Assembly (NCBI GenBank): GCA_051294905.1
Contig: CM119378.1
Location: 13,764,001-13,828,000 of the forward strand
Direction of reading: 5' to 3'
Source: Botryllus schlosseri
Lineage: Eukaryota
DNA length: 64,000 nt
Shown: piece after piece, positions 1 through 64,000 of the stretch
How the letters are laid out: every line of letters starts with the position of its first letter
How positions within the stretch are numbered: the stretch's first letter is position 1
The notes under the pieces: model-generated
The model's database searches: none
Told to the model about the DNA's origin: nothing
The model's input: the letters and a program-made list of their open reading frames with translations, nothing else
Translations under genes and position numbers: made by a program

Positions 1-73
1 GCTCAGCCCCCAGACCCTGTACGCTTTTTGCCGCTACATATCAGCCACATATGATGTACTGTTTAGTGCAGGG

Positions 74-907
74 CAGTGTTGAGATGAAGTCACTATATAC
101 CTTCGAGTCACGAGTCATTGCACATTTGACTCGAGTTAAGTCAAGTTACTCGATTGTTGGAGGTGAGTCGAGTCAAGTCGAGTCAAGTCAAGTCAAGTCA
201 CGAGTCAAGCCACAATTCAAGTCAAATTGCCTTTTCAAAGTATGGGGCATGATAACGTCATTGCATTTTGCTAGCTGTCTGAAATTCAGATTGAGTGGTT
301 ATTGATTTTGAACCGATGAACGAATATAGAGTTGAATATACACGCAGGAAGGCGCTGTATCGCTCACATATACGTAGAACTGCTAAACCTCAGTTTAGTT
401 ACCAGCCAAAATAGAGAACAGATACGAATTGATAGGATGCAATTACCCATTTACAAATCGATATGATACAATTCGAGCCTGCGCCAATGGTTGAGGACTA
501 TACAAACTATATTCGAATTCAATTTCAATAAAACAAGAGGTTTGGTTAAGGTAAAAACAGAGAACAGAAATTACTTTACTTTACTAGTTTACAACAACGT
601 AAGCTGTAAGATTCGATCACTTCGTTTGCGGTCAATTTATTTGTGAGAGAACAATTAATGGAGGCCCTGTAAAACTCACGATAATAATGATTGGTCGCTC
701 TCACGGGTTACACCAGCGTTTCGCGAACAATCCGAAGATAAGCAAGATACAGTAATTTTTATCGACGCCGATTACTTGATGACTTGAAATTGACTCGTGA
801 ATTTTGCTTCGAGTCACGAGTCAATTCACATTTCTGATACGAGTCAATTCAAGTCATGCAAAAAGGGTGCATCGAGTCAAGTCATGACTCGAGTCATTCC
901 AACACTG
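74..907. mobile_element. hAT-like non-autonomous element (GAGTC/GACTC subterminal-repeat family)
   Basis: Ends CAGTGTTG(74)...CAACACTG(907), with dense GAGTCAAGTC arrays near both ends. The right end resembles the CAGGGTTGTAATGACTCGAGTC end of the copy at 49310-49696. No TSD found. Confidence 0.55.
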
Positions 908-1387
908 CCATAGTCTACCGCAATCCCCACTACTTGCTTATTACGTCAAATGATAGTGACTGCAGTTTATTCTTTATCGTGTGTGTTTGTTTGTTTGTTT
1001 TTGGGGTATTCATGGTGTTTGTCGACTACTATGGTCATTTACACCAGGCCGATATTATTCTTATTTCCCGTAACGTGTGTGTGTGTGAGTAGAGTGGAGT
1101 GAATGTTCGTCAACACGAAAAGGCTTGCATTACCGGCATTTAGCTACACATGTACTCAGCCGTTAAGAATTTATATCCTGGTAAATTGGGAAAAACTCAA
1201 GCCCTCGTTCGTATATACATTATACCAGGGCGCGCAACGTACGGCTTGCGGTCACAGTCTGCCGCAATTCTCCACTACTTGCTCACTACGTCAAATAATC
1301 GTGACCGCTATCTACTATGTCAAAAGATATGGAAATCGCCAAGACGCACACGATTCCAAATTGATACTTCTTTACTGGCAAATAAAT

Positions 1388-1948
1388 TTACCCTGCGGGA
1401 TGTCATTTGTCCTGTGGGGTTCAGATCGCCAGGACAGGAACATTCGGCGCCAGCCATTTAGGCACCTATATGGACAATTAAACATAGCCTATATGCATTA
1501 ATTTGTATAATCGAAGTTTTCGGTCAGCAAAAGGCATTCCTTTTCGGCCAAGGTCCTCTCGCTGCTGATCGTTCTGGCACACTTCTCGGAGTCGCATGTT
1601 ACATGGCCTACAACAGTGGTTCTTAATCTTGCCTCCAGCGCCCCCCAGGGGGCGCTGGCGATTTTGAAGGGAGGCGGAAACGCTCAGGGGGCGATATGGG
1701 GGGCGCTGGGCTTAGGGGGGCGGTATGGGGGGCGCTGGAGAAAAATGGCTTCGCAGTAGATGATGTGGTAGTATGACATATCCTTAATGAGTATATTCAG
1801 AGCGAATTAACACCGAAAACTTAGATATTTATAGCCTACAAAAGACATATAGGTTTAATTGTCCATAGGCGCCTAAATGACTGGCACCGAATGTTCCTGT
1901 CTTGGCAATCTGAACCTCAGAAGACGAATTCCATCTGGCAGGGAAAAA
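1388..1948. repeat. Inverted repeat pair (~1388-1499 vs ~1843-1948)
   Basis: GGTTCAGATCGCCAGGACAGGAACATTCGGCGCCAGCCATTTAGGCACCTAT and its diverged reverse complement ATAGGCGCCTAAATGACTGGCACCGAATGTTCCTGTCTTGGCAATCTGAACC. Confidence 0.75.
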
Positions 1949-4900
1949 GGTACAAGTGTAGTAAAGGCCGTAAATAGTAACGGGGTATAATGGGAACACT
2001 GAGTATAGTTAGTGAAGTGTTGCACTATGTACATGTATATGTTGCACATAAATGGGAAATATGCGGGTTGATTGGGTAGTACGACCCATATGGAACATGT
2101 GAAAAAAAAGCCCTAGGATGTTAAAACGTAGATTTGCCGTATCCAGAAATTACGACTGGAGTGGGCGTTTGCGAGCAAGCTGTAAAATCCAAAAATATCT
2201 CATTTTGTGCAGAAGCATACCGACAACATTATGCGCTCGGTAAAAAAGGGAAATATCATACAAATGCATGTATCCAATCTTGAATTTTACTGGCGTTGTT
2301 TTGGGTAAGGTTTGGCGGCGGGAGATATATATAGCGCGCCATGAATTAGATTTTAAAAATCGGACAGACCAAGACGACGATTAAACAATGAGGGAGGTTA
2401 TTCATGCAATAGGCGCCAATCACAACAGAACTGGACTAAAGTGACACGTCTGGAACTGACGGTCAGATATAGCCCTTACGAGAATGTGGTTTTCACATAT
2501 AGCAATGTAAATTTAAAATGGCGACATGTTTTAATAGGTTTAAGTAGTTCGTTTCAGGAAATCTACACCCGTGGAAATTGTTAGTGACGCAACGGCGGGC
2601 TTCGGCAAAAGTAATACCAACCACTCCGGTTTTCTCCCCGACCGAGTCAATATCATTTCAAGTGAATTTATCATTAAATCTCCGAATGCAACATCGGTGA
2701 CGGGTAAGCAAGATAATTTCCATCATGCTACCACACTGGTGTATTTATCAGTCGAATGGCGACGAACGGAGTAGGGCGACTCGATGCAGGAGCTGACTAC
2801 GACCACCCCTGTATCACGCGAATTTTGCACCACGAAATATACGTCAATTGACCTCAGCTTTACCGTTATCGCTAAAGAAAACCAGCTACCTGACAAGCAT
2901 CTCGAAAGTATCACAAATGAAGGGGAACACATACATACATCGTAAGAAACCTTTCATCGGTGGTGAGCAATTGGGAGTAGTTTCAAAATGTTACCCAAGC
3001 TGCCATAATTGTTGTATTAATAATGATAATGTGGGTGGTGTCTCGTTAACGCAATAAACGCATTAGCGCGGAATGATTGAAAGGCATAATAGCGATTACT
3101 AGTGACGTATATGGACATTGGACATCTTAGGTCATTACTCGGAAAACGACTAGCATGAAAAGAACAACAACCCGATAGTATGATTGCTTCGAAAATGTGT
3201 TCTCGGAAACGTATTGCTGGAATAGAGCCCGTGTTTCTGTAATCCGTCTGTGTGCATGGACTTTAAATTGAACTTATGACCATATGTCTAGTTTTATAGG
3301 TAGATATCAGGCTTGATTAGACTGGCCCGGCTCAAACGATCAAGGTTTTGGTCCGGCCCGCGACGCTAAATCGAGTTTGACATTCCCGTCTATGGTTGAC
3401 CGTATACGATAGATCAGAATTAAAGGCGATAGTTACTATCGTCATTTGCGTCCGGTATAAAGCACTCCGTAATGACAAAAGTGATACAACATCGCGCAAT
3501 GAGGCTGTACGTACACGTGTGGTAATATTGAATGTTAAAATGCAAAAGTATTGGCGCACAAGCACATACTGGGTATTCAGTCAGTAAATTGCCTCTACGC
3601 GTGAGATCTGTAATTTCTCTAAATTCGGTTTTAACTTCCGGACGCCCGTTTACCAATAAATAAAGGCTCTTAACTTGAATTGACCATTGTGACGCGAGTC
3701 CACTTTACCTCGGCATTTTCATTCATCGGCCTGGTTAAACTATTTGTAAAAGTGTCGCACTCGTTTCTGCGGTCATGGGCTAAATTGATACATGAATGCT
3801 TGCTTGCTTGCTATAAATTGGTTGTGAGGATAATTCCCTTGGTCCACTAGTTCTTTTTGGACGCATGGCGAGACTCAATATCACCTCGGTTAAAGTTTAA
3901 ATCGTACAAGGCATATGGTGCCAGCCATCCGGCCTGGGTAACGATCCTGCATGGTCGGGGCAGTACTTGTTCTGCCCAACATATTTCGATCAAAATGTAA
4001 ATTTTTAATTAATGATTTCCTCCATAGAAATCACCACACGGAGTGTGTAAAACATTATAATTTAATACGTCATACCGTAGTCGTGGAACGTGATACTGCG
4101 ATTTTGCTCGGATTGTCGTTGTTGGTAAGTTTGTAACGCCACCATCGTATTCTAGAAAATGGGGCAAAAACTGATATAGTTCGCAGGTTTCGTGCAGTAG
4201 ACCGGAGTAATACTTATACTGCTATGCGCCAAGTCTGTGTAGTACGGGCAATAAATCTGTGACGGCAATCGTGTCTTAACAAAGTACTGCAAAATCGAGT
4301 TTGCAGCTAATGTTCTGCCTTATGTCATTCTTATCGCGTGCGCGGCGAAAACGCTCCATCACCAAAAATGGGAAACCCATGTTGTAATATTCTTTTTGTG
4401 TGTGCGGTTTTTGGGAGGGTCATAAGTGGAAGGCAGGCGCTCACGGCATGCCGTGAGAGTAGAAACATTCCGGTACTACTACAACGTGCAATTTCTGGAA
4501 AGGAAACACCACTGGCCATCCGGATATTAATCCCTTATGTAGGAATGTAGGAGTTTTTGTGACAGTTTCCTGGGGCGCTGGGCACGGTAATTGACTTCGC
4601 AAAATAGCAGAACGATTATCTTGTCATCCACCAAACCCTTTTAACGATGACGCAATTCCTTACTCTGAAGGCATATAAGCATTTGTACGTTAACTTCTTC
4701 ATCAGTATGTACTTAGGTTGGAGTTAGATAACAACCTAATCGTCTATCTTTGTAGTTATACTCAGATGAAAGCTTGGAGAAACTGAGGTTGACTTATTCA
4801 TATTTACATATGTGTATGACTGTATGTTCCTGTACTCGTCTTTATGTACGAATGTATACCATTGGTATTATGCGTATTGTCCTATCATTACAAGTAGACG

Positions 4901-7900
4901 TAGAATAAGGACTTGGAATGGATCAGTCTGGTCTACATATAGCCTACATAGCTACACGACCGAGATAACTATGGGTTGAAAACTACTTACCTGTTGGAAA
5001 ATTATTTTGTTTTGCGTATATATATGAGCAAAGATTTGAGGTCAGCTACATCAAATAAAAACATAGAGTGATCAGAATCGCTTCAATATCTAAGTGAGTA
5101 TCGTAACTCGAGCAAGGAATCCTGTATCAGATGTATGGGCACTAGGCAGTCTGCACTATTGTGAAATTATCGATTGAACTCACAAGGCTATTCTTACATC
5201 TACGCTTTTGGCTTTCGGAATCAACAAGGTGCGTGTGCAACTGTGCATTAGAGTCGTACACGCGATGAAGTATTTTGTATACGTCTTAATTAATGGTGAT
5301 AACAGTAAGTGCTATGTTTCCTTCATATAATTGGGGAAGCGGTCTTGCGAGTATAATAGTGTTGGGTGGCCTAATTGTTCTGTAATTTAGGACTTTATCA
5401 TAGTGTGCTATCGCCATTCACCTTGACCAGAGTTTCTATGTGAGCCTGTTATAGGATTTGGAACCGTCCCACTATAGTATTTGAATTTAACAAATATACA
5501 ATTTGAGCATTTCATTGCGCATTATTATTGGAATAAGCTTTAAATTGGTAAACTAACTCGCAAATGGGTCGGCAGTTCATCGTATTGGGTTAATTTGTCT
5601 GCAAAATCTATTGACCTTGAGTCATGGCTTCTATTTTGGAAATTTATGTTGATTTGACTAAGAAATTGACTTGAGTCACCTCTCTAAAGAGGAGTAAACT
5701 GATTTGGCTTGAAACAAGGGTATAGATTGAATGTCGTAACACGGGCAACGAACAAGATTTGAACTTAACTGTGGAAACAGTGACTAAATTGTAACTTCAA
5801 TTGTTACGTCATAAATTCATACACGGGCATTACTTTCAATTTTTCTTGGGACGCTCAGAATGGCGTCATGGCCGGGTTTAGATCAAGACTTTGAAATATT
5901 TTGGCGAAATCAAGGTTCTCGGTTGCAAGCAAGTCGCTTCAACAAGCCTAAATTTCAGAATTGGGAAATATGTGTATATCAAGGTCTTTAATCCGATTTC
6001 TATCCAAGTAACGATGTGGCTATTAAAACTAGATCGTATAATTAAGGAAGGTGGCATCATGTGGCGTGTACTTAGAAATCCAAATGTAATAACGGTATAA
6101 TGAATAATGGTGCATACGCATGTTTTGTTTTGCAGCTAATTTAAGGCCTCGGTTTGAATTTGATTTGACGCATATTGAGAGCATCCCTATACTCCCTAAA
6201 CCAGGGGTGGCCAACTTTTCTCTATGTATGGCCATATTCTGTTTATTAATATAGCCTACTGCCGTATTCCAGTGTTCGGTTGTGAAGTAACTGGACGCCC
6301 GATATCCCATGTTAAAAGATCCGTGCCCGATGAAGTAAGGACTAATGTGTTTGTTCGTATCGGCTTGGGCGCGCCGAGAGAAGTCATGTCACGAGTAAAT
6401 ACTGCGATTTATCGAATCCATATATGAATTTCGTCATTGATATTTGTAGTTGCAGATATTGCTATATAGTATTTGTCCTTTCCCGACCCCTATGGTGTGA
6501 TTCATCATTATTATCAATGAGCGTAAGTCTTCGAAAATTGGTGCCTAATATTAATGATGATGTATCTTTGGGTGGGACAATTGTTATTGATTTAAAAAAA
6601 AAACGGTAGATTTTACGCTAAATAAATGCACAATTTTTGCATTCATCAACATTAAGAGTTTAATTTTGACAAAATTTTGCATTCAAGTATTAAAATTAGG
6701 CATTGTTCACATAAGGTTGGTCTCTGCATTTTGGGTTGGAACTAGCTGTCCTTACGAAATACCTTGGCAACAATAGCGACTAAACGTTCCACAGTAGCAG
6801 TTGTGTTCTAGCAGCAATGAGGGTCAGTGTATACTGTGGATGCGCTGATAACACACCCGTTGCTTGATACCAACAATGTTGTCTACATCGTATTTTAAAG
6901 ACCGCAACCTAATAACACTTTTGCTGAGATGTCGCGAAACACCGATCTGTTAAGAATCACTTTACTATGAGAAACAATGTCCGTCAAGCCGTCAAATTTC
7001 AGATTCAGAATTACGCTATGGGCGTAAGTTTGGGAAAACATAAGACCCTAAAATAGGCTCCAGGGTGTGGTCTAAAAAAGCGAGAGGATAGGGTCACAGC
7101 CGCTGCAATCTCTACGTAAGAAACGAAATGTTGTTTGCAAAGCAAATTTGAATTACGTACAGAATTTTGACAATTTTTTTAACCAACGATATAATTTTTG
7201 AATTTCTCATGTATATCAAAAAATGGTCGCCCTAATATTGGTCATTTCGTTACATGCGTTGGTTTCTTGGCCTCCTATCGGGATTGGGAAAAATGTTGGA
7301 CTCGCCTAGGTGTGCCGTAAACGACACTCTTTCGTGAGACGTACCCAATTCCCAAGTTGGTATTTTTTATGGATCACCTGATTTTCTTCTGCGGCTCGCA
7401 TTTGTGCTGCGGGGATCAGATTACACGACACTGCGGAGTTGGAATCGTAAAATCAATTCGCATCAAATCGTGCGTGACACGATGGGAATAGCGCTAAATC
7501 TCGCCAAAGCTGATTCTGTATCCGCTGCATAAACAATGCTTCAGATATATGCTAGGGCTTAACTCAATTTAGCAGCTTTGCGCATATGTGATTATTGACA
7601 TTACCGATTTTCCAACATTTAAATCTGTGCTCGTTCGCTGTTGAGGATAACCATAGGTACCCGGTCTATATACTGATCAGCTAATATAGTGCAACGAATC
7701 ATTGTGGTTGATAACTCTTTTGTAGACCCGACTCGGCATGCTCAGAACCACCTACTAATTTGGCTAGCACAAGAGATGTCATGACTCAAGATCTATTGTC
7801 GCACAAAGATGGTGACATATTTTTGAAACCAATGTGATTCCCTATTATTAGAAATACTCGCCAGCTTGTAACACTATTATGGTGTTCCCTCACTTTGCGT

Positions 7901-9164
7901 AAGCGCTGCTGTATTAGCGCAGGTTAGAAGAAAATAATTGGTCAGTAAAAGTGCTAATACTATTTATTCTTGATTGAACTAGCAAATTGGAGATCATACG
8001 AAAACACCCCATAATACTGAATACACCCCGTAGCCAGGGTGGACAATAAACCTATATGTTGGTATATGCCTTACTTTTCGTGTTTAAATTCTGTTAATGA
8101 TCCCTATTTGTGGCAACGCGATATGGCGTTAGTTACCAGAAACGACGCCGAACTACCCTGCCTAAAGGTTTGAATTTATGTGACACTTCCCCTATTTGAG
8201 ACGAAATATTTTCTGTGTCAACACCCGTATGAATTAACCTTTCATATCTATAAATGTGATTTATGGCGCACATATGATATTATTGATTGGCTAATAATGG
8301 GTTATATACTACTCTAATTGTGTACAGTTGGTATCGGGCATTTTGTCATCATGGTACTGGTAGTTATTAGCCTATGTTTAGTGCGACTGCGCACTAACCT
8401 ATTTGCTTGTAGATATCCTATTATTATACTGGATTGGGTGTAATCATAATGCCCTTTATAACCCCCACTCCTAAAGGGAGGCAGCGCACTGTGATTAACA
8501 GACGCTGCGCCTCGTCGCCATTTGAAAAATAAATTATTCTGTTTGAGGAAGAACCATGCTCACATTCTCTACTGCCACGACACTAGGGAATAGCATGGCT
8601 TCATGGCATCCTCCGCTAATTAAAAGAAGGGGAGGGGGTGACTTCGTTGTACATATTTTGTGGTATCCGTCAGAAAATGAAAAGGATAAAAAATGAATAA
8701 AAAAAATTTTGATGCTTGTATGTAGAACATTAACATTTTAAAGAAGTGCAAAAGATTAAAAAGTAACCGAAAATGCGAAAAATATATATATATACATCCC
8801 TACAAAAAGAGCCGCGTTCGGCCAGAAAAAAATGTTTTTATTTTTATTTTATCAGACAATTATTGATGCGAGCCAAGCGAATCATTTATATCCCCTTTTT
8901 GAATCCCCTAGTGCAGAGTTTTGCATACGCGTCAACTCGAGGAATAAAACTGGCCTAAACGTGGATATCACCTTGAAGGTGAATGCTTGGTAGATTGCCG
9001 TGATTAAGCTGAAATTCATTTTGTAGATTATTATAGTTATATATGTTTATTTCCGTAAATTTGTATCATGTATCGTAATTGAAAAAAATGATGCTAGTTT
9101 TAAGTGCAAACCTGAAGCTAGCTAACCCTAAAAATAACTACTTGTATATTATTAATTGAAAATT

Positions 9165-9276
9165 ATAATGCAAATACCCTTAGTACTGCAAATGCACTAC
9201 TTAATGCATAGCAATGGTGTATAATGCAAATACCCTTAGTACTGCAAATGCACTACTTAATGCATAGCAATGGTGT
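9165..9276. repeat. Perfect 2 x 56-bp tandem duplication
   Basis: ATAATGCAAATACCCTTAGTACTGCAAATGCACTACTTAATGCATAGCAATGGTGT at 9165 and 9221. Confidence 0.95.
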
Positions 9277-12200
9277 AATATATGTACCGTACACGGAATG
9301 CTTGGAATTCGCTTGTTTTTTGATATATCAGTGTACTAACAACAATGAAATACTGATGATATAAGTCAATTATGTAGTTATGTATACATTAATTAGATCG
9401 ACACGGTCTCTTTAGGATTCCGGTAAGGTCGACATTCCCCCCTAAAAGCTAAGAAAATAGCACCATTATAGCTACTAGAGTATGGAGAAGGCTATAGTAA
9501 CTGAAAAGAATAGCGGTGGTCTATATGAATCACCTAGCTACCCATATGAAGCTGCTAATACGGAATAAGCCATCGCGGAAGCGACAGATATGTAATCACC
9601 CTGTCTTGTTTGTATTGATTATTATAATTATAAATCTGTAACCTTACGCATAAAGACAATGCGAAGAAAGTAATGCTGAATAATACTTGGTCAAGAATAA
9701 TATCACTAGTAGTGCGCCATATTTGGCACGATAGCTGTGTTCATTGAGCTAAGACGGTGGCATTCTTGACACTGGAGTCGAACCTATATGCGTAATTGCA
9801 GAGTTTGGGCTATATCCTCCCGCCCCTATGTAAGAGTGGATGGACCCTGAAATCGAAAATCAAATATAAAAGTATATAAGTATTATGCCTAGCAGGGAAT
9901 GGCTTGCCTGGTCATAATATATAAAAAAAACTTAAATACCATCAAAATTTAATGATTGGAAAAGAGTGGGCAGTTTCGGATGGTTGATTGGAATGAGCTC
10001 GCCATAACTTGTGGTATATTTGCTTGGCTGGATAATTTCATTGGCGTCTTTATATAGTGCGGCGTAGCCATTCAATCACCAGTACGGAACTGAAACTATG
10101 GTTTGCGATGTAATTGTGTCGAAAATAGAGTGATGCTTATATGGAATTGTCGTATGCATGCCAGTTTTACGATCGTGCTGCTATTAAATGGGGCCACCAT
10201 TTTTCGTGCATGCGAACTTTTGCAGTAAGTGTTGCCGTTATTTTATATTAGTGTATGCATTTTATATCTATGTGTCATGTGGTGCCCACACGAATTGTAT
10301 ATCAGCTGTGGTGAACAGTTGTTACCCATGTAGGTAGCATGAATGCCAAATTCAACCACCACCACCACCACCGAAGCAGAACATCTAAAGAAGTGTCCAG
10401 ACATCCACAAAACATTGACCAAGGCATTGAAAGAGTCTGACGTCATTTGGGCTCGAAAGGTGATGTTCGGATGTCCCCCTAAAGGCTCTCAAGCATACAT
10501 TGATAGGATCGCCTGCTTGCCACAGTTGTAAGGTGCACAGAAATGATGCAGCGCGATCAAATGCGCCGGTACAGCTCCATGAAACAGATGAATTAAAGAT
10601 GGACCGAACCAGAACAGTAACCGAGATATATTGCATTTGAAATCTCGCTACGACAGAGCCACGGACGAAATCCCGTATCCTGATGGAATTCCCTTGCCCC
10701 GAATAGACACGAAAGTATTTGAAGAAACGACTCAACAAGACATCAATGCCTCAATTGAAAATGGATATCTACATCTGAAAAGACTGCAATACTTTTATGA
10801 CTGAACTGGTGATCTGCCAATTGGTTGGCTTGGACTCTGAGTGTTGATACTTTTGTGGGCATCTAATGGCATATCACTTGTATATTATATACGATTGTAT
10901 GGCAGGAAAGGCCATCACATCTATTGTGAAAACAAACCTTGGAGAATTATTTTGAATTTCGATTGTGCATGATGATAAATAGGCTAACATTTGGTTTTAT
11001 ATCAGTATGTACAATGTGCATAGAGATGCCCTATTGTTATCTGCGTGATCTTATTGAAGTATTTGGTTGTTATAAGCTATATTTTAATTATATATTGATT
11101 ATTATGAGCCTCTGGGCCTGGAAAGGTCATTGCTTACTTCGATCAAGCTGCAGCCAATACTTCAATCCGCGCCACCGATCACCAACAAGGCGCGTAAAGG
11201 GGGTGACGAAAGCGTAACGAACTGGGATGACGTTCAACACTGTGAAGCAAATTGAACGAAGTGTAGACTACCCGCAAAGCAATCGTTTTGGGGCTACACT
11301 ATAAAAAACTGGAGGTCCCAACCGTTTCTTCCGGTGTTAAACGTCATTTCCCGGCAGTTCCAGAGGACGGGGGAGAGTCTGGAGACGAATAATTGTCGAT
11401 CAGCACTCTCCTATCTGCAATTGCCAACCGGTACACAACCCCTAACGTTTCCTCGTCTCACCTATGGACTCATAGCGCCAGATTGAGAAGCTCACGGCAG
11501 AAGCCAACGGTATCACATCCGACATCTCGTACCAGGACCTTCTACTTGGACGATTAGCCGAATTTCCAATTTTCGGCAGTGTGAGCGCGAGCACTGAGCA
11601 TCTCAACTACGAAAACACACAGTATACGTTGGAGGCAGCGTCAGGACTGGACGCAGAATCCAGTAGTCCAAAGCAACACATCGCAACCAAGAATATATCA
11701 TTGAACAGAAAAAAAAAGCTCGCCCGAAACGCCACTGGTCAGACGAACGTATTCAAGAGGAGAGACTCAACCTATATCGCAATGAAAATAACCCCATCAA
11801 GGGGCAGTCAAGGGACACGTCAAATCGACGAAAGCCCTGGTACGAAGTGTAATTTCCTGGCCGATTCAGGACACATCAAAATTCTAAATACATCATCTCT
11901 ATTTTATGTACATCCCCTGATATCGCGTATGGCCCGACACCAGAGGTGGTAAAAGTGATCAGCATGAGCATTGAGCATTGGCAGTTAAGTAGAAGTATCT
12001 ATTTCCAGTATAGAATAAATGATTAAAAAAAAAAAGTAAATTTCATTGGCGGTTCCCTTTGTAGCAGTAAATCACAAGTGGTTGCTTTGGAAATTGCAAA
12101 ATGAATATTCGCAACTTCCCAAAATGTCACAAGACACTGCGAAAACAGCAACTTTCAAAAATGTATTTGGCCCCTATCTTACTGTGGCTATTTCAGCAAG

Positions 12201-12381
12201 TTCCTGCTATGACAGTTCCATTTATAAAACTAAAACAACCCGATTCCAAATCTTCTGTCTACTTCTGAGTAGCTAAAATGTGCATAGTAAAAGTAGAAGC
12301 AGTCTAAAAGGATGATCAAGAAGAGGGTAAAGGAAAAAATGCTGACACTATGTCACCCCTACCACCAGTGCATATTTATAA

Positions 12382-14298
12382 TGTGCAACCACCGGGGCTG
12401 CCTGCCTGCCGGCTGGCAGGCCTCCCCAATCTTCGCTAGCAACCGGACGTCAGCGATACCCAGCACCAAATCGTAATCCGCCGCCGCGGCGAAATCCTGC
12501 CCGAACAGCTGAAACAAATCGTTTTCCTAATGACGTGATGGCCGGTGAAAACCCCTATCGGAGGAGCGCTGCACCCGGGGGGCAGACGGGATCGCGGGTC
12601 TCAGGAAGGTCGGGAAGACAAGCCCGACGCTAGAAGAAACAACAACCCGCATTCGCGAAACTCTCAGAACGTGCGAACGGCTCCGGGAATGCCAGCGTCA
12701 GACCAGAGGGGACGCGGCCTTTCGCAGACTCACGACTCGGGTGTCGGGGTAGACCATTCGCAGTTGACGCCGTCCAGCAGTCAAGAGGCGAGCCAGATTT
12801 CGAACACCCAAGACACAAAAACAGCTGCCTACCCACAAAGCTGGACTGAAAGACAGCCTCTCGAAATGAAATTGCGCGGCATAGGAGGATCATCCTGTGT
12901 CAACTTTGTCGTCGTCATCAAGCTGGACGACCTACCAGTACCGTTCGCAACTGGTGAAGGAGTCCCGTTAAACATAATAGGACTGAAATGGATTGAGCAA
13001 GTTCAACAGCTACCCTCAGTAGCAACAGAGTTAAAGGACCCCACTACAGTAAATTATGAACTATCATTGTCCGTGTATTCGGACGCGGCAAAAACCATAG
13101 CTGGAAGCAGTACTTGCAACGCTGCTACTGGTGATGGGTCGGTGGAAGCTGCAACGTTACACAGCGTCGAGACTGGAAGCCCAGCTGACGCCCCACGGGA
13201 CCAAAGATGTCCCTGCCTCTCGGAAGGATTTTGCGCCAAGTGTGGAGAAACCACAGATACAAAATTAAGTCGGGTGAGCGCTGTGACCCCGAAATCCTTG
13301 CGTGCTGAGCGCGGAAGCCCCGCTAGCACCTCTCAGGAACATTATGTTAAAGAGATTCCTGAAGACAACGGCCACTGCATTCGCCACGATAGAAGAGTGG
13401 GAATCGTTTACGACGGCCCCATGGCCGCAGCAGTTGTGCCGCATACCGAGAAGATTACATTGAAAGCAGCTGTCGACATCCACACTGAAGTGACAAATTT
13501 CGTGGATAAAGAAGAGTCTGGAGGCGATATGCAAGCCTCTCCAGAAAAAGGGCCCCCGTCGGGCGTTGAAACCGCCGGCGTGAAGTTGGATGCGGGCACG
13601 CAGCCCCTTCAGAGGCAGAAAAAATCGAGTGTGGAAGCCCCACTGAATACAGTTACCCTCGCCCTCTCTCCACCGACATCAAAACCGCGCCACGGCCTCT
13701 ATAGACATGGTCGCGGCCCGATAAAAGCGTATGAACTGTATGATGGAACTGATAAGAAAGTGAAGACAGAGTTGGAACGGTTATGCAACCGGGTAGTTGA
13801 ACTTGCTAATCTTCGTACAAACCTCCCGAATGCGTGCCACAACTATGCTTGCAGCAACTCCTAAAGGACAGGTTGGGCCAGGATATTCCGACTACAACCC
13901 TAAAAGAGATCATGCGGGGCTGTACCAGAGCGGCAGTCTCGGATGAGGGGTTGGCGGCCGCACATGTCCATATCGTGGGGGAACCCCCTCATTATGAACA
14001 GTAATTAAATTATGACAAGTTGTATCACATGACTACGCGGACCCGAGCCATACAAATAATGAAGAGCGAACTCATGCGGATAGGCCGGAGGTACGTACAC
14101 CTCAGCTTACACAAGCCACGCTACGAGCACATGCGGGGAACAGCTTTGGAAATGGACTCATGCGATCTCCGAAAACTGGGATTAACTCTATTGCAATCGC
14201 CCAATTCGGACGTGTTTTTTTGTGAAGGCCCTATCCCTAACTCACATATACGACTCGTGCACGGGATCGTGAATCGAACACGATCGAACAGCGCATAA
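12382..14298 (+). pseudogene. Disrupted intronless ORF: long low-complexity N-terminus plus C-terminal Tpt1/KptA-like (RNA 2'-phosphotransferase / ADP-ribosyltransferase) domain
   Basis: The 439-aa ORF 12545-13864 continues after a frameshift (~13810-13860) and one TAA (14002-14004) into LYHMT...GRRYVHLS...LLQSPNSDVFFCEGPIPNSHI. These match the Tpt1/KptA motifs LYHGT, R-x-(H/Y)-V-H-L-S and S-x-N-x-V-(F/W)-L...P-x-x-Y-I in order and spacing. A Pro/Arg-rich open frame from 12382 suggests a further upstream frameshift. Confidence 0.72.
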
Positions 14299-14854
14299 AG
14301 TCATGGGCAAAAAGTAATTAAATTGAAAAATAAAATTGAAAAATATTTTTTAAAAAAATATATTTTTTTCTTGTTTAAATCTGCTTTAAATGTTCAAAAA
14401 TAATACCGCAAAGGGTGGTTGTTTAATGCATATGTTTCCATATGGAATACATGAAATATAAGACCTTAAATGTATACGTAATTTCGATGTTCATGGGGAA
14501 ACACTTGAGATTGGATAAAAATTTATGTGAAACACTAAAATGATAGTGATTCACATGTACGAGTAAAGGACGGCGGCTTGTGCATGAGTTCCGGGAAAAA
14601 TAATATGCCAGTGAAGAAATACCAATTTGAAATCGTGTGCGTCTTTTAGTTTAGTACGATTGGACGACAGGGATAGAACTAGATATCCCCGTTGGGCGAT
14701 ATCCCCAGGTATCCGTTGGGCGATTCTATATTTTTTGATATAGCAGACAGGAGGTCACGAAATGACATCATGCTACGAAGTCATATCAACGGGTCCACCC
14801 GCCCGGCTATGTTTAATTATTACTTACGGGCCCTACAGTTTCCAAGACAGCTCA

Positions 14855-15037
14855 CAATGTTCCCTCTACGTTTTGACGAGTCTGCGCACACTCACAAACT
14901 CACTGCGCAGACCCTTGGACAACAGTGCGTAACGACTAAAAAAAGGTCATAACTTCGGATTTGTTGTAGATTTTTTGTGCGCAGAGACCGTGTCAGCACT
15001 GCGCACGTGCGCACTGCGCAGCTTAGATGGAACATTG
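14855..15037. mobile_element. Short hAT MITE (CAATGTTCCCTCTA TIR family), reverse copy of 39510-39702
   Basis: CAATGTTCCCTCTA...TAGATGGAACATTG ends; interior is the reverse complement of the 39510 element (TGCGCA repeats). TSD degenerate. Confidence 0.8.
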
Positions 15038-15040
15038 CAC

Positions 15041-16300
15041 CTCACTCAGCTCTACCGGCAAATCTGGTAACGTGAGCAGAGAGGACAAGAAATTGATAGC
15101 AATATATATGCAATTCCCGATCTTATTGACCGATTTTATCGTGAATTCTCGAAAATTTTCGCGCTTCGCACTGTCTCGCTAAACAGTACAGCTGATTTCG
15201 TGGCAAAAGCGAACAACGTGATGGGGGGCGGTCGGTTTATCACCCTATGGAAGCCCAATACCCCAGTTTTTTCGGCGGGCCTGACGAAGTGTCGTTTCGT
15301 TCCTGCCAACGGGTATACGCCCTAAGATGTATAATTATTATTGAGGGGTCCTATCATTTCAATCACACATCACGAGCGAGATAGTGTAATGGTTATGCGT
15401 CCAGCTTCTCGAGCGGTAGGTCGTGGGTTCGATCCCCGGCCGGGTCATACCAAAGACTCGAAAAATGGTATCCGCAGCTATCCTGCTATAGGCGCTCAGC
15501 AATCACGGATAGCATGGAGGAGAATAAAACGGGGGCGCAGACTAGATGACCTCATGGGGCCGTATCGCAACTCCGTCGCCAAAGCATCTCGATGGTGCAG
15601 GCGAGAAAGAATATCATATCTCTCTCTCTCTCTCACTCAGCTCTACCGGTAAATCTGTTTACGTGAGCAGAGAAAGGATAAAAATTGATATTAATATATA
15701 TGCACTTCCCGATCATATTGACCAATTCAATCAATAATTATTGAAATTTTTCGCGCTTCGCGCGTCTAGGCGAGAATAGCTGGCTCAGTAAATGCACACC
15801 CAATGTAGATGACCAGTATCAACAAATAGCGGATAGCCGAAGGGGGCTCTGGGGGCGGATCCCCCAGGAAGTTTGGTTTATCTCCCTACGGGGGACTCAA
15901 GACCAACATTTTTTGGGGGGCTGACGAAGTGCTGTTACGGCCCTGGTAACGAATTAATTGTACCTACGGGCACGCCCGAATATGTTTATTATTAATTACG
16001 TGCCGTTTATTTTCCAATACAACAGCTCAGCACTACTGGTAAATCTGATTACGTGGGCTGAGAGGATAAAAAGTTTATAGCGACATATATGTAATTAGTA
16101 ATTACCATCTATTCATTTATGCATTATAGAATATTTTGGCACCTAAAGCGACCAGGCCTAGGCCACACAAACTTTGCTGACCATCGAAATCACGCGGCGG
16201 GGTTCTTGGGGCGAAGCCCTCAGAAGTTTGGTTTATCACGCTATGGGTGCGCAAGGCAATCGTTTTTAGGGGAGTTGACGAAGTTCTGTTACGGCCCTCC
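15041..16300. repeat. Three diverged tandem units of ~300-360 bp (about 15041-15335, 15633-15995, 16022-16300)
   Basis: Each begins CTCAGC(T/A)CTAC(C/T)GG(C/T)AAATCTG..ACGTG.GC.GAGA and later has GGTTTATC...TGACGAAGT. Units 2 and 3 have GC-rich GGGG..CT.GGGGCG.A.CCC motifs. Confidence 0.8.
15374..15635 (+). mobile_element. tRNA-derived SINE
   Basis: Pol III A box TAGTGTAATGG and B box GGGTTCGATCCC, then GTCATACCAAAGACTCGAAAAATGGTA (a body motif I recognise from animal SINEs) and a (CT)n tail. No tRNA acceptor stem. Confidence 0.75.
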
Positions 16301-16636
16301 CTCTTACTCATTGTTTTTGGTACATTCCTTGCAATATGAGGTTGGGGGGCGCTGGAGCCCGATAATCTTTGAAAGGGGGCGCTGGAGGAAAAAAGGTTAA
16401 GAACCACTGGCCTACAACTTCATGTCTTGGTGCGTCGAGGGCCGAGGCGCAGTAATGGCCGACGCAGAAGTCTCCATATCTATAAATCATGCGTATTTTT
16501 GTTGGGGGAAGGGTACCAAATAATTAAGATATTTGGCAATCTTAAATCGAGTGCGAGAATATTTTGAAAAGGTTGTATAAATTTCCAAAAAAATACAATG
16601 TTGATATACAATGTTCTTTCCAATTCTCTACTAGTT

Positions 16637-16681
16637 GCTGACGATTACCCCTGACGAGTGTCAGCCGAAAATATTCGGGTT
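16637..16681 (+). ncRNA. Minimal type I hammerhead ribozyme (intact core)
   Basis: Helix I ACCC(16647-50)/GGGT(16677-80); core CTGACGA(16651-57); G-C pair closing loop TGTCAGC; GAA-A(16667-70); palindromic helix III AATATT; cleavage triplet UUC (cut after 16676). Loop II pairs with upstream GCTGACG (16637-43). Confidence 0.75.
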
Positions 16682-16812
16682 CATTTCAATATGAATATAC
16701 TATTTAATTGTATATTGAAGTTCTGTACCTCCAAGAAGCTCTTCAAAAAAATACTGTATAATTTATGTTAATTCACGAAATAATTTGCCCCCCCCCCCAA
16801 TTTTGTGTGCGG

Positions 16813-17035
16813 CAGTTACGGTCCTGCGTATGGTAACCCTAAAATCAATCCTGGAATGAATTGTTTCATACGCAGTGTATAATCTCATACTGACTCATTG
16901 CTCGTCATACCAATGAGTGGGATCGCAATTTTCAGTTACGGTCCTGCGTATGGTAAACCCTAACATCAATCCTGGAATGAATTGTTTCATACGCAGTGTA
17001 TAATCTCATACTGACTCATTGCTCGTCATACCAAT
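16813..17035. repeat. Tandem duplication, ~120-bp period
   Basis: CAGTTACGGTCCTGCGTATGGTAA...GCTCGTCATACCAAT at 16813 and 16933, near-identical. Confidence 0.9.
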
Positions 17036-17561
17036 AGGCCTGGTTACATGTTCGACTCGACTTGGCGTTCAAGTCGTCTCCGGTGACGTCACGTCTCATC
17101 TCCAAGCTGACTCGTTAAAGGGCCCTGTTTACATGATCCTTCAGGAAGCTGTATCGTGGACGACCCGGTGTCGCTTTACCCCTTACAAATATATATTCGT
17201 AGTAAGTTTGGTGGGCAAAGGTACAACGACAATCTGTGTTTGGTCGTACTCTGAAACGTTTCTTATCCTCGAAATTAACGAGGATGATGAGATACTCATA
17301 ATATCGATATTTGTAGAGGAAAATAATCTTGTTCATATCATGATTGTAGAGGAAAACAACAAGTATAAGTTATCAGCTAGATTTTTCGGCGTCAACGAAG
17401 ATGGGCCGTGGAGTATAGGCGGGAGTAACGACTGTTTTGATATGTCAGGCATCACTTGTCGATGCGATTAAAATAAGGTCATCAACACTCAAGTGACCCA
17501 CCTGCAAACCCCATGTGGCCTCTAGTTGTTCAGCCGTTCCTCTGTAACAGACTACCCCATG

Positions 17562-17775
17562 TATGCCGATGACTTAAGAGTCAGTCACGATACAGGAACT
17601 ACTGCAGAGATTTTATTGAAGCATCTTGTCGGCATGATATACCAAATAGGAAGTTAACAATACCAAGAATGTCTAAAAACTGTCATAAAGAGCACTACTA
17701 CTAAATTGCTACCCACCAATTAAACTTTGAGAAGTGCCAATTTCAGCACCATCACAAGCACATAGGCTACCATGA
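17562..17775 (+). pseudogene. Possible decayed reverse transcriptase fragment
   Basis: YADDLRVSHDTGTTAEILLKHL..IG, then LNFEKCQF..HIGY in another frame. Motif-level resemblance only; stops and frameshifts present. Confidence 0.3.
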
Positions 17776-18927
17776 ATACAATATCAAAACGGCAAGCTGA
17801 AAATCGTGAACACCCGCACGACCGCATCATATCAGCAGAACACTATAACCCAGAACTGAAAACAAAGCAATAACACCGCTGCGCTTCATCATCACCAGGA
17901 GAGTCTCAAATCTCCATATCATCCACCCGGGAGAGACACCAGGTCCATCCCATCACATGCGCGCTCACATCAGTTTATCCAGTGGAACAGTAGGCTTATG
18001 TACGAAATGCAGCAATCGTTCATGTATTTCCGTATCGATATAGCACACTGCAAGGCCGCTTCTTCCATCAGTTCACTATGCATGTCGTAGTCGAATTGTA
18101 GTACCGGTACAATCCACATCTCTTCCGAACTGTAGTCTGAGAAGTTGAAATACAGATGCAACGTTTTACCTTGTTAGCCATTTTATGTAGCTGATGACAG
18201 CAACTAGGCTACTACAGATCGAAGCGTCGTAGCCAAATATCAAATATAAAACTGCCCTAAAAGAGCACGGTTGCTACTCCGGTACTGGTGTACTACATAT
18301 ATTCCATCGTAAACAAGCGAGCACTTACAAAGTAACCCCACTTTTCCTTGCCATGTTTGTCCAATTTCTCAACATCAGATGGAAAACATGAATTACGATG
18401 CCAAGAGCCCGCGCGGCAAAAACCAGCGCCGTAGAACGAAAATCGCCGGACGCCGATGACCAAATACTCAAGCCGATCGTAAACCACATTACACAACAGC
18501 TTGAGGCTCGAGTCGACTTGAAGCAGTTTGCCTTTCTCTTTTCATCGAATACGAGAGAGTCGGATCGACGAGTCAGCTTCGAAGCTGACTTAAACCGTCA
18601 TGTAAATGGGCCTAATGAGTGGGATCGCAATTTTCAAATCTCAACTGCAGCATATACGCGCACTTTGATGATCACTGATCAGTGATCACGCCATGACGGA
18701 GATTTCATTAATTAGCGATGTTAGTTTTCGTGTTGGGATTTTCACCAGGTGGATACATACAACGTGTACGACGCGGTGAACAGATCTTGTTGTTGTTCGT
18801 TTTTCGTAAGGACTTGTTAGTGCAAGAAATTCTGGGCCACATGAAAAATTTTGAGTGAGATGTAGCCTACTTGAGAAATTGAATGTTCACTACTCATTTC
18901 GTCGGAAATGTTGCTTTGACTGAACAC

Positions 18928-19454
18928 TAGGGCTCTTCAAAACTGACTTTTTTTTCTCAAATCGTACTGGCTACTTGATAAAATTGCTAGGTTACCTAAT
19001 TTAAGCCTACACACAAAATTTGGTTCAATTCCAGCCAGCACCCGCTTTGCCACAGGAGAAGAAAGTTTCTATTTATTATATAAAATTAAATAATAAACAA
19101 TTCGGATTTGAATAAAATAGTATTTACGGTGACCGATTCTTTGTTTATTTATTATAGTTGTGCTCACCGCAAATACTATTTTATTCAAATCCAAATTTTT
19201 CGACGGCAATAACTCCGCTTCCACTGGTCGGAATTATACCAAATTTGCTTTCACTTTCATTGGTGAACAGAAAATTTTCAAATTTTTTATCATTTATTTT
19301 AATGTAATAAATAGAAACTTTCTTCTCCTGTAGCAAAGCGGTTACTTGCTAGAATTGAACCAAATTTTGTGTGCAGGCTCAAATTAGGTAACCTAACAAT
19401 TTTATAAAGTAGCCAGTACGATTTGAGAAAAAAAGTGATTTTTGAAGAGCCCTA
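18928..19454. mobile_element. Long-TIR MITE (TAGGGCTCTTCAAAA ends), internally deleted copy
   Basis: TAGGGCTCTTCAAAA...TTTGAAGAGCCCTA with ~160-bp imperfect inverted arms. Its core is the reverse complement of the core of the 20744 copy. Confidence 0.85.
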
Positions 19455-20743
19455 ATTGCTCACGTTTCAAGTAGGCCTACATGGACATATTTAGCTCACG
19501 GGACATAAGATTTGCCACAAAATAGTTGAATTCATATTCGTGTGTCCCTACACCCCAGTCTTCAATAATGAAGTGTTGTTATCGCCGTAGCCTAGGCTCT
19601 CCCAAGTCGGGTGACAAGTGAAAACCAGAAAACCGCTTCACTGGTTTTGTTGTGGTTCAAGTATAATTTTTTTATAATTCCTCTCTATATGCTAATGTTT
19701 GAGAAGACATTATCGGTTCGCAATCTGCTATATCTCTTTTCAACCGGAATAGCAGAACGCACACACACTCAAATGTAATTTATATTGGCAACATTACCTG
19801 GAGCGCCCTCAAAGCACTTCAAAACATTTTTATGACTGACACAGTGCTAAAATGACATATCTATGAAAATTCACAAAGTGGTGATTAAAGAGGCCTAGTC
19901 AGTATACCACCGAGAGAAACGTTACAAATTCTCATATCAGACTCAATTACTTGTGGGCCAGCCTGGCCATGAGTACAGCATTGAAATATTTCTTAAACGA
20001 CTTAATATCGAAATGCAGTAAAAACTGTGTTGGTTTATGACTTTCACAGTTTCACTATTCAACAATCAAATAAAAGTAAGACACCACAACGATGACGATC
20101 ATATTTTTTCTGATTGGCAGTGGGCGCGAATAAGTAGGTCTGCACAAAATCGAGTTCCAGACAGATCAGATTCTGAATTTACTAGCTTCAAGCCGAGTGT
20201 TCAAGAACCAATTATTAGGACGGTACACATTGTTGAAATATGTATCTATTTGGTATTCGCTTTGTGCAAGCACAACGTAATATAAATACTTGAATATTGT
20301 ATGATGCGACAAAGAAATTAATGACAGCTCCTAATCATCAAAAACTTATTATTTCACAATAAGTAATCATAACTATGATAAACCCTTTGTGCCAATGCTG
20401 CAGGTCAACAAAGTCACAGAAGTAACTGCCAGCTTTGTGCTGCATGCCTCGGCGCCTCAGATACTGACTATCGATGTCTCAAGGCTCCCGAGCTGGGAAG
20501 AAAGTATCCAAACGATAATGGGTGCAGATAAAACTCAGAACTCAAGTCGAATCCTTGCAATAGTGTGCCCAGCACTAGGAGTAAGTGTGATTGTTGAATG
20601 CTTGGTGTAAAAGTGTATCTACAAGAATTGAATGATAAACTCCGACCGACTGGCAGTGCGGAAAAGTGTATGATAGTCATATTCAACTGCAAACACGCGT
20701 TGTCACAAGCATACAAGGATTCCCGGTGAGAGAGAGTGCACAG

Positions 20744-21800
20744 TAGGGCTCTTCAAAAATGACTTTTTTTCTCAAATCGCACCGGCTACTTGATAAAATT
20801 GTTAGGTTACCAAATTTAAGCCTACACACCAAATTTGGTTCAATTCCAACCAGTAGCCGCATTGCTACAGGAGAAGAAAGTTTATATTTATTATATAAAA
20901 ATAAATAACAAAAAATTTGAAAAGTTTCTGTTCACCCCATGAAAGTGTTAGGCTAGGCTAACCATATTTTGGAAATCTAAAAAGAGGACACTTTTTCAGA
21001 AATTTGAGACTTGCAAAACCGGAGAAGAATTCTCAAAAATCGGTGAACTTTTCCCACTTTGGGATCAAAAAAAGGTCAACTTACACGCTCAGAGCCCAAA
21101 ATACCGTTTCTTCCTCCACATTGCCGGGTGGTTGAATAAAAAAAAAGGTCATCTTTTCGCCCAGAGCTCAAAATACATTGAGCGTCACTGCTGTGCTAAT
21201 TTACGGCATGTAACTCGCATTTTGCTCTAAATATGACCTAAATTTTCAAAAAAGAGGACAAAAGGGCGTCCTCCGAGGACACTTTCAAAAAAGTCAAAGA
21301 GGACAAATCCTCTTAAAAGAGGACGTATGGTAACCCTATGTAAGGCTGTCTATAGTATCGATGTTCACCAAATTTGGTTGAATTCCAACCAGTACAAGCG
21401 GAGTTATCGCCGTCGAAAAATTTGGATTTGAATAGTAGGCTATTTAGGGTGGGCACCACTATAATAAATAATTAAAGAATTGCTCACCGTAAATAATATT
21501 TTATTCATAATCCAAATTTTTCGACGGCGATAACTCCGCTTCCACTGGTTGGAATTGAACCAAATTTGGTGAACATCGTTTCTATAGACAGCCTAACACT
21601 TTCATGGGGTGAACAGAAAATTTTCAAATTTTTTGTTGTTCATTTTTATATAATAAATAGAAACTTTCTTCTCATGTAGCAATGCGGCTACTGGTTGGAA
21701 TTGAACCAAATTTGGTGTGTAGGCTTAAATTCGGTAACCTAACAATTCTTTTAAGTAGCCGGTGCGATTTGAGATAAAAAGTCATTTTTGAAGAGTCCTA
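20744..21800. mobile_element. Long-TIR palindromic MITE, same family, carrying a nested hAT element
   Basis: TAGGGCTCTTCAAAAATGAC...GTCATTTTTGAAGAGTCCTA with ~300-bp arms. Flanks GTGCACAG/GTGTCCAG (6/8) may be a decayed 8-bp TSD. Confidence 0.85.
20954..21338. mobile_element. Nested hAT MITE
   Basis: TIRs TAGGCTAACCATA/TATGGTAACCCTA; 8-bp TSD TGTTAGGC/TGTAAGGC; AGAGGACA subterminal repeats. The empty site can be reconstructed from the opposite arm of the host MITE. Confidence 0.85.
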
Positions 21801-22014
21801 GTGTCCAGTCAAAGCAACATTTCCGACGAAATGATGGAAACAGCGAAAAGCTTTACAACAACAGCTTCACAACAGTTACGTCGAACCGTATTACAAAATC
21901 CCCATGTGATTACGACAGGTACGATTCGAAATCGCAATACACGTGTTGCCGGAATGTGAACTGAATCGAATGACCATCGTAACTTCTAGGCCATTTCGGA
22001 AGAGCCCGAACCCC

Positions 22015-22653
22015 TCAACCGCTATTCACAAAATTGCTAAGCAATATGGCAAACACAGCGACGCCGGCGAGGACCGCAAGGTTTAAAAAACCCGGCTGCG
22101 TTTCAGCCGTGCGGCTCGGTTCCAAAGGGTCTTCGACATCGTTCGATGTGCTATTTTCGATCCTTTCCACGAGATCGGGGAATAAGTTGCGAAAATTAGA
22201 GTCACGTAAATTAAACTGTCCGCTTCGTCTCGCTAATTTTCTCTTCATGAGGTCCGACGTTTCGATTGAACCCAGTGTCGGAGTCGTTTCCACCATGAAA
22301 CTTAAGAGTCCAGTTAAGATAGTGCCCACTGACCAAGCCGGATTCCAAGTGTCTGGGTGAAAGTCGCTGATCGATAGACAGAGCCTTGTGTTGCACTTGA
22401 AACGGCCCGACGGCGTCATCATGTAGATTGACGGTGGCTTGAAAGGGAATTCGGTAGGAAAGACAAGCTTGCCGTGGTACAGCCCGCCGTCATATGGGGT
22501 ATCGCTTGGCCCGACTACCACGTAGTGCCACTCGAGGATATTCGAAGACAACGGTTCCGCTACTATGAACGGCACAGGGTCCCTTTTCAGTCTCATGTAA
22601 TCCTGCTTCAGGCGCTGCGTAGCTGTCCTTGGAGCAATACGTTTTTTATCCAT
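22015..22653 (-). CDS. UBE2J2: ER-anchored ubiquitin-conjugating enzyme E2 J2 (Ubc6), single coding exon, 212 aa
   Basis: ATQRLKQDY..DPVP...EPLSSNILEWHYV...YHGKLVFP.EFPFKPPSIYM.TPSGRFKCNTRLCLSISDFHPDTWNPAWSV is the Ubc6/J2 signature with the catalytic Cys in LCLS. Hydrophobic C-terminal tail anchor. Confidence 0.96.
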   Translation of the reverse strand: MDKKRIAPRTATQRLKQDYMRLKRDPVPFIVAEPLSSNILEWHYVVVGPSDTPYDGGLYHGKLVFPTEFPFKPPSIYMMTPSGRFKCNTRLCLSISDFHPDTWNPAWSVGTILTGLLSFMVETTPTLGSIETSDLMKRKLARRSGQFNLRDSNFRNLFPDLVERIENSTSNDVEDPLEPSRTAETQPGFLNLAVLAGVAVFAILLSNFVNSG

Positions 22654-24032
22654 TTTCAGAATAGTATGTTTTTCTGTATCAGGTCAAAGTATCGATCACA
22701 CGTTAGTTATTCAGAATCACAATATTACATTAAAGCGCGGATTTAATGAAGGTCTGGAACTCACGAATTTTGAAACGCAACTCGATCCACCAACACCGAC
22801 CTATACTAGCTCTGGACGTTATATTGGGGTTTGTAAAATACTTGATACAGATTACACATTACAATGAACAAATTTGCTAACTAAATTTTACGCGACTAGA
22901 ATATAAACAGAATGATCGGTTTTCAAGACGCCATTTGACTGGCCGTGACTCTGATACCAATATTAAACACATTATTTTAACTAAAAAGTGGCGCGTATGG
23001 AGTCACAATGTACAAGTCGAAAATGGGAGGGGACGACGCCCCAGCTATGACAACCTACGGCTAACAGCAACAAAAATAATTCCGATGCGATTATTTGGAT
23101 TACAACGACTGGAAGTTGATACTGAAGTATACAAGTATTCCGGAGAGGTCATATGTCGCATGACGTTGAAAAGGGTATTCATCAAACTCGGACTGACGTG
23201 TATTTAATGTAGATTTACGAAACTGACTAATCAATCATTCTCGCAATTTTTTTACATCTGGCTATTTTGCTCTAGTTACTGAAATTTTACTTCCGTTGAA
23301 AATTTTTCAAAGAAAGAAAGAAAAATATTCAACCAACTCCACATTGTCACACAATGAGTGACACCACTGCCCAAACAGAACAAGTAAGTTAAAGTATAGA
23401 TTAATGGAAAACAATAAACCTATATGACAATGAATGACAAGAACTATAACACTATACAGCACTGAACACTATAACCCACGTAGGTTAGTGAATAGGCTAC
23501 CATAAATAAAGTCTAACGTGCGGACTCGGATTCTCTATTCATGATCCGCATCTTATACGATTGTGTCAACCATGTCCGACGATACAAACATCCAAGCATA
23601 ACAGAATTAAGTTAATATAAAGAATGAAGTCATAGTATATCAATTACCTAGTTCGGACGGCAACAGACATCTTTGGCTAGCCTGCACACTGCACAGTGCA
23701 CATTTCACTATCGAATGTGACGGTCAAAATCGAAAACCTGACTTCCAATCCTACTAAAGATTGGCTACATCTTCATCAGCGCGTTCTTACTCGTCTCACA
23801 GCAGGTAAAGGTATACTGTACTATCACTGGTTCACTGCGGTGAGTAACGCATGCAATAGCTTATTTATTATTGCGTAATCCATGCCCTTACGCCAAATCG
23901 CTAAGTTGTATTGTATTCTGCACAGCTCAGTGGGTTGAGCAAATATTGCTGACGCTTTAGCATTTTGAGTTGATAGCATTCACGGCGAGTCGAACCTGCT
24001 TGTTGCATACATGTGATCTTGTTGACTGAATT
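22654..24032. promoter_or_regulatory. Divergent (head-to-head) intergenic region between UBE2J2 and SORD; probable bidirectional promoter and 5' UTR exons
   Basis: Gene orientation, plus strong plus-strand splice signals at 23384 (GTAAGT), 23801 (AG), 23840 (GTGAGT) and 23925 (AG). No TSS evidence. Confidence 0.45.
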
Positions 24033-25462
24033 ATGAAGAACTTGGTAGCGCTCGTTGACGGGAGTAGAAATATTCATTTGGTATGTACTACGTACTTTTT
24101 CAAAGTGACGTTGATATTCATTGTTGGGAAATTCTAGGAAACGCGTGACGTTCCGGAGCCGGGCCTTAATGGTATGATCAATCTGTGCTCGCTTATATTA
24201 TTCACTGAAATTACACGAGAATTCGTATGACATTAACAGAAGTTCTCATCGAGATAGCCTCGGTTGGTATTTGCGGATCCGACCTCAAATACTGGGCTTA
24301 CGGGAAATGCGGTCGCTTTGCCTTGGATGGCACTCAGATGGTGATTGGTCATGAGGCAGGTGGAACGATCGTCGCAATAGGTCAAAATATCAAGCATCTG
24401 AAACCTGGAGATAGAGTAGCCATTGAACCTGGCGTTCCTTGTAAATCATGCGAAATCTGTAATAACGGGAGGTACAATCTGTGTCAGCGTATGAAGTTTT
24501 GTGCAACACCACCCGTAGATGGAAACCTGTGTAAATACTATGTGCACGACGCAGATTTCTGCTATAAGTAAGTGGTGATAACAGTTTGCCTCCGTATTGT
24601 TGAGTAGACGCTCGTTCTCATACTAAATCGTTCAGGATTCCGGATAGCATGACAACCGAGGAAGCTGCAATGCTTGAACCGCTGAGTGTCGCTGTATACG
24701 CGTGCCAAAGGGGTGAAGTATCGCTTGGTAATTCAATTGTTATCTTCGGAGCAGGACCGGTTGGCATTCTGTGTGGGCTAGTGGCGAAAAGCAAAGGAGC
24801 CGCGAACATATGCATCGTGGGCAAGTCGATAACATTCCATAGTGTTAACCACGACACGTAGTTGACCTCGAATCATTCCCCAGATATTGACAGTGGCCGA
24901 CTGAATAAGGCCCTCGAACTCGGCGCTGCACATACAGTTCATTGCTGTAAACCAGGCGAAGACCCACAAAAAGTAGCATCTGACATCCTTTCAACAATCG
25001 GGTCGGCGATGGGACCGCACTGTTCCATCGAATGTAGTGGAGCCGACAGTAGCCTCAGCACTGGAGTATACGTACGGTGGCAGTGCCGCGTCTAACAGCC
25101 CCGTTCAAATCACTCAACTGTCGCATTACAGATCACCAGGCCCGGTGGATGCGTAGTCATGGTCGGGAGAGGATCAATGACTCCATCCGTGCCGATGGTA
25201 TGCGCGGCCACCAAAGAGGTAGACATATTCGGTGTATTCCGTTATGCAAACAAGTAAACGAACTAACCACGTTTAACCTTTGCTACACTAAACTCATCCA
25301 CCTTGCAGCTATCCTCAAGCCCTAGCGCTGCTTTCATCAGGAGCAATCGACGTAAAGCCGTTGATAACTCACCGATTCACCCTGAACGATTCCGAAAAAG
25401 CCTTCGAAACCGCCGCCGACTCCAAACAGAAAGCAATCAAAGTCATGATCAACTGCCAGTAG
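24033..25462 (+). CDS. SORD: Sorbitol dehydrogenase (zinc-dependent MDR family), 7 exons, 352 aa
   Basis: Exons 24033-24080, 24138-24171, 24240-24567, 24636-24820, 24884-25071, 25132-25253 and 25309-25462 join in frame (1059 nt). Motifs [53 protein letters not shown]. Introns 55-68 nt; intron 4 is GC-AG. Confidence 0.93.
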
Positions 25463-26324
25463 AATTTCATCATTGCAATTTCATTTTAATTGAAGGAAGA
25501 ATAGAAAAATAACAAGCATCGATGCGAGTCACGTTTGCGTCAGAGAGGACTCGGGGTGGCATGCATCTATGCTTTCGGGAGGAACGCCGCCACATTATGC
25601 AGTTTCCTATCAAGAATTCATTCTAAGTAGACGTTGTAAGCATAACAAATGATCGGAGTGCATCAAACCCACTATTGGCTCATTATATAATAGCTAAATT
25701 CATCGTACAAGCAGACAGTCATTTACGAAACGTACATCACGTCCGTAATATTGTATAACACCTCGGTTCTATATGTATTCGGTTTCGAGGACTAAAAGCG
25801 TCTCTACAGTAGCAGTCGACGACCAAACAGTCAAGATTTCAGACCTCAGCAACTAAATCCCAGAAAATTGAAATTAGTGCATATTACTATTGAATTTACA
25901 AGCTCTTCCAAAAATATATTGCAAAGTGCTCGGAACCGCGCACAGCCGAACCAAATCGACGCCTCGGGCCCACGTTGAAAGAAAATATATTGCAGATCAA
26001 TCTCATCGGTGTGAAGCGTGGGTTTAGTCATGATAGCTGTACACAGAGAATAAGACGCAGTGGCAGGCAACATATACCTGTAATTCGGACCCGCAACTTC
26101 CTTGTCATATGAATCATATGAAATGACGACATCGGGAAACTGTCGTTTGCAGCGCGATAGGACAGCTCCGCCGATGGCCAGAGCGTAGCAGTGTTCAAAG
26201 CAGGCAGTGCCATGGTCGGATTACGCAAACACAGTCACGGTGGCTGCCCGCATCTCTCTGTAGCGATAGTGCTACATTCCCAGGACGAATCTGGCCTTTG
26301 CGCAGGCCGGGCGGTGATTGAATA

Positions 26325-26511
26325 TCACTTTTCGTTTTGATTGTAAAAAATATAAGCAAATTGTTCTATGCACGTTATGAGCACGTCCTTTAAATGCGGA
26401 TGGTTGAAGCCTTGCGGGCCCTCCCCGACGTCGGGCCGGAAGATTGTCGGCCACCAGCACGTCGCCACGTTCTCGCTGTTCATCTTGTTTGCGTTTTCGT
26501 GCTGACATACA
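26325..26511 (-). CDS. ARHGAP35: p190RhoGAP last coding exon (RhoGAP C-terminus)
   Basis: VCQHENANKMNSENVATCWWPTIFRPD...IEQFAYIFYNQNEK*; corresponds to [20 protein letters not shown] of p190. Confidence 0.92.
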
Positions 26512-29500
26512 CTGCAACAAGGCAAAAAACAAATTACATTACGTCGTCGCAATATATTTGAACCAATGTCGCAATGCAGCGACCATCAACACCATCTACT
26601 ATGGTCGTCTACACCAGGCCGATATTGCCTATTTTTGATTCCGTAGCTGCCAACTTCTAGTACGGCCCACTTCCATCCAGGCTGTTTTAAGACGCCGCTT
26701 ACGTGGATGAGATGGTGACGAGGAGCCTAGAACCCGCTACCCATTGGTGTTGCAGCTGCGCATCATACCACTACGCTATCTAGCCACATGCATTAAATCG
26801 ATGGTGGCTGCTTACGAAATGACAAGATGCATCATCGCGACTGACTCAAGATGATGGCACTTATACCCAGATACAATCTCCAAAAATATATTCAACAGAT
26901 ACCTACATGGCTGTTTCACACGGTACTCATGACAATATTACGCTTAAAAGTTGAACAAACTTAGTAAAGCAGTTCTGGCTAAAAATGTTCAACTAAAAGT
27001 GGAAGTAGACTGAAACTACTCGCGTATGCCTGCTTGGAAAAATGTAAGTATGTCATTGCTGACCATGACCACCTCCAGGGAAAAATGGTATCTCAATTTC
27101 TCAACATTGTATGATAGCAACTGCAAAAGCAAACTTACGTGTTCAGGTGAGTGCAAAGATATTTAAACGTGACGTAGTTGGGACTAGGTAACTTCCTTAC
27201 TACTCCGCGCACAGCCAAATTTCGCATCGAATCGGGCATTTCTGTAAAGGTAAAAAGACGACGATGGGAACATTTCGTTAAAACTCAAGGCTGGTACAAA
27301 ACTCAAATAGAGTTGAAAAAATTCTTGATCGACCGATATTACGACAAAATAATGGTAAATACGGCTGGGTCACTGGTTAATTCCTACGCAGGACAGAGGC
27401 CGGAATGTTTCCAACTATAGCAAGGATCTGGGAAGATCGTGATTACACATGTATCTACGACAGGGGTGGGCAACCTGCGGCCGCATGCGATCTTAGAAGG
27501 AAATTGGTGCGGCCGTTGACACGCAATTCAATTAGTATGCGCTGGTGGCCGTCGACATGCAAATTGAATTTACGAATCGACTCCCAAATTTTTGTGAGAT
27601 CTTAATTAATCTCGATAATTTCTTTGCGCAATTCAATGCGACTGCATTTGTCAATTTTAATATAGCAGCGACCCTTGCAATTCGAGTCGCACAGTACAGA
27701 TGCGCCCCACAGAGAAATACCATCTTGGAATCGTATGCTCCTCACGAAAGAAATTAGCTTCTGGTAAGTTTCAGAGATTCCAATATATTTCTACTATACC
27801 GACAATCCTGATGGGAGTTCAAGAAATTACAGCATGCAACTAAGTGACTAATAACAATTGGCCCACCCGAAGATGCATCGCCATTTATAACGAGCTCTAA
27901 ATGTTCGAAAACACTACCTTCATCAACTCTTCCGGTGAATCTGATCATATGGGCTGAGAATCGATAAATGTTTGATAGTCATATGTGAAACTACTAGCAT
28001 AAATGACGAAATGCAATCGTGAATCTGAAAAATTTTACAGCTTCGCGCGAACATAAATAGTCCCGGTAGCTGTTCATAACATAGCCACTCGCGATTTCGG
28101 TGCAGATAGTGAGTTGATATCAATAAATAGTTAAGTTTGGAAATGGACATATTAACGTGGTTGTTAGGCGTCCAGTTAGTTCATTACGACCATGCCGTGG
28201 AATGCGGACTTGAATAGCACAAAGGTAGGCCACCCCTGATCTATGAGATAATCCCAGTTTTTGCCTGATAGTAATTCCATGGAAAGACATTAAAAAAGAA
28301 CAAGTGACATGAATGGAGTACATTCAAGCAGTCACTGAGATCCATGTCCGCATTCAGAGTGAATACGGAGTCTGCAGCATGTACAGTACAGTCATACACA
28401 CAAATGGATTATGCCAGTGACACATTTGATCACGTTGCGGAAAGACCAAGACCGCTAAATTCAAGCACAATAAAATGAGAATAGGGAACGCCATTCAATA
28501 CAGCAGCGTTTACACAGCAGTCATTCATCACTTCCTTCTGTCTCAATCCATACACACACTAACTGTGCATTCACAATTTCATGGCCATTGTGAAAATGGT
28601 ACTGTGTAATAGCTCAAAAGGAAATGGCTTCTACTAAACCACTCTTGAACCATCATAATTATCGCCGTTAGTACTAGTACATAAATACGGCTGCACGCAG
28701 CAGTGGCGCAAAATTCCTCTACAAGCGGCATTGACAGAGCTAACACCAAACGAAACATGACATAAGCAAACAGCAGACACATACTTATGGCTTCTTCTAA
28801 CTCTTCGTGAAGATGTGAAGGTATGAGCGGTTCGGGGAGATTTTTATGACTGAAAAACCAAGTCAAACATCCGGCAATGGTCTGCACAGTGACTGATAAA
28901 CTCGACAAGTCCACGCTATGGTCTGAACGGAAGAAATAGCTTCGTAAACGATAATATATCACTTTTTGTGAACACACAGATAATTTACCTTCATCAAACC
29001 TATTCAAGACATTCTCCCGTTCTTTCGCGTTTGCAGGTATTCGGTACAACCCTTCGTTCGATATACCTGAAACAGAAGTAACAATGTTAATCGGTGGAGA
29101 TAGGCGAGTCACGAGTCAGCGGTTATGTGGCTACACCTTTAGTAGTTCAAATAATATCAAGCGATTACATTGATCAAATTTTGGACAGCAATAAATTCAA
29201 TACGACTAACTATACGAATACGGCACAGGTACTTTCAATACAATCTCTGACGTTCGACAAAATTAGGTGTTGGAATCAAAGCTGGTTAGGCTGTGAGGCA
29301 TAACTACTCATGCCAATACGTAGATATATGGTCTGTTTATTCGACGTAACGAGCTTGATTCTAGCTAAATACGGTTCTGTTCTAGTTTGCGTAATAATAG
29401 TGCATACTAGCACAGTAATCGTGCATAAATTCATTTCTTCATTATATAAACAAGTCATTCTTCCTCGTCACGTCACAAAAACCCTACTTGAAAGTAGGAA

Positions 29501-32500
29501 TTCAATCGCCGCAGTGATCCATCATAAACCATCGATACCAAGTACAAACAAAAGATGCCTTATAATAGCAGCGGGGGGGACGCAATCCGCACAGCATCAT
29601 TAAGACAACTCGCGTTGATCATGTCACAAGAGATGGATGATCCTGACGACGTCTGTCCGCCAGTAGTAAGTAATGGATATACTGTACATTGCAGGTTAAT
29701 AAACAATATTTGAACACGCCCCTAGTTTGCTCAGTGTTCACCCAATGCTATCAAGACAGGCTATTTCGAGACACAGTGATGATAACAGTTTTACATAGAA
29801 ATGAGATTGAGCCTACAATCACAAACTAGCCCTAAAACGCAGTCAAAATACTCACCGTATTGTTCAATATATTCGACGCATTTCTCCACAAATAGCGGCG
29901 TCATGTGGTTGAGACCCTGTATGATGTCGTCCAGGCCTCTATTAAAATACTCGGAAACATTGTGATTGTTGGGCACGACGGCTGTCCCGGTGGGATGCCG
30001 CCCGTGGTGCGCGCCCTTATTTTTGCTTTCCTTGATCTTTTTCTGCTGGTCCTTCTCCTGCAAGATCATGAAATTGATGAGCATTTGCATGGCGCTCCCC
30101 GACTGGAAGTTTGCGTAGGAATTCAGCTTTGCGGTCAACAGATATTGCATAGCAAGGCAAGAAAGTGGATAATCTCGGCGGCAAACAGTATTGCGCAATA
30201 TTTTGTACAAAAAAACAGATCTGAAAAGCACAGATAAAGTTTAGTTCCAGTTTTACACCCACACGTAACTTCACAAACAATAATGTTAAAACCAAAAGAA
30301 CCCGATATTATGATCTACAGACCGTACTGAAGGACTGGCTTTCCAGCATACACGATTAATAGACCGTAACTGAAAATAATGCTTGAATACCAATCAGAAG
30401 TTGAGTTGCTCACAAAAACTTGTAAATGCTGTTGTAAAAATGGCGCAATCTAGAAACGCAACACAATCCCAAAATGTTGCCTCTATTGATACACTGAAAC
30501 TGAGCTGTCAGCGTCTTCAAACGCTCATTACAGAATCGTTTCGAAATTATTGATCACCACAGTTATAAAAAGAGCGGCATAAGGAACTTCCTTCTACGCT
30601 GTAAGCCACAAAACGCTTGGCAAACAATCCACCTCCAGATACGCATTTCCTGCCAAGTACGAAAGCAAAATATGCAAGCGCAAGTGAAAAAATGATTCAC
30701 ACTGCAGGAGCGCAGCAATGACATAATTCTGAATGCATGCCATGTGATAATCACCAGATTAGAACAGCATAAGACAACATCACAGTGTTGGAATCAAGTA
30801 CTTGGTCGTCTGGTACTACGGGAAAATGTGCCGTGATTAGATCAGAAATACAAGTGGCAATAAAATAATCTAGCACGACGCTTGATGATACCGGGTATTC
30901 ACACATTCAATTGAGGAATGGCCAACATACTAAACCTAACAACATTCCGCGCCACGCTCAAACCAATATTAAAAACACTGGCTTTTGCACAAGGGATTAC
31001 GCCTTCGACAGGAAAGAATACGTTCGCAAATACTTCCTTCTGTTCTCCGAAACCTTCAAGATGTTGACCACTCCTTATATGTAACTCTGTATGCTTGTGG
31101 CCTGCGGGTGAGACAGTCCACATGGACATGATACACTCCACTTGATGAATAAACATAACTTACCAAATCACACTTTTGTCAAATTGATACACATCTATCT
31201 GCCGCATGGAAACTTGCCAACACAATTAGTGCAGCCGGGCAGGCATGTATTATTGTATATACGGACATTTCAAGGGTTAAGACGCTTGATACATAACATT
31301 ACACCTTTGTTACTTCACCATCAAAATCAACTTGAACAGAATGAATACAAGTCCAATCATATTGTATCAAGACAAGTGACATTTGAACCGATGAAGATAA
31401 ATTACAAATCTCCAGACAAGAACCTGTGCCTGATCATGTAATAGGCACAACATCACATGCAGATTCAATGTGTATTCCATATCCAAGAAATCATTGATCA
31501 ATGTCCATATAAGATGAGTATTTGGATTACAGTTTCGGTGATGAGTGAAACTACTTTGTTACTTCCTACTATGGTAAATTGCGCATAGCCATGACCATCA
31601 TGTATGACTATCAATATTTTGTAATGAGGAGATTAGACAATATAATGATTAGGCCTGAAGGACATTATCCTTGAATGGTGATCATGGAGGGATTACAAAA
31701 CAATCAAACTGATCACTGAAAACACATACAGCCTAATAAGGTTATTCAATTCATTCATTGTATTTCAAATTAGCATTAGTAGTTAGTACTGTATCATACA
31801 GATACAACCAGTCTACAGATTTTATGCCCAACGCAGACAGCATGAATACTAGAGCACCATACAAAATTTCTCAAACCATTCGCTAAATACTATGAATATT
31901 TGTGCTTCTAAAATAAGCACAAGAGCTGACCTACTAGTTAAATTTCCTATCATCATAACAGCACAAAATAAACATTTTGGCAGTAAGGTTGTCTGAGTAT
32001 ATCATATCATTGTAAATCATAGTGTAAGGATTTAAGGATGAACGTTACACAAATCCAGACTTAGAAATTTACAAGGTATCTTTCCTATACCAAACGGGTT
32101 CAAGATTTTGCCAGACTTGTCTGTGAATGTAAGAATCTGCATAGTAAAGAAAGAAAACACATGGGAGTTTGTATTGGAAAAGCAAACCTCATTAGTGTCA
32201 ACTCAAGACTTCTAAACAGTGATTTCCTGAACATCACCAAAACTTACTGAGCCATCTAGACAAAACTTCATTTACTCTGTGAAATGCGCAAGCACTCCCT
32301 ATAAGTGATCTTTACCTAATTATCATACAGCTTTCTAAAAACACCCAAAGAACAGCCTTCCCCTGAGACCAAGCATAAAATCTAAAACAGAAGACACCAA
32401 GTTTATATCTACATTCAGAGAAAGTGCTGCCCACTAAATTATTCAACAAGCACTCAAGAATGGCTTCGATTTAACTGCTCTGAAGAGACATGTGCTTGCG

Positions 32501-35500
32501 AGACAGGAGGGGGAAAATTGTACATTCATACTTTCGTCTGTCTGGTTCACAGCACGTACCCTTCACAGTGGCCACTCGCTGATTCATAAAAATCTCCACA
32601 GCTGTACAACTTCAAAATACATTACAAAATTATCTCCGTTACGCTTCTGAATGACAAATAATTTTGCAAGAAACAAGCCTCATGATTTGCATTCACAGGG
32701 AGTGAAAAACGCCAATACATCTGGATTGTTGCAATCGGACTTAAACTTCAGAAGTGAGTCAGTGAGATTGAACATATCACCCCGACCAAATATGGAAGCA
32801 TCTCAGCGTATTAAACAAATTTAGCTTCACACAATTGGAAGAACAGAGCATCCAAAACTTCCTGCACAATCGAAACTAAAAAAATTCCCCCTATATCAAG
32901 CAATACACCGAGCAAATACGTCAAGTTATCACTGTCGGCTTCAAAGTGCTTTGTTCTCTGCTATCCAGTGGTAATGTCCTTGTCTGCAATACTATCGACT
33001 TTGATATTAAATCTGGCTATTATTGACTCCACATATTGAGGGTAATAAAATCGTAGATTACCGTACTCAACTCAATCCAAAGAAAGTCTACAAATACACA
33101 ATCGAAAATATCATAATAGATAGCTTTTCAGCAAAACTATCTATATAATAAAGTGTCAAAAACCAAATATATTTACACCGCTAACCGTCAAGATTGAAAT
33201 ATTTGTATACGTAAGGAGCTGGAATCCCTTTCAGGCATGTACAACACAAAAATTTGATCACTCGGTTCCGTCTTCAGGCTACAAGTGCGAGATATGATGC
33301 ATGACTATCTAACGCCCGCAGGTGACAAAAGAATTTTCTACATGCTTGATCAAGCGGCGGAACAAAAAATGCCAGAAATTCGGCAATAAATCAAAATAAA
33401 AGGGAATTCAATTATGAATTAGTAGTGATACCTTTGAGAAAGGAAAGAGGTAGGTTGACCGGTAGGATTGAAATCAAACAGAACGCAAGACAAATGTTCA
33501 ATTAAAGGATTTCAAATTTTTGGTGACAAAATAACGCGTAATTTGTTGCACAAAGGTCAATTACTCGAACAAAAGCACTCGAATTATTGTTATTACACAG
33601 TGTTTCTCCATAGCCATGATATGTCACGAAGAATGTGAAGGTACGGTATATAATGCCATCTAAAGCAAAAGAAACTACCTATATCAGTAGCCGGCGGTAT
33701 AAGCCACGTAGATAGATCACAAAATTCGCTAACTACAATAGGATTAAACCAAGGTAGCCTGACAACAGCCCATGCATAAATAGCGTCTATTGAAAGAACA
33801 ACAACGCTTACTGCAAGATTCATAAACCCTGTAAACAAAACCAAAGGATGATTGATTCACATCATAGCTACATCATTGTGGGCGTATTTGACCCAATATA
33901 ACAAATAAACCAGATAAATAGCAAAAGGCAGGACCGCCTTGCCGCCCTGTCATTTCCTGCAATGCATAACTGAAAATAACAGCAGGATTGATTAGCAGAA
34001 AATGCGCACAGCCATTCAGTCACGAATTGATTTCAAAACCGCGCGCTAATTCAGTGCAATTTGAGATGTCTCCATCAACAACGGCGACAACGACCGGATG
34101 CCGTTTATGACGCCACACACTGCCAAGTCGAACATCGCAAATTGCGTTGCACTACGATTACACAGAGTCGTATTTGCAATATTCACGTGCTTCTCGCACG
34201 GGACAAACAAAGCATTATTAAGCCATAAAGAACGATACGACAGTTACGTAACCTAACGACAGCACATGCTTACGGGCACCGGTGCAACCAATCGGCTGTC
34301 AGCGTCGTAAGCGCGACGCGCCACTACGATTACGGACGAAATACTACGGCGCTAATTCGCGCAGTTCACAGCGGCGTCATCCGAAATCCGTATCGCGCAT
34401 CTGGCTGAACACTGGACGGTTTAACCTATTTTGTGTCATCGAAGATCAATATAGTTACTACTACTAGTACACTTTTGCATTATATGGACAAGCGCAGGCT
34501 AATGTACTTCTGAATCCAACGCAACAACAACGCAACGAAACTCGATAGCATCTAACCAGCGGTAGCGATAGCAAGACTACGCAACACGAATACACGCGGT
34601 CACGACAACCCGGTCCTGTGTATCACGATAGTATACCTTAACCTCACGAATATACAGAGTCATGACTACCTGGCCCCGAGTCAAAACACGAGTTTCCCTA
34701 AAATCGATAGCAACAGCGCATTGACAAAAACGCGAAACCGGTATTTACGGAATAACCGAGCATTGAAAATGATCCACTAACGCTACGTAAAATAGACGCC
34801 CTTTTCGAGTCACCTACACGCCGCAACATGATACTGCACGGAGAAATGACGGAATCGCAACAAGATATACCTAGCAAAATGTGAAATCTCGAGATACCAA
34901 GGCTACCGCTCTCAAAGGCTACCACTAATGTACGCGAGCCGAATACGTCACATCGCCGACATTTAGCGAGCCAAGTATTTGCTCAAGCCCAATAAATCCA
35001 TAGTGTTAGCAATATTACACGATGCGCTAGTGCCTAGTCGCCAAACCGCTGCGGCAACAAAAAGGTGGCTTTACTATTGATAACCTACGGGACGGCCGAC
35101 ACGCCTTTCACGGCCTCACAACCAGTAGCATGGAAATTACGCCTCCTTCCGCAGTTGTTAGCTTGACCTCGCACGCCTTACAAACAATGTCTGATACAAA
35201 GCGGCCGATTCTTTCTACGGTGTCAAAACCCATGTATATGGTCGTGTGGAGGCATAAAGAACAGCAAAATGTAAGACACAGTCTGGTTTCATGGGTTCAC
35301 TGTCGTGTCAAAGCGAAACGCGTGCAAGATCTGTATTAGTAAGATCAAGAAAATTTTGACGCAATGCTACATCGACATTAGTGATATAATTGTCCACCCT
35401 ATAGGTTGGATAATGGATATGGATACGATATGATGTCAACTACAATCAGACAATTGCCATCTCATTCCATCAACCAACGGGCTTCATTTGCGTTTCACAA

Positions 35501-38500
35501 ACGACCAAATAGAATAAACGTAGTGTTACAATTGGTACAAAGAGCGATAACAATAATCTTTGGCGTTCGCGGTGACTATATGACTCAGAAGACACATCGA
35601 ATTAATCGGACATGTATTGTCTATCCGAGGTCGGCAACCTTTTTTGTTCTGCGGGCCGGTCATCAAATTACGTAAATCGCCAACATTGAGAAAGTATTGC
35701 AGCTATCTCACTAACTTTCGATTACTAAGACGTACCAAGCAAGGCCACAACATACATATTTAGATAAAAGAGATTAGCTTCTTTCAGTTTTTATCAGCGA
35801 CCACTGACTACTACGATTGTGAGCCTGCACTTGCCATGCGAAATTACAGGAACCATTCGCGGACCACAGTAAGCCGACCACTATTACGTTGCGAGAATTT
35901 CTTAATCGACACAAAACAGGCAGCTGTCAGTATTTGGCCACTAACGTAACGAACAATTATTTTTTGACGCGGGGGTCGGTAAAATGAGCAATATATATGT
36001 CACGTTAGTGGCCAAATACTGCTAGTTGCGACAGGGTAGAAAACAAAGCGTCGTTGGCGATACTAGGACGGGCGATATGCAACTAGGACGGGCTATATGC
36101 CACTAGAACTAATAAAAAAACAGTACTTAGTTGGCCGTCAAGTAACAAGATTCGTAGTTTGTACAAGTCTGGCCCGGAGCAGGGCACGTAATTCATGATT
36201 TGAATTCAAAATATATGATACCACGGCTTCCGTTATGAATTAGTACTAATCGGTTTCTGGCACTTGAAACATCAATTACGCGTAACCAAGAATGTTACGC
36301 CGACAGTAACAAACGCACTTGATGCGTACACCCGAAATTGCACGTACAAACTGACGCAATCGCCGCTTATGACGGATGGCACCAAGACAATTTCACCAAC
36401 AGCAACAAATGCATCTGATGCAGAACCGCGACACTGACGCACACGCCGCCCGTGATGGATCTGGTTGCAAGACATTTGGGCATGTGGCTTTTTACACAGA
36501 AAACTAGCCCTAACCCGGAAATTACCCGAACACAACCTATAACTCTAATTCAATTTCCAAGATTTTGCTACCTAACTAATTCCAATTCTTATCTAATTTG
36601 AGAAAAAGACTGTCTATCCATAATTCCGATTCTAATCAGATCTTAAAAAAGCTGACAATATCTAGCTGTCCGATATATTATACTGCGCTACCGGGATAAA
36701 CAAAGGTACTGTCACCTCCACTACACTATCCCTGCCTGTATATTATCCACGAAACAGCGGCTTCACACTAATTATGTCAGACTCTACAAACAAAAACGCA
36801 TCTCTATTTTTAAAACGCGCCATCGATGCGTTCCTAATAACCGTCCGCGCCACCCGCAACCGGCAATTTAACCGCATTTCGCGACACTTGACACATCCAG
36901 CGTCCAAACAAGTCGACAATCACACAAAAACTCGGCCCGCCGCCACGATTACTCACGTTACTTGTGACATGTACACAAAAAAGTCGCGAAAAGCATCATA
37001 ACACGCGTCATCGCGGGCTGTAGTGGCGAGCGGGGGTCATTATCGCTGGCGATGGAGATTAAGCGAGGGTTGAATAACCAGGAGATCGGATAGACGCGTC
37101 GAAATATCAGATTAAAATCAAGCCCCGGTGTAAAAGCCTACGCCACGCTGACGGAGATACCATCATAATTTGGCCGGGAGTTAGTACTTGGCGACACAGA
37201 TAGCATAAATGACGCGGGGGGGGGGGGGGGCAAGAATTGGATTCGGGAATTCGCTAGTAAGGCTGTGCGAAATCGAGTCCTCAATTATGAAGGCACAGCA
37301 GAATGAAGTTAACACATGTACAAGTACAATGTACATTTTATGCGACCACAAGGAAAATAATACCAGTTGCATCACAGCAAAGGTAATTTGCTATTTCTTG
37401 ACCGAGACTATTTCGTATTGCTCGCGACAATGCCGCGCTTTCGTCGCAATTTCTCAGCAATATCATTTCCACGGACGGCTACCTGTTTTCGACACTGCGA
37501 TACCGTCAATATAAGTTTTCAAGGCTCCTAACGGCGGGAAGGAAGTATTGACATTGTAATTTTCGTTCATAAACATCTAGTGCGAACGGCACCTCTTGAA
37601 AAAAATCGATTTCAATTGATATCTACTAAGATTTGGCACTCGAATAAGAAACTGTATCTCGCCACCAAAACATTTAATCTGCTCGCCGTTACATCAATAA
37701 CGACAGCCGGCAATTATAAACACGCAGGAATGCCGGAGATGCTACGGTGACAGATGCGGATATCTGGCGGGTTTGCCTGACGTCTCCACACTCGGCTTCT
37801 AGCCGACTTGATAGAACACAAAATGCACAAGCTTGCAGAGATGAAGCCCTTTTATACCGCCCGCTAATATTTCACATCCCGATGCTACAAACTTTAGAAA
37901 CAGGCATCCCAGAACCGCGGAAAGTTTTCTTAGCGTGAGAAATACGTCCGAGGAACGCGGCAACACGCTAGAAATTGATCCAGTGGGAAATAACTACAGT
38001 TTGAAGCCGCCGTATTAACCCCGTACAAAACAATAAACCAGCGAAGTCAAATCAGGTTCGTTGGGGTAATTACACAAACGCGATACGCCAATTCACGAAA
38101 ATGGATTCACGGAGATCAAAACAGGAATAGGAACCAAGATACCAACAGAATTGAAGACTAAAAAACAGCGGGTTCGCACGCGAGCAGGGCCACGAAAGCT
38201 ACGTACACGCGTAACACGAGACAATCGACACATTTAATTAATGGCGCGAAATCACCAACGATTCGCCGACGCGCGCGAAGCAAGCAATAGAATCTTACCA
38301 TTCCCGCCGAATGTTCTACTGAGTGTGCAAACGGAAATCGTATATTTCCCCGATTCCCATTATAGCATAGCGTGCAAATTCGGGTAAACAGCACTTTCCG
38401 GTAAGAAATTGTGCTTACACCTCCATTTCAACGGATGAAAATGAGTCGAATACACACCGCCGATTCATATGGAGATATACTATAAAGGTGGAGAACATTA

Positions 38501-41500
38501 CAATTACTCCCTTGCATGTCTCAATTACATTACAATTACTGTCAAACATGTAATTGATCCGGTAGAGAGGTGTTCTTTGTCAACCGTAGCGACGTAATTA
38601 GCAACAATCACACGTAATTCATCTTTCCTTCATGATACGTATAAAACCATTTAATTTAAAAAAAAAACGTTTTCGAACTATTCCTAATCATGATGAGTGC
38701 AGAAAAATACACACACAGAAAAAAGTTACTGAGTTACTAAGTCTTTTGTTGCTACTGAAGTATGGGAAACAGTTTAGCGTGACTGAATTATCTAGTTAAC
38801 GAGGCATACATAGAACACCAATGTGAATAGGCTTAATTATTTTATGTTGTGATTGTCAGTTTCAACAACAATGCACGGTAACTGAAATTATAATTAGGCA
38901 AAATTTTTATCAAATTACAATTGGAATTACACAAAATAGAAATGCTTTAATTGCAATTACGTGAAAAAGTGAAATTATTTTACTTTCAGGTCAATCACAA
39001 ATTACAATTGATCCAACTCTGGTGGAGAGAGGTAAAATTTGATGCAACACCCCATGAAAAAAGCCAAAAGTTGGTCCACGTGAAGAGAAAATACCACACC
39101 CCGCGACATATCACCATAAAGATTGGTGTATTTGACTCGATTTCACTCATCGGTGCGACCAAGGTGCAAATACGGCAAATGTATACGCCTATCATCCACC
39201 CACGAGTCTACTGCAAGCGTAGATTCTAAAACAGCGACCTATAGCGGATTCGTAAAAACGCGAAAAACGCATCTGCAAGCAAAGGAGATATAAAACGAGC
39301 GCTTACTCTTCGTTTCTCTTCATCCCTCCTCCTCTTCTCCTCGTCTTTGAGCCTCTGTTTCATCATCTTCTCCTCTTTCTGGGTAGTGTGAGACGGGCCG
39401 TAGCCCTTCTCCATGCCCGACAGCAGCACCTCGTGGCTCGTGCCTCTGCGCATGCTCTGCAAAGGGCCAGATCGGAAAATAGTCAACTTCAGCCAACATG
39501 GATCTTCAGCAATGTTCCCTCTAAACTGCGCACATGCGCGATTGCGCAGTGCTGGCACGGTCTCTGCGCACAGAAAATATAAGCTGCGCACGAGAAAGCC
39601 GAAGTGATGACCTTTTTTTAATCGTTACAGACTGTTGTCCAAAGGACCGCGCAGTGAGTTGATGAGTGCGCGCAGACACGTGAAAAATTAGAGGGAACAT
39701 TGGTCTTCAGTAAAAATTTCTTTCTCAAATTGAACTGGCTACTTCATAAAAGTGTAAGGCTACCTAATTAAAGGCTGCGCATTGGTGCAATTCCAACTCA
39801 TAAAACTTTTTTTCTTTTATAGCAACGCTTCTATAGGTTGGAATTGAGCCAGAATCGGTGGGCAACGCTTCAAAAACTTTGGGTTAGCCATGGATATCCC
39901 AACTTTTTCAGAAACTTTTCGCTCTCAATAACCAAATCTCGATCAAGCGCGAGTCAATTAACATCTTACATGACATGATATTTGTTGGCTTGGTAGCGAA
40001 ATGCAGGAGAATCCCGAGACACATAACATTTAATATACACTGCCACCCACCATATCCAATCTAATTACCGTGTTAGGCTCCGGGTCGCTCCTGGCGTCGA
40101 TGAGAGCGGCAGTCGAAAAACGGTTGGGTTTCCCAACGCTGTTTGTGGCGCCGTCCGCGTTATCGCCGTCGGCTCCTCTCTTCTTATTTGAGCTTTTGTA
40201 GGGCGTCGGTCTGCGCGTGAGGGCGCTGCTGCTTTGGGTGCCGCCTTTGTGGAAGAACTTCGATTTGGTGTGCGGCGACGAGGTAGAGTGGCTGAGAGTC
40301 AAGAATACGAAACATGAACGGACGGAATACTTTTCCGAAATTTTTAACCAATTCTCATGAAAATACGTATTAAAATTGGAGTATTTGGCTGTAATAAGTT
40401 GTTGGTCATAAACAACAATCTTCATTCAAGAAACATGAAAGGCGTGTATGTATTTCAGAGCATTCGGATAAAATTAGTGGCCACCAAGTGCCATTCAACA
40501 TTCACCGGTAAGCCTTACAAAAATAAATATCGCAATTGGAGTATTTGGTTGCATTAAGGTGTTAGTCATTATTCAAAAGTTCACGTCTATCTTCAATGAA
40601 AAACCCATAAAAGGACGTAATACCTTTCCGTGAGCCTTCGAGGAGTCTGACGGATATAAATATAGCAAGTGGGTTATTTGGCTGCGTTAGGATGTATATA
40701 GTAGTTATAAAAAAGGGCGAAAAAAATGCCATCCTACCTCAAGTGTGACGGAAATAAACATCGCAATTGGGGTATTTGGTTGCGTTAAGGTACCAGATGT
40801 CCCAGTAACAAACAAAAATCCGTCTACTTTATGAAACATATAACTGGTATTAACTGCAGACTTGCCAAATAATTCCTGAATTCCCGGGAACGTATTTTCG
40901 TTCACTCACCTCTCCTTCATATGATCCAATTTCTGAGTCGGCGTCTCCAAATTTGGAAACACTTTTTGGCCCGTCTTTTTCGGGTCGTAGGGGCCGACCA
41001 TGTAAGGAAAGTTAGCACCGTCGGACACCATCTCGCCCAAAGCCTTCTGTTGCGATTTTGATGGCTTGAATGCAAGAAGGAAGAGTTACCACTAGGATCG
41101 ACGGAGATGCCAGGTATACGAGACAGTGTCACAGCATCTATTGTTACACACAAAGCTGAGAAGTGGACTTTAATGCTGTTTCTGACAGTGATCAATCACA
41201 GTATTCAATTATATCACAACAAACGATAGGTATTAAGCATATCTCAATATCCACAGTGGCAGTTGTCATCAATTGATTAACAACTTCAAACACAACAATT
41301 ACGTGATTTAACAAAACGATCATAACCAGAGGCTGTTATTAGAAAAACACATCCCATTAAAACTTCATTTATATAGAATCAGCCGAGTAGGAAAGCAATA
41401 CTTTCAGTGCAACACGGTTATATTGAAGTCAGTAATATGAACCACAGATTTCACAGAATTTTCATCAATAAGTGAAGTCTCATGGTCGTCAATCGTCATG

Positions 41501-44500
41501 AATCAGTGCAACAGCACTGATGATCCTCTTGAAACAATTGTAATCGCAAATCGTCAGACCACCAAACCTTAATATCATTACGAATTTTCGGTTATAGCAG
41601 GCGTGCAATGGTGCGATGACCCCCCCTACCGTGACAACAGGCAGTCAATCATTCTTTTGACTGACAATGGACATGACGTCCTAAAATGCACACCAAGTGA
41701 CAGTGTGACACTGTTAACCAATCCATTTGGATAATTCACAAGACAGTAACAAACTTACTCTGGGCTTGATCACTGCTGCCACCTTGTTGACAAGTTCCGG
41801 ATTCAGTTTCCCGGGAACAGAGCCACTAGATTGTGAGCTTGAGGACGAGGCAGGCTTTGTATATGAACTTAAATCGCTCAGTCCGGGGCCCTCCTGTTAT
41901 AGCGGATGAAGAATTTAGCTACCACACTTTACTACATAACTCTATTTGATTGCACAGAGCTGATAGCTTTGTCTTTGTATTACTTCTGCCAAGTATTAAG
42001 TTTTCACTTGTCAAAGTTCGCAAGTAGCGATTTCACTAGTGAGGCTGTCAAAAGTAAGCTGTGTATATACTTTGCACATCATTAATATTGTACTCATACC
42101 TCTTCTGGGGTGCAGTGTGGGATGCATTACACAGTTTTAAAAGCTGCCTTTAACTCAGCCTTAGTAAGTAGAGTAAGTAATAGCCAACTAATTGAGTTTG
42201 AGAATCCTTAGCAAAAATTGGCAGCACTTATTTACCAACTACATCTGAATGCACTTCAGAAATGGGTAGCTGGTCCAGGTCATAAGAAAACTTTTACTGA
42301 TCCATAAAACTATGTCATATGTATCAATAAGGCTGTCCACACTGAGCAATTGTGCACGTCTAACACACAGACACCACACGGCTTTACGAAAATGATTCAG
42401 CAATGAGTACTATGATAAGAATTAGTGACAGGCTAGTAAGTGTGAGTAAATGAAGCGATAGCGGCAGTTCGTTCATCAGAACAATAAAAATGTATAGTGA
42501 CTAATCAGTATAAGTCATAATGTGGCGATAACGTTGAAGGCACTTCTGCGGCTATTATCTCGCATAGCCCTACTTACAAAAATCATCAACTTTGCAATGG
42601 ATCCGATTTGTTGTAAGAAATAAACGAGTTTCACATTACAAAACATATAAAATCAATCGTACCTCGTTGTCTAAAAGACCAGCCGTTGGACTTGCACTTG
42701 GCGTTTCGCATCTGAAATCATCGCTGACTGTAAAAAAAAATTGTAATAAGAAAATAGTAATAATAATATTTTATAGAATGACACAAGAAATAACGCAAGT
42801 CAAGACACGCTATGTTGATAGCAGACAAATCACATTTTGCCCAGCTTTACAAACCCACATCACCATAAAGTTATTGGAGAAACTCATTAGTAATAAAACA
42901 CTCGGAGAGGATACCTCTTCCCGTTTGCTTTTAGTAAGCTGAAAGATAACGCAGGTGATAAGGGCCGAGGGAGTTCCGAAAATCACCACAAATTTGCAAA
43001 ACAACATCGTGCTGATATTACAGTCTGGCGAATTATCACAACACCCAACACAGGTGTCTAATAAAGCCGGACACACTTCACACAGAGTGGTACTAGGCTA
43101 TTTGTAAATGACACATTTCGCACATCTGTTTCTGGGCTTATTCTTCAAGGTTTCCAAAATCCGATCACAATACCCGGGAGGTGCCAGACGGCTTTTATTT
43201 AAAATGAGTCACGCCACCCTGCGCTGGCTGATCGCAGACAAAGATAGGAAGATCGATTTCAAGCCTGCTGAACTGGTCAAACTGGAAGATGGAAGTCAAA
43301 ATCGCTTATGCACACGAAATTCTGTAGACTAGTTACACAAATACATACCAGTCTTCCGAATAAGGTCCAAGTTAGATTGAGCACACACCAAACTAGCCAT
43401 CGGATAGAGAGCGATATTAGACATACATAACAGAGAAGTTTCAAAGATAGGATAACTATTGGTCCTTGTTTCTGAAGTACAGAAGAAACCACTTTATATC
43501 ATGAACTTGTACATATAGCAGCACAGATGATTTAAGCAGCAGCTCTACTAAAGAGCCCGGAGCTAGCGAACTCGAAATAAAACTGCACTCAGAACCTAAG
43601 TCATTTGACGACATTCACGACCTGGACCTGTATGATCTCACAATGCATTAAATCAAAGTTCTCTCAATTCTCTCGAGGTTACTGGAACAGAAACAAAATC
43701 AATTTCCAACCTATTTTCGTCAAAGACACAGTTCAATTTAGCCCCGTTAATAGTGATACACTGATAATTAGAAGCAATATACTTTCAAATACATTTTATC
43801 ACCCTTCAATTCACAGCGATTTGCAGTGCACACTACACGCACAGCAGTCAGCACTCAGCAGTAGCTCTTAAACAAAAATATCCCTAAGCAACAGATGGCA
43901 AAAGATTATCTTGAGCAAGCAAGTCCATAATAATCAATAAAATAAGCTATTACATGGCGAAACTGGCTTCAAGCATCCGCACACAGAGGGCGATAAAACT
44001 TGAAGCTACCAGACCATCGAGAGTTACCCTTTTTACGGCTATCATGACTTGTATACACATTAATTCTCTCCTCACTTCAATCAAATGAATCACAATAGAC
44101 TTTCTAGGTTTGTTACTTCCTGGTTTTATAATGATAACCAGCCATAGGAAAGTTATCAACGCAATGAACGAATGCTTCCTGTTTCGTATGCCTATCCTTC
44201 AAGTATTATTGCTGACAAGCTGAGCACAACTCCAAGGTAATGAGGTGATACTCGGTCTTTTATACCCATCTGTGACCTTACAGGTTATCTTAAAAACCAG
44301 CCCCTCGGGCTAAATTCAAATGCTGCCGAAACTGAAAAGTGCACGATTGTTCCAAAACAAAAGGTGAATCACTCGACACACTACGTTTAACTGCAGCAAT
44401 GTAGAAAAATTATCAACAAAACTACTGCTTCCTCATGTTTTCCGACCATTTAGGGGAATTGGAATGAGCGGAAAGTAACAAGCATAACATGTATCTACCA

Positions 44501-47500
44501 TGACTCGATAATCTTCCAGGATATACATCACTGTCACTAGCATTGGCCTGGCTCATTCCTTGCCCGTTACATAACTTGTGGCGTGTTTATAAGTAAACAA
44601 AACAAGTTACACGGTACTACCGTATTTTCTATCTACAGCGAGACCGGCTAATCCATCTTCTGCAGGCGAATAAACTTACACAGTAGGCTTACGTAACAAC
44701 CGTCACTTCCCAATACTGGCTATTGAATTCTGACCCTTCTGTCCTTCCTGAAGAACTTCATTACATCACTTCCTCAATAAATGCATCGGGAGTTTTTTAT
44801 GAAGTGAATACTGGGAATGGACAGCCGTGCAAAAATCAACTGAAAGTTCATTTTTCATGATTGAAAGAACCCCAAGATCTAAATAGAGATTATGTGATAG
44901 CTATAGGAAAGGGCAATCAAGATATTGTGCATTATTTTTTGAGAAAGACAGGTCAAGTTGTGAATTTGAACGGTAAAGACCGGGTTCACTTTATATTTCA
45001 AGACTTATTACACTTAAAAGCTGCCTAAATCTGATATCAGAAGTGCATTTACGCAATATTTGAAAATGCAGCAATAATTGTCACTGAGGCCACATATTTT
45101 AAGGAGCAATTCAGTAACAAAAAAAAACATTCCTCACTACCATGAAAACAACACCGTTTAACCCTCGGGAGAAACGTGTCGAATTGAACAAGTTCAAAGA
45201 GGGACAAAGTGGATTGCTGAGAAGCCTCTACATTTCACAATGCCCGATTCCATCTCCATTTACACCATAACAACATGCCCGTGTCACTGTCAAGAGGGTT
45301 CACATTCCCATAACAACACATCACAGCAACGACACATTTCCAAGACAATTAAACGATGAAATATTGCAGTTACGACTCCAAATATGGCCGGACACTGATC
45401 ACTATACATGCAATATTCACCAGTTTGTTGTTTTGAAGTCATGATCTAATGAACCTACCGATTGCCAACATGAACGTACTGAAAGCACTCAAAGTTTCAT
45501 GCCCGTTGAGTCATTACAAATTTACTTGAATTCTTCTGACCACTTAATCACCAATTAGAGTGGACAAGATGATGAATAAATCACAACAACATTGTTAAAG
45601 CAGGGAATGCTGGTTATCCAGCATGGAAATTCCAATCACCGTAATTACTCTAGCAAGTAGGACTTCATTTTTTCTAGAAAATCTTTGAGAACTGATTTGA
45701 TTTGGGTGCAACAGTCTCGTGGCGAATTCAAAAACGGGAACAAAAGAAAATTCAGTGTTCCTACCCAAGACACAACTCTAGAAACAAGCAACCATCGACA
45801 CGGTAGAAAGCCCGTCTTCCGCGCGAGTAATTACACATCGCAACAGTCGTGCCACTATGGGCATGGCGATTGATCAGCGACATATCCCGAACAATTATAA
45901 CAAATCATCAGTAATATAAAAATGATGACAGCAATTACGGTATGACATAAGGTTTTAATTCTTGAACCGGCAAACCGTCACTATTGCCGGAATACATCGA
46001 CGTAACGGACAAATTTCGACGATTGAACAGCAATAGTTTAGCTACTGAGTGTAGGCGTATTAGCAAGCATAGTGATTAGGGCTGGCCAAATCAGTTATAA
46101 AACCTTAGAATCTGAATCGAGTATTAAACATGATGACTCCGGTCGAGTAATGAGACATGTTCTTTTTCGAGAACCAAATTATTCACCCCTAGCCTATAAG
46201 AGTAATATGAACAACGAGAATTATAGCTTCGACAGATTGTTACCGCAGTGGAATTCGTAACATATCGATTGGTCATGACACAGCATCCAAAACGTGCCGT
46301 ACAAAGGTACAAACGTCGGTGGAAACGACATTTCTGCGAGTTACTGATCTCACAAAGCCCTACAAAGTGGGTGTGGTCGAAAAATAGCATTTGAAATCTT
46401 TAATGTGGTGTATAAGTGGCATTGTTTTCATATTAGTCACAGCACACAATTGGACTCTCAAATACTGTACTTGACTCGTAGCCTGATACTCAATTCGGGA
46501 TTGAATTGAATTCGAATGGCAGAGGTAGCCTACTTAATTTCGCTCAGCTGTAAACGTGACCACGTGCCGACACTTACGATTCCAAGACGAGTCCAGTTCA
46601 TTCCCGGGCGACACCGGTGTTCCTTTTGACATCGTGTGTGTCGGGTAAGCGATTTCGCTCGCGGGCGACGAAATCATCTGGTCCCGTTCTCCAGACACGA
46701 GCGCCGAAGACCTGTTGAGGAACGGGGGGAGAGATTCCGTACTCGAGGCGCCTAGGGTGCTCCGCGTCGTAAACTTATCGGGAGAGCCCGGTCTCGAGTC
46801 GTCGTCCTGAAAACATAATCGGACATGGTAGTCAAGTTAACGGCAGAGTTGATCTTTGACTGGCAGATAATTTCTCTTATTCCAAGCCTCCGGCATCATT
46901 TGAAATAAATTCAATCTGGTACGGATGCAATTACTTTACACGGTTCCATTACCCAGGTAACCAAAATGACCACACCGACGTGGGTCGTTAACGATTGATC
47001 ATACCCCCAATATTGTTGCTTACAGACATAGAGGCAGGGTTGCCCTTTCGCTGTTTTAAAGACCAAATTGCTAAAAGTGAGATATATTTTCAGACCACCG
47101 GCTGCAAAAAATAGTATGCCACAGTCAAATTATCTTGCCGCAAAAAGATATAATTGTTTACAAACCAATGCTTATTCAGTTTTCTGTGATATTATAGATA
47201 TCTAACCTAGAGATAGATGCGCAACACCCGTCGTCACGCTTGCTTGCTCCGTGCCAATTAGCAGTTTGAAAGCAACATAATTTCGAATCCCATAGCTGAT
47301 GGACCAAGCGCTTAAATTAAATAAAGTTGATCTTATTTGAAAGCTATTGTTGCGCTGATTCCAAAAATATACATGAAAATCTGATCAGGACAATGGAACC
47401 CCCACGTAATACACGTCAAAGTCTGAAAATTGGCATTGTTCCGAGCAATCGCAACCTCGTAAGGGTCATTGTTACAGTCATTGTGCTGCTCGCTGCGATT

Positions 47501-50500
47501 GTTTAGAACAATGCCGATTTAAAGACTTTGAAGGCTATTTCAGGGTGGTTCCATTGCCTTGATGAAATTTTGATGTATATTTTCGAAATCAGTGCGACAG
47601 TAGCTTTCAAATAAGATCAGCTTTATTTGATTTGAGCGCCAGGCCGTCAGCTATGGGATTAGCAATTATGTTGCTTTCAGTTTGCTGAGCAGTTATTTAC
47701 ACTGAGCAAGCAAGCGTGACGACGGGTGTTGCGTATCTATCCGTAAGTTAGTTATCTATATTTATATTCATCGTTAAAATACTACTTTTAGAAATAGCCA
47801 TGGATGGTTAATCGAGCAATAGAATACAAAATCACAATTCCTTTCATGACGTCACATGAATTCGGCCCCACTAAAATAATTCGCATGTTTGGCGACGAAA
47901 GCTTGGGTGTTCTTCTGGCAACCCTGCGATGGGGCCTAGTCTCGTCACTTTTGAAACACAAACACATTTTTTTTTGGGAAAAAAACAAGCCCATGTCAAC
48001 ATTTCCAGAGTGAACTAACCATTCATCGGATAGCACAAATGTGAATCTGTGCGAGGGTGATGCATTTCGTGCTATGGGATTTGTTGAAAAAACACAGCTA
48101 CAGGCCGAGAAGACCTGCCAATCATCAATCATTTCAAACCGCTTTCCTGGCAAAAATATTCCCGAGTACCCGGCAACACAGAACCGAAATTGATCTTTAT
48201 CTAACCGCCGTCACATACATCAGACATTCATGGATCAACATTACCTGTATATTGGACCTTGAAAAATCAAATTCCAACCCGTCGGAATCCATGCCGTTCA
48301 GTTCGTTAATAGACCTATCCGAGCCGTCCGTGACAGCGCGGTGTATACTGAAAACACAAAGTTTGCCGTTGATTCGCAATGTCGCGCCGTGTCCACATGA
48401 ACACACTCAAGGCCACCTACCTATTGATGGCCTCCGTTTGTTCTTTGCGCTCCCAGGCGTCTTTAAAAAACGTGGTGTACACTTCCGTGAGTTTGGAATG
48501 GCTTGGCGTGACTGTCATAAATCTTGCCTGAAGAAAAGATATTCCCCGTATCGATAACTAGAAATTTCAGACACATTCCTAACAAGATCTGTAGCAAACG
48601 CCGTCAAATGAATCAAACAGGCCAGTTGACTTAACACCATAGAGACACTAAGACTCTGCAAGTCCTTTTTTCCCATGTAAAAAGAAATAAGATGACTATA
48701 GCTAGCTCACCGCACAAATCAGTTTTGCAAAGCCTCAATTTCAACTTTCGTTTTACATCTTTGGTTGTATTAACGTAGCCACGTCACGGGTATATAAAAT
48801 TGCCAGTGGCAGAAGTAGTTCTATTTACCAACCCACTAAAGTCCATACTATGAAAATACAACCAGGTACAAGTTTGGGAAACATCATCATAGACTTGATG
48901 GGAACTTCTAAATGTTGTAAATGCATGGGCCTGCACGAAAGAGTGCTTTACCTGCAGCGTATCTGCGAGATTATTGGCTTCGATGACGACTTTCTGCGCT
49001 TCTTGGTCACGGAAGAAGCAAGTTGAAAATCTATCTTTGGATTTTGACGACATACAGACCATCTGGATCGGGTAGGCGCTTACAGTGTATTTTGCAAAAA
49101 CCTGAAAATACAAAACATAATATCGTAAATTCACCAGTATGCGATGGGACCTATGAACCTTCTACAATAGGGAAAAGTTGAAAGAACGTAAATTTGTAGT
49201 CGATTTCAAGAAAGAGGGCAGCTTGCAAAGTATGAAATAACTGCATCAAGTAGAAGTAGAAGTCGGAGTATCCACGTAGAATAGTTTGAAAAAGCAGATT
49301 TGGTCAAGGCAGGGTTGTAACCAAGTCACAAGGTTCCGAGTCACAAGTCATTACCACTTTTATTGTTTTGACTCGAGTCGATCATTATGTCCACTGTTAA
49401 GTTTTCAGGTGAATCCATTTTTCTCAACTCTGCTCGAGTGATATAGAATGGCTTGCATTCATAACATAGTAATTTTCCTTGGTCTTACAGTTTCTGGCTC
49501 CATTTCCAATTATGACGACCGATTGACGAAATACAAATATTGTGGTCACTTTACTATTTTTCAAAGTTACAATGAAATGTCTGTCTTGGCCGTCGTAGTC
49601 TCGAGTCATTTGGCTTGGTTCGAGTCACGCATTTAAAAAATGACTCGAGTCAAGCCGAGTCACCAAAGAATCGTGACTCGAGTCATTACAACCCTGGATC
49701 AAGGCCTTGCATACTTTTTGTAGTGCATCGTTACTGGCCATTTCTGCATATAAAAGGCTCGAGGCTTACCTTCATAACGGAATACGACGCCGGCCGACAG
49801 GTGTCGAACAGCAGCAAAAACCCGTGCACGGTCTGCTTCTTGTTCAGTATGTGCCTGGCGTTCTGATACGAGGTCATCGTCACTTGAATGCACCTCTTCT
49901 GGTCGCCGAGATAGGTTTCGATGGCCAGCGAATCGCCGACGGACTGAACGTCGTCTTGGTTTTCCGAGCTGCACGAGGCGGAGTCCCTGTCCGGCTTTTC
50001 TTTGTCGTCGTCTGCCGACAAGACCTTGCACGACGAGTGGTTCAGAAGCGGTAACAGAGCCACCTCGGCACCGGAAAAGTCATCTGGAAACGCGTAATTT
50101 GGTAAAATCACGATACAAGATCAGTTGACGGTGTCAGGATGCTAAACCAGTGGTTGTTAAACTTAAATATCCCAAAGCAAACTTCAGAGGAATCCCAAAT
50201 TTTAGCTCAGTCACAAAGAAAAATACCACACCACACATCTAATTCATTACTGGTGCAAAAAAAACCTGTGCATCAACAGTGTTGAAAGGATACCGTAAAT
50301 TTCCAAGTATAGTACGCCCCCATGTATAATACGCACCCTTAAAATGGCATGCAAATTCTGGGAAAAAGCCTGTACCCATGTATAGTACGCACCCTGTATT
50401 TGCAGTACACGAATAGCTGTGTTTCAGTATACTATGCCGACATGTCGTTCTGTTTTGCGATGTCACTCTTCAACAATCATGACATAACCATCGCTAATCA

Positions 50501-53500
50501 TTATACAATTAACGGCATTGTCTCTAAACGATAGTACAGAGCAGCAAAAGCCTGCGAGGCTGGCGACGCGATAGTTTGGGCCAGCGACACGACATCTTCA
50601 GCACGAGGTCTATCACAGATGCGATCGCCCAGGCCAACGGTTATGTCGTGCACACCAGGTCTTTTAGAGATGCGATTGATTAGGCCTGTCTTTGACTCAA
50701 TGAATCAGCGAGGTTGCCGCGCTCAATGACCTAATTTCGCTCGCGTGCAAACGGCAAACTAACTAAGCAGGAGACCGCGTGCTGTGCTGGTAACACGCTT
50801 CTCGCTAATTGGCAGCACATAACACTGATAATACGAATTACTGGGCGCGATGGCTGAAAGTGTTGCGCGATTGGAAGCAAACGTGAAGAAAGGTGTGATT
50901 TCAAGTTTTTTTATCGAGGGAGATTTTTTTCAAGCGTGTTGTTCCCATGTGTAATACGCACCCCCCGATTTTAGGGCAAAAAATCATGAGAATTTTGCGC
51001 ATTACACATGGAAAATTACGGTAATATCATTCAAATATGATGTTCACGAGCTGATAAATATTGGAGAAAGAATTAGAATTACAGCACCAATTCACTGTCA
51101 CATCATCGGCAAACATCGCTTGGTCAAATCATAATCCAGTGTGTGTGGTAACAAACAACGAATACGTTACTACTTTCAAAGGTTTTACCTGCCATAGTGC
51201 AAGCGATGATCCTGATATCGGGATCGACGTGACTTTCCGCGATTTCGATCGTGGCTCTCGAATTTCTCGAACTGCCCGCTCTCTCTTTGATGCCGTTAAT
51301 AAGAGACCGCATCGCGCTCCGAATCTGCGTTTCGTGAAAGCGCCGGTTGTACGCGTACTCCGGCTCCATCACGTCGATAAACGGACAGCCCAACGCCGCC
51401 GCCAAGTTCTCTCCTTCGGTCCGCAGCTTAGCCACCTGGAAGGTTACAAAGTAATGAATGTGCCCAAACCCAGTTCGAATTTCGGTAAGCGCGTCACTAT
51501 AAATTTCAAACAGTTGCACCAGGTTCGCCTGACTCAACGATGAGATTTAAGCGTGGTCAACGTTGGTGCATACAAGTTGAGTGTTTCTGTCATGGTTGTA
51601 ATGACAAATGACTCGAGTCGCAATTTTTTGTAGACTCGACTAGTACTCTAGTCATTGCACATGACTCATCACAAGTCTCGTATATCAGGCCGGATAATTG
51701 AAAAATGGGCCCAGAAACTGTTTGAATATATATGTTTAAAGTGAGAAAAATGAGTCTAGTGTGAATCTGAGATTTTCGATATCGTCCAAGTGTTCACAAA
51801 AGCGAGTTGAACCAGACTTGAACTGCATACTGAACAGTAACCACTATGACTTGGACTCATTCTTGAGTCTCAGCACTATGACTCGGACCCGACTTGCTCT
51901 TGCTCCCTCACTAGACTCGGTTGTGTATTGAAAATGACTCGACTTGACTCGACTCAACACTATAAAAATCAAATTGACTCGTGACTGGGAACATTGTGAC
52001 TTAGTTACAACCCTAATGTGTATATTAAGCTTGGAGTCATGCATTCCTGTACCACTGAATATGGTGTCGCAATAATAAGACAGAATAAAATAGAAACTTA
52101 ATGTGATCACTAAGTAAGTAATGCTAGTCCGAGACCCACCTCTTCGGCGGCCATCGCTTGACTGGCGAGCAAAATCGACACCGGCAATCCGTGAAAGAAA
52201 GGCAAAGCCGACGACACCACGTCCGACGGCTGCATCACTGTCTTCTTCAGACTTTCGCAAATGTACCTGCGAGAGGGCGCAAAATTACCAGCAATGGTAG
52301 ACTCAAAAACACGCAGGGATACAGCTTGGATTGTGCCAGGGCTTGAGCCCGGAGGCGGTCATTGTCATTGTCATTGTAAATTTCTGCCGGATTGCGCGTT
52401 GAACGTGGCCAGGTCTGAGAAGTACGCTCCTAACTGAGCCCTTTACGGAAGTAGACGGAGACGTTGAAGACTTTTGTTTGTCAAGCTTTCAGTGAGTAAA
52501 TTAACAATATGAAGTTATTGTTTCGGGTATTTCTGAAGTTATGTACCACAAATGATTGATTAACAAGTTATAATCCACTACCGATGTACAGGGTGTGCGG
52601 AATACGACTGATGAAATAACAAATATCCTAGATTTTCGATAAAAACATTAGGTCACCCGAGATATTTAGGTCGGTTGTCACTCGCTAAGTTGATGCAAAC
52701 CTTTTAAAAAACTACTGTATGAAAGAAAGTGAGCGCGTAGTCTTGCTGAAATATGCGTGAAGTGAAAGCAGGCCAAAACCACTCGTGCATTCTGAATAAG
52801 TAAGTTCTGCTTACTTGCACTACACAATTTCGAAGTCACCATTTCGTCAGGGACAATAGTCAGTAAATAGTAGAGAATTGAAAAGAACGTTGCACATCAA
52901 CAGATGCATCGCCATATATGTTATCACAATTATCAAAATTCGAAAAATAAACAACGCGAACAGATAGCAGATTATTTTGACCATTTTTGGTGATGTAATC
53001 CTGTTCTTACTTGAAGGACTCGACAGTCGAGTACACCGCGATGCACCCGTGCGGCGAAAAGTCCGAAGTCTTGAACGAGTTCCGCGGGCTGGCCACGTCT
53101 CCGTCGATACATCTCAACCGCAGCGTGTGCGCGCAGCCGTCCAAATTGTACGAGTCCTCCGAAGACTGTACCTGACGAAAAACGGTAGAAATTTAAAAAC
53201 TCAAAATATTTGAATGGTATAGTCATATTGAAATGAACCCGAATATTTTCGGCTGACACTCGTCAGGGGTAATCGTCAGCAACTAGTAGAGAATTAGAAA
53301 GAACATTGTATATCAATAACCGTATCACAAATTATGACGTCACCGGCATGAAATTTTGAATAATCGGGGCAATCAGAGTGCTAAGCTCAAAGTACTACCT
53401 TTAGATGGTACACTAACACCTTCCGTTGGCACAGACTTGGATGGCGCATTATGAGATTACAGTCAACTCTAAGGCACACAAATGAAAGAGTGAACGGCCT

Positions 53501-56500
53501 CTCACGACAATGCGAAATCTGAGGTCTTGATAATTTTTCGCGCCAAACAAGATTATCAAACAAATGTTTACCGATGGCAGAATTCATGGCCTTCGTCTGT
53601 TCTGAATCAAGCTTCAGGGTATGAGTCAAGGGTGAACTCTTATTATGAGACTCGCTTGTTCTAATAAATCTGCGGAGAGGACATATTATTTTATTCGGTC
53701 CCGCAAACGTCATGTTGTTCTTCCAACGTATCCACAATCACTGTGGCTCCTATATTCGTACACTGCATTACTTTGTTAAAGGGGGTAGTTGGGTTATCAT
53801 GAAAACCACCTTGGTATTCACCGTGTCGTAACACTTACTGACCACAGAAATCAATTATTTTTCAAAGCGGGTGGAAATTGGACACAAAACTTAGTCTAGT
53901 TTCTATGACAATACCGTGATCTCGTTGGCAAGTTCCCGGGACAGGCCGTCCGCGCCGAGCAGCACCACGTTCAGCGTTTTCGAGTCCGGCCGCAGCGACC
54001 ATTTACTGCTGGGCCACGCTTTCTCCAGCGGCTTTGTCTTCTTTATGGTGTTGACCAGTTCCTGATAAAATAGTTTCAATATTTATTTATATACATTCAC
54101 ACTGTGTTTACCTTCCACATTTTTATGGAGTGGTTGACCACAAGTAAGGACAGTAGAGTTTTTATAGTTGTACGTGATGTTTATGTTGTATAGGATCCCG
54201 TAAAACCAGTCCGTGGACCCTTGCACTTGCAGATACGATAAACGAGACATCCCTATTCCCTACCCTCAAACACTTTGTCCCCCATTGGTCTTGACTGGGG
54301 TAGAGCATTCCCGAGATGTGTCTGGTCAGTATGGCGTCGCGTTCTTTCTGCATGAATTCCATCGCGGTGTATCTGGAAGAGATAAGTTGCTGAAAATTGA
54401 CACCGGCACACTAATGAATGATCTATTATGCGACGCATATTTACACGAGTTCACTCTAAACAAAAGAATTTTATTTACATTATTGGAGAGTTATTTGCGG
54501 TTTCTACGATATTTCAAACACTATTTTAGGACTGGATTCACAAAGCGTATAAAATGCCAATTGACATTTAATCTGAGATAGCAATTTCTTCGAAATGCAA
54601 TTGAGAACCCGGTGAAATTGATATCGCTTTCATAGGGTTTTGTGTCAGATATCTGTGGATTTCTGGTGGATAAATGCACAAAGTAGCTGCATAATTATAC
54701 TGACAAGTCTCGCGGCCGATGTAAGAATGAGATACTGTGCGAAATACAAAGCTATGTATAATTGAGTAGTGTATTCCTATTGAAACGAAATCGAATATTT
54801 CGGCTGACACTCGTCAGGGTTAATCGTCAGCAACTAGAAGAGAATTGGAAAGAACATTGTATTTCAACGATCGCAGTACAAAATATGACGTCACCGGCAT
54901 GAAATTTTGAATAGTCGGGGCGAAGAGTGTGCTTACGCTCAATGTACTATTTTTAGATGGTACACTAACTCCTCAGCGAATTTTGACGAAAGTCGACTCA
55001 AAGGTACATAAATGAAAGTGTGAACGGCTATGTATCGCGAGAAAAACATGAGTTATCACAAATCTTGAAAAGATGACTTGTAATGTCCCTTACGTTATCA
55101 TTAAACCAAGTTCACATTGACAAAACCAACCTTTTATCCACTCCGAGCGCGATATGGATATCGGAATGCGTGCGATTCGTAACAAACGCTTCGGCCATTT
55201 CGTACAGCAGCTCTTGAAAATCAGTCTCGGCCTTTTCCGTGATATCCAACTGGTGTTCTTCGTACATCGAGGTAAGTTCGGCGTCGCTGAGTTCAACCAG
55301 AAAATCAAAGTCTTTGAAATAACGCACCACGTCGCTCCAATCCCGGCCGGCGTACACCTGCGATGTGCAAATCTTCAAAGTCCACCGAAATTTATTATAC
55401 CAAACACCTTTGAGGGCGACAACATGACTTGAAGACATTGAATATCAGAGCATGAAAGAAGGTAGCAGCAAATACAAGCAGTCATTTAATTTCAAAAGTC
55501 AAATGATAAATTCATGACATTTAAAAGTAGGCTTGTGAAGGAAAATTGATTAGATTTTAAAATATTCAAGATTGCATCCCGTATCTCAAATTTCCCAATC
55601 GTTCCGCGATACTATATCATCGGCGATCATTTTCACACGGGCCCAAGCGAGACTAATTATACGATCTTGAATAATTCATGACCGCCTTTTTGTAAACACA
55701 AAGCTGACAGCTTCAAAAACACCACTTCCATCTCACAGCAAATCAACAAGTCAGGCAACACAAAACATAATATCGACCCCATTAACCACATTTGTAGGTT
55801 GTTACCAGGTTGTAACAGGTTGTAACCAAGTCACAAGGTTCCTAGTCGCAAATCAATCTGACTTTTATAGTGTTCACTCGAGTCATTTCCAATTCACCAC
55901 CGAGTCAAGTCAGGGAGCAACGGGTAGAGTCCGAGCCAGCGTCATAGCGTTTACTGTTCGGCACAGAGCTCAAGTCACGTTCAACTCGCTTGTGAATGCC
56001 TCGGATTCATAATACAAGCATTTTTCTCACTCTAAACATGTTTATTCAAACATAATATTATAGAAGACCGTTTCTGGGCTTATCTTTCAATCATCAGTCC
56101 TGATGTATGAGACTTCAATAAGTCATATAGGACGTGTCTAGTCATGCGCAACGACTCGTGTACAAGTCGTTTCGATGCACAGATTGACTCGAGTCGAGTC
56201 ATTTTCCATTTTTTAGAAACTGATTTGAGTCGAGTGGACTCGACTCATTACAACCCTGCCATTAACGCTCTAAAATCAGCTCAAACGGCCGTGATTTCCA
56301 ACTGTACCTGCGCCGAATCCTTCAGCGTCTCCCTGAATATCTTGCGCATGTCGTGCTTGCGCTGCTTCATCTCCAAGTTGGTCCTGTGCTTGAGAAACAA
56401 GTTCTCCGCGTCCGGGGTCTGCAGCAGTTCCAGCGGTATCCGCCTGTCTTCCAGCGAGTGCGTGTGATCGTTCTCGTACCAAGGAACGCCGCCGTTGCTC

Positions 56501-59373
56501 TCGAGCGTTATGAACCAGCTGAGGAAACGAAGGCATTGTCAAAGGTTGCATCAATAACAATAGCAACATATCAAAGTGTGGTGAATCAGTAACAGTGGTG
56601 AGTTGTTACACAGGGACAATTGTTTTACCCCGTTCCAAATATCTGCACGTTCACTTAGTTTTGGGCAATATAACTCGAAACAAACAGCCGTCATGTTTGA
56701 TCTCACGACTAAGGCTGGGGACAATATCAGTCAACGACAAATTACCCAAATCGCTTCAAGTGCTTTTACTTTGAACATGCAGGGATACGAAAATCAACTA
56801 CATGAATTGGTACTTTTCGGAGTATTTGGTTGTATCAAGTATGATTTGATCTTGGTAAATCTAAAAGTTTTGTAAATCCGTAAATGTAAATCCTTCACAA
56901 CGCACCAGGCACTCCGTTATAGCAAGCCTATGACGCTTACCTATGAAACGCCGACTGCTGCGACATCATTGTGATTGTATCCTGCCAATTAGCGCCGAGC
57001 AAACACAGCTCGGGCAAAATAATTTTGAAGGCGCGCGGGAGATACCGTAAATAATTGCTCTGCATCGACAGCCGGTGCTCGTCTCGTAATCTGTTAACGT
57101 GCTTGCGAAATATCTTTGAGGCGTAATTCTTCCCTGAAAAAAAACGAGAGTGCCGTCAAAATCACACTGGGAAAGAACAAAGCAAACTAAATAATGCCTT
57201 GTCCGGGTGAGGTCAACCGTCATCAAACAGATATGCAGAGGTGGTCAATGGTCATGTTACTGTACTACTACTTCACTTTCAACGCAGGCCAGTATCACCA
57301 TCTCTGCCCAGTGCACATATGCACTATAAATTTAGATATGAAAAATATACTTGTCACAATGGCGATAGAGGTCAAGTTAGCCACAGATACAACTCTAGCA
57401 TAGGCAAGGCAACTCTTTCCAAAGCATTTCTGCAGCAATACCGGATCGATAGCAGAGAACTGGTTTAACATTTTCGCAACTACGTCCATAGTCACTGCCT
57501 ACCCACATTGCGTCAATAACTCCTGATTATTACCAATCGGAAAAAATTCTTCCGCATAACACACATATCCGCAATTAATCACGCACTCCTAAAATAGTTT
57601 AGTGTTGCTAATCTCGGTTATCAACACTAAGGAGTAACAATAAAATGCACGATTTCTCAAATCCAAACAGCAGATTTCCACATACCCAGTAACTCGACGT
57701 ATCTCTTATAGGGCAGCTCGTCTTCGACACCCTTTCTCGCAGTGGCCCATTGCACGTGATATGAGGTCACGACCTTCGACAGCAGCCTGCTCAGGTCCTC
57801 TGTCGCGTTGTTCAGAATCTCCTGCCTAGTCTTGGACGCATCGTCGTAAGATACGATCTGGAAGTTAAATTTCAAAGAATAAGCCATTCGCGGCCGCAGA
57901 ACTTCAGAATTACATGAAACCCTTTGTTCATGTCGTCATGAATTCACTAAAATCTTTCCGGACAACTCTCATCAGCATCAAAAGTCAGTAATATGGTGAA
58001 TCATATTGAAAATTTACTTGTCTGTGGAAATTCTATTTTTCATTTGAAGGTCCTGGAGAGTGGAGACTATGATCATAAAGCTGCAAAAGTCGATTCATAG
58101 TTGACAATAGGGACATCACTACACTCTTGGAATCTTTCAGTAATGCTCTGTGTCATTGTTTTCGGTTATATATAATGGAATATATACTTATTTACGTTTG
58201 TTCCGTACTGTGTCGTACCACCCCGTCTAATAGAAGTTTGTTTTGTTTTTAATACGTCACACAGACAAATATTTCCCGAATTTCGAAGTTGGTAAATCAT
58301 ACTAGTGAAGTTTGCTACAGATTTTAGTGTATAATTAACAGTATGCCATCGCTTTAAGAGTAAGGTGGAAAAATTAAAATTTTCAAATTCAAAAACATTC
58401 AAAATTTGCACACCGTATGTATTCGCAGTGTGGTAAGCATTCGGGTCCAGCAGCCATGCCCTCTATTCACGGTTTACATTTTACCGGTCTGGGGGATTCT
58501 ACAGTGTTATGGGTAAACGCAATCCCCAACAGTTCGTAAAGCGGCGCTGCTTTATAGAGGCACTAATTTAGCAGATGAGGCAAAAACATTTACAAGACGC
58601 ATCGCGTGTGGTCCTACATCGGCGCAAACATTTCTTGCAAATATTACTCATTGTGTCACAGGAATTTTAAACAACTGTCTATCATGTGCTGCCGCACACT
58701 TCCAATACACAAACAAGATTGTGCGCTCGCAGGGTGAGGAGAAAACGCTTTCTGACTGCCATAATACCTACTTCCAATGTTTTGTTCCGGTAAATCACAG
58801 AGACAGTCGCACATTCAGCACTCTAGGCATTTGATATCAAAACAAGTGGGGTGATTCATTCTGTAATCTCACAGGACATGGTCAGCAACGATGTACCTCT
58901 ACTTTTTTCTGAGCGCTAAAGTAAGTTTTGCTTACTTAACCTACTTGCTAAATTGGTTATGTTTCTCTTGGACAAAGTCTTTAAAATGCAACTTCTACTT
59001 GCGATTGAGTAGAATTTTACGGCATCATTTGTATGCAAAGCCATGCTGATTACTTTGACCACTCCTGAATCTCACCAACTGTCAAGGGCAAGGTTTCAGG
59101 GGCAAAGAGTTTCTTAATCCAACTGACCTTTGACCTCGACCTGGCTTTATCGATCATCTGCGCGAGCACCATGAACGCCAGCTCGACGTTGATGTTTTCG
59201 GCGGCCGACGTCTCCACGACGGGTATGGCGCTCCTTCTGCCGCTGGGGGCGGCCGCAAATTTCTCGGCCTCTTTCACAAACGATTGGACCCCCTCGTCGC
59301 ATTTCGTCAACGCCAGGACGACGGGCTTCTTCGTCTTTTGGAGGTAGTGGTAGCAGTTTTGCACAAATTTGAC
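26325..59373 (-). CDS. ARHGAP35: p190 Rho GTPase-activating protein (ARHGAP35/ARHGAP5 co-ortholog), 5'-partial, at least 24 exons
   Basis: Domain order GTPase, FF repeats, pG1/pG2 pseudoGTPases, low-complexity linker, RhoGAP. All traced introns are GT-AG and phases agree, except one unresolved gap (41894-46577, phase 1 to 0). About the first 180 aa of the GTPase domain are not found in 59374-64000. Confidence 0.92.
27139..27241 (-). CDS. ARHGAP35: p190RhoGAP exon (RhoGAP)
   Basis: MPDSMRNLAVRGVVRKLPSPNYVTFKYLCTHLN; AG/GTAAGT, phase 1 to 2. Confidence 0.88.
27461..28238. mobile_element. hAT Buster-type MITE in p190 intron
   Basis: TIRs CAGGGGTGGGCAACCT/AGGTAGGCCACCCCTG; TSD ATCTACGA/ATCTATGA (7/8, central TA). 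Confidence 0.8.
28785..28922 (-). CDS. ARHGAP35: p190RhoGAP exon (RhoGAP)
   Basis: DHSVDLSSLSVTVQTIAGCLTWFF...LPEPLIP; phase 1 to 1. Confidence 0.9.
28989..29066 (-). CDS. ARHGAP35: p190RhoGAP exon with the arginine finger
   Basis: GISNEGLYRIPAN, the RhoGAP EG(L/I)YR motif; phase 1 to 1. Confidence 0.92.
29856..30057 (-). CDS. ARHGAP35: p190RhoGAP exon (start of RhoGAP domain)
   Basis: EKDQQKKIK...SEYFNRGL...PLFVEKCVEYIEQYG; AG/GTGAGT. Confidence 0.9.
35928..36021. repeat. Small hairpin: perfect 20-bp inverted repeat, 54-nt spacer
   Basis: CAGTATTTGGCCACTAACGT ... ACGTTAGTGGCCAAATACTG. Confidence 0.85.
39307..39456 (-). CDS. ARHGAP35: p190RhoGAP linker exon (charged)
   Basis: SMRRGTSHE...KEEKMMKQRLKDEEKRRRDEEKRR; phase 0 to 0; GTAAGC donor. 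Confidence 0.8.
39510..39702. mobile_element. Short hAT MITE (193 bp)
   Basis: Perfect TIR CAATGTTCCCTCTA/TAGAGGGAACATTG; TSD ATCTTCAG/GTCTTCAG. Confidence 0.88.
39720..39850. mobile_element. Diverged fragment of the TAGGGCTC long-TIR MITE family
   Basis: TTTCTCAAATTGAACTGGCTACTTCATAAAAGTGTAAGGCTACCTAATT resembles the arm of 18928 and 20744. Confidence 0.55.
40069..40291 (-). CDS. ARHGAP35: p190RhoGAP linker exon
   Basis: HSTSSPHTKSKFF...DARSDPEPNT; GC-rich and open; phase 2 to 0 fits neighbours. Confidence 0.75.
40910..41046 (-). CDS. ARHGAP35: p190RhoGAP linker exon
   Basis: KALGEMVSDGANFPYMVGPYDPKKTG...; AG/GTGAGT; phase 0 to 2. Confidence 0.72.
41759..41893 (-). CDS. ARHGAP35: p190RhoGAP linker exon (Ser-rich)
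   Basis: EGPGLSDLSSYTKPASSSSS...VIKPR; AG/GTAAGT; phase 0 to 0. Confidence 0.65.
46578..46806 (-). CDS. ARHGAP35: p190RhoGAP linker exon (Ser/Pro-rich)
   Basis: DDDSRPGSPDKF...NELDSSWN; AG/GTAAGT; phase 0 to 1. Confidence 0.75.
47212..47741. mobile_element. Palindromic (foldback) MITE, ~530 bp, in p190 intron
   Basis: GATAGATGCGCAACACCCGTCGTCACGCTTGCTTGCTC...GAGCAAGCAAGCGTGACGACGGGTGTTGCGTATCTATC; imperfect arms of ~240 bp; possible TA target. Confidence 0.85.
48245..48527 (-). CDS. ARHGAP35: Two p190RhoGAP exons (48421-48527 and 48245-48347), end of pG2
   Basis: ARFMTV...YTTFFKDAWERKEQTEA corresponds to FHPFFKDVVEKK of p190; phases 0-2-0. Confidence 0.82.
48952..49101 (-). CDS. ARHGAP35: p190RhoGAP exon (pG2)
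   Basis: AYPIQMVCM...EANNLADTLQ; phase 0 to 0. Confidence 0.85.
49310..49696. mobile_element. hAT MITE, GAGTC-repeat family
   Basis: TIR CAGGGTTGTAA/TTACAACCCTG; TSD GGTCAAGG/GATCAAGG. Confidence 0.88.
49770..50083 (-). CDS. ARHGAP35: p190RhoGAP exon (pG2)
   Basis: ...TSYQNARHILNKKQTVHGFLLLFD..RPASY corresponds to LSYHSS...LVHGYIVFYS; phase 1 to 0. Confidence 0.88.
50291..51023. mobile_element. Tc1/mariner (Tigger/pogo-like) MITE
   Basis: TA-CCGTAAATTTCC...GGAAAATTACGG-TA, with TATAGTACGCACCC/TAATACGCACCC subterminal repeats. Confidence 0.75.
51189..51435 (-). CDS. ARHGAP35: p190RhoGAP exon (pG1/pG2 boundary)
   Basis: EGENLAAALGCPFID...FHETQI...DPDIRIIACTMAG corresponds to QGQQIASKLQCVFLD...DLRIVMCLMCG. 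Confidence 0.9.
51591..52015. mobile_element. hAT MITE, GAGTC-repeat family, reverse orientation
   Basis: CATGGTTGTAA...TTACAACCCTA ends and GACTCGAC arrays; TSD not evident. Confidence 0.7.
52140..52266 (-). CDS. ARHGAP35: p190RhoGAP exon (pG1)
   Basis: YICESLKK...HGLPVSILLA corresponds to YVVESIEK...HLPLTLILV. Confidence 0.85.
53011..53171 (-). CDS. ARHGAP35: p190RhoGAP exon (pG1)
   Basis: YNLDG...IDGDVASPRNSFKTSDFSPHGCIAVY corresponds to PVNSFQTPTFQPHGCLCLY. Confidence 0.9.
53222..53500 (-). mobile_element. Hammerhead-bearing dispersed repeat (Penelope-like tail or retrozyme-like); related copies at ~54790-55030, ~16602-16695 and degenerate ~52844-52900
   Basis: About 250 bp shared with 54790-55030 (GAAAGAACATTGTAT...TATGACGTCACCGGCATGAAATTTTGAAT...TAGATGGTACACTAAC...AAATGAAAG.GTGAACGGC). 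Confidence 0.75.
53237..53280 (-). ncRNA. Minimal type I hammerhead ribozyme, sense strand of a p190RhoGAP intron
   Basis: Reverse complement reads GCTGACGATTACCCCTGACGAGTGTCAGCCGAAAATATTCGGGT, identical to 16637-16680. Confidence 0.75.
53915..54061 (-). CDS. ARHGAP35: p190RhoGAP exon (start of pG1)
   Basis: TLNVVLLGADGLSRELANEI corresponds to INLVILGKDGLARELANEI. Confidence 0.92.
54264..54372 (-). CDS. ARHGAP35: p190RhoGAP exon (end of FF region)
   Basis: RYTAMEFMQKERDAILTRHI corresponds to [20 protein letters not shown]. Confidence 0.88.
54788..54831 (-). ncRNA. Degenerate hammerhead copy
   Basis: Core CTGACGA-GTGTCAGCC-GAAA and the pseudoknot are kept; one A is missing from helix III and the helix I 3' strand is mutated (GATT). 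Confidence 0.5.
55131..55357 (-). CDS. ARHGAP35: p190RhoGAP exon (FF domains)
   Basis: GRDWSDV...HQLDITEKAETDFQELLYE corresponds to HQKQIIDKAKEEFQELLLE. Confidence 0.92.
55787..56258. mobile_element. hAT MITE, GAGTC-repeat family, with a stuttered left end
   Basis: Right TIR TTACAACCCTG; perfect 8-bp flanks CCATTAAC (55779-86, 56259-66); the left end has GGTTGT(T/A)AC three times. Confidence 0.75.
56308..56518 (-). CDS. ARHGAP35: p190RhoGAP exon (FF)
   Basis: WFITLE...PW...RRIPLELL.TPDAE.LF...MRKIFRETL corresponds to WFVVLEETPW...RIPFDLM...MRRAFKENL. Confidence 0.92.
56941..57133 (-). CDS. ARHGAP35: p190RhoGAP exon (FF)
   Basis: GKNYASKIFRKHVNRLRDEH...YLRYLPRAFKIILPEL; phase 1 to 2. Confidence 0.88.
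57686..57857 (-). CDS. ARHGAP35: p190RhoGAP exon (FF1)
   Basis: IVSYDDA...LLSKVVTSYHVQW...YKRYVELLG; phase 0 to 1. Confidence 0.88.
59128..59373 (-). CDS. ARHGAP35: p190RhoGAP exon (C-terminal part of the N-terminal GTPase domain)
   Basis: KTKKPVVLALTKCDEGV...VVETSAAENINVELAF..LAQMIDK corresponds to KTKKPIVVVLTKCDEGV...VVETSARSNVNVDLAF. Confidence 0.94.
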
Positions 59374-61699
59374 CTGGAATTATAAAATTACATGTTTAAG
59401 ATGTTTGCGCAAAAGATTACACTCTTTGTGCAAGTTGCACGCTTATCTTCAAACACACGAGAATAAATTTTCAAACTTTTTTCATGGCCCCCACCCCATA
59501 TTGGAAACCCCTACTCAAATACAGCAGTTTTGCTCAACTTTGACCTTGGGCACACAAAAATATCTCACACTTCATACAAATTACACGGTTATTCTCCAAC
59601 ATGGTTCTCTCATGGCATTCTTAACATAGCACAAATTTGATCGTGATGAAAAATTGTAGGCCTACATCAATAATGCGCACACGCAAAATATTACATGTTG
59701 TACATATTACACAATATATTTTCAAACACATCAGATTTAAGTCAACAAAGTACTCTTCGAGGTGCTTAGTTTCAAATATCCAATCGATAGAATTATAGCT
59801 TACAATGGAGCTGGACGAACGCTAATCTAATTCAAACGAATTACACAGAGCCGGGTATAATGCCGAAAGGTTTCAAGGGTTAAATCAATTGTGTGTGATA
59901 TTATTTCGCGGGAAAAGACTCTTGACTGGAACCAGATAGTGCTCATGGCCAGACAAGTGCCAAATACCGCACAACAAATACAACCAGCTACAAGAGTTGA
60001 ATTATAACTTCGCCATACATGGTAACATTCACTGTAGCGATAATAGACCAATAAATATAGAGCTCTTGTGTAAGTGTCATAAACACAATATAAACAGGGA
60101 TATATCCCTCATCCCTGCTATAAAATGCATGCAAAGTTCATCCATGGTAGTGCCACAATCTCACAACAGCACCATAATGAATATAGCAGAAGAAGGAAAA
60201 TAACTCGGTCATAGAGTTGATTTATTCCCATTTAGCCTGTCATTTACTATGGTCGTACATTTGCACAATGAATTGAGGAACTTACGGTACCTATATATAT
60301 TTTGCTCAGAAGTGTATCAGAAAACTGTCTGCGGGTGTGGGGCTGCAGGTAGATGAATATTTTCAGCAATGAAATGTCGTCATGATGCAATATTGTTTGA
60401 AAATATACCACATACCTTTCCTGGAAGTTACACATGACATAATACATCTCTAAAAGTAAGTGTCACAGAAGTAGAAAAATGTCAACAGCACTCAAGGTTC
60501 ATAATGCCGAGACATTATCCATGCTCCAGATTTGTTTTATTTAGTGCTTAGGTTCCAATTTTGTTCAAATCCAAACATGTCAATAAATTTTGTAATACCT
60601 GGATTTTTTACTCAGTTGGGATTCTAATTCTACAACAATTGTGTTCAAAGGGATTATAATTATGAATAGCAAATCAATTGTTAATTAAACTCATTTGTAC
60701 GACTAGTCATATTCATTCATAGTTCACTCTTAGAAAATCTCCTTCATTGCAAATACAATCTCGCCACTGCATAATTCATGTACAAACCGGGCTAATCCAT
60801 CAACTATATAGCCAGCTGGAAAATGATGTCATCACCATACCACATAGGCAAGGTGACCTTAATAAACTTGCTTCATTCTAGTGGAAGTAAAGTACACTTA
60901 CCCATGGCATTAAGCCTGTTCAATGTGAGATGCTGGTGTGTTGTGATGATAAGGAGTGATGAATAACCAGTTGAAACAACAATCATCTCCAACAACACAC
61001 CATTAGGAAGTAATTAACATTTATGGACTTCCACACTGGATCATAATTCGTGCATACAACGCTTATACCAAGAGCTAGGTATGTTAATACATAGGAATAT
61101 TAGTGGATGACAGGGCAAAGTGATCAATATCCCGATATCAAAATAATTTGAAAATCAAATCAAAGATTCACTTGAAGGTCAGCAATAATTCAAAACATAG
61201 ATGACCATAATTCTGGGTGAAGTCAATTTACTTTAATACCACCCTAAATAAGATACACACTAATCTAGACAATTGATATAGCTGTTGAACAGTGAGGCGC
61301 ATAACTCATTTTCGAGCTTCAGCACTGTAAATACTTCAAGGCCGCTATTTACACTATGAAAATAAAAGCCTGGGGGCGCATTTGCGCTAAGCATCATAAA
61401 GAATGCAGACCTTCTCCGAAATGGAAAAAGAGTTAGGTCGGTTTCTCGTAGAAGCGCCTTTTAAAAATATTGCTACACAAGAGAGGGTGGCTAATTACCC
61501 GTTTCTGCCGACCGCGTATAACCCGACACCAAGAACGCGCTATACGAGTACCAAATCAAATGTAGCAATCCAGACAAGACATTGGGAAATATGAATCAAC
61601 ACTGGCGATGACGCACAATCACGCTGGAATCAAGTTGAATATTTTCAGAAACATCTGACATACAAACTAATTCCAATTACAGATTGATCACCGCACGAA

Positions 61700-63400
61700 C
61701 AACAATATAAGCACAGCGCGACTCCCGGTTTTTATATTCCATTGGCGACACGCCAGCGTTAATATCACACAATTTCGTTAACGTATTTCGATACAGCCAC
61801 GCCATGATCACAGCGCGCAGTGCGTCAATCACCACGTCCAGCATTGCATATTACAGACGCGGAACCCGCAATTAATCCATCAAAAATGTCAACAACAGCG
61901 ATGGAAACGCGCGCTAATTACGGCCCACGCGATTCGCGATTACAGGCTCGCAGGAAAAGTCATTCCAACCGGTGTATCATCGAAATCAACGGCAATAACG
62001 CCAGGCATCGATACCAGCAACTGTGTAGGCTTAGGCTGTAAATAACAGTGCTAATTTCGCGTCTGATACCGACACAATGCCACATCACCAGCGCGGTCTG
62101 CGAATTCGCGTAACAGAATCCGGAAATCTAATATTTGACGACGCCTACGTCATACATTCAGACGTAACAATCCCCAAACGCGTCCTGAGCCTTCGTGCGT
62201 GCGCGATGAATAGTGAATATAACGCAAACAGGGAGAAATGTGGACAAGGTAAATCAGAGGCTAGTTATTACACGTGTGTATATCTAGCCTCTCAAATCGG
62301 CTCAATATCAACGCAATCGCATCGACATTATGGCAAACAAAGGCTAAAATACGTCGGGAAACGCCATAGAAAGTCACGGGGCGTCCAATTTCCGTAATCC
62401 GTCGCAACGTCATGTCGCAATCAAAACCCGGTATTCACAATCAGCGAGTCATCGCTCGCAAAAAGACTTTACATCGCGACCGCGCGCAATAAAAAAGCCT
62501 TGGTAATTCGGCGCGGGCACAAAGGCTACGATTATTCACGGGTTTGAAACACCAAAATAGAATACCCCCGCGTAAACGTTACGGAAAACGCTTTCGAGCG
62601 CAGAAAATGTAACTAATACCGCTCCGAAGTCTAACTTATCCATGTCGCGGACCGTGAACATAAACCCGCGCTACGCGTTTGAAAATAGCTAACAGCGAGG
62701 CGGTCGGCTTGCAGAAGATTGCATACTTCGTCCTACCAGACGAGAAATATTTCAAGACTTTCACGGTGAACTTAATGCCGAATCGTCGATCAAAGTCCGC
62801 CGTGCATGCACCGCAGAACGAGACTGTATCGCTAGCATCGGTCCGCTTACTGATTATAATTATCGGAAGTCTCTCGGGTCGAGCTGGGTTAAGTTTATAA
62901 TTTACGATTCGGGTATCGACGCCGCCCGTCCGCTGTTTGCATAATATTTGATCACGTCCGAATATTAAGGTCAAATTTGTAACGCATATTTGCAATCATG
63001 TCTCGTATTTGGTACGCACAAATACCCACACATATCGCCGCTTTTATAAAAAATGTATCGAGCGCTGTACCACAACACACCACGGAAAGCGTATGGAAGA
63101 AAAATAATGAAAACCACAACTTAATGGCGAGGGTGTGCGTTCCACTTATACAGGCAGATAGATTCGGTGAAAACAGACGTAAATATTTCACATCCTCGTT
63201 ATGATATCCGAAGAATATTCGTCAACAGATACACTCTCACACCGTTTGCAAAATTATGCATACCATGCGATAACCCCCACATGTTTTGTAGGCAAATCAA
63301 TGCCACCATGTCGCGTTCGAGATCCTGCCTCTACTTATCCGCATTGCTAATTTGCACCGCTACCAATCAGTCAGCATAAAAACAACAATTCACAAATCAC
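61700..63400. promoter_or_regulatory. CpG-rich non-coding stretch, possible p190 regulatory or promoter-proximal DNA
   Basis: Visibly high CG/CGCG density relative to 59400-61300; no convincing ORF or repeat. Confidence 0.3.
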
Positions 63401-64000
63401 CAGACCATTATCGCAATGCAATACATCATCACGCGCTGTGAGCAATGGGTGTCATTTTACGGAATCCTTTCACCAGCGGTGTTGAGAAACATTCCACAAA
63501 TAAAAGACAGCAACCCGCTTCACCATAAAAGGCGACCAGAGGCCGGCAGGAAACCAGATATAATAATCGCGTGGCGAAAAGAGAATTCTACTATGCACCA
63601 TCAGCTGCACCCTAGAAGCTATATTACAAGTTCACGCTGTCAAGCTGCCAAACGCAGCCAAAACAAGTAGAGATCTCCCCATCGAGCGGCAATATCCGCT
63701 AGAACACAATTTCTGGATTTCATCAGCATGAAAACGCGACTTTGCGGACGTAATGAAGATAGGTCGGCAGTTATCATCGAAAGTCCTAGTAAACCCACTG
63801 ATAATAATATAATAAAATAAGCACAAAGAATTTCAAGAGTACAGTAAGCAAACTTTGTTTGAACTCACAATTATCCAACCACAACATATCTGTGTCGAAA
63901 TGGGTGGATAGGGAATGGCAATTGATAGAAGCACTACAATGCCAAGACAGTCAAGACGCTCTGCTAGTATACTTTTGCAATCAATTACACATTTCTAAAC

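Follow-up and report, generated by a model that had tools for sequence, protein, structure and literature searches.

The 14.8-kb stretch at positions 1614-16409 of the window (the whole 64-kb length of DNA analysed here) is confirmed, as judged from its sequence, as a non-autonomous hAT element of the SPIN/Charlie-like type, on the Buster side. We somewhat favour a history in which a short non-autonomous hAT inserted at GCCTACAA and was later loaded in place by nested insertions. Around 85-90% of the stretch appears to be other mobile DNA that landed in it, making it an ordinary transposon nest and no gene vehicle. The element is known here from one copy in the 64-kb window, and it is from this single copy that we infer nesting in place following the hAT insertion. 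The features are listed in Table 1.

Table 1. Features of the hAT element, its flanks and its nested contents (window coordinates).
Feature	Position	Strand	Details
Left 8-bp target-site duplication copy, GCCTACAA	1606-1613		Read directly
Left terminal inverted repeat, 32 nt	1614-1645	+	First bases CAGTGGTTCTTAA
Left subterminal region	1646-1810	+	Three further GGGGGCGCTGG motifs (1648, 1699, 1728); 29-bp tandem pair 1682-1738
Repeat R', first part	1811-1948	+	Homologous to R 1299-1524 (opposite strand); ends in GGGAAAAA, 1941-1948
Nested block, 12.65 kb	1949-14592		Splits R'; 8-bp direct repeat GGGAAAAA at 1941-1948 and 14593-14600
Dispersed non-coding repeat in block	6425-6603	+	A10 run after 5 nt; 69%-identical copy 27850-28015, minus strand
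Retroposed 2-kb segment in block	10047-12038	+	AATAAA 12014-12019; A11 tail 12025-12035
439-aa open frame	12545-13864	+	G+C-rich stretch
Tpt1/KptA-like relic	13810-14298	+	-1 frame relative to 439-aa frame; in-frame TAA 14002-14004; AATAAA 14329-14334
Repeat R', second part	14593-14790 (end approximate)	+	Starts with right GGGAAAAA copy, 14593-14600
MITE X, nested, 183 bp	14855-15037		Ends CAATGTTCCCTCTA.../...GGAACATTG
Three diverged tandem units, ~380 bp	15041-15631, 15632-16021, 16022-16409	+	Last ends in right terminal repeat
SINE-like insert in tandem unit 1	15370-15632	+	A-box-like TAGTGTAATGGT 15382-15393; B-box-like GGTTCGATCCC 15426-15436; (CT)n tail
Right terminal inverted repeat, 35 nt	16375-16409	-	Further GGGGGCGCTGG at 16345-16355
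Right 8-bp target-site duplication copy, GCCTACAA	16410-16417		Read directly

Direct reading of the two ends showed that the left end, at position 1614, opens with CAGTGGTTCTTAATCTTGCCTCCAGCGCCCCC and that the reverse complement of the right end, at position 16409, opens with CAGTGGTTCTTAACCTTTTTTCCTCCAGCGCCCCC. The outer 13 nt of the terminal inverted repeats are identical, and over their full lengths of 32 and 35 nt there are 30 matches, 2 mismatches and one 3-nt indel. The terminal inverted repeats of hAT elements are short, with YARNG at the start, and both repeats here open with CAGTG, in keeping with this motif. The perfect terminal 13-mer was found at two sites in the window, both of them element ends, and a search with the terminal 17-mer gave one additional weak site (50148, 2 mismatches), which has no partner. 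Within the interior, the only near-match to the terminal repeat lies at 6950-6962, with 2 mismatches and neither motif nor flank, and the window search revealed no partner terminal repeat near either end. A composite of two MITEs was ruled out, as there are no inner copies of the terminal repeat. Furthermore, the window holds exactly six copies of the motif GGGGGCGCTGG, each within 125 nt of an element end (1635-1645 in reverse orientation, 1648, 1699, 1728, 16345 and 16375), and when up to one mismatch is allowed there are 8 occurrences against 0.23 expected from shuffles. These motifs are presumably transposase-binding sites.

The right-repeat terminus, CAGTGGTTCTTAACCT, matches the published CAGTGGTTCTCAACCT (SPIN/hAT-N1_AC) at 15 of the 16 outer nucleotides, compared by eye with the published table. 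SPIN-like families have the terminus CAGYGGTTCTCAACCT and the duplication consensus NYYTARRN (PMC3014272), and an nnnTAnnn duplication is the signature of the Buster family (PMC3517528). The duplication GCCTACAA carries TA at positions 4-5 and agrees with NYYTARRN at five of its six specified positions, the exception being the sixth base, a C in place of the consensus purine. The element also shares with SPIN-like families its short subterminal repeats and the lack of a transposase of its own. However, published non-autonomous relatives of the SPIN/hAT-N1 type measure 135-810 bp (PMC3014272), whereas the present copy is 14.8 kb long, with a backbone of at most ~2.1 kb once the 12.65-kb block is left out, and its host is apparently a non-vertebrate metazoan, with tunicates counted among the top full-length matches to UBE2J2.

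Screening with Pfam gave no transposase, reverse transcriptase (RT) or integrase in frames of at least 50 aa within the element or at least 85 aa in the rest of the window. No hAT transposase family (BED finger, RNase-H-like core or hAT dimerisation domain) was among the families in those frames, and the element is therefore regarded as non-autonomous. Likewise, no decayed RT or transposase was detected in the interior, either by Pfam across 84 open frames or by tblastn with the protein P0123. The terminal-repeat pattern gave 0 matches in metagenome, viral and prokaryote contigs, an exact look-up of eight window proteins in the protein collection found none of them present, and synteny via UBE2J2 yielded nothing usable, the best relative being 75% identical and situated on a 1.3-kb contig. 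The sequence-only reading had described a Charlie/Buster-type hAT with imperfect terminal repeats of ~30 bp, subterminal repeats at both ends, identical 8-bp flanks, no partner repeat near either end and no recognisable transposase, and each of these points is borne out by the data above and by the nnnTAnnn form of the duplication.

The interior of the element is dominated by insertions. A repeat of ~230 bp is represented by a copy inside the element (R') and by a flank copy (R) at 1299-1524, and R' aligns gap-free to the flank copy across 1948/14601 once 12.65 kb and one GGGAAAAA are taken out. The flank copy is situated 82 bp beyond the left end of the element, inverted relative to R'; this closeness is taken as coincidence under the best explanation. 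The 12.65-kb block itself appears to be a TE insertion, as indicated by its own 8-bp duplication and by how cleanly R' is split, and it is seemingly a mosaic of a retrocopy, a dispersed repeat beside an A10 run and a decaying coding unit. The retrocopy, at 10047-12038, is flanked by an exact 13-bp target duplication, AATTTCATTGGCG, at 10034-10046 and 12039-12051 (estimated chance ~2e-3). In having a poly(A) tail after a polyadenylation signal together with this duplication, it resembles L1-type target-primed retrocopies (processed pseudogenes and non-autonomous retroposons), from which it differs in having no identified homologue or source gene, and with no RT present. The similarity between 6425-6588 and 27850-28015 was considered as a captured exon; this was ruled out, since it runs across frames and stops.

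To the right of the block, the nested MITE X, which has terminal repeats, is matched by a second copy at 39510-39702, whose flanks, CTGAAGAC and CTGAAGAT, form a 7/8 duplication. The copy in the element has no clean duplication, and its flanks are too ambiguous to order the events. A partial tandem-unit tail lies at ~14796-14854, and the SINE-like insert is present in one of the three tandem units. Calls for a tRNA in its head were negative in both ARAGORN and Rfam, so that the label SINE-like derives solely from the A- and B-box motifs. The nested repeats show 82-85% identity to their other copies in the window.

The 439-aa frame exceeds the longest frame in each of 2000 shuffles. Its homologue search was negative, no Pfam family was assigned, and a single-sequence AlphaFold model (pLDDT 35) was uninformative, with no confident fold. 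Furthermore, neither ORF of the metagenomic contig L001 resembles it, and nor does the ORF that precedes the Tpt1-like gene on L003. In the Tpt1-like relic, the piece at 14005-14295 scores 18.7 bits against the PF01885 gathering cut-off of 26, whereas its relatives P0121 and P0123 lie above the cut-off at 43 bits, and a clade profile that includes the window piece matches solved Tpt1 structures with E = 7e-14; taken together, these results indicate a sequence that is homologous to Tpt1 but degenerate. Positions 27-76 and 85-164 of the clade profile were found on the two sides of the TAA, and positions 1-26 in no frame.

Tpt1/KptA enzymes have the catalytic tetrad Arg-His-Arg-Arg and the motif IRAxQGHS. 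The clade retains the Tpt1/KptA (PF01885) motifs LYH.T, R..R..VHLS and CEGPIP-type, and in the sequence alignment the Arg of R..VHL is kept, whereas the Arg of IRAxQGHS is missing clade-wide. No N-terminal RH motif was seen in the copy from the window; the stretch LYRHG... at the end of the 439-aa frame was tried in this role and dropped at a clade HMM score of -1.9. Relatives of the piece are very rare, with four fragments only among 1.84 billion representatives, and on L001 the Tpt1-like domain forms the C-terminus of an RT-RNaseH polyprotein. When this RT-RNaseH-Tpt1 polyprotein was compared with the window by tblastn, the Tpt1 part alone matched. None of the five hits listed for the Tpt1-like piece is a recognisable host TRPT1, a metagenome scan gave no further loci of the clade, a viral scan gave two matches at 31-32% identity, and a word-based search with the C-terminus of P0123 returned P0123 alone. 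An RT-RNaseH-Tpt1 fusion was not found described in the literature searched. Of the Tpt1-like gene named in the sequence-only reading, the similarity thus stands and the intact gene does not, given the in-frame stop, the undetected N-terminal part and a rare clade of relatives with one member fused to a retroelement.

The coding unit formed by the 439-aa frame and the relic is probably TE-derived. A more specific and rather speculative proposal is that the relic stems from a new retroelement lineage, where a gag-like CCHC ORF precedes an RT-RNaseH-Tpt1 polyprotein, L001 being the example, and in which the Tpt1-like domain (NAD-dependent RNA 2'-phosphotransferase-like) would be an accessory enzyme; the unit in the window would then be a decayed, RT-less derivative brought by the block.

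Under the favoured history of nesting in place, a short SPIN/Charlie-like hAT would have entered at GCCTACAA by cut-and-paste, with transposase supplied in trans. Its original backbone would have consisted of the terminal repeats, the GGGGGCGCTGG subterminal motifs and the ~380-bp tandem units, and would have acted as a landing pad for the R copy, the 183-bp MITE and the SINE-like element. The 12.65-kb block would have landed inside the R copy, generating the duplication GGGAAAAA, and the 2-kb poly(A) retrocopy within the block would be a product of target-primed reverse transcription. Against this history, at least four independent insertions into a target of ~2 kb are many, and some of them may be the family's own sequence. 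That difficulty is eased if some of the insertions were already in a family master copy, and the same nested composition could then have had part or all of its load aboard at the last jump, a hAT of 14.8 kb or somewhat less moving as one block. The perfect outer duplication (8/8) and the identical terminal 13 nt, compared with a MITE X that lacks a clean duplication, speak for such a jump, as do nested repeats that are just 82-85% identical to their other copies. However, eight bases often remain identical by luck even at 10-15% divergence, so that the perfect outer duplication does not date the insertion, and the divergence between repeat copies gives the age of the family and not of the insertion. 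Moreover, large non-autonomous hATs are rare, their efficiency of transposition declining with length, and we regard a loaded last jump as unlikely, if still worth serious consideration. A possible alternative of a different kind, though a doubtful one, bears on what the block is and could hold alongside the favoured history, namely that the block is a DNA transposon of an unclassified kind, with degenerate terminal repeats of ~23 nt and with the 439-aa frame and Tpt1-like domain as passenger or gene. Its duplication is exactly 8 bp, its ends show inverted similarity at 12 of the first 22 positions in the single register that the duplication allows (empirical P = 0.0037), no LTRs, clear terminal repeats or internal long repeats were found within it, and it holds a frame longer than in any of the 2000 shuffles. 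The end similarity is nevertheless weak, the transposase search was negative, with no recognisable TE protein in the block, its termini depart from the hAT YARNG motif, and an 8-bp duplication could also be left by repair of a staggered break or by insertion of a non-LTR retroelement.

The sequence-only reading had offered two origins for the interior, Pack-type cargo or a MITE swollen by nested insertions, and had listed a poly(A)-ended segment, a SINE-like piece, tandem units and a Tpt1-like similarity, all of which are present. It is the swollen MITE that the sequence backs, through the split R' and the duplications internal to the element. A Pack-type (transduplicating) hAT, which would have picked up fragments of host genes, a Tpt1-like ADP-ribosyltransferase gene among them, and would now mobilise them, could account for the long open frame and the Tpt1-like similarity in the interior, and for a G+C content of 52-55% in the 12.3-14.0 kb stretch against ~40% around it. 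As in Pack-MULE-type elements, terminal repeats and a duplication surround DNA seemingly unrelated to transposition. However, the interior bears the marks of secondary insertion in place of copied host-gene fragments, the search of it yielded no host-like gene, and no parental gene is evident. The bulk of it is bounded by an 8-bp duplication within a split repeat, the retrocopy brings a duplication and a poly(A) tail of its own, and MITE X has its own terminal repeats; since block and retrocopy carry these marks, the interior probably arrived by insertion and not by host-gene capture. The broken, sub-threshold Tpt1-like sequence, its few relatives (one RT-RNaseH-fused, and none of those listed a recognisable host TRPT1) and a 439-aa frame with no homologue make gene capture still harder to sustain, and we consider it very unlikely. 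Even less credible is that the stretch is not one element, but two unrelated solo hAT ends whose flanks agree by chance, or the product of a join in the assembly. The octamer GCCTACAA is indeed commoner in the window than expected (6 occurrences against 1.5) and recurs at 1834, inside the element. Yet the chance that two random 8-mers of the window agree is 2.4e-5, or 3.8e-4 when both are nnnTAnnn, so that the earlier caveat of a chance duplication is set aside despite the six occurrences. Moreover, the flanks lie exactly beside the sole two perfect copies of the terminal repeat, correctly inverted, and the window contains no N runs.

Annotation should mask the whole of 1614-16409 as nested mobile DNA, and neither the 439-aa frame nor the Tpt1-like stretch should be entered as a host gene or taken to show gene capture. 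SPIN-like elements are patchily distributed, which lends modest interest to the clean SPIN/Charlie-like end structure in a probable non-vertebrate deuterostome. The only lead out of the ordinary is the fusion of a Tpt1-like domain to a reverse transcriptase, which is found elsewhere and not in the window; should complete elements bear it out, the accessory domains known from retroelements would be joined by one with RNA-repair or ADP-ribosylating activity.

The element at 1614–16409 of the window (about 14.8 kb) is of the hAT type, as indicated by its 8-bp duplication, its CAGTG terminus and its subterminal repeats. The 13-mer CAGTGGTTCTTAA forms the element start at 1614 and its reverse complement the element end at 16409; the 64-kb window holds no other perfect copy of it. 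Aligned inward, the two ends share 30 matches over 32 and 35 nt; the differences between them are two mismatches and one 3-nt indel. Six exact copies of GGGGGCGCTGG are present in the window, all of them no more than 125 nt from an element end; with one mismatch allowed, eight were observed against 0.23 expected from shuffles. Read directly at 1614 and 16409, both ends are as the sequence-only reading had described them. GCCTACAA abuts the element on both sides. A chance match had been feared here, and the word is mildly over-represented in the window (6 observed, 1.5 expected). However, the probability that two random window 8-mers are identical is 2.4e-5 (3.8e-4 with both restricted to nnnTAnnn). 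Hence the flanks are a genuine target duplication, the two ends having been inserted as a pair. A lone word at 50148–50164, CAGTGGTTGTTAAACTT, has two mismatches to the hAT terminus; subterminal motif and partner are both absent there, and the word is either a chance occurrence or an old solo end.

The central TA of GCCTACAA agrees with nnnTAnnn, the duplication signature of the Buster family (PMC3517528). At the right terminus, CAGTGGTTCTTAACCT, all bases but one agree with the SPIN/hAT-N1_AC terminus, CAGTGGTTCTCAACCT, and the duplication consensus of those families is NYYTARRN (PMC3014272). Open frames of at least 50 aa within the element yielded no hAT transposase domain, other transposase, reverse transcriptase or integrase, and frames of at least 85 aa across the rest of the window yielded no transposase, reverse transcriptase or integrase. 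With no detectable transposase, the element is therefore classed as non-autonomous.

Self-comparison revealed a repeat, R, whose interior copy lies in two pieces. When these were rejoined with a single GGGAAAAA, they aligned without gaps to the flank copy across the junction. Since GGGAAAAA is found on both sides, the intervening 12,644 bp (1949–14592) are a secondary insertion in R that has an 8-bp target duplication of its own and accounts for about 85% of the element. Inverted similarity between the ends of this 12.65-kb block is weak (12 matches among the first 22 positions at the one register that the GGGAAAAA duplication fixes; empirical P = 0.0037), and a search of the block for LTRs and internal long repeats found none. 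Only two full copies of R occur in the 64 kb, 82 bp outside and 197 bp inside the left hAT end and inverted relative to each other. The repeat is restricted to the surroundings of that end, which could reflect coincidence or an end-associated rearrangement.

Coordinates of repeats, insertions and other features in the window
Feature	Position	Strand	Remarks
R, flank copy	1299–1524	minus	self-comparison, ~230 bp
R, interior copy, two pieces	1811–1948 and 14601 to ~14790	plus	self-comparison
R, further segment	909–963		
Direct repeat GGGAAAAA	1941–1948 and 14593–14600		
Dispersed non-coding repeat in block	6425–6588		adjoins A10 run; 69%-identical copy at 27850–28015
Retrocopy in block, signal and tail	12014–12019 (AATAAA); 12025–12035 (A11)		
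Retrocopy 13-mer AATTTCATTGGCG	10034–10046 and 12039–12051		right copy directly after tail
MITE X	14855–15037		183 bp, CAATGTTCCCTCTA-type terminal repeats
MITE X family, second copy	39510–39702		flanks CTGAAGAC/CTGAAGAT
Three diverged tandem units	15041–16409		~380 bp
Dispersed ~115-bp repeat	16599–16715; 52844–52902, 53210–53316, 54754–54868		last three inverted
121-bp tandem duplication	16813–17035		98% identical
Foldback or MITE-like family	18894–19454, 20734–20947, 21369–21834		~154-nt inverted arms, 91% complementary
UBE2J2-like ORF	22015–22653	minus	intronless, intact, 212 aa

Further insertions were found within the block. What had been noted as a ‘poly(A)-ended segment’ is a classic retrocopy, with AATAAA, an A11 tail and the 13-mer AATTTCATTGGCG on both sides. 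At 9164–9277, inside the block, a 56-bp unit is perfectly duplicated in tandem (2.0 copies, 100% identical), which indicates a very recent local event. The remaining backbone of ~2.1 kb is likewise mosaic. It contains MITE X, whose ~185-bp family, with CAATGTTCCCTCTA-type ends and an 8-bp duplication, is probably another hAT-type MITE, together with the tandem units. The first of these is interrupted by a segment of ~260 bp that has tRNA-like A and B boxes as well as a (CT)n tail; ARAGORN and Rfam were both negative for a tRNA in this segment.

Outside the element, the window holds ordinary metazoan genes, including p190RhoGAP-like exons and an ADH-like exon. The UBE2J2-like ORF (best match 75% identical; best full-length matches, at 60–75% identity, including tunicates) may be a retrogene and offers a clue to the clade of the host. 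Several copies of the foldback or MITE-like family lie within 3 kb, directly downstream of this ORF, and the ~115-bp repeat and 121-bp tandem duplication are found just right of the hAT element.

In the history that the evidence favours, a short SPIN/Charlie-like non-autonomous hAT would have been cut and pasted into GCCTACAA by transposase acting in trans, and would then have been struck repeatedly by other mobile elements, the biggest insertion being the 12.65-kb composite block. On the one copy examined, we lean slightly towards such nesting in place after the hAT insertion. The element may instead have moved with its load, some or all of it already aboard at the last transposition, an account that we consider possible but rather unlikely. 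The perfect 8-bp duplication gives no date for the hAT insertion, and the divergence of the nested repeats from their relatives measures the age of the families, not of the insertions. The sequence-only reading had proposed a Pack-type cargo element or a MITE inflated by nested insertions. The inflated MITE is retained; the cargo is not, as the interior bears insertion signatures of its own, which contradict Pack-type capture of host genes and make it very improbable. Chance or an assembly artefact, set beside the low probability calculated for the GCCTACAA match, is very unlikely.

A Tpt1-like gene had also been reported inside the element. PF01885 scores 18.7 bits on 14005–14295, below the cut-off of 26 (Pfam). 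When 1.84 billion representatives were searched exhaustively with HMMER, only four true relatives emerged, three of them short metagenomic or SRA fragments. The profile of this clade matches solved Tpt1 structures with E = 7e-14, a result that makes the family assignment secure. The homologous region spans 13810 to 14295 or 14298 in a single frame (tblastn and clade HMM) and carries an in-frame TAA at 14002–14004; no frame gave a match to the initial ~26 positions of the profile. The homology is upheld but not the intact gene, and the copy, to judge by its sequence, is a relic and no working gene. Directly upstream, and overlapping this region in the +1 frame, lies a 439-aa open frame that exceeds the longest frame in all 2000 shuffles; no homologue, Pfam family or predicted fold was found for it. 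Frame and Tpt1-like region form a G+C-rich unit, and it is this unit that has the ‘foreign’ look.

The fourth relative, a protein of 1003 aa, combines RVT_1 and RT_RNaseH with a Tpt1 domain at its C-terminus; it is encoded at 1497–4508 of a 5370-bp ENA contig (ERZ781364) and preceded by a CCHC gag-like ORF. No reverse transcriptase remnant was detected within the window by tblastn, and no paper linking PF01885 with retroelements was found in the literature collection searched. The evidence points to the G+C-rich unit being TE-derived coding sequence and not a captured host gene, the link to retroelements being one contig. The joining of a Tpt1-like domain to a retroelement polyprotein is a side lead worth separate study.

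Follow-up and report, generated by a model that had tools for sequence, protein, structure and literature searches.

A Tpt1/KptA-like domain at the end of Pol in a family of giant retrovirus-like elements with Merlin-type termini from Botryllus schlosseri

Retroelements can be classed by the way in which they integrate: by LTRs and an integrase, by a tyrosine recombinase, by target-primed insertion, or, as in pararetroviruses, not at all. The Caulimoviridae have a protease (PR), reverse transcriptase (RT) and RNase H (RH) without an integrase, a single primer site and a circular DNA which is read as a terminally redundant RNA. DIRS and Ngaro elements contain neither LTR nor integrase and are thought to integrate circular cDNA via a tyrosine recombinase. 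Merlin transposons are defined in PMC8101967 by inverted repeats starting with GG and by target duplications of 8-9 bp. A combination of a transposon with a virus is represented by Teratorn, in which a piggyBac transposon supplies integration to a DNA herpesvirus; the fusions given in section 10 of a 2023 review on it (PMC10175614) include no cut-and-paste transposon fused with a reverse-transcribing element. Tpt1, finally, removes internal 2'-phosphates from RNA according to PMC6097658 and PMC6333775, the latter of which treats the job of the enzyme outside fungal and plant tRNA splicing as an open question.

A first-pass annotation of the window (the whole analysed stretch of 64,000 nt) had placed a free-standing, transposon-borne Tpt1/KptA-like gene at 12382-14298. 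What was flagged is in fact the disrupted end of Pol from a giant retrovirus-like element, of which the window contains a defective copy.

The defective copy in the window

Positions 1949-14592 represent a 12.6-kb defective copy of a family of 25-60 kb elements, flanked by the target duplication GGGAAAAA, and the copy belongs to a subfamily of defective copies of about 13 kb. The transposase and env genes, RT and RNase H are absent from it, gag is largely missing, the protease has lost its motif and Tpt1 its Arg-His motif. The following features, with identities to full copies C8a and C2f where given, were assigned:

1941-1948, plus strand: left 8-bp target-site duplication GGGAAAAA, the same as 14593-14600
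1949-1971, plus strand: left imperfect terminal inverted repeat with GG start, a start common to at most 22 genome matches
1949-2274, plus strand: left end of the element, 84% to C8a, after which the transposase, env1 and env2 of full copies are missing
2274-6408, plus strand: 4.1-kb stretch common to the other defective copies of the subfamily, 94-99% to these sister copies
6408-11133, plus strand: central non-coding region retained in defective copies, 74-92% to C8a/C2f
11053-11076, plus strand: spliced-leader exon of chordates in copy, here with 4 mismatches in 26 nt, exact in most lineages
11310-11327, plus strand: decayed, tRNA-Gln-like primer-binding site; perfect 18-nt Ile/Thr sites lie at the same place in other lineages
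12311-12812, plus strand: gag fragment with two frameshifts, stopping exactly at the conserved splice donor, 62-84% (tblastn) to C8a Gag 588-791
12812-12813, plus strand: exact splice junction, the 800-nt GTGAGA...TTACAG of full copy C2f being gone
12813-13829, plus strand: protease region and variable spacer including a Cys cluster (13208-13243), 89% to C8a Pol 100-431
13829-13852, plus strand: deletion junction of microhomology type with a short duplication; RT, RNase H and Tpt1 Arg-His motif removed
13837-14298, plus strand: Tpt1/KptA remnant (Pol C-terminus) with a stop at 14002-14004, 76% to C8a Pol 1019-1171
14570-14592, plus strand: right imperfect terminal inverted repeat with CC end
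14593-14600, plus strand: right 8-bp target-site duplication GGGAAAAA, the same as 1941-1948

No remnants of transposase, env1 or env2 were found in the window copy by tblastn, and 2274-6408 gave no match to open reading frames of the family. The deletion of RT and RNase H corresponds to C8a Pol residues ~432-1018, and the catalytic motif of the protease was lost through a second small deletion. On its own such a copy is incapable of the cycle; its movement would have depended on functions supplied in trans.

The motifs on which the first-pass annotation was based are present, with LYHMT starting at 14020 and RRYVHLS and the tail SPNSDVFFCEGPIP following in frame, and their pattern occurs a single time in the six frames of the window. 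Their identification with Tpt1/KptA holds in so far as the match in profile and fold is real; what they mark is, however, the end of Pol and no stand-alone gene. With 18.7 bits (E 0.002) the 97-aa C-terminal lobe in the window stays below the 26-bit cut-off of PF01885, which five open-frame Pols of the family exceed (27.3-41.5 bits), and against the PDB it yielded weak KptA matches (E 0.4). The segment is indeed GC-rich (53% in 12382-14298 against 42% in the whole window) and inactivated, by the stop at 14002-14004 and by frame changes near 12400, 12620 and 13830-13850. The upstream ~450 aa, in contrast, had been wrongly counted as a Pro/Arg-rich N-terminal part of a Tpt1 gene: they consist of a gag fragment (12311-12811) and of the protease and spacer of Pol, of which the Tpt1 domain forms the C-terminus. 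The CPCxxxxxCxxC cluster does exist at 13208, but it lies inside the variable spacer and is missing from the C1a lineage; being lineage-specific, it was ruled out as a conserved zinc finger. The impression of degenerate catalytic motifs likewise did not last, as the RH motif is deleted in the window copy and H-x-R-H is present in open-frame copies. To eight of ten element lineages the lobe in the window shows 44-82% identity, to the two most distant ones 32% and 43%. A search of the 496-Mb genome of the animal itself gave 113 matches, many of which end open frames of 1,100-1,300 aa.

The element family and its Tpt1 domain

In full copies, an inverted repeat is followed by a transposase gene (tnpA), two membrane-protein genes, cargo, gag, pol and the second inverted repeat, the gene order having been read in 13 regions. 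Two lineages are permuted, with the transposase-env-env block located after pol and not at the left end. The cargo is variable and comprises an LRR protein, an IAP with three BIR domains and a RING, a ubiquitin E2 and sometimes a second transposase. Delimited copies range from 24.7 to 59.6 kb. They end in imperfect inverted repeats of ~23 bp (GG...CC), and 26 of 27 end pairs (15/15, 4/5, 3/3 and 4/4, the last for permuted copies, whose left ends were located by searching for the duplication) are flanked by exact 8-bp target duplications. No long direct repeat of the LTR kind was found between the ends of seven elements. The proposed association of the domain with a mobile, virus-like element is borne out; it sits inside a duplication-bounded element with gag, pol and env-like genes.

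The product of tnpA belongs to DDE_Tnp_IS1595 (PF12762, E 3e-12 to 4e-19) and shows D, D and E in all 16 rows aligned. Gag carries a CCHC knuckle, and its core resembles retrotransposon capsids (Atlas features). Judged by eye, env1 encodes a signal peptide, a basic cleavage-like site, long helices and a C-terminal hydrophobic segment; an Atlas lead to class I fusogens (0.90-0.91) goes along with a poor model (pLDDT 50) lacking any match at E<=0.001. Among 41 open reading frames scanned from element regions, a set which leaves out some small ones, there was no tyrosine recombinase, nor was a movement protein seen among those scanned. Defective copies without RT are numerous. In three other lineages they drop RT and retain the Tpt1 end, which may reflect only its closeness to the terminus.

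Pol has the order PR-RT-RNase H-Tpt1, with a DTGS protease motif before RT, in the five open-frame Pols scanned; none of the five matched an integrase family, the place of which is occupied by Tpt1. The same RT-RH-Tpt1 arrangement without integrase is found in the relatives P0001-3 and P0007, and Pols with this ending occur in other assemblies at 37-47% identity. The annotation of Styela clava includes a relative of Gag-protease. Taken together with the leader match described below, these relatives suggest a tunicate host. A search with a single Pol protein retrieved only distant RT proteins, most of them with an integrase domain; the isolated Tpt1 domain as query returned one fragment only, and no relatives emerged from IMG/VR when Pol or a caulimovirid-like protein served as query. 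In a midpoint-rooted RT-RH tree of 100 rows and 426 columns, for which thinning left 70 of 253 other RTs and which was built without retroviral, Bel/Pao and DIRS references, the family forms one clade with a support of 0.98, apart from the sampled gypsy-type RTs and from two caulimovirid-like rows. Its sister is P0075, which by eye has an integrase-like tail. The best PDB match of the element RT is the RT of CaMV. A basal relative (L170/P0008) has gag, pol and env without integrase, Tpt1 or transposase, so that the wider clade can do without Tpt1.

An AlphaFold model of the open-frame Tpt1 domain, based on 14 sequences, reached a pLDDT of 95. In Foldseek it matches archaeal KptA across both lobes (best hit 9ldc, E 2e-12, TM 0.81), and bacterial and mammalian Tpt1 were matched as well. 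Four residues, Arg16, His17, Arg64 and Arg119, are essential in Runella Tpt1 according to PMC6097658. In the open-frame copies the counterparts of the three Arg are invariant, and 13 of 14 rows have that of the His; the positions of Arg64 and Arg119 come from the 7kw8 alignment, those of the Arg-His pair from motif and profile position. The HGT motif has kept its His and Thr, which matter in yeast Tpt1 (PMC6333775), and has its Gly replaced in 14 of 14 rows. Replacements also affect the Lys of KxR and the Arg of IRA. For seven lineage pairs dN was 0.16-0.37, with dS being 1.4 or saturated, and evolution of the domain is five to ten times faster than that of RT. Across 22-62% identity, the His/Thr of the NAD site and the catalytic Arg are invariant or nearly so. 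Residue conservation and the model suggest that the Pol-borne Tpt1 is probably an active NAD+ enzyme.

Signs of reverse transcription, the proposed circle and a possible role of Tpt1

In every lineage checked, gag is preceded by a 24-nt motif with unrelated flanks. Base -1 of this motif is G in 17 of 24 young copies, which would be expected if RT adds a base opposite the cap. The motif is identical to the spliced-leader exon 'Chordata 1' in Table 1 of PMC3795323, and trans-splicing occurs in botryllids (PMC3691228, PMC4893630). Of the 236 exact leader copies in the genome, about 22 of the first 30 match the element family (blast), and in one copy the leader is joined exactly at the next AG. 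Linkage across the leader is the lowest of 44 cuts (r2 0.02-0.04, against 0.71 for close sites downstream) in 23 copies, three stretches without leader and one rearranged copy having been omitted from the 27 sampled. As r2 upstream of the leader is also low (0.14-0.18), this contrast is weakened and only one flank of the seam is sharp. From these observations we infer that the leader copy, in the window at 11053-11076, marks both the RNA 5' end and a seam of strand transfer.

About 250 nt past the leader, 31 of 55 copies match the 3' end of a host tRNA plus CCA perfectly over 18 nt, and one more does so with one mismatch. The tRNAs are tRNA-Ile(AAT), of which both isoforms occur, and tRNA-Thr(AGT). 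As they were looked up from the motifs of the elements, the test lies in whether they are real tRNA genes, and this was confirmed; control stretches showed at least six mismatches. In 23 of the 55 copies, including that of the window, no primer site exists within two mismatches of the three tRNA types tested. A first scan restricted to four tRNA types had given nothing meaningful. Self-priming by the leader was ruled out, there being no conserved complement.

The gag-pol join in the window corresponds to the exact loss of the 800-nt segment GTGAGA...TATTTTACAG of C2f. The join is common to six of eight defective copies, the other two being a microhomology variant and a copy without the segment; this loss of the gag-pol intron is one event by descent. 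The Gly codon GGT at the gag donor is the sole invariant one among 81 four-fold sites in nine lineages, including a marine metagenome contig, and codon comparison thus indicates that the donor is under selection. AG/GTRAG occurs twice in 25.7 kb, and the chance of such a donor and acceptor, given AG on both sides, is roughly 8e-5 per deletion. Against splicing counts a 2-nt AG microhomology at the join; moreover, conservation of the acceptor on the pol side does not extend to every lineage. Where other lineages have deletions, these are of microhomology type and were ruled out as splices. The splice joint did not appear in 61, 160 and 247 RNA reads from three raw runs of one lineage, partly lying on flank, a depth too low to reveal splicing. 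At the gag/pol overlap, the -1 slippery heptamer A-AAA-AAC is present in all 10 rows shown (13 regions scanned), and also in the marine contig L169.

In 10 of 10 rows, from about seven lineages, the conserved N-terminal motif of the transposase gene lies 17 nt behind a pyrimidine-rich CAG acceptor, always in phase 1 as is the gag donor, and eight of the 10 rows lack any ATG further upstream. A start of its own is present in the second transposase. An acceptor precedes the ATG of env1 in six of six rows, as seen by eye. By eye, too, no ATG with a donor is conserved at the left end from which the transposase could take its start. Where tnpA lies at the left end and the gag donor at the far end, the donor can reach tnpA only across joined ends. 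Likewise, an RNA started at the leader would include both ends only if these were joined on its template, and a circular template is suggested by the presence of just one leader and one primer site, both internal, next to two intact inverted repeats. It is therefore likely that the element is reverse-transcribed into an end-joined DNA circle and likely that this is inserted by the transposase at the inverted ends. Such a circle would read gag-pol-transposase-env-env, the retroviral order, which is linear in the permuted lineages.

The cycle might proceed as follows. An RNA begun by the trans-spliced leader would run through gag, pol, the joined ends, transposase, env, env and cargo back to the leader, where tRNA-primed reverse transcription would jump and so yield a circle with the inverted-repeat junction inside. 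A spliced Gag-transposase fusion would be packaged and would cut and insert the circle. The Tpt1 of Pol might cap 5'-phosphate ends arising from RNase H and circle synthesis with ADP-ribose, shielding them until integration.

Capping of 5'-phosphate RNA and DNA by Tpt1-type enzymes has reportedly been seen. As RNase H leaves 5'-phosphate ends and Tpt1 is fused right after it, ADP-ribose capping of such ends is our first choice among the roles considered and the most likely single job, although it is put forward tentatively. In the archaeal enzyme the replaced Lys of KxR presumably corresponds to K63, and a structure of the K63A mutant with ADP-ribosylated DNA is on record; this equivalence, counted along alignments, serves as a lead only.

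Ranked below capping, and unlikely, is a function within the same replication cycle in which Tpt1 would clear internal 2'-phosphates from primer tRNA or genomic RNA and so unblock RT. Animals are not known to leave a 2'-phosphate when they ligate tRNA halves, no source of 2'-phosphate RNA is known in this host, and the host has Tpt1 genes of its own. These points weigh against it; in its favour, the domain travels with RT and retains all four residues of the two-step reaction, as this is outlined in PMC6097658. More doubtful still is a non-catalytic nucleic-acid-binding module, or a counter-defence acting on host RNA or protein. The replaced Gly, Lys and Arg of HGT, KxR and IRA, the evolutionary rate relative to RT, and the IAP and E2 genes in the cargo would agree with it; the NAD-site His/Thr and catalytic arginines, held over so wide a range of identities, speak against it.

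Alternatives to the circle and known systems

It appears improbable that the element is simply a large Merlin DNA transposon which moves by cut-and-paste with a retrovirus-like cassette on board, its RT serving only to rewrite copies already in place through gene conversion by cDNA. In favour of this, the termini and target duplications have the Merlin form as defined in PMC8101967, RT-less defective copies abound, and no junction of right and left end was found in the assembly with the two patterns searched. Cut-and-paste leaves unexplained, however, a startless left-end transposase whose acceptor is in phase with a far-end donor, the free reassortment across the leader with two primer-site isoforms among close copies, and the permuted lineages. 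That the flagged gene is a processed TRPT1 pseudogene beside unrelated repeats is refuted: intronless Tpt1-like reading frames do exist on host C3, but the element domain is unlike them (23-33% over short stretches), and the lobe in the window, 82% identical to an element Pol tail against 28-32% to host proteins, sits within an element bounded by target duplications.

Returning to the reverse-transcribed circle, the whole assembly of features could represent an order-level new enveloped reverse-transcribing virus of invertebrate chordates, with a circle of up to 60 kb, leader-started RNA using the leader as strand-transfer point, a spliced Gag-fused Merlin transposase as integrase and an active end-capping Tpt1; in this full form the proposal is plausible but stops short of being probable. 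If true, insertion of a reverse-transcribed circle by a cut-and-paste transposase of DDE type would add a route of integration and bridge class I and class II elements, and a pararetrovirus-like cycle would be seen gaining or losing integration. For Tpt1, fusion to RNase H, at the site where 5'-phosphate ends arise, would provide a defined setting. The size of retroelements is stretched to about 60 kb. As three copies are more than 99% identical at both ends, junctions and spliced RNAs are directly searchable.

No description of the architecture, the life cycle or a Tpt1 in a retroelement was found in the open literature, a search to which Repbase, subscription papers and supplements did not belong. 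With Tpt1/KptA/TRPT1 (PF01885; PDB 9ldc, 6ede, 7kw8) its domain shares the two-lobe fold, Arg-His-Arg-Arg, H-x-T and R-x-x-H-L. It differs in its fusion after RNase H in Pol, in the replaced HGT Gly, KxR Lys and IRA Arg, and in an identity of 18-23%, the comparison with cellular Tpt1 being one of pairwise identity.

Merlin/IS1595 transposons share the DDE_Tnp_IS1595 transposase with D, D and E, the inverted repeats starting with GG and the 8-bp duplications. They are single-gene elements with a DNA-only cycle, whereas the element is 25-60 kb long, combines gag and pol with two env-like genes and cargo, has a transposase beginning with a splice acceptor, and bears marks of reverse transcription such as intron loss and a primer site. 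The Caulimoviridae resemble it in PR-RT-RH without integrase, in the single internal primer site and in the inferred circular DNA. Unlike them, the element has an animal host, envelope-like genes, an integration enzyme of its own and precise ends, it gave no movement protein match, and its RT stands apart from two caulimovirid-like proteins.

Common to the element, to Ty3/gypsy elements with env and to retroviruses are a CCHC Gag, PR-RT-RH, a -1 slippery site, an 18-nt tRNA primer site, spliced env-type acceptors and, on the circle, the order gag-pol-integrating enzyme-env. In contrast to these, it has no rve integrase and no LTRs, its primer site and leader are internal and its RT-RH forms a separate deep clade among the RTs sampled. 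From DIRS/Ngaro it is set apart by a DDE transposase with 8-bp duplications, and by protease and env-like genes. Teratorn, with virus genes fused to a cut-and-paste transposon, is the nearest concept, but here the partners are Merlin and a reverse-transcribing element. In the proposed cycle the element would copy itself as a pararetrovirus does and insert itself as Merlin does, and it departs from each family in a defining feature.

Candidate replication signals of the element

Four copies of the giant retrovirus-like element in the B. schlosseri genome (C14a, C16a, C2a and C4a) contain a conserved purine tract of 13-15 nt, which is located approximately 120 nt upstream of their right end. It is possible that this tract acts as the plus-strand primer. 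A conserved right-end purine tract was not seen in the lineage to which the window copy belongs. Among young copies, a second dip in the linkage between sites, with an r2 of 0.10 that is based on few sites, was observed at the tRNA primer site, approximately 240-260 nt past the internal spliced-leader exon copy.

Further features of the window and the host genome

Within the defective copy, a 4.1-kb segment (window 2274-6408) is common to the defective element subfamily. Two additional open reading frames of the window were annotated:

22015-22683, minus strand: intronless ubiquitin-conjugating enzyme ORF with a hydrophobic C-terminus (UQ_con, E 7e-20), outside the element
28579-29115, minus strand: ORF that matches RhoGAP (E 5e-7)

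Also outside the element, three spliced-leader-like copies with 1-3 mismatches and a weaker fourth one are part of a 51-nt repeat family (window 40350-40791), and one further such copy was found at 56816.

Intronless host Tpt1-like ORFs (at most 180 bits) form a tandem cluster on C3 (G000:C3:19.31-19.43 Mb; L143, L144, L146), which adjoins ORFs that were read by eye as BTB/BACK-like. An additional host TRPT1, which contains introns, is located at G000:C14:5157418 (L145).

Arrangement of copies and relatives

At three loci (G000:C16:20.63 Mb, C8:10.27 Mb and C3:31.16 Mb), copies from different lineages are adjacent or nested in opposite orientations. A divergent lineage (G000:C3:28.66-28.71 Mb; L149-L153) exhibits the order pol, 235-aa ORF, one env-like gene, cargo and gag, with gag also being present as an inverted duplicate. 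Its 235-aa ORF bears a second Tpt1-like motif, as judged by eye, and no transposase was seen in this lineage. In the related protein P0002, an exonuclease/endonuclease/phosphatase domain lies C-terminal to the Tpt1 domain.

The metagenome contig L170 (1846-10967) includes gag, pol and env, and its reverse transcriptase belongs to the same clade as that of the element family; integrase, Tpt1, transposase and LTR are all absent from this region. Upstream of its gag lies a TGG motif, which we take to resemble an initiator-Met primer site.
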